Shown piece after piece: positions 1 through 64,000 of a stretch of 64,000 nt of DNA. The translations under genes and the position numbers were made by a program. The notes beneath the pieces are model-generated. The model worked only from the letters and a program-made list of their open reading frames with translations. It was not told the DNA's origin and made no database searches. Each line of letters begins with the position of its first letter. Position 1 is the first letter of the stretch. The stretch is from Trichodelitschia bisporula (taxonomy: Eukaryota), in NCBI GenBank assembly GCA_010356995.1, contig ML996692.1:1065933-1129932 (forward strand). Direction: 5' to 3'.

Positions 1-1
1 C

Positions 2-1409
2 CTGACGTCGAACAGTCTCAAATTCACCCCCAAGGGCGGATCCGTTGTCGTCAAGATTCGCTGTACAGGAGAGACTGACCCCTCAGTCAGCCGCAAGGGC
101 TCAATGCTCTCGCGCAGCAACCACTCTGGCCGCAACTCGCGCAACCGAATCTACAGCAACAGCAGCGAGACGTCGGAGGCGCCGTCAGCGTCACGTCTCG
201 CTCCCGTCGTCGCTACCGCCAACGAAATCAACGCGCTCGAGCGTCCGGCCGGCTTGTCAGGCTCGGCGGCGGCGACAACCCGGGCTGCGTCCCCACCCGT
301 CGGTGCACGCGAACTAATGTTCGAGTGGGAGGTGCAGGATACGGGTCCCGGCGTGCCGGCCTCGTTACAGGAGAAAGTCTTCGAACCCTTCTTCCAGGGT
401 GATATGGCGCTGAGCAAGAAATATAGCGGCACGGGCTTGGGACTGAGCATCTGCGCGCAGCTCGCGAAGTTGATGGGCGGGGATATTCGCCTCCAGAGTG
501 ACGAGGGACAGGGCAGCGTGTTTACGATGCGCATTCCGCTGAAGCAGATCGGTAGCCGTGCGGATAGCACGGCCAGCTCAATTAGCGGTGCGAGGCTTAG
601 TCGAGATAGCTTCTCCGATTCGGAACGGCCGGACGACGTCAGTCCCGTGCGGCCGAACCCGAGTAAGGCCGCTGCATCATCAACGCCGAGCTTCTTCGAT
701 GCGGGGACCGAGCCGCGACTCGTTGGCTATTCAGTGCCCTTTTTTACCACAACGTCGTCACCATCGGCGGAGCCATCTGAAGGAGAGAAGGCGGCGCAGC
801 AAGCAGCGGATGATGCGGAAGCGGCGGACGGGCGGGCGTTGAAGATCTTGGTCGCCGAGGACAATAAGATGAACCAAGTGGTGGTGTGTCGGATGCTAAA
901 GCTGGAGAAGATCTATGACGTCAAAGTCGCCGAGGGTGAGTTTCGGGTCTTTCCTTTGCGCCTTTGAAACACTGCTAACAACCACAGACGGCGCCCGGGC
1001 TCTGGAAATGGTCAAAGACAGCATGGCCACCCACAACGAGTACGACCTGATCTTCATGGACGTCCAAATGCCCAACATGGACGGGCTAGAAGCCACGCGG
1101 CTCATCCGCACCGCCGGCTTCCGCGGACCCATCGTCGCGCTCTCCGCTTACTCCGACGACACCAATGTCAAGGGATGCCACGACGCCGGCATGGACGACT
1201 TCGTCTCCAAACCAATTCAACTTGCGCGGCTCAAGCTCGTGCTCAAGACTTTCTGCTCGCAGGAGTACGAGGCGAATCGCGTGTCTGCCGGCGGCGTAAC
1301 CACACCGCCTGCCACGACACCGGCGGCCGCGGGCGGTGATGGGACGAGTAGTCCGAGGAGACGCACGATGAGCGGCCCTGGAAGTCCTGGAATATCGCCG
1401 CTGAGCTAG
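2..1409 (+). CDS. SLN1: Hybrid two-component histidine kinase, SLN1/TcsB type (5'-truncated by the window; HATPase and receiver domains)
   Basis: N-box NSLKFTPKGG, DTGPGV, GTGLGLSIC and GQGSVF motifs; receiver ILVAEDN...DLIFMDVQMPNMDG...SKP. Intron 936-987 (GTGAGT...CTAAC...CAG) joins AE|DG. Confidence 0.88.
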
Positions 1410-3207
1410 GGGACTCGTAAAGAGAGGAGGTTCTTTACGTTTTTCGGGATACCCTGGCGTTTTTCTTTTTTTTTTGGCGGTTGAAGCGATATTTGTGTGA
1501 GTAACCGAGCGTTGTACATACCTGCATACTGAGCGTTTTTTGCCGGAGGAAGGGCTGATGGGACTGGAAATGGAAAGGGAGATGGTCAGCATACGCACGT
1601 GGGGGTTTTTTCTTTTAAAGGGTTATTCTTGTCTGGCGCTTGGGAGGAGGGGTTGTTGCTCCACGGAGGCTGTTTTTCACAGGCCAATCTTTTTTTTTTG
1701 CATCGTTTACCTTCACGCACACAAAATGGGAGGGGGTTTTTTTTTTAATTAGTCGGTAAACGACGGCGGGGATTTTTGGGTTCGGCGTCTCGGCGGGGCG
1801 ATGGGGGGATTCCGCCTGCTTTGCTTTTCCTTACTGTGGAGAGGGAGGGGGTGGGGTGGGGATGCTGCCGTTGTGTACATGGACGATGTGAGGGGAGGGG
1901 GAGGGGGAGGGGGAGTAATAGGTGGTGATGGAGTTGATGAAAAGTTAGGAGTGGGGTGGGAGCGGGTGCCCCCGAGAAGGGTGTATAGTACGATATGCAT
2001 GCTGCTCCTCGCTCGAGCTGCTGTTCGAACGGGGTAGATCGAGGACATGTTTGTCGTGATTTTGATAACGTGCTAGTTCTAGCTCCCAGCCGGATATCCT
2101 TCAGGGCCATCGGCTAGTGAAGATACGCATAGCGCTTGAATATCACGATGACATGATACCCGAGCGGCCGAAAAGCACCACGCCCCCGAAGTCCGAGTCC
2201 AGGTGTGTATGACTTTTATAGAACAATCCGCCCACCCAACCTCCCGCAGTGAGCCCATTCCATCCGATTCATCAAACACTACATCGTCAGAACACCACAC
2301 CACGCCACGCCACGACAACCAGGGACAGTTCAGAGTTCAGGGGGTAGGTAGGTAGGTAGGTAGGATAGCGGCTGTACAGGGGGCGGAGGTCGGGCCGGTT
2401 AGACGCCAATGCAAGAGCTGCGAGCCGGTAACTCGACAAGAAAGGCGATAGCCGACAGTCAGATCCAGAGTCCAAGGCCGAAAAACCTGGATGCTTGAAT
2501 CCACCCAAACGCCCGACCCAGAACCACAACCTCACAACCCCCCCCCTAAACCCTCCCATCACTCAAACGAACCTCACCATCGCCGCCACTCCATCTCCAC
2601 AAAGGAAACAAATCCCTAGCCCAGAACACCTAGTAAGGCCCATTTGCCCCGCGAAAAAAAAAGCAACATTAAGGACTTTCGAAAAAAAGGCGGGGAAAAC
2701 GTCGGGACCCAAACGCCGCAAAAACGCCGCCGATTTAATGCTTGCTAGTCGTTAAGGTATTTCCGCCGCCCTTGTCCCGCGCCCTTCCCTGCTCCATATC
2801 AACCCTTCCGGCGGAAAATGTGCATGTCGTCAAAAAGCGCTGAAAAAAAAACGAAGAATCGATGATTTGCGTGACCTGCGTGCTGTTGCGGTGTGTGGGG
2901 GATGGTGAACTGGGGAAACACGTGTTATGGATAGGCGAACATGTGGGGTAGGGAATTTGTGTCGGCAAGTGTGTGTGGTCGAATTCCCCATCACCGATCC
3001 CCAAATCAACCGAGTCCGCAGGCGAAAAGAAATGCAAGAGTGAGTGTCGTAAATTAGGAACCGGGTATGCGCTGGTAGCCAGGAGGGGTCGCGAGATCGG
3101 GTAGTAGGGTATGAGGGTATTTGAAAATCGTGTCAACATGTCTGGAAACTTGGGGTAGTAGGAGAGCGGCTCGGAACGCAGATGGAGACGACAGGCGTAA
3201 GCTGTCA

Positions 3208-4509
3208 CTAGAGGATGCCAGAGTCTTTCAGCGCATTCTGAAGGATCGTTTCCTTTACTGCTGCAAAGACGAGTCGAATATTCGAAGTATCCGTGGCTTG
3301 GGTAAGACTACTTTGGTTAGCTGCATTCTCAGCAAGTGGTGAAATAACATACTGAGGATAGAGGTTCAAATGAGCCCGGTTCACCTGGTTGAAGCGCCAG
3401 AGCAGGTATTTCGCAGCACGGTTGACATCGTTACCACCAGAGTAGTCCGGAAAGTAGTTGCTTAACGGTGACCGCGCAAGCTTTGATTTGAAGAGATCAA
3501 CCTTGTTCAGGAACAAGATGATACTTGTCCGCATGAACCACCGTGAGTTCACCACCGAGTCGAACAGGACTAAGCTCTCCATCATGCGGTTCTGATTGGT
3601 CAATTAGCGTGCTGATCATTGCCCTCCCAGCGGTGACGTACCTGACTGCTCTCTTCCAAGAGAACTTGATCGTACTCACTCAGAGCGACACAGAAGATGA
3701 TAGACGTCACATTCTCGAAACAGTGTATCCATTTCTTGCGCTCGCTTCGTTGGCCTCCAACGTCAAACATGCTATGTGTTGTCAGAGTTGCCTTCAACCA
3801 TGAAAACGTGATGACATACTGGATACTCAGCTGGCCCATGGTAAAGCGCGTCTCGTAGATACCGGTAGTCTTGGTACGCGCACGCAGGACGTCCGCTTCC
3901 TGTGGCGTGTAATCTGGGGATGCGATGCGACCAACCTCTTCAAAGAAGCTGTGCGGGTTAGCGAAGCGGCGACCGCAAGTGAGCCTACGTACTATGGTGC
4001 AGAATCCATCAGGTAGAACTCGCTTGACCGCTCCAACACCTTGGGAATAACGGGATCGCGCCATACCGAGCTGACCGCCTGGCCCACGCGCATATCCAAA
4101 GGCTTCTCCGGATCAGGGTCCACCGAGTAGTCCATGAGGTAATCACAGTATTCGTTGTTGATCTCACGCTCAGGTTCCATTTCAAACTGGCGCATCGCAC
4201 CGATGAGGGCCTTTGCGCAATCGATGACGTTCTTGTATATGGTCAGGCGGTACATCTGGAGCTCTTCCGTTGAGTAGCCGTTCTGATGGATGATCTTCAT
4301 CTGCTTGACAATCGTAGACTTGCCGCTCTCACCAGACCCTGCGCACATGTTAGCGGCTGATGCAGGTACCCGTAGATATCCATACCTAGCAGCAAGATCT
4401 TGCACTCTCTTCGGAAGCGTCGTGAGTCCTCCTCCAGCCTCTTATCTATCGCCTGGCTGCGCTTCTTCTGTTCAACATCCTCATGGTTGGTGCTCATGCA
4501 AGCGCCCAT
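3208..4509 (-). CDS. ganB: Heterotrimeric G-protein alpha subunit, fungal class III (GanB/GpaB/GNA-3 type), 5 introns
   Basis: N-terminal MGACMS acylation motif, [10 protein letters not shown]-loop, [25 protein letters not shown]-terminus NALKDSGIL; canonical GT-AG introns join the ORF fragments. Confidence 0.95.
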
Positions 4510-7500
4510 TTTGCGTCGAAGTTATACCGAGCCGAGCTCAGCGACGTCAGGTGTGAGGTTGGGGCAGCTCCGACGGTTAGCGACGGTCGCAGTGGCGAGG
4601 ATCGAGCGGTTGGGCGCAGCGGCCACAGCTGCAGGGACGCAGCAGGGCCGGAATAAATTCAAGAAGGAACAGTGCCAGAAGTGGACCCAATAGAAGACAA
4701 AGGGGTCTTCGAGGTTCGATGGTTGCGTATTGGGTGTGTTTTATTTGGGGTTGGAAAAAAGGTGTTGGTGTTCAAAGGTGTAGAAGGTGGAGGGGTGTTG
4801 GTGGAGGTGCTCTAGAGAAGGCGGTCGAGCTCAGCCCCAGGGAACCGTGGCTGTATCCAGCAAGCACCAAGAAGTAAGGGCACAACCAACACAAGAGGAG
4901 ATGGGACGATATGTTTTGTCTGAAGCGGGAAAGGTTGAATTGCCGTCGAGTGGGGTGGTGGGTGATGTGCGCGCGCGACGTCAACAAAGGGGGACCTTGG
5001 AGGAGGGGAAGAGAGTCGCCGGATTTGACGTTGTTGCGTTGTTGGGAGAGCCGCAATCGTGTGATGCGCGAGACCTCAAGCAGTTCAAAGGCCAGACAGC
5101 AGTGCCTGAGGGAAGCAAAGGGAAGCCGACCCTCTCAACACAAGTGTGGAGAGACGAGAGCGAAAGACAAGAGAGAGAGCGGTTGGGGCCACCCAAGCTG
5201 GTTTCGTCCAGTGTCTGTGCACTCACAACTCACGGCCTTGCGAGTCGCGACAGCTGCAATAATCCTTGGGGATGATCGTCCGAGCACGAAGACCAAAGCC
5301 GAGCGTATGCGTTTGCTTGTGTGTGTGCGCGCTAAGTAGTCTGTCTCTGTCCGCGTCTTTTCGCCGTGTGTTCTGCGGGTGTCTCTCCGTATCTCTCGAG
5401 CTCTTTTCCCTCTATAGCTGACGTGGGCGGGACGGTGCGCGCTGCGCGAAGATGAGTTGCCTTCCGGGTCCGGGTCCGGCGCGGAGCGGCAATGCAGTCT
5501 TGGGACCAACAAGCGATCAGGCACTTATTTGATGAAGACAGAGAACGAAGGGAGAAGGGAGTAAGGGAGTGTCGCGCGCGCCTTGGGATAGCCGATGGAA
5601 AAATTAGAGGATCACGCAGACGACGATTGATGAGGTTGATGGAGGTCGGGTGTGGGCGATGGGAGAGTTTCTCTCAACTCCAGTCCGAGCGGGATGATGA
5701 TCGGAGGTGGAGGCGGAGGCGGCGTTCCCAAGTGTAGCGGATTGCGGAGGAAGCAAAGGCGCAAAAAGGGCCACTGGGGCCAAATGGGGTGACTGGGGTG
5801 CGATGGCGGGTGGACCGTGGACTTTGTGGAGGGGAAGGGGAGCTAGGGGGAAGAGAGAGTGAGAGTCTGTGTGTGTGAGTGAGAGGCCAACGTGGGAACT
5901 CAGTGGGAGAACTTTAGGGAACTTTGCGGGCCACGACAGCCACACACTACAGTTACCCCAATTAATCCTCCCAAGGCGGAATGATGGGCCGGACGTGAGC
6001 GTCAAGAGGCGTTCGTCGCTCAAATGGACATGGACAATCAGACGCCGAGAGACGAAACAAACGCGCGATGCATTTTGATGAAATGCAAGAATGAGGCTAC
6101 AGTCGCCTGTTGTATACATGTATACGGATACTGAGTAAACAATAGTTCTATCCTACGGTACTGGTCTACATCTTACTTCTACCTCCTTCTGCAGCGCGTC
6201 TCCCCCTCCTCTCCACGGTTGATGGGGGTCTGGAACAGGATTGTCCGGCTGCAGAGAAATGGGCTTTACGGGCCTGTTGCCGCCTTTGCAAGCCTTTTAC
6301 GAGCTGAATGGGACCTGCTGCCGTTGGAGCTTGTGACGGTTGAATCGTAGCAGCAGCAGTAGCTCGAACTATAAGGCCAACCCAAGATTGAATACCTTTT
6401 ATTCCACTCTCTAGCCCAGAATCCAGAGCAGACAGTTTGAAGCCGAACACACACCCTTCATTATGCCACGTTCTGCAGGCATTTACATATTGCTTGCAAT
6501 TATATTCCAAACAGCGCATTTGCTCTGCTGCATCCCCGGCTAGGCAGCTCCGCATGGGGGAGCAGTGCGAGGTCCGGAGTAGCTCGATGCGCTAGGACGA
6601 GATGGTCTGAAGGCTGGAGTTCAAGCGCGCAACAGCTCAACGCGCCCCGCCAACTTGGCGGTGATAGAGTCGTTCAACCAAGGGAACCATCCTCCTCCCT
6701 AGTACAGTACGTAAGAACGGCTTCTGGCCCATCCTATCTTACCGACTTGCGGACGAAGAATGCGTTGTTGACTTGACGCCCACGTCAAAGCAAATCACGG
6801 ACTATGCTCATACAGTACATCGATCCAATCGCGGGGGACCTACTTGCACGCGTCAAGTTTCCAGCGCCGCCTGAAACAATAGCTGCCGAAGCGACATCCG
6901 CCCCCCCTCCCCATCTGCATCGAACTGCAGTTCAGAATGGAATGCTGAACGTACCGCCTATAGCACGCGAGGGCCGGCCGACGGAATCCGTCCCCAGGTC
7001 GACGGTCGTGGTTGACCGCACCCGGATGTCTCAAACGGTGGTTCCGCAGGTCATCCCTTGCGGCAACGGCACCACCGAGCTTGGAGTTCAACGTTTAAAC
7101 ATTGGATGGCTCCCTACTACTACGTACAGGTAGTTCCCATAGTTGATACCCGCGCGCCGCTCTTTGTTCCTCACTGGCCCAACGACGCCCAATCCGGATC
7201 CTCCGAACAAGGGTTGAACCTAACCGTAGCGTGGCAGCCCGCCGCGGCCGGTGCACAGTCTCGTTTTAAAGCCTATCTTGCTGTCCAAGCTTCGCTCACC
7301 GAACATATTAGGTGAAATTCCTCCTGACGTCGTCTGGAATTTGAGATCCCTTCTGAACCAGGGATTCGGATTGTGGGGAAGTGGATAAAAGACCGCTAAG
7401 CCGCCTACCGTACTGTAACCCTCGGAAGGCAAGATCCATCTTCCATCTCGGGTTGCGCGCCGCGGCCTGGCATATCATTTCCTGCCTCGGAAAGGATTCT

Positions 7501-9960
7501 ATTGTTGAGTCCTCCTGCTGCGGACCCACAGTGGTATTCTCCACAATCCTCTGCCCAATTTATGCCACGAGGTCGGAGATTCCCGCAAAGCGTGGCCTTG
7601 GGTCATGATGAGCGTCGCACATTCGGTCGTGCGCACTCGCTTGCAGCTGGTTGGCGCTCGCCTCTTTGACAGCTGCAATAATAGCGGTCGCAAATCCAAA
7701 GGCATGCTTAATCGGGAGTTCGGTATTCAGTTGTCGCTGCCGTGCAGACCGCAAATATGCCAGCATCCGCAGACCCGCTGCTTGCATATTGCACTAGATC
7801 TGATGGGGAAATATGGACCCCTCTTTTTAGCCTCTATTAATTTTCAGGAACCTCGGGGTTTTTCGTTTCGGTCGGGAAGTTTCGTCGAAAGCCATCGCCT
7901 AAACCCCCGATAGGGTTGGGCCGTTGCGGCTGTGGATGGAATGCAGGCAATATTTATCTGCAGCGCAGTTCCGGGTACAGTGCCTTCGCCATGAATCCCA
8001 TCGTCCTGCGGAAATTGGCGGTCAGAGTGAACTTCAGATGCGGGGCAAATGGAGACAATGGCTGCTTCATGCTTGCCATGTATGCCACACACAATACTGC
8101 GATGCGCGCCGCCAAGTGCGATTTATGAACCGGCAAAGTTTCCAATCGGGAACTTCATTATGAACTACCAGGTGCTGAGATGTTCTGAACCCTCATTCGT
8201 TGGCCGAACGAACTGGAAGTGCTCGCTCACATTTTATGTACGCCGATAGGATTTAGGCTGTGGGCTGGACCACGCGCGAGTACGACATGGTGCGTCGGCG
8301 TCTAAGAGCGTGCAGCCACGGGCTGCAACTATGTTGCCCCTCGTGAGGCACAGTCACGAGGGAGGTTATAGGATCCCGGAGACGGCTGACTTGTAGTTTT
8401 GAACTAGCTGCCAGGCATATTTGAGAAAGGCATGCTGATGCTTTCTAAAAAGCGCATATCTTCCACCTAGATCTCGATCGTCAGCATCCGGCGCTGTACG
8501 ATCCGAGACACGTGGGGGACGTTGTGAGGAGCTCCCATGCTGTGTACTTGAAGACCCTTCGTACCGTCAAACGATTGAACACTCAGTAGTGTAGCTCTGT
8601 CTGCCTGCCCACAACATCGGCCGACACTTGCACCTTTGAGACACTTTGGGCCTGCGTCCCGAAGACATGACGACCAATGCCTGTCGTGAAGCAAGCCACT
8701 ACCATTACCTTTTAACCCAATCTGGAGGCACGACATAAAGTGGTAAGGGTGGGGAAAGGGATGAGATGCGGAGAGGGGTAAAAGGGCGACGGGGAGCTGA
8801 GCCCCGAGGGGGTTGGGTAGGTCGTAGGTCACCTCGCAGTGTGCCGAAGCCCACGGGGCACAGGATTACAGGATGGGGTCGTGAGAGAGGAGAGCGGGCA
8901 AAAGAGTGAGAATACCCCGGTACTACGGTAGACGCCTTTTCAGTGAGTGACGGGGAGGGAGAGGGGTGCTTGGGTGAGATGGACAAGTGTTGCATGTGCA
9001 GGTGCAGTGAGCGAAAAAGGGAAGACGATAGAATGGGAAGGTGGGGAGGGGTGGGAGGGGAAGGAGATGAATGACGTACGCCAAGACAAATGCGGGTTGC
9101 AGAGGCAGCGGCGGGTCGAGGCGCGAGGGAGAGGGAGAGGAAATGGGCAAGGAACCAGTAGAATTGGTTAAACTCGCCCTCTGAGAGAAGCCCTTTCCAG
9201 CTTGCCAGCTTGCTTGCTATTCCAGGTTTCCCCACAGGTGCAAAGCAAGTACACACACTCTTCCCATTACCTTGGAGTCCGGCCCTATCCTCAGAGCCCC
9301 GCGACTCTAGAAAAAAGCCACTCCCCCTCTTTGCGTACTACAAGAATCAAGCTCGGCGCAACCCCCATCACTCTTCCCCCCCCACCCCTCGCCTCCCCAC
9401 TTACACTACCCCTCCCCCCAAAAGCCAACCCCCAAACCCTCAACCAAAAAGCACCCCTCCCCAAAAAGAGAACCCCCCCAAACCCCAATCTGATCCACCG
9501 ATCATCACGAAGGGAGATCATCGCCGTTCGGTTTAGTCAACTTCGTTCCTCTCCCGCTCCATAGCTACGTCTCCTGTTCGTCCACTCTCCACCTCGCCGC
9601 CTCTCCCGGATCGATCGGCGACCTATCCGGCATTCCGCTCTCCGCCGTGTACCATCTCATCGACTCCTGTCCGCCATAGTTCAACTACAGCTCGATCCAA
9701 ACCTAACCATCGTCTTGCGAGTACAGCATCATCTCGCTTCTCGGCAGTAACTGTATCGTCCCTTAGCATCCCGCGAAGCGAACGTCTGTCCATCGGACTC
9801 CACTTTGCCACCCATCGCCACTTCCAAACTTGACCGCTTGTCGATTCGAATCGCAGCACAATTGATTCGCAGACCATACTCCACTCTTTGATCGAGTTCT
9901 GAACCATCCTTCGCACGCCGTCACACTCGAACAATACACAGACCCTTCATACCAGGCATA

Positions 9961-11440
<1,480 letters not shown>

Positions 11441-12114
11441 GCGAGTTTTGATGCTGCCTAACGGGACGGTAGGTATTGCGCGCTAAGGGTTGTTATCGTT
11501 GAAGGTCTTCCTTTCGGGTGTCTGGGTTGGTTGGATGCGTGCCCCGACGCGCCTTTGAGCACACAGGATAGCGTGTGCGGTCAGAATGCCACATATTGTT
11601 CGGCGCTGACTCGGCTGGCGATGGGTCGGGTGGGAGAAAAGGGATATCTCGGGTTTGAGTGGCCTAATCGAGGGAAAGGGGTAGGTCTGTCGTAGCCCCG
11701 TTCTGAAGCTTTCTGCTGTATTAGATTATCGAATGCCCTCATAGCGTGTTGCTTGCCGTACCCGTACTTGTTCCACCACAAACGCACTCATGACTTGAAC
11801 AGCCCGAGCGTTTTGAAGTGTCAGTGTCATCACGTATATCACGAATCAACTGTAAAGTCATCTTTAGCACCCTCTCCTAATTCGTTTCGTGGGTGACTTG
11901 AAGGGCCGCTGGTGTCACCTCACTGCCAACCGGCTATTGACCGGAATGAGAGTAGCGGGGCCCATAGGGCTGAACAACACTTCATCACTGTGCACCCATC
12001 CCACTCGCGACGGCTTCAGGAAATTATTCCACACCCACGATTTTCAATTGCAAAGGTTTAGATTAGTATGGCTTCGCTATTCTTATAGCGAGGACAGAAC
12101 TCTGAAGCTTCATT

Positions 12115-14920
12115 ATGGCTCCTGTGCGCGCGCTCTTCAACCCGATTGTCTGTATTGTCGGGTTCCATCATGCCCGGTGAGTCGCCTCCCGCTGTTTGCT
12201 GGTCGAAACGCGAAACACTAACTCCGTTGATAGAGGTCCCGAGGTCGAGACATGGATAGGCGTCGAGGAAGGATCCGATCCCGCCACTGAGAACGAATGG
12301 CCGCTGCTGCCGTTCATGGCGCTGTCGGACGGTGCCCACGCGTATGCAGCCCGCCTCCTCCACCGCCAGCACCACTGGCATTGCGTCCCTCTTCCACATA
12401 CCCACGCGCGATATATGCTCCCGGACGTGAAGCTGACATGGCACGGATAGAGCAACTGAGGACTTCTCCTACTTCACGCTGCGACATGAAGCTGCGGCTG
12501 GACGACCGGCGACGTCATTGTTCGGCATATCTTGCACAAGGCAGCTCGACTCGGTAGAGCTGATCAATCGGCCGGCGGAAGTGACGAGATCGACAGTGCA
12601 GAAAGCGGTGGTGGTCATCTCGGATAGTCCGCAGTTCTTTGGGCAGTTGAAAGAGAAGCTGTCCATCGTGACAAAAGCTTGGTTCGCGCAGAGGTACGGA
12701 TTTGTGAGGGTAGCTGGGGACTTTCCATGGACATTTCTGATAAGGGCAGGGACTTTACCGATTTGGTTATCTTGAAGGTAAGAAAACGGTTGCGGAGTCG
12801 GGACATACATTGATGGTGTACAGGATTTCCAAGAGAGCCTGGTGAAGAGCTTCAAGGACCAAGAGGATGAGAAAGACCAATTCTTCGGTATGTTGTCCTT
12901 AGATGACCTTGATATCGATTAATAGGGAGTAGGTCTTTCCCTCCGGGAGCTGATCCACGAGTTTAAATACCAGACTCTGGTTCTGTTCAAGTGTCTTCTC
13001 CTCCAGCCAAAGGTTCTTGTTCCATCTCGCCCTATCTGAGCCTTCTCTTACTCTATTGCAGATGCTATTCTTCGGCTCGAATTGCGAAAAGCTATGCATG
13101 ATGCAATTTTCACTCATTTCGCTGATCCCCGGCCTCATACGCAACCTCCAGGACTGCGCAGATCCCCAGTTCAACTCGTATGAGGAGAATCTCGTCATGC
13201 CGACCTCTCTGAAGACTAGTGAACGTGCTTCACGTAGGTGTAAAGATCCTCTTCCTCTTTGTATCAACTGACTGTTACAGTCCTGTCCTATGTCGGATTG
13301 CCTCTGCAAATATTTGGAAAAGTTGGTACTCTCATTTCTGACCACTCGCCTACTTACATCTTGCAGGGAAGCCTGTTCGGCCCTTATACACCTTTACAGC
13401 AGTTGGACATGCTGGCGGACCATGACACTAAATCCTATGTGATCGGCTCGACTAACTCCCTCCTGCTCGCTCAAAAGGACCGGTACAGCGACATTTTGAT
13501 CAATGTATGCCAAGTCACTCACGCCGTCTCGCTTCTATGCTGATAAGCCGTAGCTCGACGAAGATATGATCACATTTTCTTCACAGCCCTTGCGCGCGGC
13601 TCTCACGCTCACTGTGCCGGACAGGCGCTGGATCGACTTTCTGACCCAGACCGTCAACGAAACCTGGGATGAAGGTATCGCCCGCTCATCCGCCATACTG
13701 AGACTATCCTCGTATACTAATTGTTTGGTAGCGAACCCAAGCCGCCCAAAGACTCTAGGCTACGCTGGAAGTGAAGAGTTCATCCGCCTGCAGTTCGAAG
13801 AGTACATCCTCGCCCTGATTTCGGCAGTAAAGTATCGCCAGTATGTCGAGACGCACAAGGATGACCCTAAAGCCTTGATTCACGAGATCGGTAGGTTGGC
13901 TTCGGCTCACACCAGCGACTTAGTGTAGACGCTAATGGAAGTAACCCAGAAGGCGACCCTGCGAACGAGTTCGGGGTCGAATGGGTCAAGGCGTGGATGG
14001 CCACCGAAAATTTCCGGATCTTCAATAAATTCACCGGTCAGTCGATCAGCTTGCTTACATAATGACTCAGCACTCATTTCTGTAGATTCCCACATCTTTG
14101 ACATCGTGGAGCCGAATCACCCCTGTTCGGGAGGTCTGACGATTGAGGACGTCCAGCGCAGATTGGCACAGTAAGTTGACCTTCAGTCTGTTACTATAAG
14201 TAACCTAATCGCCTGCCATAGACAAGTCTCAGAGCTTCACCTCGACGAGCGCCTCAACAATAGCCGTGAGGTCATTGGCAAGCACCTCGCTACCAGCCAA
14301 AAGAAGGTGTCTACTGCTTTCAACAATTTGTGGGCTGATATCGAGACAATGCGCGAAGCTCAACGCCAACGAGCCGTGGAACAGCGAGCCGCAGCCGCAG
14401 TTTCAGGGGAGACGAGTTCTACACCGAACGGGCGAGCTTCAGGACAAAATTCTACGCGATGTTTGTTCTCCGCTTCCCATAGGCCTTTTGGCATTTGGCT
14501 AATCACTCCGTTACAGTTTCCCGTGCGCCCGACCTTTCCCAGGCCCAGGCAACAGTTCAAGCAGCGTCTTCGCGTGCCGGAGCTTACCTCTCTTCTTGGG
14601 GTACCTGGGCATCCGAAAAGCGCAAGACAGGCTGGAGTCGAACGGTTAGCACTGGGAGTTCTGCTGGTGGCTCGACCGTTACAAACTCACCCTCGATTTC
14701 CGCGGGCCTGGCTTCGACTGTCGTGGTGGCAGCACCTGCTATACCACCTGCTGTTGACCCAAAAGTTGCGCGTCAGTCTGAGGTGCAAGCGGAGGCGGAG
14801 GCGGAGGCTGAGCTGTTCGACGTAGCCAGTAGTAAGCCTGGAACCAGAGACGGGCCGGACAGCCCTGAAAGGAAGAAACACGATGGTGCTGAACCACCAA
14901 CTGCACACGGCGGATTGTGA
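12115..14920 (+). CDS. AVL9: AVL9 late secretory pathway protein (DENN-like), multi-intron
   Basis: Spliced product MAPVRALFNPIVCIVGFHHARGPEVE...LPFMALSDGAH...LFGISCTRQ...RSTVQKAVVV...YTPLQQLD...GSEEFIRLQFEEY matches Avl9 family motifs. Confidence 0.92.
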
Positions 14921-15571
14921 GGAGCAGGAGACTCCTTCAGCGCTGTTTACGGCCGCAAGATATGAACGGTTTATCTGGCAGCGGGTATCTGAAGTTCGAA
15001 GACCGCTAATTGCTATTTCTTCTGCGCAGTGGCGGTACTTTGCGAGTATTATAACATGGCAGTGGCTTCGTATACTGACGGCATAGGTTGCTCTGTACGG
15101 AGATTGCGCGGGTTTGGAGATGGGTTACGAAAGCTGAATGTCCTCATGCCCGTTATGACCTAGCATTAGGTATCGAGATATAATGCCACAACACAAGTTC
15201 GGATGCTGTGCGGTGGGTCTATTGAACCAAGTGGTCGGGCTTCGGCCTGCCTCTAATCTGGGGAGTAAACATACTGTTGCGTTACTGATCACAGTTGATC
15301 CGATATTTAGCCTGCCAGAACGCGTGAAGCCGACCTCGCTTCCTGGATACATCCTGTACGCCAAGTATTCGGCCCCCCCGGCGTACGCGGGTAGCTAGCA
15401 ACACACCCAGTTTCCACCTGTGAGGAGGCGATAACCCACGCCTATGAGCTTCCTACTCCGGTAGGATCGTCAATTAGCTCAAGATAATAGCTCCTTCTCG
15501 ACGTCCTTATCCTGACCGGTGCTAGCATGCGATTGCGTTCTGCATGCAGAATGTTGCATTAGGCAACAACA

Positions 15572-15606
15572 ATGGATATCATGGATGGATATCATGGATG
15601 GATATC
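15572..15606. repeat. 13-bp tandem repeat (ATGGATATCATGG x ~2.7) upstream of the ABC pseudogene
   Basis: Directly visible in sequence. Confidence 0.8.
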
Positions 15607-15725
15607 CCATAAATTGTGCAAAGAAGAGCGCTCCTCCGGCCCCGAAATTCCATTCCTGGATCTCTCATCTGTGGGGAAGTTTTTCTGACTGACATCGCAT
15701 CTTTGCGACACCTTGGACAACCGCA

Positions 15726-18700
15726 ATGGTTCTCATCTGTCCCTTCGATACCACGTTCGGTCCTGCGGTGGGATCGTGTTGTGGTGGCTTTGACTTTACC
15801 TTGATATTTGAGGAGAGCATCTTGGGATTAGGCCCACAAGCTCTTTTGCTGATTCTTGCTCCAATTCGCGTGTTGACCCTTCGCAGACGGAGGAGAAAAC
15901 TGATTGAAAGTTCTCATCTTGGGTTTCTGAAGGCCTTCATATCCCTGGTGTACCTTTTGTCCAATGTCCTCCTTTTGGTACTATGGAGCCGACTCGCAGG
16001 CTTCAAAACCTCCGTGTCTCTGGCTTCCGAGACGATGGAATTGATGGCATCCATGGCTATTATGACCCTGTCCCGGCTGGAGCATACTAGAGCCGCCAGA
16101 CCTAGCCACCTGCTGCAGTTCTTCCTCGTGCTGCTCCTTTGCGATGCAGTTCGGCTGCGGACTCTGTTCTTGATGCATTTCTCTACCGGACTCGTCGTTT
16201 CGGCTTCGCTGCACACGTTCCTTACTGCTTTCATGCTCCTGCTTGAGTCGCTGGAAAAGAAATCACTTATGCCTGTGGATCCCAATGCGCGGACCTCGCC
16301 GGAGCAGACAATCGGACTGTTCAGTTAGAAGTTCTTTCTACACCTAAATGGTATCTTCTCTGCAGGTGAGCATCACAGGCCGAATCAACGAGTGCATGAT
16401 GACTGACTTCGGTGGTAGGCTACAAGAAGGTGTTAAAGCCGCAGGACCCCCACAACATAGACAAGGAGCTGTCGTCCGTTGAACTCCGCTTGGAGTTTGA
16501 ACGGGCATGGACATGATACCCCGACAAATCGTCCAAGTGGGCCATCTATCGCGTCATCTTCCAGGTCATGAAGGTGGATATCCTGGTCCCCATCATTCCT
16601 AAGCTCGTCTATTCAGCCACAAATCTTGCTCAGCCATTTCTCATCGGGGCGATGGTGAAGTTCATTGAGCGCACCCACAGTGATCCCTCGGTCAGTCCCA
16701 ATCAGGGTTATGGACTCATCGGCGCCTTCGCTCTTAACTACGGCTGTATGGCCGTTTTCAACGGCTGGTATCGGCAGAGCCTCTCCCGATTCTCCACCAA
16801 GCTCCGGAGTGTCCTGGTCGCTCTCATATATCAGCGGACTATCCGGATTCATTCCAAGGATGCCGACCTCGGGTCCGCGACCGTTTTGATGAATGCGGAC
16901 ATCGAAAAAGTCATGCAAGGCACCACTCTACTCCATGAATTCTGGATCTTGCTCATCAATACCGCCATTGCTCTGTACATCTTGTACACTCAGCTCGGGA
17001 TACCGTTTGTGGCGCCGTTGATGGTCTCGGTTTCCTCCATTGTCGCATGCTCCTATATTGGGAAGCAGATAAAGCCTCGACAGGCTGCGTGGGCGGCGGC
17101 AATGGAGAAGAGAGTCGTGGCAATATCCTATGCCGTGGAGGATATCAAGGGAATTAGACTACTCGGGCTCAGTGCGACGGTTCGAGAGGCGTTGAATCAA
17201 ATGAGGGCACTAGAGATTCTTGCGAGGAAGTGAGTTCATCAACCCCCGAGCAGATATCGTTGACCAACATTCTACAGGCGCCAATTTGATATCCAGATAA
17301 TTTTGCTATGGATTTGTATGTTTGATTCCCCGATCCACCTAATCACAGCCCGACCCTCGAGGTGAGCTAACATGATGTACGATTAGCAAATTCGACCTCT
17401 CAACTAGCCGCCCTCTTCACCTACCCGATTTTTGTCGGCATAACCCTAGTCAGTAACACGCGACATTTGAGCTTGCCTCTTCTCTTCTCCTCGCTCTCAG
17501 CGACAAAGCTAGTTACAGGACCTCTCATGCCAGCCTTGCAAATGATTATCGCCTTTGCCAACGCCATGTCCTCCATCGAGCGCATCCAGACCTACCTCCT
17601 CAAAGACTCCGCGGGCCACGAACTAGCGCCAGAAGTCGACGACACCAGTTTCAGAGACTCTCCCAGCGCTACAGAACTAAGAGAACTCCAAGCTCCGCAC
17701 AGAAAAGGCACCACAGTAGCGCACTATTCCAACGCCAGCTTCGGCCTCGAGCCAAGCTCACCCATCCTCCACGGCCTCAACTTCACCATCCGCCCCGGCA
17801 CCCTGACCATGATCGTCGGCAAAATCGGCTCCGGCAAATCGCTCCTTCTGCGCTCCCTCGTCGGCGAGATGTGGCTCACGTCCGGCGTCGCCACCTTCCC
17901 ATCCGCGGGTGTCGGGTTCTGCGCGCAGACGCCGTGGCTGCGCAACACCAGTGTCCGCGAAAATATCCTCGGGGAGGACGAATTTGACGATGAGTGGTAC
18001 GGCGCCGTGACACGCGCTTGCATGCTGGGCAAAGATTTTGAGGAGCTGCCTAAGGGCGATGAGACGCTGATTGGATCGAAGGGGATTTCCCTGAGTGGCG
18101 GGCAAAAGGGGCGGATTGCCCTTGCCAGGGCGGTGTACGCGAGGAAGCCGACGCTCGTGGTGGATGATGTGCTCAGTGGATTAGATAATACGACTGAGAC
18201 GCATGTGTGGAGGTGTGTCTTTGGGAACGACGGCCTGCTTAGGAAGGCGGTGACGACGGTTGTGCTGGCGACACATGCGGGCCATTGGGCGAGGGAGGCG
18301 GATGAGGTAGTTGTTATGGATGGATTGACGGTGGTTCAGTCGGGCCCTTACGACAGCATTGCGTCGATGGAAGAGTTCTGTATCCGGGAAGCGACAAGCA
18401 TACGGAAGTGGAGGCGGAAGATGACAAGTCGCCAGCGGCATCAACTGCGAAGAGGTCGGAAGAGTCAGCCGATGACGAGGCAGAAGATGACACGAGGCGT
18501 TCAGGGGATGCACGTTCACTTACGTTCTGGCTCTCTAGCGTTGGCTGGACGCATGTTGCGGTCAATATCCTTTTGGTGCTTCTTGCAAATGGCCTGACGA
18601 CTTTTCAATGTGAGTCGATGCCTTTTTCAGAACTTGGTTTCATCCGGCTAACATTTGTTAGATATCTGGCTCAAGCATTGGGCCGAGTCGGTTGGACGCG

Positions 18701-20493
18701 CAGCCATCATTTGTAATATGGTAGCCTTCATCGCCATCACTATTATCAATCTCATTGCCATACACCTTTGGTTCTTGTAAGATTCCATCTACTTGCCATG
18801 CTGTAGACTGACCTCTAGGCAATTCGGGTACATGTTCATGCTACGCGGTGGCGCGTCACTCCACGGAAGGCAGCTGAATGCCCTGATGAAGTACGAATGC
18901 CGCCCCTTCATCATCGCTTACATGACACTGACATCTCCGCAGAGCGAGCTTCTCTTTCTTCGTAGCCACGGATATCGGGAGCATCAACAATCGATTCTCG
19001 AGCGACATCACTCTCGTGGACATCATGTTGAACTCTGGGTGGATCAATACCAGCTGCGGTAAGTACGAACTATCGCTGCCCCTTACCGTAGCGAGATTTT
19101 GACTGACCTTCTCCCAGAACTGTACCTAGCCCTTGCGGGAACCGGCCTCATCGTCGCCGCAGCCCCTATCGTTGCTGCCCTTGTCACCTTCATGCTTGCT
19201 GCATGCTGGGCCATAGAGCACGTCTACCTGCGCACCTCGCGGCAATGCGGTTGATGGACATCGAATCCAAAGCACCGCTCTGCACGCACTTCCTCGAGAC
19301 CCTGTCCGGGATAATGACCATTCGTGCCTTCGGCTGGACCTCGCGCTACACGCAACAGAATGCCGCCCTCCTCGATGCCTCACAAGTCCCCTTCTACCTC
19401 CTCTCCGCAATCCAGAACTGGCTCCTCTTCGTGCTCGAACTCCTCGTAGCGGGGCTCATCATCGCAATGGTCGGTCTCTCTGTCGGTTTTCGCCACTCCT
19501 CCAGCCCAGGTTACCCCAGCCTCGCACTCGACGGTGCCGTGGACCTCAGTTGGAGTATCACGTACGTCGTCATCAGCTGGACGCAGCTGGAGACCTGTCT
19601 GAGTGCTGTATCACGCATCCGGCGTTTCGTACGCACGACGCCCACGGAGGAGGACGAAGGCCGCGCCGCGATTGCCCTGGGTCCGGATCCATGGCCCAAG
19701 CCGGGTACAGTGTGCTTCACCGATTTCTCAGCGGCGTACACTCCAGATGGAGATGCGGTCCTGCGGAGCGTGAGCCTGGATATCAAAGCTGGAGAGAAGG
19801 TGGGTATTTGCGGCCGGACGGGGAGTGAAAAGTCCTCGCTAGTCGCGACGCTGTTCGGCTTGTTGTACCCGCTGAGCGGAGAGTTGAGCGTGCATGGCCG
19901 GCTGGCGGAGGGGGTGCCGAAGGAAGCGCTGCGACAATCCATTGTGGCCGTGCCTCAGGAGCCGTTTTTTTTGCGGGATCGGAGTGTGAGGGCCAATCTG
20001 ACGCCGAGGGATGGTAGTGACGGTGCTGAGAAGCTGAAGGAAGCGCTGGAGGAGGTGGGATTGTGGGCGAGGCTGAAGGAGATGGCGGGCCAGGACGACC
20101 CGCTGGAGCTGCCGATGGCCGAGGTCGAGGGGAAGCTGAGTCAGGGGGAGAAGCAGCTGGTTTGCTTTGCGAGAGCGATGGTCACGGAGGGTAGTATTGT
20201 TGTTTTGGATGAGGCGACGAGCAGGTATGTGGACATGCTACTTCAGTATCGATGGGTGATGCTAATACACCCGCAGCGTGGACGCCGCCACAGAAGCCCT
20301 TATGCAAAAGCTCCTCCGCAAAGCATTCGTGGATAGGACCGTCATTGCGATTGCGCATCGCATGAACAAGATTCTCGATTTCGACCGTGTGGTCGTTATG
20401 AAGGAGGGCCGGGTTGCTGAGGTTGGCCCGCCGACGAAGTTGCTCGAGACTGAGGGAGGTCTGTTCCGTGAGTTAGTTGGGACGAAGGAATGA
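15726..20493 (+). pseudogene. Disrupted ABCC/MRP-type ABC transporter
   Basis: TMD0 (FDFTLIFEESIL), NBD1 GKIGSGKS/LSGGQ, NBD2 GRTGSEKS/LSQGEKQ/LDEATS. In-frame stops at 16326-16328 and 16514-16516, frameshifts near 18390 and 19245, Walker A G>E change in NBD2. Confidence 0.85.
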
Positions 20494-21439
20494 GGTATGA
20501 GGGATGCGGTATGATGTAATGAGGCTTTTGCAACGGATATGGCGAGAAATCTAGTTCATCAGGGAGATAATGATCATGTGTATGGGGTGTAACTTGCGCT
20601 GGACGGTGCCTTCCTCATGTCGTTGCTGAGTGACGTAGCCTCGACGCAACCTAGGAGCACTTTGCTTTGACTTCATCGTCTCTAAATTTCAACATCGTGT
20701 CTTTCATACATCCCATCATCACTTGAAGCTTTATCCTTCTGCATTCGGCTTGAAAAGAAATCCATTATCGTAGCTTTTGCGTTCGTAAGTCTATATTTCC
20801 TAAAGCTTAAGCACTAACGGGCCCTCAAACAGTTACGCATGCTCGCAAGCGCCTCTCGAATGCATCCCGGAGAACTGCCTCGCTTTTGAAACGGCATACG
20901 GCGCCTATGCATTAGAACTGTATGCGCCAACAACACTCCTCACCGCGCAACAAGAAGGGTATCATAGCCGCCCAAAGACCCAGAAATGACCAAGAAATAC
21001 AACTAAAGGAACCACCACACAGCCGCTCTCGTCCATGGATACGCTGAAAACGCCTCAAAATGGGTACCGTGCAGACACGAATATGCTTGCTGTGGCCGGC
21101 TGATTCTTAGGTGGGGAGGGTAGGGGAGCCGTCGAAAGAATAGGGAAATGCCACACCACGCCTCGCTCGCGCGAGAAAAGCCTCCGGAATCTTCTGGACG
21201 GGATGGCCGTCTCTGAGACAGGTAGCTCGAGTAACGCTTGTAAGAAACGAAAACGCCGCCCAGCCGTCGATTTAAGTCCATCAACGGTGGCTAAAGACTG
21301 GACTTCCACCGTCGTATTTCCTTCGCCGACACGCCAAACTCGACCAGAAGGCTGAAACGAGAAACCCACCCAGAACCTATCGTCGCTTTCCCAACCCCAA
21401 AAAGGTGAACACGGGCAGATCGAGCTGTCTTTCAAGCTC

Positions 21440-23491
21440 CTATTCCTGCCACATGGCAGCCGCCTGCGCACGGTAGTCCTGATTGCGGTAGTACCCTTGC
21501 AACGAACTCAGGTCGCTCCACACCGAACTCTGAGTCTCGCGGGCCTGGCTCGCGAACTCCGCGCTCTTGCGCCGGGCAACCGCATGGCGCTGCTCATTGA
21601 GGTACTTGGCGATACGCTTCATGCTAGGCCGCTGCGCCTGGTCCGGATTCATCATCGCCTTGGTGACCTCCAGGATGCGCTTGCTGCCGGAAACCAGGCG
21701 CTCCCGACGCTGGGCTGATGTCGACACCTTGACTGCCTTTAAGCGCTCAATGTAGTCGAATACTCGCACCATGTTGGCGTGGAAACTCGCGTCGTGTGAT
21801 ACCGCCGACCGATACTCGCGCAGTTCGCTCACACTGCGTCCCTTGGCTACAGTGATCATCTCCAGGAAACAGGCTCCGAGCGAGAACACGTCCGCTGGCG
21901 GCTTGATGTCGCGCCGCGTGACAACCTCCGGGGCGGCATAGACATAGCTCGGCTCGGCAGAGTAAGCTGCGTAAAGCTGAGCATAGGAGCTGCGTGCCGG
22001 GGGCGAAACGCCAAAAACAGAGAAGTAAACCCGATCGTTGGAACTGTCGATCAGAATCTTCTGCGGCCGGATGTTCCTGTGCTCCACGTTTTTGGAGTGC
22101 AGGTACGCCAGCGCGCCGGACAGATCGTGAACCCATCCGAGCAGCACTTCCGACTGACTGAAGCCGGAAATGGTCTCCAGGTAATCCTCGAGGTTAGAGT
22201 GCGCCCACTCCGTCACAAACCCCACGACCTGGCCCTGCGCATAGGACGACACAATCTTCGCAACGTGCGCGTGGTCGAGTTTGTTGTAGGAGCGTATCAG
22301 GCCGAGAATGGCCTCCTTGTCCTGCGGCCGGTTGACATTAACCTCCAGCCGCTTGCGCACGTACACCTTCCCGTCCGAGCTGTCCCGGTAGCGAACCTTG
22401 GAAAGCGTCTTTGTGGGAGAAGTTTGTGGGCACAGATAGCCGAACTCCTTGAGCGGCACCGTATTCTGAGTCTGAAACTCGACATGCTGACCGTTGCGGG
22501 GAAGCTGGCGCATAGCAACCTGCCATTGCAGCTCGACGACGCGGGCGGGATTCGTAGCGATACCGCGCAAATCAACCTCCTCATACGGCAACATGCTGTC
22601 CCTGAGCTGGTAGAAATGGGCTTTACGCCACGCGGCGAGATCATCGCACATCCACAGCAGCAGCGCCGTCTTCGGGTGCTGGATGGCCCACTGGTACACC
22701 ATGTTTGCGTTCGGCCCTTTCCATCCGAACCGCGTGAAGATCTTCGGCATCAACTTCATCACCCGTGCATGCAGTTCGGCCGTGATTGGCTGCACCGGCA
22801 ACTTGTCCTCATCACTTTCGCGCTCGCGCTCGCGTTCCCGCTGCTGCTCCCGTTCACGCTCCCTATCTCGTGACGAGCTGTACAATACCGAGGCCGAAAC
22901 CTGGTGAGCGACGGGGGCGGGGGTCGGGGCCGGAGCGGGGGTAGGTGCCGAGGGCGGCACAGCATGGCCAAAGATGACGGAGGGCGTGGAGCGGATGGAA
23001 TTGAACTGCAGCTGGGCCGAGTCCGGGTCCATGAAGACGGGGCGGAGAGGCTGCGGAGCGATTGGGGTGGAAGAGCGGCTGCTGGACTCGGGACTGTGGG
23101 AGTCGGGACTGCTGCGGGGAGAGATTGGCGGGCTAGGGCGGTTGATCGCACTGGCCCAGGGGTTTGTAGGCGTGGTTCGGCCATTGAAGCTGGGAAGCGT
23201 AAAGGTTATGGGAGGTGAGACGGGTTTGGGAGTAGGCGTGCGGGTGCCGGAGGAGAAGGCGGGCGGGGAGGCGGTTGGTGTAAGGACGCCGCTGGCGGCG
23301 GAGGAGGAGGACGAGGATGAGGCACTGGGCGAGGAGGGCGACTTCATCCACGGCCAAGGACTTTGATCGTGGAGATCAGCCATCGACATGTGGTGCACGA
23401 GGTACGGGTGTTTTGGCGGTGAGTTGCCGGTGCGGGCTGCGGTCGGCCAGCGCCATTGTGAGGACGTCTGCATATTTTGGCGGTGGTCCAT
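21440..23491 (-). CDS. Protein-kinase-fold protein with long Pro/Ser-rich N-terminus; predicted pseudokinase
   Basis: Intronless ORF (684 codons from first ATG) with kinase subdomains YVRK, ALAYLH, YAAPE, ADVFSLG, RPS; catalytic loop reads HRNIRPQK and the DFG position reads VFG. Confidence 0.8.
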   Translation of the reverse strand: MDHRQNMQTSSQWRWPTAARTGNSPPKHPYLVHHMSMADLHDQSPWPWMKSPSSPSASSSSSSSAASGVLTPTASPPAFSSGTRTPTPKPVSPPITFTLPSFNGRTTPTNPWASAINRPSPPISPRSSPDSHSPESSSRSSTPIAPQPLRPVFMDPDSAQLQFNSIRSTPSVIFGHAVPPSAPTPAPAPTPAPVAHQVSASVLYSSSRDREREREQQRERERERESDEDKLPVQPITAELHARVMKLMPKIFTRFGWKGPNANMVYQWAIQHPKTALLLWMCDDLAAWRKAHFYQLRDSMLPYEEVDLRGIATNPARVVELQWQVAMRQLPRNGQHVEFQTQNTVPLKEFGYLCPQTSPTKTLSKVRYRDSSDGKVYVRKRLEVNVNRPQDKEAILGLIRSYNKLDHAHVAKIVSSYAQGQVVGFVTEWAHSNLEDYLETISGFSQSEVLLGWVHDLSGALAYLHSKNVEHRNIRPQKILIDSSNDRVYFSVFGVSPPARSSYAQLYAAYSAEPSYVYAAPEVVTRRDIKPPADVFSLGACFLEMITVAKGRSVSELREYRSAVSHDASFHANMVRVFDYIERLKAVKVSTSAQRRERLVSGSKRILEVTKAMMNPDQAQRPSMKRIAKYLNEQRHAVARRKSAEFASQARETQSSVWSDLSSLQGYYRNQDYRAQAAAMWQE

Positions 23492-26400
23492 GCCAGAAAG
23501 AAGGTTGGAGTACAGCTTCTTCTTGACTTTGGGACTCGATGAGGAAAGAGGAGGTGGTGAGGGTAAAAAGTGTCTCAAACGGAATAGGAAAAAAGAGGTC
23601 GAAGTAACCGGGGATTCAAGACGTCTTTTGGGAGGCTGACATCCCCCCGCGGCTTGTGGCGACCTACAGCGTAGGAGACGACAGAAAGGGTAACAGATCT
23701 GAAAGGGGAGCTGGCGTACAAAAAGAGAACTGGGATCGCCAGCAAGGCTTCAAGAGACTAGGATCAAGAGGCGGGGGAGGGGGGAGGGGGGAGGGGGGGG
23801 GGAGGGGCTTCAACAGCAAAGAGGAGAGCAACCGAGAAATATTGACAGCTGTTGGGAGTTGAGCCGGGGCGGGAGGGGTGACAGCAAGTCGATGTGTGAC
23901 GACTCTGGCGGGCAACAAAAATCCTGGAGCACAGCGGAAGGGCGGGCAGAGCTGTCGAAAGACCAAAGGAAAACGGAACGTCGCAGACGAGTTAGTTGCG
24001 CGGGGCCTCTGCGTCCTTTGCGCCTCTGATGCGTTGGCACCCAACGTGCATGGCGCGCCCCGTTCAAAGCTGCTGGTGAGGAGCGCTTTTGCCTATCAGC
24101 AATAGGCCAGTTCTGCACCCGCGAGTACATTGTCAAGGGGAGCTGACGAGTGCGAGAGTTTCGCCGTCAGGGCCGAGGGGACTAAGGCGATGCAGGGCCA
24201 TGTGTCTCCAGCGTACTCGACTGAGACGGTCTCTTTTGCCGGCCGGGGCTTGCCTCAGCACTGGAAGTCCTGCGAAGTAGTATGCGATTATGTGAGGAGC
24301 AGCGGGTACTACAGGAGAACACAAATGCGCGGGTCATGATTCAATGAGGTAAGAGATGGACTGGCCGTCGGCGCCTAGCCGTCTCGAATATATTGCAACC
24401 CAAGGACGAAAGGGGGACAACGAAGACGGGTACTTAGGAATTGAGATGCAAGAAGAGGAGATGCGAGGGAGGGATCAAGAGCATTGATGCCAGCAAAATG
24501 AGAATGGACATGGCAATCCCCGCCGGGTATCTCCAAAAGTTCCCCACGATTTTGTGCGACATCGGCTCCCAAACCCCGGCTTTATTTAACCTTGCGTTCG
24601 GCCCGCGCCGAAAGGCTAGGCGACGGTTTGTGGAAGAGATGGTGGTGGCTTTTGACCCCGAACCATGGGAGCCGCCAAACTGTAGTCAGGCTGCCCATGG
24701 CCAGTCGTCGAGACTCGCGCCATGACTCCGCTAGCGACCACAAACTACCGTAGCACTGTCCACAGCGATCCAACACGTGTGGTCAGGTCGTCCCGAGGGA
24801 CAAACGACGCCAACGGGGACTGGACTCCCGTTCCAGGTTGCTACGAATTACGGTACTATGGTACGGATTCCAGGGAGAAAGCAGCCTCTTACTCGCCCAT
24901 CTATGACTGGAAGCCCTTACCTTACCTCTCCAACTCGACGCTGAACCGCATCTGCACATCTCCCGTTCGGGTACATGTGGTACATACTCGTTTGGCCCAC
25001 GACAGCCGATGATAGCCACGGGGTACCATCCATTCGTATCTCCTTATCGTCCCCCGGCGGGACACGCAACATCCCCTTATCAAAACGCAGCCCAACCCAG
25101 CGGGTCACGGCTCCGTGCCCCCCTTTCCCGAAGCACACATCATCCTCCGCAAGCGCCGCCCGCGTCATCGCACGCGCCCTCAGCCTCGTGGCCGGGCCAA
25201 CCCGCACAGCATTGTGGCCTTCGCGCTGGCCCCGCGCCCGTCCAGCTGTTCACGCCGCCCCGGGCTCGGGCAGTGCCACAGCAAAACCTCCGAGCCCGAT
25301 CGTGGCTGCGGTTCTGCGCGGCTACACTGCCTCTGCGTCGACGGGAGAGTGCCAGGGCGGATGTGGATGCCGCGGGCGCCATGTCACGAGCGATATGAGC
25401 CCGCGAGAACAGGTGCTGCTTGGCGGGGCGCTGGTGCGGGGTCCGATGACTCTGTGGTCGCGAACGCTGGCGAGGGCGCTCGTTGCGGGGAACGGGCGAC
25501 GCGGAAACGAGTGACGGGCGGTTCACTCCCCGCAAAAGCTCTTGCGCCCTACGAACTTGCGCCCTCGGAAGCCGAGTTGAGCGTGAATCAGAGGCCTCGC
25601 GGAGAGCTGGCACCAGTTGGTGGTCTACTGATTGGGATTAGCTCAGTTGTGTTGATCGCTTCGAGGTTCGAGATGAGACGCCTTTCTTTAGATGCGTACT
25701 CATCGATGGTCTTGACATCGAGAGAGAGCATTGCTCTAAATACAGGCGTTTCATCTCGAACATCGAAGAAATCAAGACAACCGCGCCAATCCGGATCAGT
25801 AGACCTCATCTGACGTGTCGGGCTTCTGCTTCTTTGAAGATGGCTCGTTTTGAGCGCCTTTGTTTCTGGAGCCCTTCGACTCCTTGTCTCTTGGTTCGCG
25901 CTTGCGCTCCATGTACTCGTCTCGTTTCTCCGCGGCTTGGGAACCGACTACCATGACTTCAGAGCCTCGTACCTGTGTGGTAAGATTATCATCCCGCAAG
26001 AGTTCCAAGTGGCAGTCACTCTGACCGATGCCATCACCGCAGCCCTCAATAAGAAGCGACGCAAGCGTGCGGACAATGCTTCCACAAAGCACCTTGAGAA
26101 GAGAATGAACGTGGGGGGAGGCTGGGGCGTAATCATGGCCGTGAACGCTGTCGCGCTCGTCAGTGTGTGGGTGGCAAAGGGGATTTTCTGGAAACGAGGG
26201 CAATTGCCCAGTTTGGTGGGGGAAGTGGGTCCAGCGGAAAGGCCTTTTGCCTGGGGGGCATGAGGGCCAATGAGGGCCTCTCGCATACTAAAAGGCGATG
26301 TCAAGGTGGTTTCGGGGGGGGGTTGAGGCTGATGATTCGGCGAGGTGAGAGGGTGTTGGGTGCGGAGCGTGGCAGGTTGGCATTCGCTCCCCGGAGGTCG

Positions 26401-28453
26401 CGCGATCCGTCGTGGGCTACATAACGTCAGTTTTGCGAGCGGCTTCGGTCTCCCAAGCTGCATGACCATGACCGCTTTTACGAGGGCTTCAGGAGCTGGA
26501 GTCTGCTGTTCCGGTTTCTGCCGACGAGGCAGCTTACGACGGCGTGGAGGACGAAACGGATGCGAGGGAGAGACATGTAAGCACCGCAAACGGCCGATGC
26601 GACATAAGAGGCAGGTCAGACCTATGGAGGAGGGTGCAAAAGCAACGAAGCTCTTCGCCCTCTGGTCAGATCCACTGGGCCTATGCCGCGTGGCCGCAGA
26701 TCGCATGCACGCCTTAAGGCAGGGAATCGGGCGTCGAGACGCGCGTTGGGTAGCTGTGGAGTTAAGGGGTGATGATGGTGTAGACTCCCGAGATAGCACA
26801 CGATGCGGTTATCGTGTTGTGGCTCTATTGATCCTGCGGGGCAGATGCCCAAGAAGACGATCCGGGGTTGAGTTTTGAGCAACTTTGGGTTGCAACTCGG
26901 GAGTGAGGGGATGAGGTGTCGATGCGGGAGCCGTTGGTGGAGGCTGGTCCGGTGGCTAAGTACTTTTTGTGACTGAAGTCTGGACCGAGGGGACGGAGTG
27001 AGGCTGAGATCGACGGATGGGGCACGGAAGGGCCCGTGAAGGTGGCACAGTCCAGATGGAGGGGCACAGCACGGAGAGTCATGACGGACATGGACGAGGT
27101 GAGGAGATGAGAATTGCTGGCTTGTGGGGTTTGGTGAGTTCACAGGATGCTCTGACTTTCGCCCAACGGACTGTTCACACTCTGGTATCACAACAGCCAC
27201 AACACGGAACGAAAACAACAAACTTTCAAGGACATCTCGGATGTCTCTAAGGACCGCGCTACGATGCGCCCCAACTGACGACACGTCATTGGCAAATAAG
27301 CAAACTGGAGCCGGGTAGCAGCAAAGAGCATGAACGCGGCTACTTCAATCTCGTTCTTTTATTACTGATGGCGGGCCAGGAGTTGGCCGGCCGTAATGAT
27401 TTCCGGCATGGTGGAGCTTCCGGGGGGGATCTCAGGCTTGGGATGATCATACCATGGATGATGGGGAGCGACCATGACGGCGTGGACGGATAGGCTTGCA
27501 TCATATCGATTACCTTCGCTTCCCTGGTCTTGATCCTCACATTCTCAAGAAGATTTCGGGACATCTTCTCTCTCTCTCTCTCTCTCTCTCAATAGGACAG
27601 GATCAGCTCGACTGGACAAGGAGCAACGCGGCTGAAACAAGGACGCAGGAACTCTTCACGTCTGCGATACGCCGCGTCTGACTGGCTCGGTCCGTAACCG
27701 CGACCGGGGTTACCGGCTTTCCCAGGCGCTCTCCGTAACGGCCAAGGAGGCGCCCCCCCGTTGCGAAATCTGTCGGCCTCCTACGCAGAGTCCAACGAAA
27801 AGCCTCGCACTGGTGCATCCCACGCAACGCAACACACGCTGAGCAGGACCTGTTGTTTCCCACTCTCAGACATGCAGACAAAACGGAGCAGTCTCATAAG
27901 TGCCGTCTCCGGCGCCTGGCCTTGACCTCCCCTTGGAATGGGAGACTTTTGGTGAAAACGAGCCGCGTCTCGGTGTCTGGCCAATTGGAGTGCCCGCTCG
28001 CTCTTTTTCGGCCTTCTCCAGGCCTTCTTCCCCTGACCTGGCGAGGCTTGCGTTATCACCAGTCCTGAGAGGCTGATACGGGCCCGGCGCACATCCCGTC
28101 GCACGCCTGCCATCGCCCACCACAGAAAGCCTCAACCGGCCGCCGGCCGCAATGCACAGCCAGTGGAGCACGCGGGTTGGGTTCCAGGCTTGCATGCGCC
28201 ACGGATCTTTGGTCCAGGGGCTTGCAGTTGCAGTGTCTTTCCATGCTGACGCTCCCTTTACACCCATCTCCTGCCTCTTGTTCCTCAACACCAACATCTT
28301 CACTCTTTCAACATCACCACCACCACCACCACCCACCTTCCTTTCTTCGGTGCAAGCGCTGCTGCGCAGCTAATGTCTGGACATTCCCTTGCCACCTGCT
28401 CACCGTCCGCCCGGCAACGGTAGCACACCCATCGCATCGCAGCGCGATCCAAA

Positions 28454-29595
28454 ATGCACATCCCATCTCTCCTCCTCACTCTCGCCCTCACATCCCTCTC
28501 CTCCGCCTCCTCCCACCACCTCCATCACCGCCACGCCCACCCCGCCTACCACAACCTCTCCCCCTCCGCCTCACACCTCCTCCACAAGCGCGCCGACGTC
28601 TTCAACGTCCCAGGCGGCATCTGGCCCACCGTCACCGTCCCCGCAGGCTTCACGCTGGCCGCCGGCGTCGAGCTCACGCCCCTAGCCACCGCTTCCCCAA
28701 CCGACAGCGCCGGGAAACCTTTGTCCCCCTCCGCCGCTCTCGCCGCCGCGGCTCTGCAAACCGGTCTCCCGAATGCCTTCTCCAGCCGCGCCTGGGACGC
28801 CGATGCCTCCTCTGCGTGTAACGCGTCCGCGGGGGCGCTGGGTGGCAAGAGCAGCAATCCGTCCGGCCTGTGCGTGTGCTTCAACGTCGCGTACCTCGAC
28901 GCCCGCGACGGCGCGTTCATGTGCGAGGTGCGCGTGTACCAGGTCGCCGAGCCTACGGGGGAATGGGCCAGTGTGGATGTAGGGGGCATGAGCGTGGGGA
29001 TCAGTTTCCCAGGTGCGAATCTAAGCTATACCGGGGGCGGGAGCCCGAGCTCCGAGTGCCAGAAGCCGGCGACGGGGGATGGCGGCGGGGCGATGGCGCC
29101 TTGTTTGCTGGCGACGCAGCAGTATGTTGCGCGGGTGAATGCGAGTGGGACGGGGATGAATGTGTAAGTACCTTCCTGGGGAGACGGGGACCGGGCTAAC
29201 TGGCAAGCACGTCCTTCCGCCCGTATCTCGACCCCGTGATTACGATTAATGGCAATTCGCCAACCGGCCCCCTCAGCACCGCGGTCAACACCACCGAGGC
29301 CTCCTTCGTCACCGGCGTTTTCTCCCGCGCCAGCAGCACCAACGACACCTCGCCCAAGGCACTCCTCGGCAAACCCGCAGCCCAGCTGGCAGCTCAAGCG
29401 GCTGGCCTCCCGACGCCCTTCGTTGTGCCCGGCGTGTCGCTGGGGGTGTTCCCCACTGGACTGATTATAACGGGTGCGTGGGTTCTCATCTTTGCCACGG
29501 CGGTGGGGGGCGGGACGGTGCAGCGCGTGCGCTGGCGCGAGCAGTACCGCCGGCAGGTCAGGGCGAGGGGCGTGGAGGGTGTGAGGCGGTTCTAG
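28454..29595 (+). CDS. Secreted/single-pass membrane hypothetical protein
   Basis: Signal peptide MHIPSLLLTLALTSLSSA, His-rich propeptide and KR site, Cys-containing core, C-terminal TM helix (FPTGLIITGAWVLIFA) and basic tail; intron 29164-29207 joins the two ORFs in frame. Confidence 0.8.
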
Positions 29596-30212
29596 GCTGG
29601 GTGTGGACTATAGGTGGATTGGGGGTTTGGTGGGTGTACACTCATGTGCCGTTCTTTATACCCGGCTTTTTTATGGAGGGGCCATCCTGGTGGGGGGGGG
29701 GGGGGGGGGGGGTGAAGCCATGTTAAGATAGAATATATGAGATGAGTGCTTAGACGGCTTGAGTGTGGGGTTGGTGAAGTGCTTTTTGTACGGTCGTGTC
29801 CTGGCGAGAAGATGGTAGTCAGGGGGTCAATCCGGAATGGATACTGATCCTACAGCGATGCATTCGAACAAGTGGCGTTGTACCGCTTTCACAACGGGAG
29901 GCATCAGATCTAGGACTGCATAATCACGACCCCACAGCAGATGCGACCGTTTGGTACACCATAGCTCATCTATGTGCGTAGTCAGCCTATGATACAAAGC
30001 GCCACAGTTGCGGCGAAAATGCAGCCCACAGAGACATGCCAACGCCGCTGTCCCGGTAGAGTGGAGGGTCCATTTCAACAGGACTGTACATTCCCCGGCA
30101 TCAGTTCCTCGTAGCTCCCCCGCAAATGCAACAGGATGACCATCCTCTATACAGCCGTGACCCCGCATTTTCCAAAACCCCATCGTAGCAAGTCCGTTTT
30201 TGCCGTTGTGCC

Positions 30213-31418
30213 TCAGGTGATAATCTCTCCACAGTCGATCACGTTGGGCTTCCACTTCCTTCCCGGATCACCCTCTTCCACCTCGCTCGGCCGCACTGCC
30301 TCGAGTGGGCTGTACAAGTACCAGGCTTTGAGAGCGGCGGCCGAGGCCCGCACCTTGGCTTCGTCGACACTGCTGCCCACGCCCTGGCCCAGCTGGTCTC
30401 GTCCCGAGTACACGCCGACGACAAAGACAGGATGCACGCTCGCCCGGCCCGTTTCACTAATGAGGCGCGCGACCGGGGACTCAAAGCCCTCCCTTGCACA
30501 GAGTCTCGACAAGTCGCGAGTCGGATAGCGGAAGTCGAACAAGCTAGCCAGGTTGAGCGTGCGGGTAAGGAAGTGGTTCTCGAAGAACTGTTTCGTGACC
30601 TTGCGGCCCGTATGTAGCTGCAGGACGCCAATGAGCGCGCGGATGAAGTTTTTGCTCGCATCTTCCTGGGTAGTGGAAGGAGGTTCGTTGGGATCGGTAG
30701 CCCTGGCGCGCTGGAGCTGGCCGAACTCGTCGTCGTATACGACGCGAGAGCTTATGCCTCGCCGCCACGGCATGGCTTCGTTCGGCCGGCCCGTGCCAGC
30801 TATAGAGTGCTCGTCCTCGCGAAACCCGGGCTTCACGCGGCGGAACTGGAGCAGGCCGGGATCGACCTCGCCGCCGGGCTCGGCCGCGGCTTCGACGCCC
30901 CACTCGCGGGCAATTGTGGCGAGAGCCTTAGGCCCGACATAGGCTGCCTGGGCGGCAAATAGGACGTCCATTGGTAACCGAGGGTAGTTGCAGATGAGGT
31001 ACTCTGCGGTGTAGTAGCCTAGCAGATCCCGGCCCAAGATCGAGAGCGACTCATTGTTGAATCTTGAGTCTGGGTCCGCTGTCGGATCGACCAGTGTGCG
31101 AGCGAGAGTTTGTAGGGGGACTTGAGCCGGGAGGGAGAGGCGAGCGTGGAGGGCGGCGAGTTTGGCGGATGTGCTCGCTGCAGAGACTGGAGGTGAGGGT
31201 AGCTCTTCTAGCAGGCGTGCCCGATGTGATGAGGGAGGCTGAGCGGCATTTTCGGAGTCGGCTGCAATTGAGGACGAGGAGAGGGATGCTGAGACTTGAG
31301 TGGAGTTCGGTCGGCGGTTATTGAAGGCGGTCGAGACGGGTTGCAGGAAGAGACATCGCGTGCGTGGCCGCGAGGTCAAGACTTGTGCCCCCCATCTTTC
31401 CACTCGTAACCGCTTCAT
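30213..31418 (-). CDS. MRPL3: Mitochondrial large ribosomal subunit protein mL44 (RNase III-like plus dsRBD)
   Basis: MKRLRVERW presequence, SAKLAALHARLSLP, YPRLP, PTRDLSRLCAREGFESPVARLISETGR...FVVGVYSG...AAALKAWYLYSP. Confidence 0.9.
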   Translation of the reverse strand: MKRLRVERWGAQVLTSRPRTRCLFLQPVSTAFNNRRPNSTQVSASLSSSSIAADSENAAQPPSSHRARLLEELPSPPVSAASTSAKLAALHARLSLPAQVPLQTLARTLVDPTADPDSRFNNESLSILGRDLLGYYTAEYLICNYPRLPMDVLFAAQAAYVGPKALATIAREWGVEAAAEPGGEVDPGLLQFRRVKPGFREDEHSIAGTGRPNEAMPWRRGISSRVVYDDEFGQLQRARATDPNEPPSTTQEDASKNFIRALIGVLQLHTGRKVTKQFFENHFLTRTLNLASLFDFRYPTRDLSRLCAREGFESPVARLISETGRASVHPVFVVGVYSGRDQLGQGVGSSVDEAKVRASAAALKAWYLYSPLEAVRPSEVEEGDPGRKWKPNVIDCGEIIT

Positions 31419-31841
31419 AGGTGGCGGAGGATTCGAAGCGGCCTCTTCTTTTTCGGGCAACGCAGGTTCGAGCTTAGGGGACAATTGCGACTGGGTGTAG
31501 GCGAATGAGCGCAGATTCGTGGTGGTGGTGGTTTGAGAAAATAATGTTGCAGGGATATCACGTGACCGACACCTAGGTAAACTACAGTCTCCGCCGCGCT
31601 GTCGTCGGAGACGTCAGTTCGTCAAGCCACTTCAATTGCTCGCCCCGCGAAGCTGTGAAGCACCACGTCAGTAGGTATGGGACTGCCGTCCTTGCACTTT
31701 CTAACTGAGCTTGTGTGTGCTCCGGTGCTGACCTATATAGACAGCGGCTTCTGGTCTACTCAGCGCGCACATCGACTCCAGCTTGCGCCCAAGCTCGACA
31801 ACTCGCTCTAGCGAAGATCCACCTCGCTTGCTACCGCAAAC

Positions 31842-32197
31842 ATGGGCGGCGGTGACAAGATCCCGTACAGAAAACCTCGCCCCTCGGACCCCATCGTCTC
31901 CGGCTAATCGTTACAGGTACCCGAAGCACATCTGGTCTCCGGCTGGTGGTTGGTACTCCCAACCATCCAACTGGAAGGCCAACACTGCTGTCATGGGCGG
32001 GGTTTTGATCTGCATGGCGGCGGCGACGTGGTCGTTGAGCGCCAACCGTGAGTTCAGGCACAAGATGCCCGACAGGGATCGCTTCTTCCCCAGCAGACAG
32101 TGAGCTACAATGCGACGGCTATCGAGTGGAAGCTGACCAAGGCATTAGCTGGAGCAAGCAAATAATCGAGCATGAGAAGAAGGAGGATAGATCATGA
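31842..32197 (+). CDS. Small single-TM protein, probable complex I accessory subunit (NUUM/NDUFC1-like family)
   Basis: Introns 31865-31916 and 32100-32148 give MGGGDKIPYPKHIWSPAGGWYSQPSNWKANTA...FFPSRHWSKQIIEHE. The gene itself is clear; the complex I assignment is from recollection. Confidence 0.75.
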
Positions 32198-32320
32198 GCG
32201 TCAGGGCTAGCAAGCGGCTAGGTTGGGCAATTTGTGCAGCCTAACGGCATAGAGCATATCGCTTGCGCCACAGGGAACTCGCCTGCAGTGTACATAGTTC
32301 AGAATCTGAAAAGGCTACAT

Positions 32321-33428
32321 TCACAGCTGCCGCTTGAAACTCTCAATCCGGTCTTGGACTCGCTCTCCGTTCCAGCGCTCTTCATCTTTGTGCTCTGTTA
32401 GAACTGGCATCCCAACATTCTCAATCGCAAAGCTTGCAGCGATGGAGCCCCATACAGCAGCTTCTTCGATATCATGACCTCGCGCCAGAGCCACGCCAAG
32501 CCCGCCGAGGAACGCGTTCCCTCCGCCTGTCGGGTCGACAACCTTGCCATTGCCGTGCTGGTGGACCGCCGGTAGCCATTCCTGCTGCTTTGCAGTTGCC
32601 ACATAGCAGCCCTCTTTACCGGCCCTCACTACTATGGCTCCTGATCCATCTGGCCCAATACCAGCCTTGATCCAGTCTGCGGCGCATTCCTCCACAGCTG
32701 TGCGGTTGACCTTGTCTTCAATGTTCCCAGGTACACCGAAGAAGGATGTCAGCTCTGCGTGGTTGGGGCTCACGACATGTACCAATTTCAAAACCTTCCG
32801 GCATTCATCTAACTCACTAGGGAGGCAGAAAGTAGGCGTAGGCTCCCATACGAATATGGGCGTAGGCAAGCTCTTGTCCGCTAGTTCCTCTCTCCGACGT
32901 GTAAGGATGCCTTCCACCATGATGATGAGCCGAGCGGGGTGGCAGATTAGGTGGTGGGTTTTGGATGCGAGAAGGTGAGGCGTGAGGTCTGTATGCCAGA
33001 GACGGATCCTGTCCGTTAAGAACTTGAACTCTTGTCCCATTTTAGAGAGCGTCCACAATGCACCGATCGGCGTGCTGACCTCGGTGTTCGTTCTCTCCGT
33101 AGCCATTCCATCCTCTTACGGTGGGCATGTCGGGCTGCTCGCGCATCAAGCAGCTCGTTTGCCACTGGTCAATGGCCTTCCGAAGCTCTGGAGGAAAGTC
33201 GTATCCACAGTCCACGATCCATCCGACCGATTTTGAGAGGGGGGGAGGGGAAAAGATACGGGCACCAAGGGCTGCAAATGACGCTGCACCTCCGAAGATG
33301 TCCTTCACTGGGGGTGTCGGCGGTAAGAAATGTACCTCATCTCAAGAAATCAGAGCCGAACACCTTTGCGCATGTGCTATCTCACCGATAACGAACATGC
33401 CCAATGTACAAAAGTCAATTTGGTCCAT
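32321..33428 (-). CDS. PfkB/ribokinase-family protein, MAK32-like, 2 introns
   Basis: MDQIDFCTLGMFVIDEV...GGAASFAALGAR; FVWEP; VVSPNHAE; VVDPTGGGNAFLGG PfkB signature. Confidence 0.88.
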
Positions 33429-33847
33429 GATGCCCAGATCTTCAGCCACTTTATCGCAACGACCTTTCTGATGGCTGGTATCAGACACTGGTTAACAAAT
33501 CGCCAAAAAATGGGGTTTGCTTTAGCCCAGTGGTGGTTGAGATGTTTGTCTTACGAGTCGATCGGTCCCGGCGAATGATCGGAGCTTTAACACCCATCAC
33601 CAGCCTCAAGACTTCAATGTATGACTAAGCCAAGGTTGTTTGGGTAGCCTGGGGAGACAGACATCTGACACCTTGTTCGCATCTCTGCACTCTCTGGCAC
33701 AATTCTTTATCCCTCGCGACACGGCCTTCTAATCCGATTAGTATCCATCGCATTAGATACCGTCGGCCCTTTCTTCCCCCGCGGCCCCCCTTGCATCATC
33801 CCGCAGCTACCGGCAGCTCCCTTGCGTGGAGCTCCTAGTGAAGCATA

Positions 33848-35711
33848 ATGGCTACGAGTAACATGCACAACCTCACAACTCTGATAAAAAGGTATGACTC
33901 TCCTTTGATAGCCGCATTTTAAACATGGAAGCCTTGATTTCCTCGGCCCAGCTCCTATCCCCGGGCGACAATCCGCTGACGCACTTAATCCGCAGGCTCG
34001 AAGCCGCGACGTCGCGCCTGGAAGACATTGCTTCCTCCGCCTCGAGCTTCGACCCGGCCACCGGCGCGAATAGCACACCCGGTCCTGCGGCCTCGCCTGC
34101 CCCCTCTACTCCCGGAATAGCTGTTACCGCTGCGGCGCCCCCGAAGCCGGCTGAGAATCTCCCCCCTTCGATCGAGGACTTCGATGTCTTAATGCGTGGG
34201 GATCTCAAGACCTATGTGGACCACAGCGAGGCGATTGGTGGACTGGTTGCTGAGCAGGTATGCGGATGCCGGACAGTCCAAGGGCGCACTGATAATGGTT
34301 GTGAATTAGGCCAAATGTGTTGTCAAGTGCTTTGAAGCTTTGCGCCGCTTCCTGCTCATCACCACCAAGTCCAAGAACCCGGGCATGAGCTCGAACATCT
34401 ATATGGACACCCTGAAAGGCCTGCAACAAGGAATCATCTCTGTGGATAAGATTCGCGACCAGAACAAGCAATCTCCCGTCAAGGACCACTTGATGCTCGT
34501 CGCTGAATCCGTCGATGCCCTTGCATGGGTCACGATCGATCACAAGCCTGCGGAGTACTTTGCGGAGCTTTTCGGCGGTGCTCAAATGTTTGGTAACAAG
34601 ATCTTGAAAGGGAACAAGGATGGGTATGCTTCCGGCTGCGGATTGGGGGGAAACACTGACAAGATCGTAGGGATGCGGCACAACTCGAGTGGACGAAGTC
34701 GTTCTACAAACTTATGCGCTCCATGACGTCCTACATTAAGCAGCACCATCCTCAGGGTGTCCAGTGGAACACAGATGGCAAAGACGCCGCCGAAGTGCTC
34801 CGCGAACTCGACATCAAAGCTGCGCCGACACCACCTCCTGCACCTCCTGCACCTCCTGCGCAAGCCGGGGGCCCTCCGCCGCCGCCACCCCCTCCGCCAG
34901 GTGGCCTTGCTAACCTTGGTGGGCCGCCGCCTCCTCCCCTTCCCCCTTCAAAGGGTCCAGCTCCCGATATCAGCGCCGTATTCAACGAATTGAACAAGGG
35001 CGAGGCGATCACGTCTGGCCTGAAGAAAGTCGATCCCTCCATGCAGACGCATAAGAACCCGTCACTGCGTACCACCGAGCCGGTTCCTGCCCGTAAGGAT
35101 AGCCAGGGTTCAATTGGGCGGAACAAGTCACCAGCGCCGCCTGGGAAGAAGCCGAAGCCTGAGACCTTGCGTACCAAGAAGCCGCCCAAGAAGGAGCTGG
35201 ATGGAAGCAAGTGGATAATCGTGAGAAAGAACCCGTTTCCTTTCCGCGCAGGTGCTGATGTATGCTTCAGGAAAACTTCGAGAATCCATCAGAGATCATC
35301 GAAATTGATGTCGAGAGGAACCACTCCATTCTGATCTCTAAGTGCAAGGGCGCCACTCTCAGGGTCAAGGGCAAAGCAAACGCTATCAGCATTGATAACT
35401 CACCAAAGTTCTCGGTTGTCCTCGACGCTCTGGTCAGCAGCGTGGATGTCATTAAGTGCTCTAACTTCGCTCTGCAGGTTCTTGAGACGGTTCCGACTGT
35501 CTTGCTGGACCAGTGTGATGGCGTTACGCTCTATCTGAGCAAGGACAGCTTGAACACTGAGATCTTCACCAGCAAGTGCTCGGCTGTCAACGTGAACCTG
35601 CCTCCAGATACCGAGGATGGTGACTACACCGAATCGCCTGTTCCGGAGCAGTTCAAGAGCTATGTCCGGGATGGACAACTTGTGACTGAGATTGTCGAGC
35701 ATGCAGGATAG
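33848..35711 (+). CDS. SRV2: Adenylyl cyclase-associated protein (CAP/Srv2)
   Basis: MATSNMHNLTTLIKRLEAATSRLED (RLE repeats), polyproline tract, WH2-like ITSGLKKVD..MQTHKNP, CARP beta-sheet domain ending IVEHAG. Confidence 0.95.
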
Positions 35712-35926
35712 GCGGCTGTGTTTTCTTGCCATAGATGGAAAAGCGTTCGCGCGTGGTGCTCTTGAGCGGATATACTGTACATATTCTCCCCAGAGAATAC
35801 ATTAGCGTGTGGTTCGACGTGTAAGTCGGTTGTATCGTATCCCAGTGTGACGCCTTTGGGCATGTCATTGCGCCGGACTAAGGAACATAGCCACATATAT
35901 CGTACAAGCCTTCCAAACCCCACCCC

Positions 35927-36749
35927 TTAGCACTGCTTCCATGACAGATTGAGTACTTGCTTGAACTTTGCGTCCAGGCTATCCACCGTTATCACACCTT
36001 TAGCCGCCTTCGCCGCCGTAGTGCTAGCGCCGGCCCCCTTCGGTGCACCCTTTGCATTCCCATTGCCACCTCCTCCAGCCCCTCCTCTTCCAGTTCCCTG
36101 CACGGTCAAATGGACGGCAGTATGGATGGTAAGATCGCTCTCCTTGGCCGTCGTGCACGGCATCCAAACCGCTCGGTCGCGCTCGCCCTCCTGATGCTTC
36201 AAGTAATCCGAGTTCAGCGGGCCCTGCACACGCTTGCGGATTTTCGTCTACGCCATCAGCCCTCCGCCCTTCCCTCTCGACACAGATACATACCTTCTCC
36301 TGCTGCTGCGCCGTAAAGTAATAACTCGCCACCAACGCACCCCTCACGCCCCTATCAAGATCATAATGCCCCCTCCAATCCGCCTTCTCGACCTGGAACG
36401 TCCAGCCCGTCGGGACAGCCATCTTCAGGGAAACAGTGCAGAAGCGGCGGCTCTTCTGCACCGGGATATTGGGCCCAATTTCCGCGACGAAGTCGTCGAA
36501 GATGAGCGTTAGCAGCGTGCGGTTCGAGTTGAAGGCTGTGCCCACGCTGTCGCTGCGGCATCCCGTGCCGCCGAGACTGATGTCGTCGTCGTCGAGCCCG
36601 TCGGAGAGGGACTGGGCGCTGAATTCGGCGGGCGGTTTGGAGCCGTGTGCTCTGGTGCTGTGGACGGTTACGTCTTTTGCTGGGGGGAGGCGTTGCTGGG
36701 CGAGTGTAAGCGGAAGCAGGAGCAACGGGAGGAGTGTAGTGAGCAGCAT
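35927..36749 (-). CDS. Secreted DUF4360-like protein
   Basis: Signal peptide MLLTTLLPLLLLPLTLA; GGTGC...LTLIFDDFVAEIGP...RRFC...PTGWTF...ADWRG; intron 36248-36293; second exon VWMPC...DSLDAKFKQVLNLSWKQC. Confidence 0.85.
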
Positions 36750-37529
36750 CGTGAGATGATGAGGCTGAACTGCTGGAGCGATGGGATGGTGATGTGCGCT
36801 GCCACCGCCTGAGGTGCCCGCCGGGCATACTAAGTACGACCCACACACTCAAGGCTTTTATATAGTAGGTCAGAGCACCGCCATCGTATGCCATATTTGC
36901 GCATCCCAGCCAAGACTCGCGGTCTGAGCGCGCAATATACCTCCAGGGCTGGGGCGCGATCGCTGAGATCTGGACCCTCTACCCGGCGCGGGAGGTACTA
37001 ACGGGCACAAGCCTTTGGGCAAGATTAGCAGCTTTAGAGTGCATCCCGATTCCGGGGGTACATTGACGGCTCTCTGATGGCGGGGGAGGTTGGCAGTTCT
37101 CTAACATATGAAACGTTGGCTGGCGGCTGGGACCTAACCAAACCCGAGAGATTATAAACCCCATGCCGAGGGACGATCCATCACCAGAGCTGCTCGAAAC
37201 CGGCATGTAAAGCCTGAATATATGGCCGCGATATTGCTGCTCATCCTTCGCGCGTCCCTGGTACCACAACCAGAGGTCATTACCGCCCCGCGAGGCAAGG
37301 CGTCAGCCTTCCACGAGCCGAGACCCCGCCACAGCGCTCAACTCCCTGACGAAATAACATGCTCGGCACGGTTATGCGTTTCTGACCAAAGCAAATAACG
37401 CATTCAACGTGATTTGTACCGATGCATGTTCTACCCTAAAACAGAACAGCCTCATAATGACATATTCCGCTATCAATCACAGCACGAGCTCAAGACCCTT
37501 CCCCAAGATCCAGGGTATCAACCCACCCA

Positions 37530-39107
37530 TTAATAGTCAAACCGATCCGGCATGACCGCCGGCGCAACCAAACTCCACGAATAGATAGCATAGCATGCCC
37601 ACGCGCTCACGATCTTGACCCACGACGCCCAATACGTACGGCCAACAGGCACAAACTTCTCGTCCGCCGCGGGGTTCACATTCGTTGTCAGCAGCGTCGC
37701 GACCCACGCCGTCGACAGCAGGAAAATAATGTGGAATAGCGAGTAGTTGTACTGCGTTGAATGGCGCTCATCGTCGCCCTTCTTATTCGCCACCTCGCTG
37801 TCGTCGTCACTATCCTCATCAAGCGCGCTGGCAGGCAGAGATCCACTCTCCACGGCCGCGCGTAGAGCCGCCTGGCGCAGCTCGCGCCGGCTGCCGGGCT
37901 GCTGCGTCACGAGGCCGTGTTCGTAGTCATCGCCCGCGACGGGGCTGTACGAATTGCCCTTGGAGCCGAGTGCAAGGCCATAGGTTGCAGCCCGCGTTGT
38001 CGTCCACGCCATAGTCAGGAAGGTAACGACGGCGCCAAGGATGATGGATGCGGTACGTGTGCCACGGGCGCGGACGAGCGGGTTACAGTGCTTGTCATCG
38101 GGTTCCATACCGACGGCGGACATGGTGAGGTAGGTGCAGTAGACGGCGACCATGGCGGACTGGCAGATGCCGGCGCGAGGGTTGTAGTTCTGAATCGTGG
38201 GGTGGATGGAGAGAACGGTGATGGAAATGCAAAGCAGGAGATTGATCTAAGGAGTCAGCAAGATTCTGACGACATCAGATGGACCTTACCGTGATCGCTG
38301 CCTGGTTCATCGAACAGCCGCTGCCAGCGAAAAAGACGTACATGATGACAGTCATAACGATGGCGCCAATGTACATGGAGAGAGTGGATCCAACGAGCAT
38401 GGCGCGCCAGGCCCGCGACTCAGTAGCATCGATGCGCTCAAGGCAGTGCTCAGCCCAGGTATGCGCAAGATCCACGAGGAGAATCAGGCCGAGCAGGAGG
38501 AATAGCATGGCGCCGACCAAGGCCACATAATTACCCCATGCGATAAAGAAGGTATCCGGAATGACATAGGTGAGCGCCGTGAGGCCGACCCAGGCGATTA
38601 TTTTCGGCCCCCAAAACCCGTTTTGTATAGCCGCGCGTCCGTCTCTTGACGATTGCACTCCGAGGAGCATCACAGCGAGCGAGAAGTGGAACAAGCCAAG
38701 TGCAAAGTTCTGACGGTGTACCGCGACGAATCCATAGCACTCCTTGCCGATACATCGCAGATTTACTTGTCCGAGGGTGATGTCTTGCAGCTTCTTGACG
38801 GCCCAGTCTGTGAGCATGAGCCATGAGATGATGGAGTTGACGAGGAGAAGGAGGGCATAGGCGATGCGGGTGGCAATACTAGCAAGGCGTCAGCGCGATA
38901 ACAGACAACTCATTCAGCTGGAATACCTGCTGTTACACTTCCCACAGGCACTACAGATGGCGGAACAAGTCGCCGCTCCGCAGCATGAAGCGGCAAAGCC
39001 CAAGACCTAGGCGACACTGTCAGTCGCATCTCGCGGGAGGACGTAAGGGTACGTACTGTGCCTGCGCTGGGCACAGCGAGGAAGGGGATAGACAGCAGAG
39101 CACCCAT
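37530..39107 (-). CDS. TMS1: Serinc/TMS1 membrane protein, 3 introns
   Basis: MGALLSIP, SCCGAATCS, RAAIQNGFWGPK, LVDLAHTWAE, YNYSLFH, WVKIVSAW, APAVMPDRF are Serinc motifs. Confidence 0.93.
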
Positions 39108-39768
39108 GGCTAGGACGCAATAGACAGCTGCTGGTGGATGGGTTGTGGTGGATTGCGGTCGGTGTTGATGTTGGTGATGATGTGGAGCCGCCGTGACGTC
39201 CCGCTACTGGAGTGATTCACGTGCCACTTGGGGGGATGAAACTATAAGCACCGCCACACATTCACGATTAAATCCGCTTTTATCTTTCGAAGCCATCATG
39301 GCCATCAACTGTCTACGGATTTCCGGCAGCGCTGGGACTCCGGCGAACATTATGCCCTCGGTCATTTGTACCGAAAGTGTAGAGGCATTCATGTGTTAAG
39401 AATATCCTGCCCCGAAGGCTTCGGGGGACTGGATCCCACAATCGTGCAAAGCACGCAGAGACAGCTTAAGACGAATTCTTCACATCTAGTCTATCTGAGT
39501 CTTGCAGGGACCATTAAACGTACAGTATCTGGTTGATGTATGAGTGAAAAGGTCAAATTTCAACTGCCGACGTCATCATACCGTCCTTCCCAACGATGAA
39601 TGTACGGATGTACTACGTAAACGATCCCTGTCCGCGCTTCTGCACGATCCACATGCAAACGCCAACGCGTCTGTCTCTCCTGCACCACCAGACATCGCGT
39701 AGCGCACCACAACCATCTCCTTCCCGCAGTTAACCTCCCATCTCTCTTACCCCCTCTGCACACACACC

Positions 39769-40236
39769 ATGACAGACCGCCTTACCCAACTACAAAACTG
39801 CCTCGATGACTTCCTCACCCAAATGTACGCCTCTCTGCGCTACATCGACACACACCACGCCTACGCACCGATTCCGGGCCAAAGCGATCAAAATCCCTTC
39901 GCCTCCAGCGCGCCAAACACTCAAGGCACGCAATCCACCGCGCCATCAATGCAGAACCCCGCCACGCCCGCTCAACCCGCCCCCGACCCACCCGCTCTCT
40001 TCGAGGCGCGCCTCCAGGAACTCGCGCAAGATCTTGTGCTCAAGGAACAGCAGATAGAAGCACTGGTTGAGGCACTTCCCGGTGTCGGGTGCAGTCAGGC
40101 TGAGCAGGAGGCACGGCTACGTGCTCTGGAGGAGGAACTCAAAGCAGTGGATGTGGAGTGGAAAGAAGCGAAGCGGGAGAGGGAGCGGCTAGTCGAAAAG
40201 GTCGAAGGCGTTATTCTGGGGGTTCGGCGCATTTAG
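39769..40236 (+). CDS. MED21: Mediator subunit Med21/Srb7
   Basis: MTDRLTQLQNCLD and ELAQDLVLKEQQIEALVEALPG...EQEARLRALEEE motifs. Confidence 0.93.
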   Translation: MTDRLTQLQNCLDDFLTQMYASLRYIDTHHAYAPIPGQSDQNPFASSAPNTQGTQSTAPSMQNPATPAQPAPDPPALFEARLQELAQDLVLKEQQIEALVEALPGVGCSQAEQEARLRALEEELKAVDVEWKEAKRERERLVEKVEGVILGVRRI

Positions 40237-40973
40237 ATGGATGGTCTGGGATATTCTCTTGTGATATCTTGCGATATTCGGGATGGCGGGCGGCGTCGAG
40301 GTTCATGGTCAAGGGGAGTACATACCGTATCGTGTTGAGTGGCACAGCAGCGATGAAGCACCAAAGCGCCAAATCGTACTCGTAGCTGTCACGGAATGAC
40401 GGCATTTCACGCATGCAGGACCCAAGCACATGCCAAAGAATGGCTCACCAAGCGTTCTTCCGTACCTTACTGTACTACGCCTCTCAGTCTCGACTCTTCG
40501 TACCAGTAGACTCTTCGTACCAGTACGGTAGGCTTGACTCTCGCTTCGCATAAACTCGCGACATTTCTCTCGACTCGTCAATCGAGACTGTGGCGAATAG
40601 CCTTGCTGCCTATGTCCCCTCATTGGCTAGTGTGCCGCCACAGTACTCGCAAGCACCGCCTTCCGCACCCCCCCAGCCCACCCGACCCCTCACTGCCTTG
40701 CCTCGCCTTGATCCCCATGATCTCTCTCCCCACCCGTCCCGTCTCTCATCCCCGTGTGAGCTCTTCTTTGGGCTCTCTATCCCTCGCCACCCGTCCAACC
40801 ATCATCCAATAAAGGCCAGCTGTATTCTTGCTGCCTACACCTTTTCAGTTCATTTCCTTATGCTCGCTGCACTGCTGTTCTGCTAACCCTCGACATCCCG
40901 CTGAATCCGAAGCTCTCATCCCCCATCTGACGGGGGTCGAATAGCTTCAGCCTGCTAGGGTAACTCCAGCATC

Positions 40974-42306
40974 ATGCCTCTCCCTATTGCCAAAGGTGAG
41001 TCTACTGCGTTGTAGCTCCATCGCTGCATTAGTTATTTCCATCTCCGTCACTCTGACTCTCGTAGGCGTCATAATCGTCACCTCCATTGTACTCGCCGCC
41101 GGCCTGGCCATCTACCATGAAGATGAGCGTTTCCGCGAATGGATAGATTCCTCTCGCCGTAAAATCGCTATGACCTTGCACAGCCTAGGCGACGGCATCA
41201 ACCCACGACAGCACCGTGACTCAGACGATGAGTCGGACAGCCCGGAGGCCGAAGCCACACGGCGCCGGCGGCGTCAGGAAATCATCCGCATGAACCGTCT
41301 CGAGCTTATCCGACAAGCACAGTCAGAAGGCATCGCGGTCGACCTCGACGAGCTTGAGTCCATGGGCACCTCGGCGCAGGGCTCGGGGTTTGACTCCATT
41401 GTCATGACGGACGGTACGCTGCGTGACACGGCGAATACTACAGCAACGGATTTGGCAGACGGGAAGGTGCGGCGGCGTGGCACTGCAGGCTCTCGAGGCT
41501 TTGAACGGGGTACGCTGTACGCGAACCCGTTCGACGACGAGGCGCAGGTATTATTCGATCAGCAGCTCATTGGCACTGACGAGGACGAGACGGCGACGCT
41601 GCGCGAGTCCCGCGGGAGCACCAAGACTAGTCAGAAGCCCGCGGATGAGCCACTTATTGACTACTCGGCCGATGGCCCGCAATACAAGACTGAAGAAGAA
41701 TTTCAGGCGGAGATCGAAGAGGCGCTGCGCCGCAGCGTGACCGATTACCAGGCCACGGAGGAACCGACGCTTGCACTGCCGGCCCCATCAACCCAGCAAC
41801 CGCACTTCCCGCCCGAGGATCAAGCCCACTTTCGCCGTTCATCCGCCCCGTCTCCCGAGCTTCGTCTTGTACCTCCTATGGCTGAGATGGCCGAAAATGC
41901 GCTGAGTGCTTCACCCTTCATCCCAAGTCTCGCCCCTGCCACCGAAGCCTCATTTCACTCGGCCGTCGACGAGCAATCCGACTCACGCTCCGCCACCGCG
42001 GTCAACGACTCGAACACTGCGGACGACGACTTCTGCACGCACTCCGGGGCTGCGACGCCAACGGGCACGATGACACCGACGGAAGATGGACTCAGCCGCG
42101 CGGCGTCGGTAGCTAGCTTCGGTGGTGAGGATATGCTATCTGAGTTTGCGAGCGTGGCAGGCGAGGCGGATTCACGCAGCGAGACGGGCTTCAGCGAAGC
42201 GTATAGTGTTATTGGTGGTGTGGATACACCCGGCAGCTGGACAGATGTGGAGAGCGAGGCAGGGGATGAGGAGGGCCATGCGCCGGTTCAGGGCACTGGT
42301 AGGTAA
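40974..42306 (+). CDS. Hypothetical protein with N-terminal membrane anchor and acidic disordered body
   Basis: ATG 40974, intron ~40996-41065 (GTGAGT...CTGAC...TAG) gives MPLPIAKGVIIVTSIVLAAGLAIY; long open frame. Confidence 0.8.
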
Positions 42307-42922
42307 GGAGTTAAAATGTAGTATGGAATGGGTGGCGTCGGGTGGTATGGATAGGCGGGAATATTCAGGCTCAGAGTGATATAGGTTGGAGTTTTGTTCA
42401 ATGCACTGTATCTGCAGGGCTGTGATCCGCTGCTTGTTATTTGAGACGGTGTCATGTGATCACGGACAACCTCCGCCTCGTTGGTGAAAGTGCAACCCGA
42501 AGAAAGCTGTGACGCCCCCAAAAGTTCTCGCCACCTTTCGACAACATCTGTGCTGATTATAAGGCAGAGACTATCGGGGAGGGGTACCGTGACGGGGTCG
42601 GATGGCCCTTTGACGCGTCGTCGCGAGGACGCGCACAACATACGTACCCAACGTATGATTCTAAAAACCGGGCCAGGATAAAGCTACTCGGCCTCGAAGC
42701 GATTGAAGACGAACAATCGAACCTGTTCCCGAAAGTACACCTGCCACCACAACGCAAACAACTTGAACCTTTTGACACACAGTCTGATCCACGCTTGCCG
42801 ATTCTTAGGATCCACCTTCCTCTTCCCGCGACCGCTGCACGGCATCACACTTTCCTCTCCCCGTGGCCGCTGCACAACATTTTGTCTGCAGCCTCCCATA
42901 CAACATGCCTCTCATTGCAGCC

Positions 42923-44359
42923 ATGGTCCCCAAACACACAACCCTCGCCTCATGGGCCCTTTCGCGGGGGATCGTGACGCACGGCGTGAAGCTTGCACCA
43001 ATACCCGGCAAAGGCATCGGGCTGATTGCATCGACCAAACTTTCTGTAAACCCTCCCTCCCTCCTGATATTCTTAAGCTAAGAATCTTAGAAAGGCGACG
43101 TCCTGCTCACTCTCCCTACCCCAGCAATCATAACTGAAGAAACGCCGCTCGTGCGGGATGTGCCTCAGCTCAAGGACGTGGTAGGTACGGTACACGGCCG
43201 CCTCGCGGCAGCCCTGCTCCTCAACTCCCGCACCCCTAACGGAGACGACGATGGGAACGGGGAAGCCGACCTCGGTCCCTGGCGCGAGGTCTGGCCGTCC
43301 CGGTCTGACTTCGCCAGCATGCCGCTCCTCTGGCTCGTGGAGGCGCAGCAGCGTCTTCTGCCAGAGTGCCGCGAGCTCCTTGCGAAGCAGCGCGCGAAGT
43401 TGGATACGGATTGGGCGGTGTATGGTCCGGCTCTGACGGAAGAGGGTGTGGAGCGGGAGGAATTTGAGTACTACTGGCTCGTAGTGAATACGCGGGTGTT
43501 TTTCTGGCCGCACGCGGTGCGATGGAAAGCGGGAGGAGCGGGGGGGGGGAAGAGGAGGAAGATTAAGAGTGTGAATCAGGATGAGTGCCTTGCGCTGTGT
43601 CCCGTGGCGGATTACTTGAATCATGCGGGCTCGGGGGTGAGTTGCTTCTGGGTCTGCACGGGTAAGGCTGACGGTTAGGGAGTGTGCGTTTGAGTCGAAT
43701 CCGCGCGAGTGTCGGATTGTGTGTGATCGCACATACGGTTTGTTTTCCTAGTCATGTTGGCGGGGTAGTGCTAACGGCGAGAAGAAGAGGGCGAGGAGGT
43801 CGTTGTATCCTACGGGCCGCATACGAATGCCTTCCTGCTTGTGGAGTACGGCTTCACGCTCAAGCACAACCCGCACGACACACTCTGCCTTGATAGTGTG
43901 ATATTACCGGGGCTGTCCGAGGAGCAAGAGGAGTGGCTCGAAGCGCATAATTACCTCGGGGGATACGTCCTCTCTTCCTCTGGTTTCTGTTTCCGCACTC
44001 AGGTTGCGCTGAGGGCAGATACGGTCGCGTGGGCAAACAGAAAGAACCCATGGAGGGAGCTTACCATTCCTGAGCAGGTTGTGCAGCTGGAAGCTTTCAT
44101 TGCCGGGGAGGATCCGGATAAGGATTTTTGGGGGAGTGATTTGATCGGTTGCGAGCACGATGTGAAAACCATGACGCTGGATGAGAAGGTGAAGGAGCTC
44201 AAGGAGCTCTGGGATGAAGACACGGAGAGAGGGGGGGAGGGAGCGGAGGTACAGGCGAGGGAAGGATTGTGGAGGGGAGCGATGCGGTTGATCGACATGG
44301 CAGATGACATTACGAGAACAGAATACGCCGTGTACCGGTTAAAGGAGGAAACACAATAG
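42923..44359 (+). CDS. SET-domain protein lysine methyltransferase (Rkm2-like), 3 introns
   Basis: IPGKGIGLIA, WLVVNTR, LCPVADYLNH, GEEVVVSYGPHTNAFLLVEYGF motifs. Confidence 0.88.
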
Positions 44360-44527
44360 CTCAAAGACAACCAGCTTCATTCTTCAAGGCGAGGCCGTAT
44401 CGCTTGCCGTTTTTCTCTCTGGAGCCTTCGGCCTCCTCTGTGAGCAAACAGCAATTCGACCGTGCAAAGGGAAGTGTCTTCCAAACGCAGTAACTCCCAA
44501 AGGGGCAAAAAGGACGTTCGGGTGTGA

Positions 44528-44621
44528 TGGTCAATACGGGGGTCGAACCCGCGACCTTGGCGTCTCCCTCGCTTGAGGCGAGATATTAGCACCACGCTCT
44601 AACCAACTGAGCTAATCGACC
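44528..44621 (-). tRNA. tRNA-Ile (anticodon AAU) with 20-nt intron
   Basis: GGTCGAT acceptor stem, TAGCTCAGTTGG A-box, CTAATA anticodon loop, GGTTCGACC B-box; T5 terminator about 16 nt downstream. Confidence 0.95.
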
Positions 44622-45889
44622 AGTTGAACTGAAGTCATGTGATATGGTGAGTTTCTTTCCTTCTCGAAATATGACGTGGCTACTATCATCCGTTGTTGCC
44701 TGCGTTGAGGTGAGAGGGCAGGGGCTGCGGACGGGAAGTGGGAAGTCATGACTGCGAGGCCGACTCATGCCTCGAATAACGCGGCGGTGGCCCTTGCAGA
44801 TGAAGGCATTCGCACCTGCCTGCTTCATGACAAGCGGTAAGAGTCGAGGAGTCCGCAAGCAGGCACCAGCCGTGCACCGACACCGCGGAAGCCGGACAAA
44901 CCTCCGCCGAATCAGCTGACAGCCAAAGCACAGGCCTCGCGCCACCGAGTATAAATCGGGCTCTTTTCCCCCTCTCCTCCTCTTCTTCTTTTCTTCATAC
45001 TTACCTTGTTGGGGCTATCCGCGCTCAAGAATGCGGAAGCCTGCCAGGACCTCCTGCATTGCACAGCGTGGAGAGGTGTTGGTATGAGTCTCCTTCGGGG
45101 GCCTCACTGGCATAATTTTTGATGGTCTGCTTTCTTTTCATCGATGTGTTCGCCTTGCGCGGGCTGTTGAGGAAGAGCTTCCGGGTGGTTGTTACAGCTT
45201 CCGAATAGCGCGATGCCTTTCGCTACTCTGCGCCGTTTCCTACGAAGTCTAGCTTTATCCTGTTTGTGGCCCAGAGTCTATTGTCCCACCTGATTCTTGA
45301 CGAGTGATGCTCGTGTGGCGCTCAAGAAGCGAAGTCTCGGAAGTGATATCCACATCTTCAAACTCTCCTATGTCCATGTGCCTTCGATACATCTGCTATC
45401 GTTGTCTCCGATACAGCTGCTACCGTGACCGCTGCTCGCCCTATAGCTCCCACAAGTCATCCAAACGCCTCTTCTAACCTTCATCAGTTCCCAGGCACGC
45501 CAGGATCCCGCGATATGACGTCCAGCGGATAAACATTGGCACGCTGCCGTCACCTACAACTGGACCTAAACCGAAAGCGGCAATTTGAGAGGCAAAACAA
45601 TGTTCACTCCAACGGCGGTCCCATGCCGCGAAAACTTCGTCTTCTACCGGTTCACGGCGGAATTGCCTTTGTCGGCCCAATTAAGGGCGTCGCCGTCGCT
45701 CCTTCTGCCCTGTGTGCATATCGATGTTCCTCCGCCAGCCGTGCGTACGCGTTCCGCCCGCGTCAGGCTTGAATCGTAATCCGAGTGTTTGACTATTCTC
45801 TTGCCCACCGTGAGGACCCGAGTTAGAGTCAAAAGACGATACCGAAGTTTACTGATCATACGAAGTGATATTTTGGCATTTTGGACAAC

Positions 45890-48169
45890 ATGAAGCTCTC
45901 CCTCACGCGCCCCTTCCGGATCTTCCTCCGGAATCTCTCTCGCGGCCTCCGTACTGCGCGTTCCCATCTCCCCGCCTTGACCTTTATCACGCTGCACTAT
46001 CTCTACTTCATCCTGACTTGTCTCGTTGGAGCCGTCATCTTCTATCTAACTTCGACACCTCACCGACGTGTCAGTTTCACCGACAGCCTCTTTCTCACTG
46101 TGTCAGCCATGTCGTTAACCGGGCTCAACACCATCAACCTCAGCACCCTCAACTCCTTCCAGCAAGCCCTCCTCTTCGTGCTCATCATGCTCGGCTCCGC
46201 AATCTTCGTGTCCGGTTTCGTGGTTCACGTTCGTCTACGCGCTTTCGAGGCCACCTTCCAATCCGTGCTTGAGCGCCGCGCCGCCCGCGCGGGTAGGCGC
46301 TGGTACCGCTCACGCTCCAGCGTGCAATCCCCTGAGGCAGGCGCGCCCCTCGCATCGAGTAACGAGAAATGGGCCGGGGCAGGCGCACCCCCTGCGTCGA
46401 GTAACGAGAAATCGTCCGAGGCGGATCCACTCTCAAAGGTTGACCCATCAAATGTGGACTCGCCAAAGGGTGAAAAGCCCGCGCCGCTCGACAGCATTGA
46501 CGAAAGTGGATCGTCTGTCGTACCCACGGCCGCACTGCCCGAGACCGAGCGTCCCCCTACCGCTACAGCTGTGACGTTCGCTTCCGACCCGCGCAAGCAC
46601 CGGGCCGGCGATGAGGGGCTCTGGAAGTCCATGCTCTCGCTAAACGGCGTGGGTGCGTCGGGCGCGCCGATTGCGCGCCTTGCTTCACGAGGTACCTCGC
46701 TCGAACTGAGGCGCGAAATATCGACGGAGACGAATGCAGCGGCGCGGGCGCGCTCGGTGCATGTAGCGCGGAACTCAAGTTTTCACCACTTGACGGAGGA
46801 GGATCGGATGCGGTTGGGAGGGCGGGAGTATAAGGCTGTTGAAATGCTGGCGTGGCTTGTGCCGGCCTACTTCGTTTTGTGGCAGTTGCTTGGGTGTTTG
46901 GCTCTGGGCGGGTATATTGCGGTTTGGAGGCCGAACGTATGTCGGGAAAATGGGCTTGCACCGTGGTAAGTTTTCATTCTGGTTGAGGGAGTTGTGTTCT
47001 GGAGTGGTGCTGATGGGCAGGTGGGTCGGCGCTTTCAACGCTGTCTCTGCGTTCAACAACTCCGGCATGAGCTTGCTCGACGCCAACATGGTCGCCTTCA
47101 ACGATATGCCCTATATCCTGATCACTATGGGCTTGCTCATCCTCGCAGGCAACACCTGTTACCCAATTTTCTTGCGGCTAATCGTTTGGGTGGCGCGGAA
47201 GCTGACGCCCGACACCCCGCGTTGGGCAGATACGCGGAGCACGTTACAGTTTCTGCTCGACCATCCGCGCCGGTGTTACACGCACTTGTTTCCCGCTGAG
47301 TATACGTGGTGGCTCGGATTGAGCGTCCTGGTGCTCAACGGAATCGACTGCGCGGCGTTCGCGATCCTCAATGCAAGTGTCCTTGATCCTGAGCTGCTCT
47401 AACCTAATGGATCTAGATCGGCAACAGAGCCATAACGCACCTTTCCCCCGGCCTGGAGTTTCTGGATGGGCTTTTTCAAGCGCTCGCTGTGCGGCACGGG
47501 GGGTTCTATGTCGTGCCTCTGCCCAGCGTGCGGGTTTCCCTGCAGGTCCTCTACGTCATCATGATGTACGTGTCCGCCTTTCCCGTGGCCATCACGATGC
47601 GCAACTCGAACGTGTACGAAGAGCGCAGTCTGGGGATTTACGTCGACGACTGCGACTTCGCCGCCCTGGAGCCGGATATGCACCCGTTACGGGGGTGGAT
47701 GCGGCGGCGCGTGGGCCTGGGCAGTGAGCTGGCGCGCACGAAGCGCGTGTTTGTGCAGCAGCAGCTGCGGGCACAGTTGGCGCATGATATCTGGTGGTTG
47801 GTGTTTGCGGTGTTTTTGATCATGGTGGTTGAGGGCGCAAGGTTTGAGCGCGATCCGACTATCTTTTCCGTGTTTAACGTCATTTTCGAAGTCGTATCCG
47901 GTCTGTTCCCCTTCTTCGCCCGTTTCGTATCCGCTAATTGGTCAGGGTACGGTAATGTGGGCATCTCGATAGGGCTGCCTGACGAGGCGTATTCGTTCTC
48001 GGGGGCGTGGCGGACGCTGAGCAAACTCATCCTGTGTGCAGTTATGCTCCGCGGACGGCATCGGGGCCTCCCTGTTGCCATTGATAAGGCGGTCCTCTTG
48101 CCGCGGGATGGCGGCGCATTGGAGGAGGAGGATGCGCAGATTAGGGGGGGGGGCGGAGGTGAGGGGTGA
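45890..48169 (+). CDS. TRK-family potassium transporter, 3 introns
   Basis: FITLHYLYF, SAMSLTGLNT, VSAFNNSGM, LILAGNT, HPRRCYT.LFP, RHGGF, VSGYGNVG, VMLRGRHRGLP pore-loop motifs; introns ~46966-47020, 47373-47416 (GC-AG) and ~47901-47945. Confidence 0.93.
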
Positions 48170-48411
48170 TGGGGCGATTGGGAGGTGTCATTTTGGTGTT
48201 GGTGGTTGGGGAAAATGGTTTGGGCTGGTTGGATGGGCATATGGTAGACGGATACCAGGATCTTGGGAACAGTTTCTAGTGGTGATTTCGGTTCGGCACG
48301 TTCGTTCCTATTGAGAGGGCGTTCATGGAATTCCCAAGGTGTTTACTCCCCATATTTCTGAGCCGCCTGTTGCCTCTAATACTTACCGGTAAAGGAAGTA
48401 ACCAATCATCT

Positions 48412-48506
48412 GGTCGATTAGCTCAGTTGGTTAGAGCGTGGTGCTAATAGCTCGTTGCAAGCGAGTTGAGACGCCAAGGTCGCGGGTTCGACCCCCGTAT
48501 TGACCA
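48412..48506 (+). tRNA. tRNA-Ile (anticodon AAU) with 21-nt intron
   Basis: Exons identical to the 44528-44621 copy; followed by TCTTTTT Pol III terminator. Confidence 0.95.
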
Positions 48507-48897
48507 TCTTTTTGCACTTTGGGACCGGATGGCTAGGTATCCAACCTTTGATGCTAGTTGGGGACCGCTCAGGTCCCTGATGAGGCATGGAAGAGATGGC
48601 TCGTCGACGTCAGCGTATGGTCTTTTTACCCCTGAGTTTGGACTCCAGAACCGGGTGATCCCAACCACCCCCTTCCTGCATCGAAAAAAAACTCAAGCAC
48701 AGCACCGAACGTCGTCATTTTTACAATGCAGATATCTACTCAGCTCTCAGAGAAACTTGAGTCGTTGCTACCGTTCGAGAGACGGAAGGTTTCAAGCTTT
48801 CTGTCCGAATTTCAGGATACGAGCAACTGAGACCAGCAGCCACAGACTTTATGCCCCAGCACCGGTACCCGACTCAACAGACGCCCATAGCCATATC

Positions 48898-50039
48898 CTA
48901 CTCCAAGCTCTGAATCACGACTTTAATGGCCCCGCTCTTCGGATTCGCCGACGTCTCAAACGCCTCCTTAGCCTGCTCAATATCAAAGCGATGCGTAACG
49001 AGCGGCTCCAAGTCCAGGACCTTATTCGCCAGCAGACGAATCGCCGTAGGCCAGGTATTGGCATAGCGGTACTGGAAGCGCAAGTCCACCTCGCGTGTAC
49101 TGCACCGCATAAACGGGATCTTGATCTCATCGCGCCCCACCCCAATCACAAACACCAGCCCCCCAAACTGCACCGCCTGCACCGCCCCTGCTATACTCGA
49201 CTCCACCCCCGTGCACTCCATCGCCACCCGCGGCTCCTCCCCGTCCATCAACTCCTTGACCCGTCCCGCAAACTCCTCAGCACTCTGTCCGGGCTGCACT
49301 CGCAACACGCGCGCACGCGGAACCGTCTTCGCCGCAAACGCGAGCCGCTCCTCGCTAATATCCGTCATCACGATCGGCGCACACCCAGCCGCCGCCGCAC
49401 ACATCGCAGTCACAAGCCCGATGGGCCCAGCGCCGCACACGAGCACCGCATCGCCGAGGCGCAAGCCCGCGCGCTTAATCCCCGCAAGCGCAACGCTGAG
49501 CGGCTCGAGCAGCGCGCCGGCCTCGTAGCTCAGGTTCTCAGGGAGCTTGTGGCACCACTGGGCGGGATGCGTGATGTAGCGGCGCAGCAGGCCGGGGACG
49601 GGCGGGGTGGACAGGAAGGCGACGTTCGGGCAGCCGTTGTACCGGCCTGTCAGGCAGGGTTCGCAGGCGAAACATGGGATGTTGGGCTCGATGGCGACGC
49701 GGTCGCTCGGTTGCAGGCTAGTAACGGAGGGGTGTACGGCGAGCACTTCACCGGCGGATTCGTGGCCTAGGATGTGCGAATCCTCTACGATCATGGGCCC
49801 GATGCGCCCGGCGTGCCAGAAGTGGATATCTGAGCTTAGGGGATTAGTTGGGGCTAAGGGTGCGGTTGGGGACGGACGCACCCGCAAATGCCTGTGCTGC
49901 GCACTGCGATGGCGACTTCGCCTTCCTTCAGCGAGGACCCGGAGGAGAGCTCCTCGAGGGAGGGCGAGGCGGGGGCGATCCACAGCTCATGGGCTGGGTT
50001 GGTGTAGACGCCGATGTTAGGCTTGGTCGGAGTCGTCAT
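48898..50039 (-). CDS. lad1: L-arabinitol 4-dehydrogenase (Zn-dependent MDR family), 1 intron
   Basis: [67 protein letters not shown]. Confidence 0.92.
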
Positions 50040-50804
50040 TATGATTGCCCCTGGAAGAAGAAGAAGCAAAGATTGACAGGATTGAAGTTGTCTGGACTGT
50101 AGAAAGAGGAGAAGCTGGACGCGAGCTCAAGGTGAAGGTAACGCTGGACCCTTTTAGCTACCCCGCATCCGGGGTAAGCTCCATCAGCGGGGTCGCACCT
50201 GGGTCAGATGATATGCATTTTCTGTTTCAATAATGGCGAAAGTGGATAACGCAGCTACTAATGGGGAAAGTTGCCGTGGGGTTGCGTATGGCTCGGCTCG
50301 TGTTGGACCCGAACGACCGAAGGGGCCGAAGCCGGCGGGCGGAAGGAGATATCATGTGACGTGGACATGCTGGTGGTTCGGGGTCGGCCTTCGGATACGT
50401 GGCCGCAGTCACTTTCAAGGTCTCCTGTCCAGCTACTTTCCGGGCAAACTCGATGTAACAGTTCAGTCAGTGTACAACGTATAGCCGTTCACCTTCCTTG
50501 AATTGTTTCCGCCCTTGATCGTGCCAGCTGCCAAACTTCGACCCGGACCTACAACGCACATAGAACCTTGGAGTGGATGTATTGAATTTTCTACGAAACT
50601 CCCTCCCTTTGTTTCCGAAGTATCTATGTTAGTTCATTGAGATCTACTACGTATAGAACCCGTTCCCGGTCAGAAAGGCCTGCCCTTTTTCCGGGTAAGA
50701 CTCATTTCAGTGGGTCGGTATCATTCAGATCTTACTGGACCCTACATGTCATCCATATTCCATCTCCAATTCTCATCCTCTAACATCACTATCGGCCCTC
50801 ATTA

Positions 50805-51010
50805 TCCCTTATGCGGCCCAGGTACTGGCCCAGGCACTCGTCCCCTACTTTTCCGCTATCACGGACTAATTAAAGAGCTAGTATTTGTTACAGAAATAGA
50901 GAAACCGTTACAGACCTAAATTACAGATCTTTGACTGGTCCATGAGAGGGAAAAGTGGGGGACGAGTACCTGGTCGTGTACCTGGGCCAGTATCTGGGCC
51001 GTACAAGGGA
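50805..51010. mobile_element. MITE-like foldback, TCCCTT...AAGGGA termini flanked by TA (copy A)
   Basis: Imperfect arms of ~80 bp (TCCCTTATGCGGCCCAGGTACTGGCCCAGG vs reverse complement TCCCTTGTACGGCCCAGATACTGGCCCAGG); TA on both sides. Confidence 0.75.
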
Positions 51011-52281
51011 TAATCTTGATAGTGACAGAATTGACGCTATGGGAGTCCCATGGCCCGGAGTCAGCACTAGACCACTTCTTTCCAAGCACGTGTGAATGAT
51101 ATTTGCGCATCCAAAAAGTCAGCCAATTAGTTAAATGAGTATGTGCTAGAATGAATTCCAGGAGCATGGGGATGATGAGAGCCAATAAAGTACCAAGAAG
51201 CCCTTGTCAAGGGGCACTGCTTGTAAAATCCTCTAATTTGGTTAGAGAACTTTGAGGACCACGGGGCCGAAGGGCACCGCTTGCACGTTTTGCAAGTATC
51301 GTGGGACCACCAGTGATCTGCATAGCACAACTCGGTGCATTGTGATGGGAAACGTGGGGCTAAAATAGCGTACCTGCCCAAGCATATAAAAGAATTTTGG
51401 TTGCGGTTCCACTTGTTGTTTGGCGGGAGGTCGGAAAAGCTACAAGATATGCTTGCATCCTCCTAACTGCCGGGCCAGTTAGGAAACAAAAGTTAGTAAC
51501 GGTTTTTTTTGTGTAAGAAGCTCTGCTTTCCGATTAGTCTGCTAGTTATAAAGACGTCAGCGAGGACACCTGCCATATAAAGATCAAAATTGTCATTTTG
51601 AGATCGTGCTGATTGATTAACTATTCCGAAGATACCCCCGGACTCGCATGCACACCCCATCTTAGTTAATATTAATATTAATATAATTTGTGGAGTTGTC
51701 GTTGCCATCGCAATACAGAGACACCATGCGGGTGCATTGTGATGATACATTATTCATGAGATCTGACTGTCCGAGAAAAATGGTTGGAACTGTACCTGGT
51801 CCAAAGCACTCATACTAAGATTATGCGGCAAATCCAGAAACTGGATAGACCGGAAAGCCAGAAAGCTTGATAATCAACCCAAACTGATTAACCTTTATTC
51901 CAGTTAGCGTCTTCTGATTGGCAGGGAGGGCTTGATATTAGCAGGTTTTGGATGCTTATGTTTTATAAACAGTTGTCCAAGAAAGTCCGGTGATGAACAG
52001 CAAATGATGCATGAGCCGGGCACACACGCGCTAAGGGGTAGGCGTACAGTCTTCTTTTTCTTTTTCTCAAGTTCTAACTGGCTGGGATTGAGATATCTAC
52101 TTGTCGGTGGTATCTTAATTCTTTTGCGGGTGCTTGGTAGTATTTCCCACTACAAGGACGATGGGTCGCGGGACGGTTGTGCTAGTCCTGTAGGAGTGCA
52201 CAGGCTAGTAGAGTTGGGAATCCATTGACGGAAACTTAACATAAAGGGAAAGGACGAGTACAATTAACTGAGCATTTTCTA

Positions 52282-52435
52282 TCCCTTAAATGGTCCAGGT
52301 ACTCGCTATCATGGACCAATGAAAGGGCAAAAATTCGGTTCCGTAAAAGACATGTTACCTTCTGCGAGAAATCTGAGCTCTTTTATTGGTCCAGGATGGC
52401 GAGTACCTAGGCCAGTGCCTGGGCCGTATGAGGAA
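52282..52435. mobile_element. MITE-like foldback, same family (copy B)
   Basis: AGGTACTCGCTATCATGGACCAAT pairs with ATTGGTCCAGGATGGCGAGTACCT; ends TA-TCCCTT and GAGGAA-TA. Confidence 0.65.
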
Positions 52436-52621
52436 TAAGGTATCACTAGCGCTTGGGAAATTATGTGAACACTTCCAAAGGCTTCTGTAAATTAAGAGCA
52501 ATGTATAGCAAACCCCGGCAGCAATGATGCATGTGGACCACGGAATGGGTGACGACTAAACATGTGCCTTACACATTTCAACTACAGAGATATTCCAAGC
52601 ACGCATCATACATTGCCCCTA

Positions 52622-53363
52622 AGCCACCACAAAGCTTACGGCCCGCAACCGAAACCCCCCAGGAACTCCAAGAGGGCCGGAAAAGCTCAATACAACGGAG
52701 GTCACAGACCTCACCACACGACACCACGCAGCCGAAACCCAATCCCCGTCCTCAGGGTCAACACCGTCCCCCAACCCAGCAGCAAACCCCCCGAAGTGCC
52801 CTTTCCCCAACCACAAACACAGCATACTAGGACAGCATAACACTAGGAGTAGCAACAACACCAGTCTACCCACACGTGATGAAGAGCGGATTCAACACCA
52901 CTATTGCTACCAGGAACCGGATCTCCGCCAAAGGGGAGCCGCCGCGGCCCCCCCTGGCGGCCTCCGGACACCACCTGGCATTCTTAAATATCCTTCCTCT
53001 CCTTCTCTCTTTCGATCACATGACCTAGAATCACGGGATCTGCGTTGCTGTAGGCGTTCGGCGTTTTTGGGGTTTAATTGGGATATGGAGTTTTTCTCAG
53101 TTTCTCGGCGTGCAGCCAAGTTCTCGCTTGGGACACACAAGAATGGTGCAAAGAAAAGACGATAAACACATGTAAAAGGCGTGGGGCTCACATGCCCCTC
53201 TCCAAAGGACGACTTCCAGGGCTTTTCCTCAACCCTTCCAGGGAGGGTTTTTGCCGTGTAGGACCAAAGAAATTGGTCAAACCCACTCCTAAAGTGGTGA
53301 GACCCGACCATACGGCTAGCTAAAACAAGCCTGGGCTATTATTATCATTATTATTATTATTAT
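52622..53363 (+). mobile_element. 5'-truncated LINE fragment (3' UTR only) with (TAT)n tail
   Basis: Near-identical to the reverse complement of 55613-56170; ends in TATTATTATCATTATTATTATTATTAT. Confidence 0.8.
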
Positions 53364-53893
53364 GTAAGGTCCGTATTCCAATTTTTGGGCATTGGAGTAG
53401 GGCTTTTAAAATTACACGTCACACAAGTCCCGCAGGCAAAGCCATACGTGCAAGGACTTTATATTACCCTTAATATCTAGTCTTCGTTGAACGCATCCGG
53501 GGTCCGATGGCACTGTTATGGTTGCTGATGATAGGAATTTTGTTTGTTAGCTGACTCAGATTCTGAACAAATTTGAGCCTTTTTATTGGTTTATGATAAG
53601 GAGTACGTGACTCAATACCTGGGCCGTAAAAGGGATGGTATATGAAGGATGGCGTAGCTAGCAGCTTTTGTTTGTTTAGTTTCTGTACCAGCATTTGATG
53701 CAGCTCCAGATTTGCGATATACACGATGTTTGCGTTACTTACGTCTAGAGGACATGTGCCCTGCGATTCAGTTTGAAGTATCGCCATATAGCTTTGGGTC
53801 AGTGGAATATTAATATCATCCTCCTTTTGCACACCTTTGTATAAACTTCCTCGTGCGAGCAAATAGGCACGGATTCCATAATAGCCTGAGATA

Positions 53894-54049
53894 TCCCTTG
53901 TACTGCTGGGGCCCTCGCTATGGTACTTGTAACTGGCGAATTAATCGGAGAACAATTTCCCTTGCGGAGCGGTTGTGTTAACAATATTTGCTCTCTGATT
54001 GGTCTTCCAGTTATAAATACCCTGGCGAGGACGCCTGCAGGATAAGGGA
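53894..54049. mobile_element. MITE-like foldback, related subfamily
   Basis: TCCCTT...CCTCGCTATGGTACTTGTAACTGG arm pairs imperfectly with CCAGTTATAAATACCCTGGCGAGG...AAGGGA. Confidence 0.6.
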
Positions 54050-55612
54050 ATAACCACACCTATAGCTCCCCAGCCCAACCAACCCGATGATAGCGAAAAA
54101 GAGAAGGCCGCGAAATGAATAATGCAAGGACCAAATATCCCCCTCATTTTACTTTTATAGACCCCCCATCAAACCTCGACACCAAACTTCAGGGCGTGAT
54201 GCACCCATGCCTAAAGATGAATAGAGATAGGCTTCGCATCATTTGGAATGACCTCGACAAGGCAACTAACTGGGTAACACTTTCATTGTGTTAAACAGCT
54301 TTGCATGAATATATTGTCATTCAAACTTATGTTGCTCGTTGCAGCTTCAAGACTCTGTTACTGCGAAGGGTACATTAAACCTCAAAATAGTTAAAGGCAA
54401 AATTTAAAGTTGCGATACTCACATTATAGTCGGCTCAAGATAAGGTACCAGATTACTTGCATCTTCCAAGCGCCACTGAATATGTAAAATGCGGGTTGAT
54501 GAACCATTGCTGCATGCGAGCATTGCGAGGGACTGTAGACTTTGGTGGTGTTTTGGTAGGGGAATTTTCCATAATTCGTGGGCCTGATTGACTGATTTTA
54601 GTGGTTGGGCTGGGTTAGGTGGGGGGGATGTGGGGGACGCGGGGACTAGAGTTTTGAAGATCTTGGGCGTTCTCGTAGTACTTCCCGACATCAGCTCCCT
54701 TATGCCGGAATCACACAACCTATGGGCGTAACCACCCTAGGAAGGCCGCGCGGTAAACGCGTGGAGAGTCCTATGGCCCTTACTGTTGCTGCAAACTATA
54801 AGTGCATCATCGTCATCATGCCGAGACCACTAACATTACATTACTCGCCAGAAGCCCATGATTTTCCACTTGTTACAACCGCTTACGGCGGACTCTCTTT
54901 GCACCTACAATAACGGAATGTCCCATAGATTGTTTTAACAGGCTGTCTGACTTCTTTCCCCAGACTACCCGTCTCCTAATTGGCTGAATTAGAGCGGTGT
55001 GTATGTGGGGCGTGGTTCCCAGGTTTTAGGGTATGTGCCTAGGTTATTCTAGCTGATACAGGCTAGAACTTACAATCAAAGCTTCAATGTAGCTCATGGA
55101 CAAAGTCTGGTAAGGATCCTAAGATAGCCCCATTGTGGAATATTGGCCCGGGTAGTTGCCGCAATGGCTTAGGATTTTATTGCTCTAGCACTGGGCTTCT
55201 TAGCCGACCTGGTTTAAAACGAGAAAACATTTTCCCACATAGGCCCCGGCTCCAGAAAACTTCCAACATACTCATGTCATTGAGACGTATGTAAGGAGCT
55301 ATTATTAACCAGGCAGGCTCTGCTTTTAAACTGCTAAGTTTAGGTACAACTTGTAGCAAGGGAGCTTACTAAACTTGTGTCTCTATTTTTCTAACGTGAG
55401 ATTAACCCGAGGAGACATAAACGAGGCCATATGTTAGGTTTGTATGCTCAGGATTTGAGGTTACGCGGGCAAAATAGCGCTCCACCTGAGCCTGCATTTT
55501 TTCCAAAACCTGTCTTCCGTTTGGTTGCAGTCCACTATCAAAGCGAGGGGATGCACGTAAGATATGCACCTCGGAACCTAGGATGGGCACTTCATAGATT
55601 CCTTCTTCTATA

Positions 55613-56823
55613 ATAATAATAGCTTGATTACGCCCAGGCTTGTTTTAGCTAGCCGTATGGTCGGGTCTCACCACTTTAGGAGTGGGCTTGACCAATTTCT
55701 TTGGTTCTACACGGCAAAAACCCTCCCTGCAAGGGTTGAGGAAAAGCCCTGGAAGTCGTCCTTTGGAGAGGGGCATGTGAGCCCCACGCCTTCAACATAT
55801 GTTTATCGTCTTTTCTTTGCACCATTCTTGTGTGTCCAAAGCGAGAACTTGGCTGCACGCCGAGAAACTGAGAAACACTCCATATCCCAATTAAACCCCA
55901 AAAACGCCGAACGCCTACAGCAACGCAGATCCCGTGATTCTAGGTCATGTGACCGAAAGAGAGAAGGAGAGGAAGGAAATTGAAGAATACCAGGTGTTGT
56001 CCGGAGGCCGCCAGGGGGGGGGGGGGCGGCGGCTCCTCTTTGGGGGAGATCCGGTTCCTGGTAGCAAGTGTGGTGTTGAATCGTTGAATCCGCTCTTCTT
56101 ATTGAGCTTTTCCGGCTCTCTTGGGGTTCCTGGGGGGTTCCGGTTGCGGGCCGTCAGCTTTGTGGTGGCTCGCTTTCATCCGGTTCACTTCCAGTCTCGC
56201 TAGGAGATTGTGGATTTATGAACAGTTTGTTGGGTGTGGGCTGCTTTTTTCCCACATCTCGGGTTCCGATTGGCGGAATTCTTTAGCTAGCCTGAATTGG
56301 CCGATGAAGCCTCTGTTGATGATGTAGTTTGTGACTGCCTCTAGACCTCTCCTAGTGTTGATCATTTTGTTGTAGTCAATCGTTCTTGCTAGCTCGTAGA
56401 GCTCGGAGCGTTCCGCTCCGAGCGTGCAGCTCATGACCATATGCTTGGGTGTTTGTCGCCCAAATCCGCAGGGGCACCGGGGGGAGTCAAATGTCGGGAC
56501 TCCTACTCTGAAGAGGAAGTCTCGCAGTCCAATGCATTCAGTGCGTAGTTGTGTTGCTACGGCGCTGTTGGCCTTCAGTAGTCCACCATGGAGGTTGGGG
56601 ACGTATTCCTTCCAGGGGGTGTGCCAGGCTGGTGCCTGTTTGTGTCCGTTGGTTCTCCACAGGGCTTCCCATTCTTGGTTCTCCCAGTCGCGGAAGATCG
56701 TTCTTGGCGCCTGGGAGGGGTCTGCCGCGGCCACGATCGCCTTCGCTTCCATGAGCATTTTGTCTTCAGGGTATGTGGGTTCTGGGGGCCTCCGGCCTCT
56801 TCGCGGGGTAGTTCCGGCCCAGT
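55613..56823 (-). mobile_element. 5'-truncated Tad1-like non-LTR retrotransposon (ORF2 C-terminus, 3' UTR, (TAT)n tail) with 14-bp TSD
   Basis: Peptide QLRTECIGLRDFLF...CPCG...QTPKHMVMSC...GFIGQFRLA (CCHC knuckle typical of fungal LINE ORF2); TTCCTTCTTCTATA repeated at 55599-55612 and 56824-56837. Confidence 0.9.
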
Positions 56824-57775
56824 TTCCTTCTTCTATATGTCCCTTGGTTCGTGTAATTTGCAGCACAATAAGAAGAGAGAGATAATCCCAAGCACACCCG
56901 GAATCAGGTACACATTCCCATGTTAAAACCAAAGCCGTATGGGAGCCTCGACGTCAAACGACCGGCCGTAACGTATGAGGGTGGAATGTATTGGATAAGC
57001 ATTGCCTCGACGAAACTCGGAGTTTAACACTTCTTTTGACGCGAAACACTCGTGGGAAATAGTGGCATTTAAGTGCAAGGATAGCTTGCTGTCCATAAAC
57101 ACCAAGACCACTTCAGATTTTCGGACTTCCACTTCAAGTCGCAATGCATTCATGGTTCATGAATATCCTAGGGGCACGTATACAGAATAGTCCCCGTAGA
57201 ATGCTGTAAAAGAGCGCAAGTCAGCACCTACAGGGGCTTTAGTAATTTTGGGCGATGGTTCTAGTAACTCGGGGGGTGGTTCTAAGGGTAGTCTTTTTCT
57301 ACGCTGGGAGCTACGCCTTTTTCCCAAATATATCACACTTGAAGACCCGGATGCCGCACTTACCGACTGGAATTCAATGCTCATATTGCAGTAACAGATC
57401 ATCGTAGCTCATCGTAAATTTTACTCAGGCACGTACGGATAGCAGACGGCACTGATCCCAATGCGCACTTTGATCGGAGGTCCTCAAAATTCCTCTTAGG
57501 TCGAAGATGTATAATAGTGCTTTGGCAGATTGTGCGGCGATTATGCAGCCAATCCGAGCTACTCAAACAATTGTTCTGTCAACCATTTTGACACAAGCAA
57601 AGCACTTAGTGCTCGCAATTTCCCTTTACCAAGACGTATGTGATCATGATAGCCTCAAATCGTGGGAATATATTTATTTTCTGAAGAATGATTATACATA
57701 CGAGCCCTCCGTTTTTTGGGTCCTGATGCCGTGAATGATGTTGAGGAAGACCTTTTACTTTGTCAGTTCATGTTA

Positions 57776-58471
57776 GGGTACTTGGAAATCTACAGCCCTC
57801 CTGGAAACCAGTCCTAAAAGGGTAAAGTCTCCTAGAAACCCATGCGCTTGAACACTCCACCATTAACACCGCTAGACTTATGTTTACCTACGTATATGAC
57901 GCCAAGACCCTATTAAAGACCTCTCGTAAAACTTTAAATCGCGATGCACTCATACTAAAAAATTATATAAAGTTATAATTAGGCTCATTTTGATTGCCTT
58001 AATGCGGCGAGTATTTCGGTACTACTTTCATCAAAACTGCGTTGCGTGGTAGGGAGTTATCGCGGGTTAAAGGTTTTGCGGTTAAGTGTGGCTAGTAGCA
58101 GTTTAAGTATTCCGGCGCTAAGACCCTACTAAAAAGTGGTAAAACTTTGAGCCGCGATAACTCCTTTGACAGCAACACTACGGCGGCGAGGTCAATGTTA
58201 AAATACTCGGCGCATCAAATAGATCACAATAAGCTAGGTTCTATGTTTATATAATTTTCTCGTACACGTGCATCGCGACTTAAAATTTATTGTCAGCTTT
58301 TAATGGGGTCTTGGCTGAGATTTCTAGGGTATAGGGGTGGTGTGGCTGGAACGGCAGTATTTTGGCGCTAGTTATGAATGCGTAGGGATTGTTGACAGAC
58401 TATACTATTTTGGAACTAATTTCCCAGAGGGCTGTAGATGTAAGTTTTTGGCTATAGATTTACAAGCACCC
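57776..58471. mobile_element. 696-bp non-autonomous foldback DNA element with GGG...CCC termini and TTA TSD (PIF/Harbinger-like)
   Basis: TTA|GGGTACTTGGAAATCTA ... TAGATTTACAAGCACCC|TTA; inner arms GCCAAGACCCTATTAAA/TTTAATGGGGTCTTGGC and GGAGTTATCGCGG/CCGCGATAACTCC. Confidence 0.8.
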
Positions 58472-59084
58472 TTAATGTTACTCCTCCCCCGCCGCCCCTC
58501 GAACGAGTGGCCAGTCAGACCCGTGGGTTTCGCGAAGTCACTCTACCAGAAATTCACTCCTTTAAGTAATGAACTCGTGTGACGCAGTTTGAGAAAGCCT
58601 GTGTCATGGTTCTGGCCATACAGGGTGTGATGCCTCAGGCCATGATGTGGCCAGGGTGGTAGCATAGGACCGAGATAACGTATGGGAACCAGCGTAGTCA
58701 TGTGACTGGCGCCAAGCCCCCACACTGCGGTTATGCTTTTGCACACCCATCCCTGTAGATTACTTCTCCAACTCTTTATCATCGTCTCGAAGCAATCTAT
58801 CGTTTTTGCACCGCTCTTCGCTGGCATCGTGTCAGGCAGAAGTGCTGCCAAATTACTCAGTTTGCCAAAGTGGGTCTGAGGATTTAAGTGATATTTTTTG
58901 ACCTCGGGTACAAAAGTGCATCGCCACTTGAAGTTACGGTATTGAGATTTGAGGGCGTTACGGAGAGGTGGAGTGTATACACGTAAATTGAAGCGCTCTT
59001 CCCTCACCTAATATTCTCTGATAATCCAATCAAAATGTTGAGATTGAACATCGTGCCGCAAAATAGTCATGCGATGTTCATTTT

Positions 59085-59246
59085 ACTCTGCGCGCCCTCG
59101 CTGGAGTCCTCATGGCTTGTGGACCAGTCCGAGAGCAGGATTTCTTTACATAAACAGCTGTTAAGAGATTATGCCCTCTAATTGGTCCGCTAGTTACAAG
59201 GGCGCCGGCGAGGACACCCGCGAGGATGCCCGCAGTATGAAGGATA
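59085..59246. mobile_element. Degenerate MITE-like foldback related to 53894-54049
   Basis: CCTCGCTGGAGTCCT...GGACCAGT arm vs ATTGGTCC...AGGGCGCCGGCGAGG; shares the CTAGTTAYAA...GCGAGGACAC motif with ~51541-51580. Confidence 0.5.
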
Positions 59247-60116
59247 GATGCATTGTGATGATCTGTACACTGCTTGATTTTCAAAGACGAGCCCAGTAGT
59301 TTGACAATTCATTTGATCCAATGCACGCACAGGAAGGGTTGTCATTCTACTTCAAAATTGGGGTGACTTTGATGTGATGATTAGCTGGCAAAACTTTCTG
59401 TTTCTGATTGACTGGACTGGGCGGCGTGCGCCCAGTAGTTCTACTGGCTCACGACAACCTCCCCCGGTTTCACGTGAAAATCACAACTCTGCAGGCCAAC
59501 ATGTAGCTACTATTGTCACAGCAGAAACGATAAATGACATATTGATATCGGTGAAGTTTTCCAGCCACTACTGTCATACCAGGCTGGTCCCGTCGAACTG
59601 GAGACATAGGAATATGGGCGGACCCACGATCCCGGTGCGCGTCCAGATCTTCCAAGCTGTGAACCGCGTCTTTTGGGCTCACATATGCACAAGGACTGGA
59701 AGCGGCCTGGAGTATTTCAGTTTCGTCAATTGCACCGCCGACAAGGCCGGGCTTTCCCAGCACTGGGGATGAGCGGGGGACGTCGGCTAGACGTAGAATA
59801 GTGCGGGCATTCGTCCCGGTTACCAGTTACCGAGTCACGTCCATCCGGTAAGCAATTCTGAGAAGTGGGTGGTGGTCGGGGCAGGACTTGGTGGTGGGAG
59901 TTCAACTACGTCAAATCCGACGCCGGCTCCCCGTCGCAGATAGCAACGGGTTGCCGTCATCAGGCGAAGCACGCGATTCGACGGGCAAGTACGAGGCACC
60001 GAGAACAGCCAGCCAGATAAAATACAATATTAACAACAAACAGTTCTGTCCAGCACGTCCGAACATCTCGACCGCGCATCTACAAGGATATCAATACACA
60101 CAGCGTCGTCAGCAGA

Positions 60117-61973
60117 TCACGCAGGTACGCCCTCATACTCCCACACATCGCCCGCGCGCCTCCTTCTCCGGCCCCTACGCTCCCTCCTCCGATTCGCCGC
60201 ACACTTGACGAACACCGTCAACGCAGCAATGAGGAAGACGATCACAGCCGCGACCGTGGGCACCACAACCGCGCGCTGTCGCTCCTCTCCCGCCGCACTA
60301 CGATACGGACACACGCCATCAACCCCCACAACCCAGCACCCCTCCACATCCAGAGCATTCAGATCCACCCACGCCTCGGCATCACCCGTGCCGTTGCTCC
60401 CCTCGCGCCGCACCAGCGCCCCCAGCACCGTATTCTCCGCCGCCGTCCGCGGCACACTGAACGCCGCGCCTGACGGACACACCCCCGCGGCGCTGGCTCC
60501 GCGGTATGTCGTGCGCGTTGCCGCAATGCGCCAATTGAACCCTGCCTCGCCCACCCGGCATGCCACGGGGTGCTTCTCGGCACAGTCGGCGACGCGCCAG
60601 CGCGGCGGGCTGAGATTTGCGTCGAGCAGAGCGCAGCGCTGGCGGTCGGGCGTCCCGGACGCGCTCGTCGAGCTATTGTGTGGCTCGCCCGGCGCCCAGG
60701 ACCAGAGTGCACCGCGGGCGAGGGCGACGTAGGGGCTGGGATTGGCGGAGGCGGGGCGTGAGAGAGAGGAGTTGAGGAAGGGGGAGAAGGCGCATGTGGT
60801 AAGGTTCGTAGCTGCTGCCGCGGTGTAGGGGGAGGGAAGGACTGCGAGGGCCCAGGACGTGTCTGAGGATGAAGGGGCGCAGGCGGATGGGAAGAAGGAA
60901 AATATGTTGGATGGGAAGAGGGTCTCGCTGTCGCCGGATAAATTGTACCGCTCAAGCTGCGGGTCGATGCTACCCAGTCCGGCGAACAGCCGGAAGCTAC
61001 GGCGGAACTCTACGTACCCCTCGCTTGGCCATCCGCTCGTCGTGAAAAGGTTACCGCGCGGATCTGGCGTTGTCTCCAGGTATGTCAGGTAAGGGCGCTG
61101 GTCAGCTGGTGCGGAGAGCCACGAGCCGTTGAGGTTCGCGCGGTCTTCTCCGAGTTGTGTGGGCGTGTAGAGGTAGGACGAGAGATTCTGGGATAAGATC
61201 TCGCTGACTAGCTCGCTGGGTGTTGGCAGAGAAGTGCCGTTGAGGGCAAGGCCAGGAGAGAGCGGAGAGTTAAAGGGTGAAGCCACGTGCAGGTTTAGCG
61301 TTAGATACGTCAGAACAGCCGCCAGCGTGTTCGATGTGAGCTTGAGGTAGTCCGCCAGCACCGAGGCCAGTATCGGCAAATCAACCGACGACGTGCACTG
61401 GTACGGGCCGATGCGAACGATGTCCGTTCCCTGCGGCGGAGGCGGGGCCGTTGCTGTCCCATTTTGGGGCGAACCAGGGGCAGACGAGGAGCCATCGGCG
61501 GATGAAGTTACAGAGCCGACCTGGCGAGCCTCAACGGCAACGGGTGTCGGAGCTGCCCGATTACTCAACTGCACCGATGTCACGCTGACAGACGACGACG
61601 CGGGCTCGGAGGGGGCACTACTCGGCCCCGCGGCGCGCGTGGCATTCGACAGCTCGACGGGACACAGGCTCCACACGCGGCGTGACTCGTCCCAGTAGAG
61701 GTCGACGAAGAGCTTGCGGAAGCCGGCAGCCAGGAGGTTGCTAAGGCAGCGGCCAGCGGCCACGTCCTCGTACGAACCATCGCCGAAACAGGCGGCGGTG
61801 AGCGAAATGGCGGGCTGGATGACGTAGTTGATGGGGACGCGGAGGGCGAGATCGCGCTGGGACTGGGGCCGTTAGTTGGGGAGCTATCGCCAGGTGGAGG
61901 TGCATACTAGAAAAGCGGTTGACCAGGGCGGCGTTAGCTCCGCTAAGGGGTCCGGTCGATAGAGCTGAGGCAT
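60117..61973 (-). CDS. MTC6: MTC6-like membrane protein (C-terminal lectin-like region and TM helix), 1 intron
   Basis: Spliced start MPQLYRPDP...SQRDLALRVPINYV; GFRKLFVDLYWD...WSLCPV; WSWAPGEP...RCA; FSVPRTAAEN; WVDLN; C-terminal EYEGVPA. Confidence 0.88.
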
Positions 61974-62547
61974 GGCGCCAGACGCGACTGCATCATCCGG
62001 GTGAGGATATGTGTGGACATGGAAGGTTTGGCTCAATTCTCAATGTGGATGTGCGGATATGCCGATCTGTACGTCCGGGGATTCAGTGGTGATCCGTGGA
62101 TGCGATGCTAGGATGCCGGGCCGGTGATTGTTAGGTTAGGCAGAGATTTGGGGTTGCTGCTCAATGCTATAAGCGGACTTGCACGGCAGTTCTAATGTCC
62201 ATCCGGATGAGCGTCAAGGGGACGGTTGGAGGTTGTTGGCCATTGGGCAAAATGAAGATGAGGTTTGGGAAGACGAGATGATCGTCGTTGGAAGTGACGT
62301 TGAGGCGTGGCTGGGCATCGGTGGCTAGGCAGATGTGGCTGTCGGCCAATTGATGTTCGGCGACGTCGCGGAGTGACAAAACAACGAGAAACACGTGAAT
62401 CGGATCTCTACCCGCGTCGATCATTGCTGTTCCTCAACACCATATCTCAAATCGCCATTATTATGATCGCCATCTCTTCCCTCCCGTTCATTCCTTGCGT
62501 CCATGCTCATCTCTTTGCCTTTCAACGATTTACCTTTAGCCCTGTGG

Positions 62548-64000
62548 CATTCCTGCATCACCGCTTTCCGTGGACCTTGCTTACAGTGGCACTGTTGCTG
62601 GCATTGTTAGGCCTATACCACTTCCACTGTCCGGCTGGGTACTTCGTAGTCTACCCGGCGCACAGTGGTGGGGACTTACCTTGAAACTTCAGGTGGTTCG
62701 GTAGACAGGAATGATCCCCTCCGAAAATCATCTCCCACTCGCAAAAGACGTCTGTTGATCAGAGATTTAGCTCCCAGTATAACCCCCCACACGCTAACCG
62801 CGCATCTTTGGTCTACCGGCTGTTGGGGTAGTGAGCGCTACTGACTCCGCACGGTGGAGTACCGTACCGTACGGGCAGTAGCGCGCATGAACCACGAGGC
62901 CGGGGGACCGTTGGGCTAACTACCCCCAAACCTGCCGTATCGGACTCGCCGCAACCGCGCCAAACCGGCCTAGAGTAGGGCAACTTGAGCGTCAACGGCC
63001 GCTCAAAACCCCATACTCCCCCTCTCAGTCAGCGGAAACAAGCAAACCCCCAGACAGAGAGCCTCAAACCTCCCCTCAGTCCTCAATCAAACCAATCCGA
63101 GGCCACGCTCACCCTCTCGCGCAAACTGGAATTCCCCCTGCCAGCCGCCAGCCACACGCCGCCCCCATCGGGCCAACATACGCCCGTGCCTCCCCGGCCT
63201 CCTCCAAACGGTCGACCTCTTCCCCCACCACCCCAAAGCAGCCTAGCGACCTGCCGCGTTTCCTTTTTCGCGACGACGCGTGCGCCTCATTGGGCGCGCC
63301 GTCCGCCATCCGGGCGACGGTTCTCGCCTCCACCGCGTGCTCACCCGCCGTGCCGAGGGTGGGCAGCGCAGACGACGCCTTGGCCCCTTCGCTTCCGGAA
63401 AAGAAAGCGGCCTTCTAGCCCTGCCCGCCGCCGACGCCCTGCCAACGGTGCGTTGGTGGAGCCCGTCGGTGCGGGATTCGGCTCATGCGGTGGGGGCAGG
63501 GCGGGAGGGGGAAAGTCGACACGGAGGACGAAGAGGAAGCGTGGACTCGCGACGGGGCGCCGCCGAAGCGCGCAACCTACCGTACTCGAGCCGAGCAGGC
63601 GCTGGACGACGATACCGGACGCACGCATCGAGTTGCGCTCGCCTTCCCCTCCCTCCCCGCATCAGACCATATTCACCACCATGATCGCGCACACTGCACC
63701 GCCGCCGTTTCGCCGCGCTCCCCTCTCAGCTCAACCGCATCTGGCCATCCGCTCAAACCGGGCAGCCATCCCCCAACCGCCGCCGCGTGCCCAATCCGCG
63801 CAAAGCGCATAATCGCGTCCCCGCTTGCAGCATCTGGGCCCCCTGACACACTGCATCACGACCCGCCGAGGGCCGGATGCGGTTGTTGCAGCGTGGTTTG
63901 GGCCGGATTGGGAGTGTGGGTTGATTGAGTTTGGAGGGGGCGGTGCGGCCGCGTGGTGCTCGTGGGAGGCGGGTGGGCGGACCGTTGGGGGAGGGAATGG
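62548..64000 (+). ncRNA. Candidate large structured RNA (or highly structured 5' leader), running off the window end
   Basis: More than ten mutually compatible nested stems of 6-15 bp including ~1 kb long-range pairings; wobble pairs consistent with plus strand; no credible protein ORF. Confidence 0.55.

What the first reader, a model, noticed from the sequence alone, without database searches (positions are those of the whole stretch)
62548..64000. Candidate >1.4 kb highly structured plus-strand RNA divergent from MTC6
Seen: nested, collinear long-range stems 62993-63005/63974-63987, 63072-63077/63934-63939, CTCAATCAA 63082-63090/63921-63929, 63092-63099/63904-63911 and 63101-63109/63890-63898. 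These enclose subdomains 63211-63226/63507-63520, 63253-63270/63396-63411, 63338-63346/63357-63365, 63418-63426/63494-63502 and a 15-bp stem CAACCGCATCTGGCC 63732-63746/63871-63885. Upstream modules: 62548-62555/62706-62713 and 62624-62641/62652-62668. The non-Watson-Crick pairs I checked are G-U on the plus strand (A-C on minus), which argues for RNA structure on one strand rather than a DNA palindrome. No ORF here looks protein-like. Inference: a large ncRNA. Pezizomycotina telomerase RNA is a known ~2 kb multi-arm RNA and is a candidate, but I found no TAACCCTAA template in the window, so a novel lncRNA or structured leader of the next gene is equally open.
Basis: partly seen in the sequence, partly recalled or inferred. 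Interest (0 to 1): 0.82.

Follow-up and report, generated by a model that had tools for sequence, protein, structure and literature searches.

The report
Chance stems in an ordinary noncoding transcript
The listed stems are in the sequence, but they are what a C-rich stretch beside a G-rich stretch gives by chance, and the region is a gene's leader with an intron, a promoter gap and an ordinary unspliced noncoding transcript, not one large folded RNA.

Summary
For the RNA-covered part 62943-63991 the plus-strand folding energy is z -1.3 to -2.0 against global and skew-preserving shuffles. The minus strand is +0.1 to +0.9. The C-rich left arm and G-rich right arm pair no better than their own shuffles: 251 of 400 shuffles do as well. 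Stem excess lies inside the range of 60 control segments of the same window.

Contigs of two runs that carry spliced cDNA show that 62548-62801 belongs to the minus-strand MTC6 leader. A separate unspliced contig covers 62943-63988.

The covered part has no coding signature, no Rfam match and no telomere template of 7 or more bases. It is single copy in the DNA runs.

Verdict: this is an ordinary promoter-proximal noncoding transcript, most likely divergent from MTC6. It is not telomerase RNA and not a specially structured RNA. Its strand and true ends remain open. Interest is low.

The parts
62680..62801 (-). First (5' leader) exon of the MTC6 mRNA as far as the RNA contig reaches
   Evidence: X3 contig 21 (2662 nt) lies on 60013-61862, 61908-62597 and 62680-62801 with 0 other letters.
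62598..62679 (-). 82-nt intron in the MTC6 5' leader (GTAAGT ... CTAAC ... CAG on the minus strand).
   Evidence: The joint 62597/62680 skips 82 nt with ends CT..AC in X3 and X4 and is absent from DNA runs X1 and X2. The intron fold is -28.9 kcal/mol, z -2.23, with 4 of 200 shuffles as good.
61908..62597 (-). Second exon part: the rest of the 746-nt, uATG-rich (16 ATG) MTC6 leader and the start of the coding sequence (ATG near 61975)
   Evidence: The product matches PF25506 at E 4.6e-30. It is 100% identical over the 581-aa query to a 603-aa NCBI protein.
62816..62903 (.). Imperfect DNA palindrome between the two RNA contigs, presumed promoter region
   Evidence: The DNA fold of 62815-62935 is -30.9 kcal/mol, z -3.08, with 1 of 200 shuffles as good. 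Inverted 9-mers GCGCTACTG lie at 62835 (+) and 62876 (-). The promoter role is inferred.
62943..63991 (.). Unspliced transcribed stretch without coding signature. The strand is not shown; plus is favoured weakly.
   Evidence: X3 contig 22 (1046 nt) lies wholly on 62943-63988. X4 contigs lie on 63055-63419 and 63394-63991. No frame shows GC3 periodicity and no frame has a Pfam match. ORF147 finds only itself, and the 277-codon open frame finds 0 relatives. The plus strand has 3 ATG against 16 on the minus strand.
63072..63109 (.). Left copy of a short degenerate inverted block chain (CCCCTC / CTCAATCAA / CCAATCCG / CCACGCT)
   Evidence: It is marginally more than chance.
63890..63939 (.). Right, inverted copy of the same block chain, with 9- and 6-nt insertions between blocks

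Best explanation
The 1.45 kb is not one folded RNA. It has three ordinary parts.
1. 62548-62801 is the 5' leader of the MTC6 mRNA on the minus strand, with a canonical 82-nt intron. This is shown by spliced contigs.
2. About 140 bp, 62802-62942, carries an imperfect palindrome. I infer that this is the TATA-less promoter region.
3. 62943-63990 or so is an unspliced transcribed stretch of about 1.05 kb with no coding signature. The cover is shown; the strand is not.

My best guess is that part 3 is a plus-strand noncoding transcript that starts divergently from the MTC6 promoter. I put about 0.45 on that orientation and origin, and about 0.6 on plus strand in any form. Any effect it has would come from the act of transcription at a shared promoter, not from a defined fold.

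The nested long-range stems arise from base composition. The left 300 nt are 45% C and 19% G, and the last 140 nt are 50% G and 19% C. Any two such stretches pair about as well.
For: Splicing and cover. Joints 61862/61908 (45 nt) and 62597/62680 (82 nt) have CT..AC ends, which read GT..AG on the minus strand. They occur in X3 and X4 and not in DNA runs X1 and X2. Removing them gives a 603-aa MTC6 protein. X3 contig 22 and two X4 contigs cover 62943-63991 unspliced.

Folding.
- MFE z for the transcribed stretch, plus strand: -1.34, -1.78 and -1.97, with 2, 2 and 1 of 30 shuffles as good. Minus strand: +0.86 and +0.12.
- Arm duplex energy is -138.5 against -140.8 +/- 6.3; 251 of 400 shuffles are as good. 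With block-50 shuffles, 187 of 400 are as good.
- 150-nt sliding windows: plus mean z -0.07 with 1 of 19 below -2; minus mean z -0.58 with 2 of 19 below -2. The background is -0.26 and -0.19 over 125 windows.
- Eight of the 10 stems have pair probability 0.0.
- Enforcing the 7 gapless stems costs +33.3 kcal/mol.
- Stem-excess z is 2.53 (stems of 8 or more) and 2.19 (10 or more). These are matched or passed by 5 and 7 of 60 control segment-strands.

Non-coding.
- Position-specific GC is flat in every open frame. The 277-codon frame has GC3 0.66 against GC12 0.68, whereas long ORFs with coding-like composition in the window show GC3 0.68-0.76 against GC12 0.52-0.61.
- None of the 8 frames has a Pfam match above threshold.
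- ORF147 finds only itself among 5.8 billion clusters.
- The 277-aa frame finds 0 hits at E <= 0.001 in 1.84 billion representatives.

Plus-strand hints. ATG is depleted on the plus strand: 3 against 8.4 or 7.0 expected, P 0.014 or 0.031. The palindrome lies between the two contig ends.
Against: A weak plus-strand-only signal exists. The MFE is about 2 SD better than block shuffles. There are 362 positions with 8 or more pairs against 285 +/- 38, reached by 3 of 100 shuffles, and the minus strand shows no excess. The block chain 63072-63109/63890-63939 is rare in arm shuffles, 1 of 1000. Its two-block pattern occurs only at these two sites in 64 kb.

Thermodynamic z-scores cannot exclude a structured RNA, because many real lncRNAs and telomerase RNAs score poorly.

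Covariation could not be tested at all. The strand, the true ends and the separation from the MTC6 leader are not shown: contigs carry no strand, X3 and X4 are one sample, and the record lists them only as guessed RNA. Unspliced cover could in principle be DNA carry-over. The window ends at 64000, so a continuation cannot be seen.
Confidence: 0.62

Rival explanations
1. One reading: a truly structured plus-strand lncRNA whose C-rich 5' part and G-rich 3' end pair into a closed multi-arm fold.
For: The RNA contig ends (62943, 63988-63991) lie just outside the outermost stem 62993-63005/63974-63987. Only the plus strand shows an excess of stems and a lower MFE. The collinear block chain is reached by 1 of 1000 arm shuffles.
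Against: The arm duplex is no better than shuffled arms. The proposed stems are absent from the ensemble and cost +33 kcal/mol. Local z-scores equal the background. 5-7 of 60 control segment-strands show as much stem excess. There is no Rfam match at E <= 1.
Confidence: 0.08
2. Minus-strand RNA: a distal-start extension of the MTC6 leader, or an upstream transcript running into the MTC6 promoter and interfering with it.
For: The MTC6 leader is already long (746 nt) and rich in uATG, with 16. The stretch has a similar ATG density on the minus strand, also 16. The right end is C-rich on the minus strand, like a leader. Contigs carry no strand.
Against: No listed contig or joint links 62943 to 62801, and GC rather than CT follows 62801, so there is no acceptor site there. 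ATG is depleted on the plus strand, not the minus. The minus-strand MFE is no better than shuffles.
Confidence: 0.2
3. Plus-strand 5' leader of the next gene, which lies beyond base 64000.
For: The plus strand has few ATG: 3 in 1049 nt and none in the first 542. Neither end of the stretch has an A/T-rich poly(A)-type region like the one at the MTC6 3' end. The DNA contig runs on for 7174 nt past the window.
Against: Both RNA runs stop at 63988 and 63991, and no RNA contig reaches 64000. This is only a weak hint, because both runs are from one sample. A leader of more than 1 kb would be unusual; that rests on my own knowledge.
Confidence: 0.15
4. Pezizomycotina telomerase RNA.
For: It is a long non-coding Pol II-type transcript beside a telomere-capping gene, and such RNAs are 1.5-2 kb and multi-armed (PMC3592445, passages read).
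Against: No 7-, 8- or 9-mer of the CCCTAA repeat lies on either strand in 62800-64000. No Rfam family matches at E <= 1. The contig is only 1046 nt long.
Confidence: 0.01
5. Remnant of an inverted-repeat mobile element (63072-63939) that happens to be transcribed.
For: The collinear inverted blocks 63072-63109/63890-63939 differ by insertions, as a decayed terminal inverted repeat would.
Against: The region is single copy. Long DNA contigs at flat depth (X1: 12382 nt, 399.7; X2: 9585 nt, 204.4) run through it, while true repeats at 56000-56800 and 58400-58936 reach depths of 5000-19000 and break contigs. There is no target-site duplication: the flanks read AAACCT and GCGGTG. No transposase-like ORF is present.
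Confidence: 0.05
6. An mRNA for a small orphan protein, either the 147-aa ORF 63485-63928 or the 43-aa ORF at 63681 that has an ACCACCATGA start context.
For: An ATG-free plus-strand leader is followed by the ORFs, and the second ATG has a strong start context.
Against: GC3 shows no enrichment (0.704/0.657/0.686). The ORF finds only itself. It has no Pfam match.
Confidence: 0.05

Closest known systems
Promoter-associated divergent noncoding transcripts of fungi (yeast CUT/XUT/SUT-type RNAs from bidirectional promoters). The kind is named from my own knowledge. Of the reviews PMC6097775 and PMC12566771 I saw only the listing and abstract start.
   Same: It is an unspliced stretch with no coding signature. 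It lies about 140 bp from the 5' end of a protein-coding mRNA on the other side of a TATA-less gap, and no conserved fold is evident.
   Different: The strand, cap, tail and stability are not shown here. At 1.05 kb it is at the long end for such RNAs, and its G+C content of 67% is high.
Pezizomycotina telomerase RNA (Neurospora crassa TER, 2049 nt; PMC3592445, passages read)
   Same: It is a long noncoding transcript in a filamentous ascomycete.
   Different: It has no template and no Rfam match. It is about half the length.
Upstream noncoding transcription that represses the gene downstream (the yeast SRG1-SER3 type; recalled, no paper read)
   Same: It would apply if the RNA is on the minus strand and runs toward the MTC6 promoter.
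   Different: The strand is unknown, and no contig bridges into the promoter.
Long, uORF-rich, intron-bearing 5' leaders of fungal mRNAs
   Same: 62548-62801 is exactly this: part of a 746-nt leader with 16 uATG and an 82-nt GT-AG intron.
   Different: Nothing differs. This part is ordinary.

Membership tests
Pezizomycotina telomerase RNA | A template complementary to the telomere repeat (9 nt in N. crassa; PMC3592445) | tested here: not met
   No 7-9-mer permutation of CCCTAA lies on either strand in 62800-64000. The nearest is CCTAACC on the minus strand at 62134, inside the MTC6 leader. This assumes TTAGGG telomeres, which I did not verify for this fungus.
Pezizomycotina telomerase RNA | A conserved template-pseudoknot domain and three-way junction recognisable by covariance models | tested here: not met
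   cmscan of 58000-64000 against all 4227 Rfam families at E <= 1 gave only a chance miRNA hit at 58120-58312. That Rfam holds an ascomycete telomerase family is my recollection.
Pezizomycotina telomerase RNA | P6.1 hairpin (4-bp stem, 5-nt loop NUNGN) | not tested
   The motif is too degenerate to search on its own without the family alignment.
Structured noncoding RNA (generic) | Folding energy or pairing beyond composition-matched and skew-matched shuffles | tested here: not met
   with controls.
Structured noncoding RNA (generic) | Compensatory base changes in relatives | not testable with these tools
   No genome is held for this window. The nearest MTC6 relative is 45% identical. Two metagenome scans found nothing.
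Divergent promoter-associated lncRNA | Transcribed, with no coding capacity | tested here: met
   RNA-derived contigs cover the stretch. Coding tests are negative.
Divergent promoter-associated lncRNA | Opposite strand to the neighbouring gene, with a start close to that gene's start | tested here: inconclusive
   Contigs give no strand. Plus-strand ATG depletion at P 0.014-0.031 and the palindrome between the contig ends are only hints.
Inverted-repeat DNA transposon or MITE | Several copies in the genome, and terminal inverted repeats flanked by a target-site duplication | tested here: not met
   DNA contigs of flat single-copy depth run through the region. No duplication flanks 63072 and 63939.

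The most novel reading that the evidence does not exclude
A plus-strand lncRNA divergent from the telomere-capping gene MTC6 whose C-rich 5' arm and G-rich 3' arm close into a panhandle. The helices would be 62993-63005/63974-63987 and 63072-63109/63890-63939. Such a fold could protect a non-polyadenylated RNA or couple its level to MTC6 promoter activity. Three observations leave this open: the plus-only stem excess, the block chain, and contig ends that lie just outside the outermost stem.
Probability: 0.06. Interest if true: 0.5.

Novelty: new member of a known kind. Interest (0 to 1): 0.14.

Why it matters
A large structured RNA beside a telomere-capping gene would have been a lead to a fungal telomerase RNA or to a new lncRNA class. 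The tests show an ordinary case instead.

The useful outcomes are modest.
- A caution for sequence reading: where a C-rich stretch faces a G-rich one, long nested stems appear by eye. Only skew-preserving shuffles and control segments from the same genome expose them as chance.
- Annotation detail for this fungus: MTC6 has a 746-nt leader with a spliced 82-nt intron, a palindromic upstream region, and a neighbouring stretch of about 1.05 kb with RNA cover and no coding signature.

Tried and rejected
- Own genome: none is held, so nothing beyond 64000 and no copy count by search.
- Earlier notes of this scan: none by place or by sequence.
- The look-up of sequencing runs: no RNA holder is listed on record. 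X3 and X4 are marked only as guessed RNA. I treat them as RNA-derived because of their spliced joints.
- Parts without RNA cover: 62802-62942, 63992-64000, 57068-58402 and 58937-60004. X3 and X4 are one sample, so their shared stop near 63990 is not two independent studies. I note only that the DNA runs cover these parts at the same depth as the rest. Contig depths (X3: 185.5 against 23.2; X4: 88.9 against about 9) are means per contig and I do not use them to rank expression.
- Relatives for covariation: the metagenome scan with MTC6 peptides gave 128 pattern matches and 0 relatives. The scan with a 21-nt stretch of the block chain gave 0 matches.
- A first local alignment with lenient gap costs gave a meaningless end-to-end alignment and was discarded.
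- Sense-strand GC skew as a strand indicator: the long ORFs of the window range from -0.38 to +0.15, so there is no rule to apply.
- tRNA scan of 62000-64000: 0 genes.
- The direct repeat GGACCGTTGGG at 62905 and 63979: with up to 1 mismatch allowed, 42 of 100 shuffles give 2 or more matches, so it is not significant.
- The fixed-gap pattern was ill-chosen and found nothing.
- One search returned no answer. Searches hit the time limit, so the minus-strand block-50 test and the first scan of the target region are missing. One search repeated that scan.
- The segment 1000-2048 scored z 8.5 in the stem test, but it is a G-run and T-run 3' region, that is, low complexity.

Full report
**Observation.** A script confirmed all 12 arm pairs at the stated coordinates. 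Eight are gapless. Five of those are fully Watson-Crick and three carry 1-2 G-U pairs, 4 in all, every one G-U on the plus strand. The other four need a bulge or mismatch.

**What the RNA data show.** No genome is held for the window. One run search found two DNA runs, X1 and X2, which are one sample and may be the source. It also found two runs marked as guessed RNA, X3 and X4, which are also one sample.

I laid all four on 56000-64000. X3 and X4 carry two joints that X1 and X2 lack. One is 61862/61908, skipping 45 nt. The other is 62597/62680, skipping 82 nt. Both have CT..AC ends, which read GT..AG on the minus strand. X3 contig 21 (2662 nt) lies on 60013-61862, 61908-62597 and 62680-62801 with no differing letters.

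Joining these exons gives a 603-aa ORF that starts near 61975 behind a 746-nt leader with 16 uATG. The product matches the MTC6 TIM-barrel family PF25506 at E 4.6e-30. Over the 581-aa exon-2 query it is 100% identical to a 603-aa NCBI protein named for Trichodelitschia bisporula, and the next relative is 45% identical.

So X3 and X4 carry spliced cDNA, and 62548-62801 of the finding is the minus-strand MTC6 leader. The 82-nt intron reads GTAAGT ... CTAAC ... CAG.

A separate unspliced contig, X3 record 22 (1046 nt), lies wholly on 62943-63988. X4 contigs lie on 63055-63419 and 63394-63991. Contigs give no strand and no true ends.

**Coding potential.**
- No stop-free frame of 60 or more codons in 62943-64000 shows third-position G+C enrichment. 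MTC6 has 0.62/0.585/0.749, and the long ORFs with coding-like composition elsewhere in the window have GC3 0.68-0.76 against GC12 0.52-0.61. The longest open frame here, 277 codons at 62979-63809 with no ATG until 63681, has 0.66 against 0.68.
- None of the 8 frames scanned has a Pfam match above threshold.
- The 147-aa ATG ORF (63485-63925) finds only itself among 75 candidates from 5.8 billion clusters.
- The 277-aa frame finds 0 proteins at E <= 0.001 in 1.84 billion representatives.

**Structure tests.**
- For the whole finding, 62548-64000, the plus-strand MFE is -620.5 and the minus-strand MFE is -685.0. Against 12 shuffles each, the plus strand scores z -3.4 with global dinucleotide shuffles and -2.1 with 100-nt block shuffles that keep the skew. 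One block shuffle beat the native sequence.
- For the RNA-covered stretch, 62943-63991, with 30 shuffles per test: plus z is -1.34, -1.78 and -1.97 (global, block 100, block 50), and minus z is +0.86 and +0.12.
- The best gapped inverted-repeat alignment is the '15-bp stem', score 27. Between 96 and 205 of 300 shuffles reach it under three scoring schemes.
- The base composition explains the long-range stems. 62943-63250 is 45% C and 19% G, and 63851-63991 is 50% G and 19% C. The duplex energy between these arms is -138.5 kcal/mol. Shuffled arms give -140.8 +/- 6.3, and 251 of 400 do as well. With block-50 shuffles, 187 of 400 do as well. The minus strand behaves the same way.
- In the ensemble for 62943-64000, one of the 10 stems is present (63211/63507, probability 0.81), one has 0.165 and eight have 0.0.
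- Enforcing the 7 gapless stems raises the energy by 33.3 kcal/mol. The four outer stems alone cost 23.3 and the 15-bp stem alone costs 10.6.
- Sliding 150-nt windows give a mean z of -0.07 on the plus strand (1 of 19 below -2) and -0.58 on the minus strand (2 of 19). The 125 background windows from 52000-58350 give -0.26 and -0.19.

**Results that lean the other way.**
- Positions with 8 or more consecutive Watson-Crick or G-U pairs are more frequent than in block shuffles on the plus strand only. The stretch has 362 against 285 +/- 38, reached by 3 of 100 shuffles. The whole finding has 626 against 508 +/- 47, reached by 0 of 100. On the minus strand 31-51 of 100 shuffles reach the native count.
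- The same statistic on 30 other 1049-nt segments of the window, both strands, has mean z +0.81 and SD 1.62. Five of 60 reach the stretch's z of 2.53, and 7 of 60 reach its 2.19 for stems of 10 or more. The excess is therefore ordinary for this genome.
- The collinear exact blocks 63072-63109/63890-63939 are rare in arm shuffles: 1 of 1000 at k 6 and k 7, and 18 of 1000 at k 8. Over the whole stretch as search space, 10 of 300 (k 7) and 29 of 300 (k 8) shuffles hold as good a chain.
- The two-block pattern occurs only at these two sites in 64 kb, but I defined that pattern after seeing it.

**Telomerase RNA.** Passages of PMC3592445 give the defining features. These are a 2049-nt N. crassa RNA with a 9-nt template, a template-pseudoknot domain, and a three-way junction with a 4-bp P6.1 stem and an NUNGN loop. 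No 7-9-mer of the CCCTAA repeat lies on either strand in 62800-64000, and no Rfam family matches at E <= 1 in 58000-64000. I assumed TTAGGG telomeres.

**Transposon.** DNA contigs of 12382 nt (X1) and 9585 nt (X2) run through the region at flat depth. Real repeats at 56000-56800 and 58400-58936 reach bin depths of 5000-19000, against 400 for single-copy sequence in X1, and they break contigs. No target-site duplication flanks the block chain.

**The gap.** 62816-62903 is an imperfect palindrome. Its DNA fold scores z -3.08, with 1 of 200 shuffles as good. It was also the most structured 150-nt window on both strands, at -2.04 and -2.99. It lies between the two RNA contigs. I infer that it is the promoter region.

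**Reading.** The region holds an ordinary MTC6 leader with an intron, a palindromic upstream region, and an unspliced noncoding transcript of about 1.05 kb. I favour the plus strand weakly, for three reasons: ATG depletion (3 against 8.4 or 7.0 expected, P 0.014 or 0.031; the minus strand has 16), the slightly better plus-strand folding, and the palindrome lying between the contig ends. That would make it a divergent promoter-associated transcript. A minus-strand distal leader and the leader of the next gene remain open.

**Limits.**
- There are no stranded reads.
- Only one RNA sample is available.
- No sequence beyond 64000 could be read.
- No relatives close enough for covariation were found.
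- I did not open any supplements of PMC3592445, which might list a telomerase RNA from this class.

Noticed in passing
window 56000-56823 and 58598-58831: High-copy repeats. DNA-run bin depth is 5000-19000 against about 400 for single-copy flanks in X1. Many short contigs carry variants, and loose ends at 56823, 58601-58602 and 58831 mark the element borders. X3 and X4 also cover them, so they are probably transcribed.
   Followed up: no
window 62816-62903: An imperfect palindrome of about 90 bp, with inverted GCGCTACTG 9-mers and a central CCGTACCGTACGG, lies between the MTC6 leader contig and the neighbouring RNA contig. Its DNA fold scores z -3.08. It is a candidate symmetric promoter element.
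   Followed up: partly
window 61975-62801 (minus): The MTC6 leader is 746 nt long with 16 upstream ATG, including an 85-codon uORF. In X4 the contig breaks at 62323, so a shorter main leader is possible.
   Followed up: partly
window 62131-62141: GTTAGGTTAGG lies on the plus strand inside the MTC6 leader. On the minus strand it holds the CCTAACC hit at 62134, the nearest 7-mer telomere-template-like match to the finding. I judge it chance.
   Followed up: no
window 1400-1970: A G-run and T-run rich stretch follows the end of an ORF near 1408. It gave an extreme plus-strand G-U stem excess (z 8.5 and 11.4) in the control test. It is a low-complexity effect, not a fold, and it holds no tandem repeat.
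   Followed up: partly
window 43000-44048 and 55000-56048: These control segments showed a stem excess of z 3-4. In 43000-44100, searching for inverted repeats of 16 nt or more, the repeat finder reported only one 21-nt inverted repeat, 43149/43858. The 55000 segment borders the high-copy repeat.
   Followed up: partly
window 63681-63812 (+): A 43-codon ORF has a strong ACCACCATGA start context inside the transcribed stretch. I did not search it for homologues on its own.
   Followed up: no
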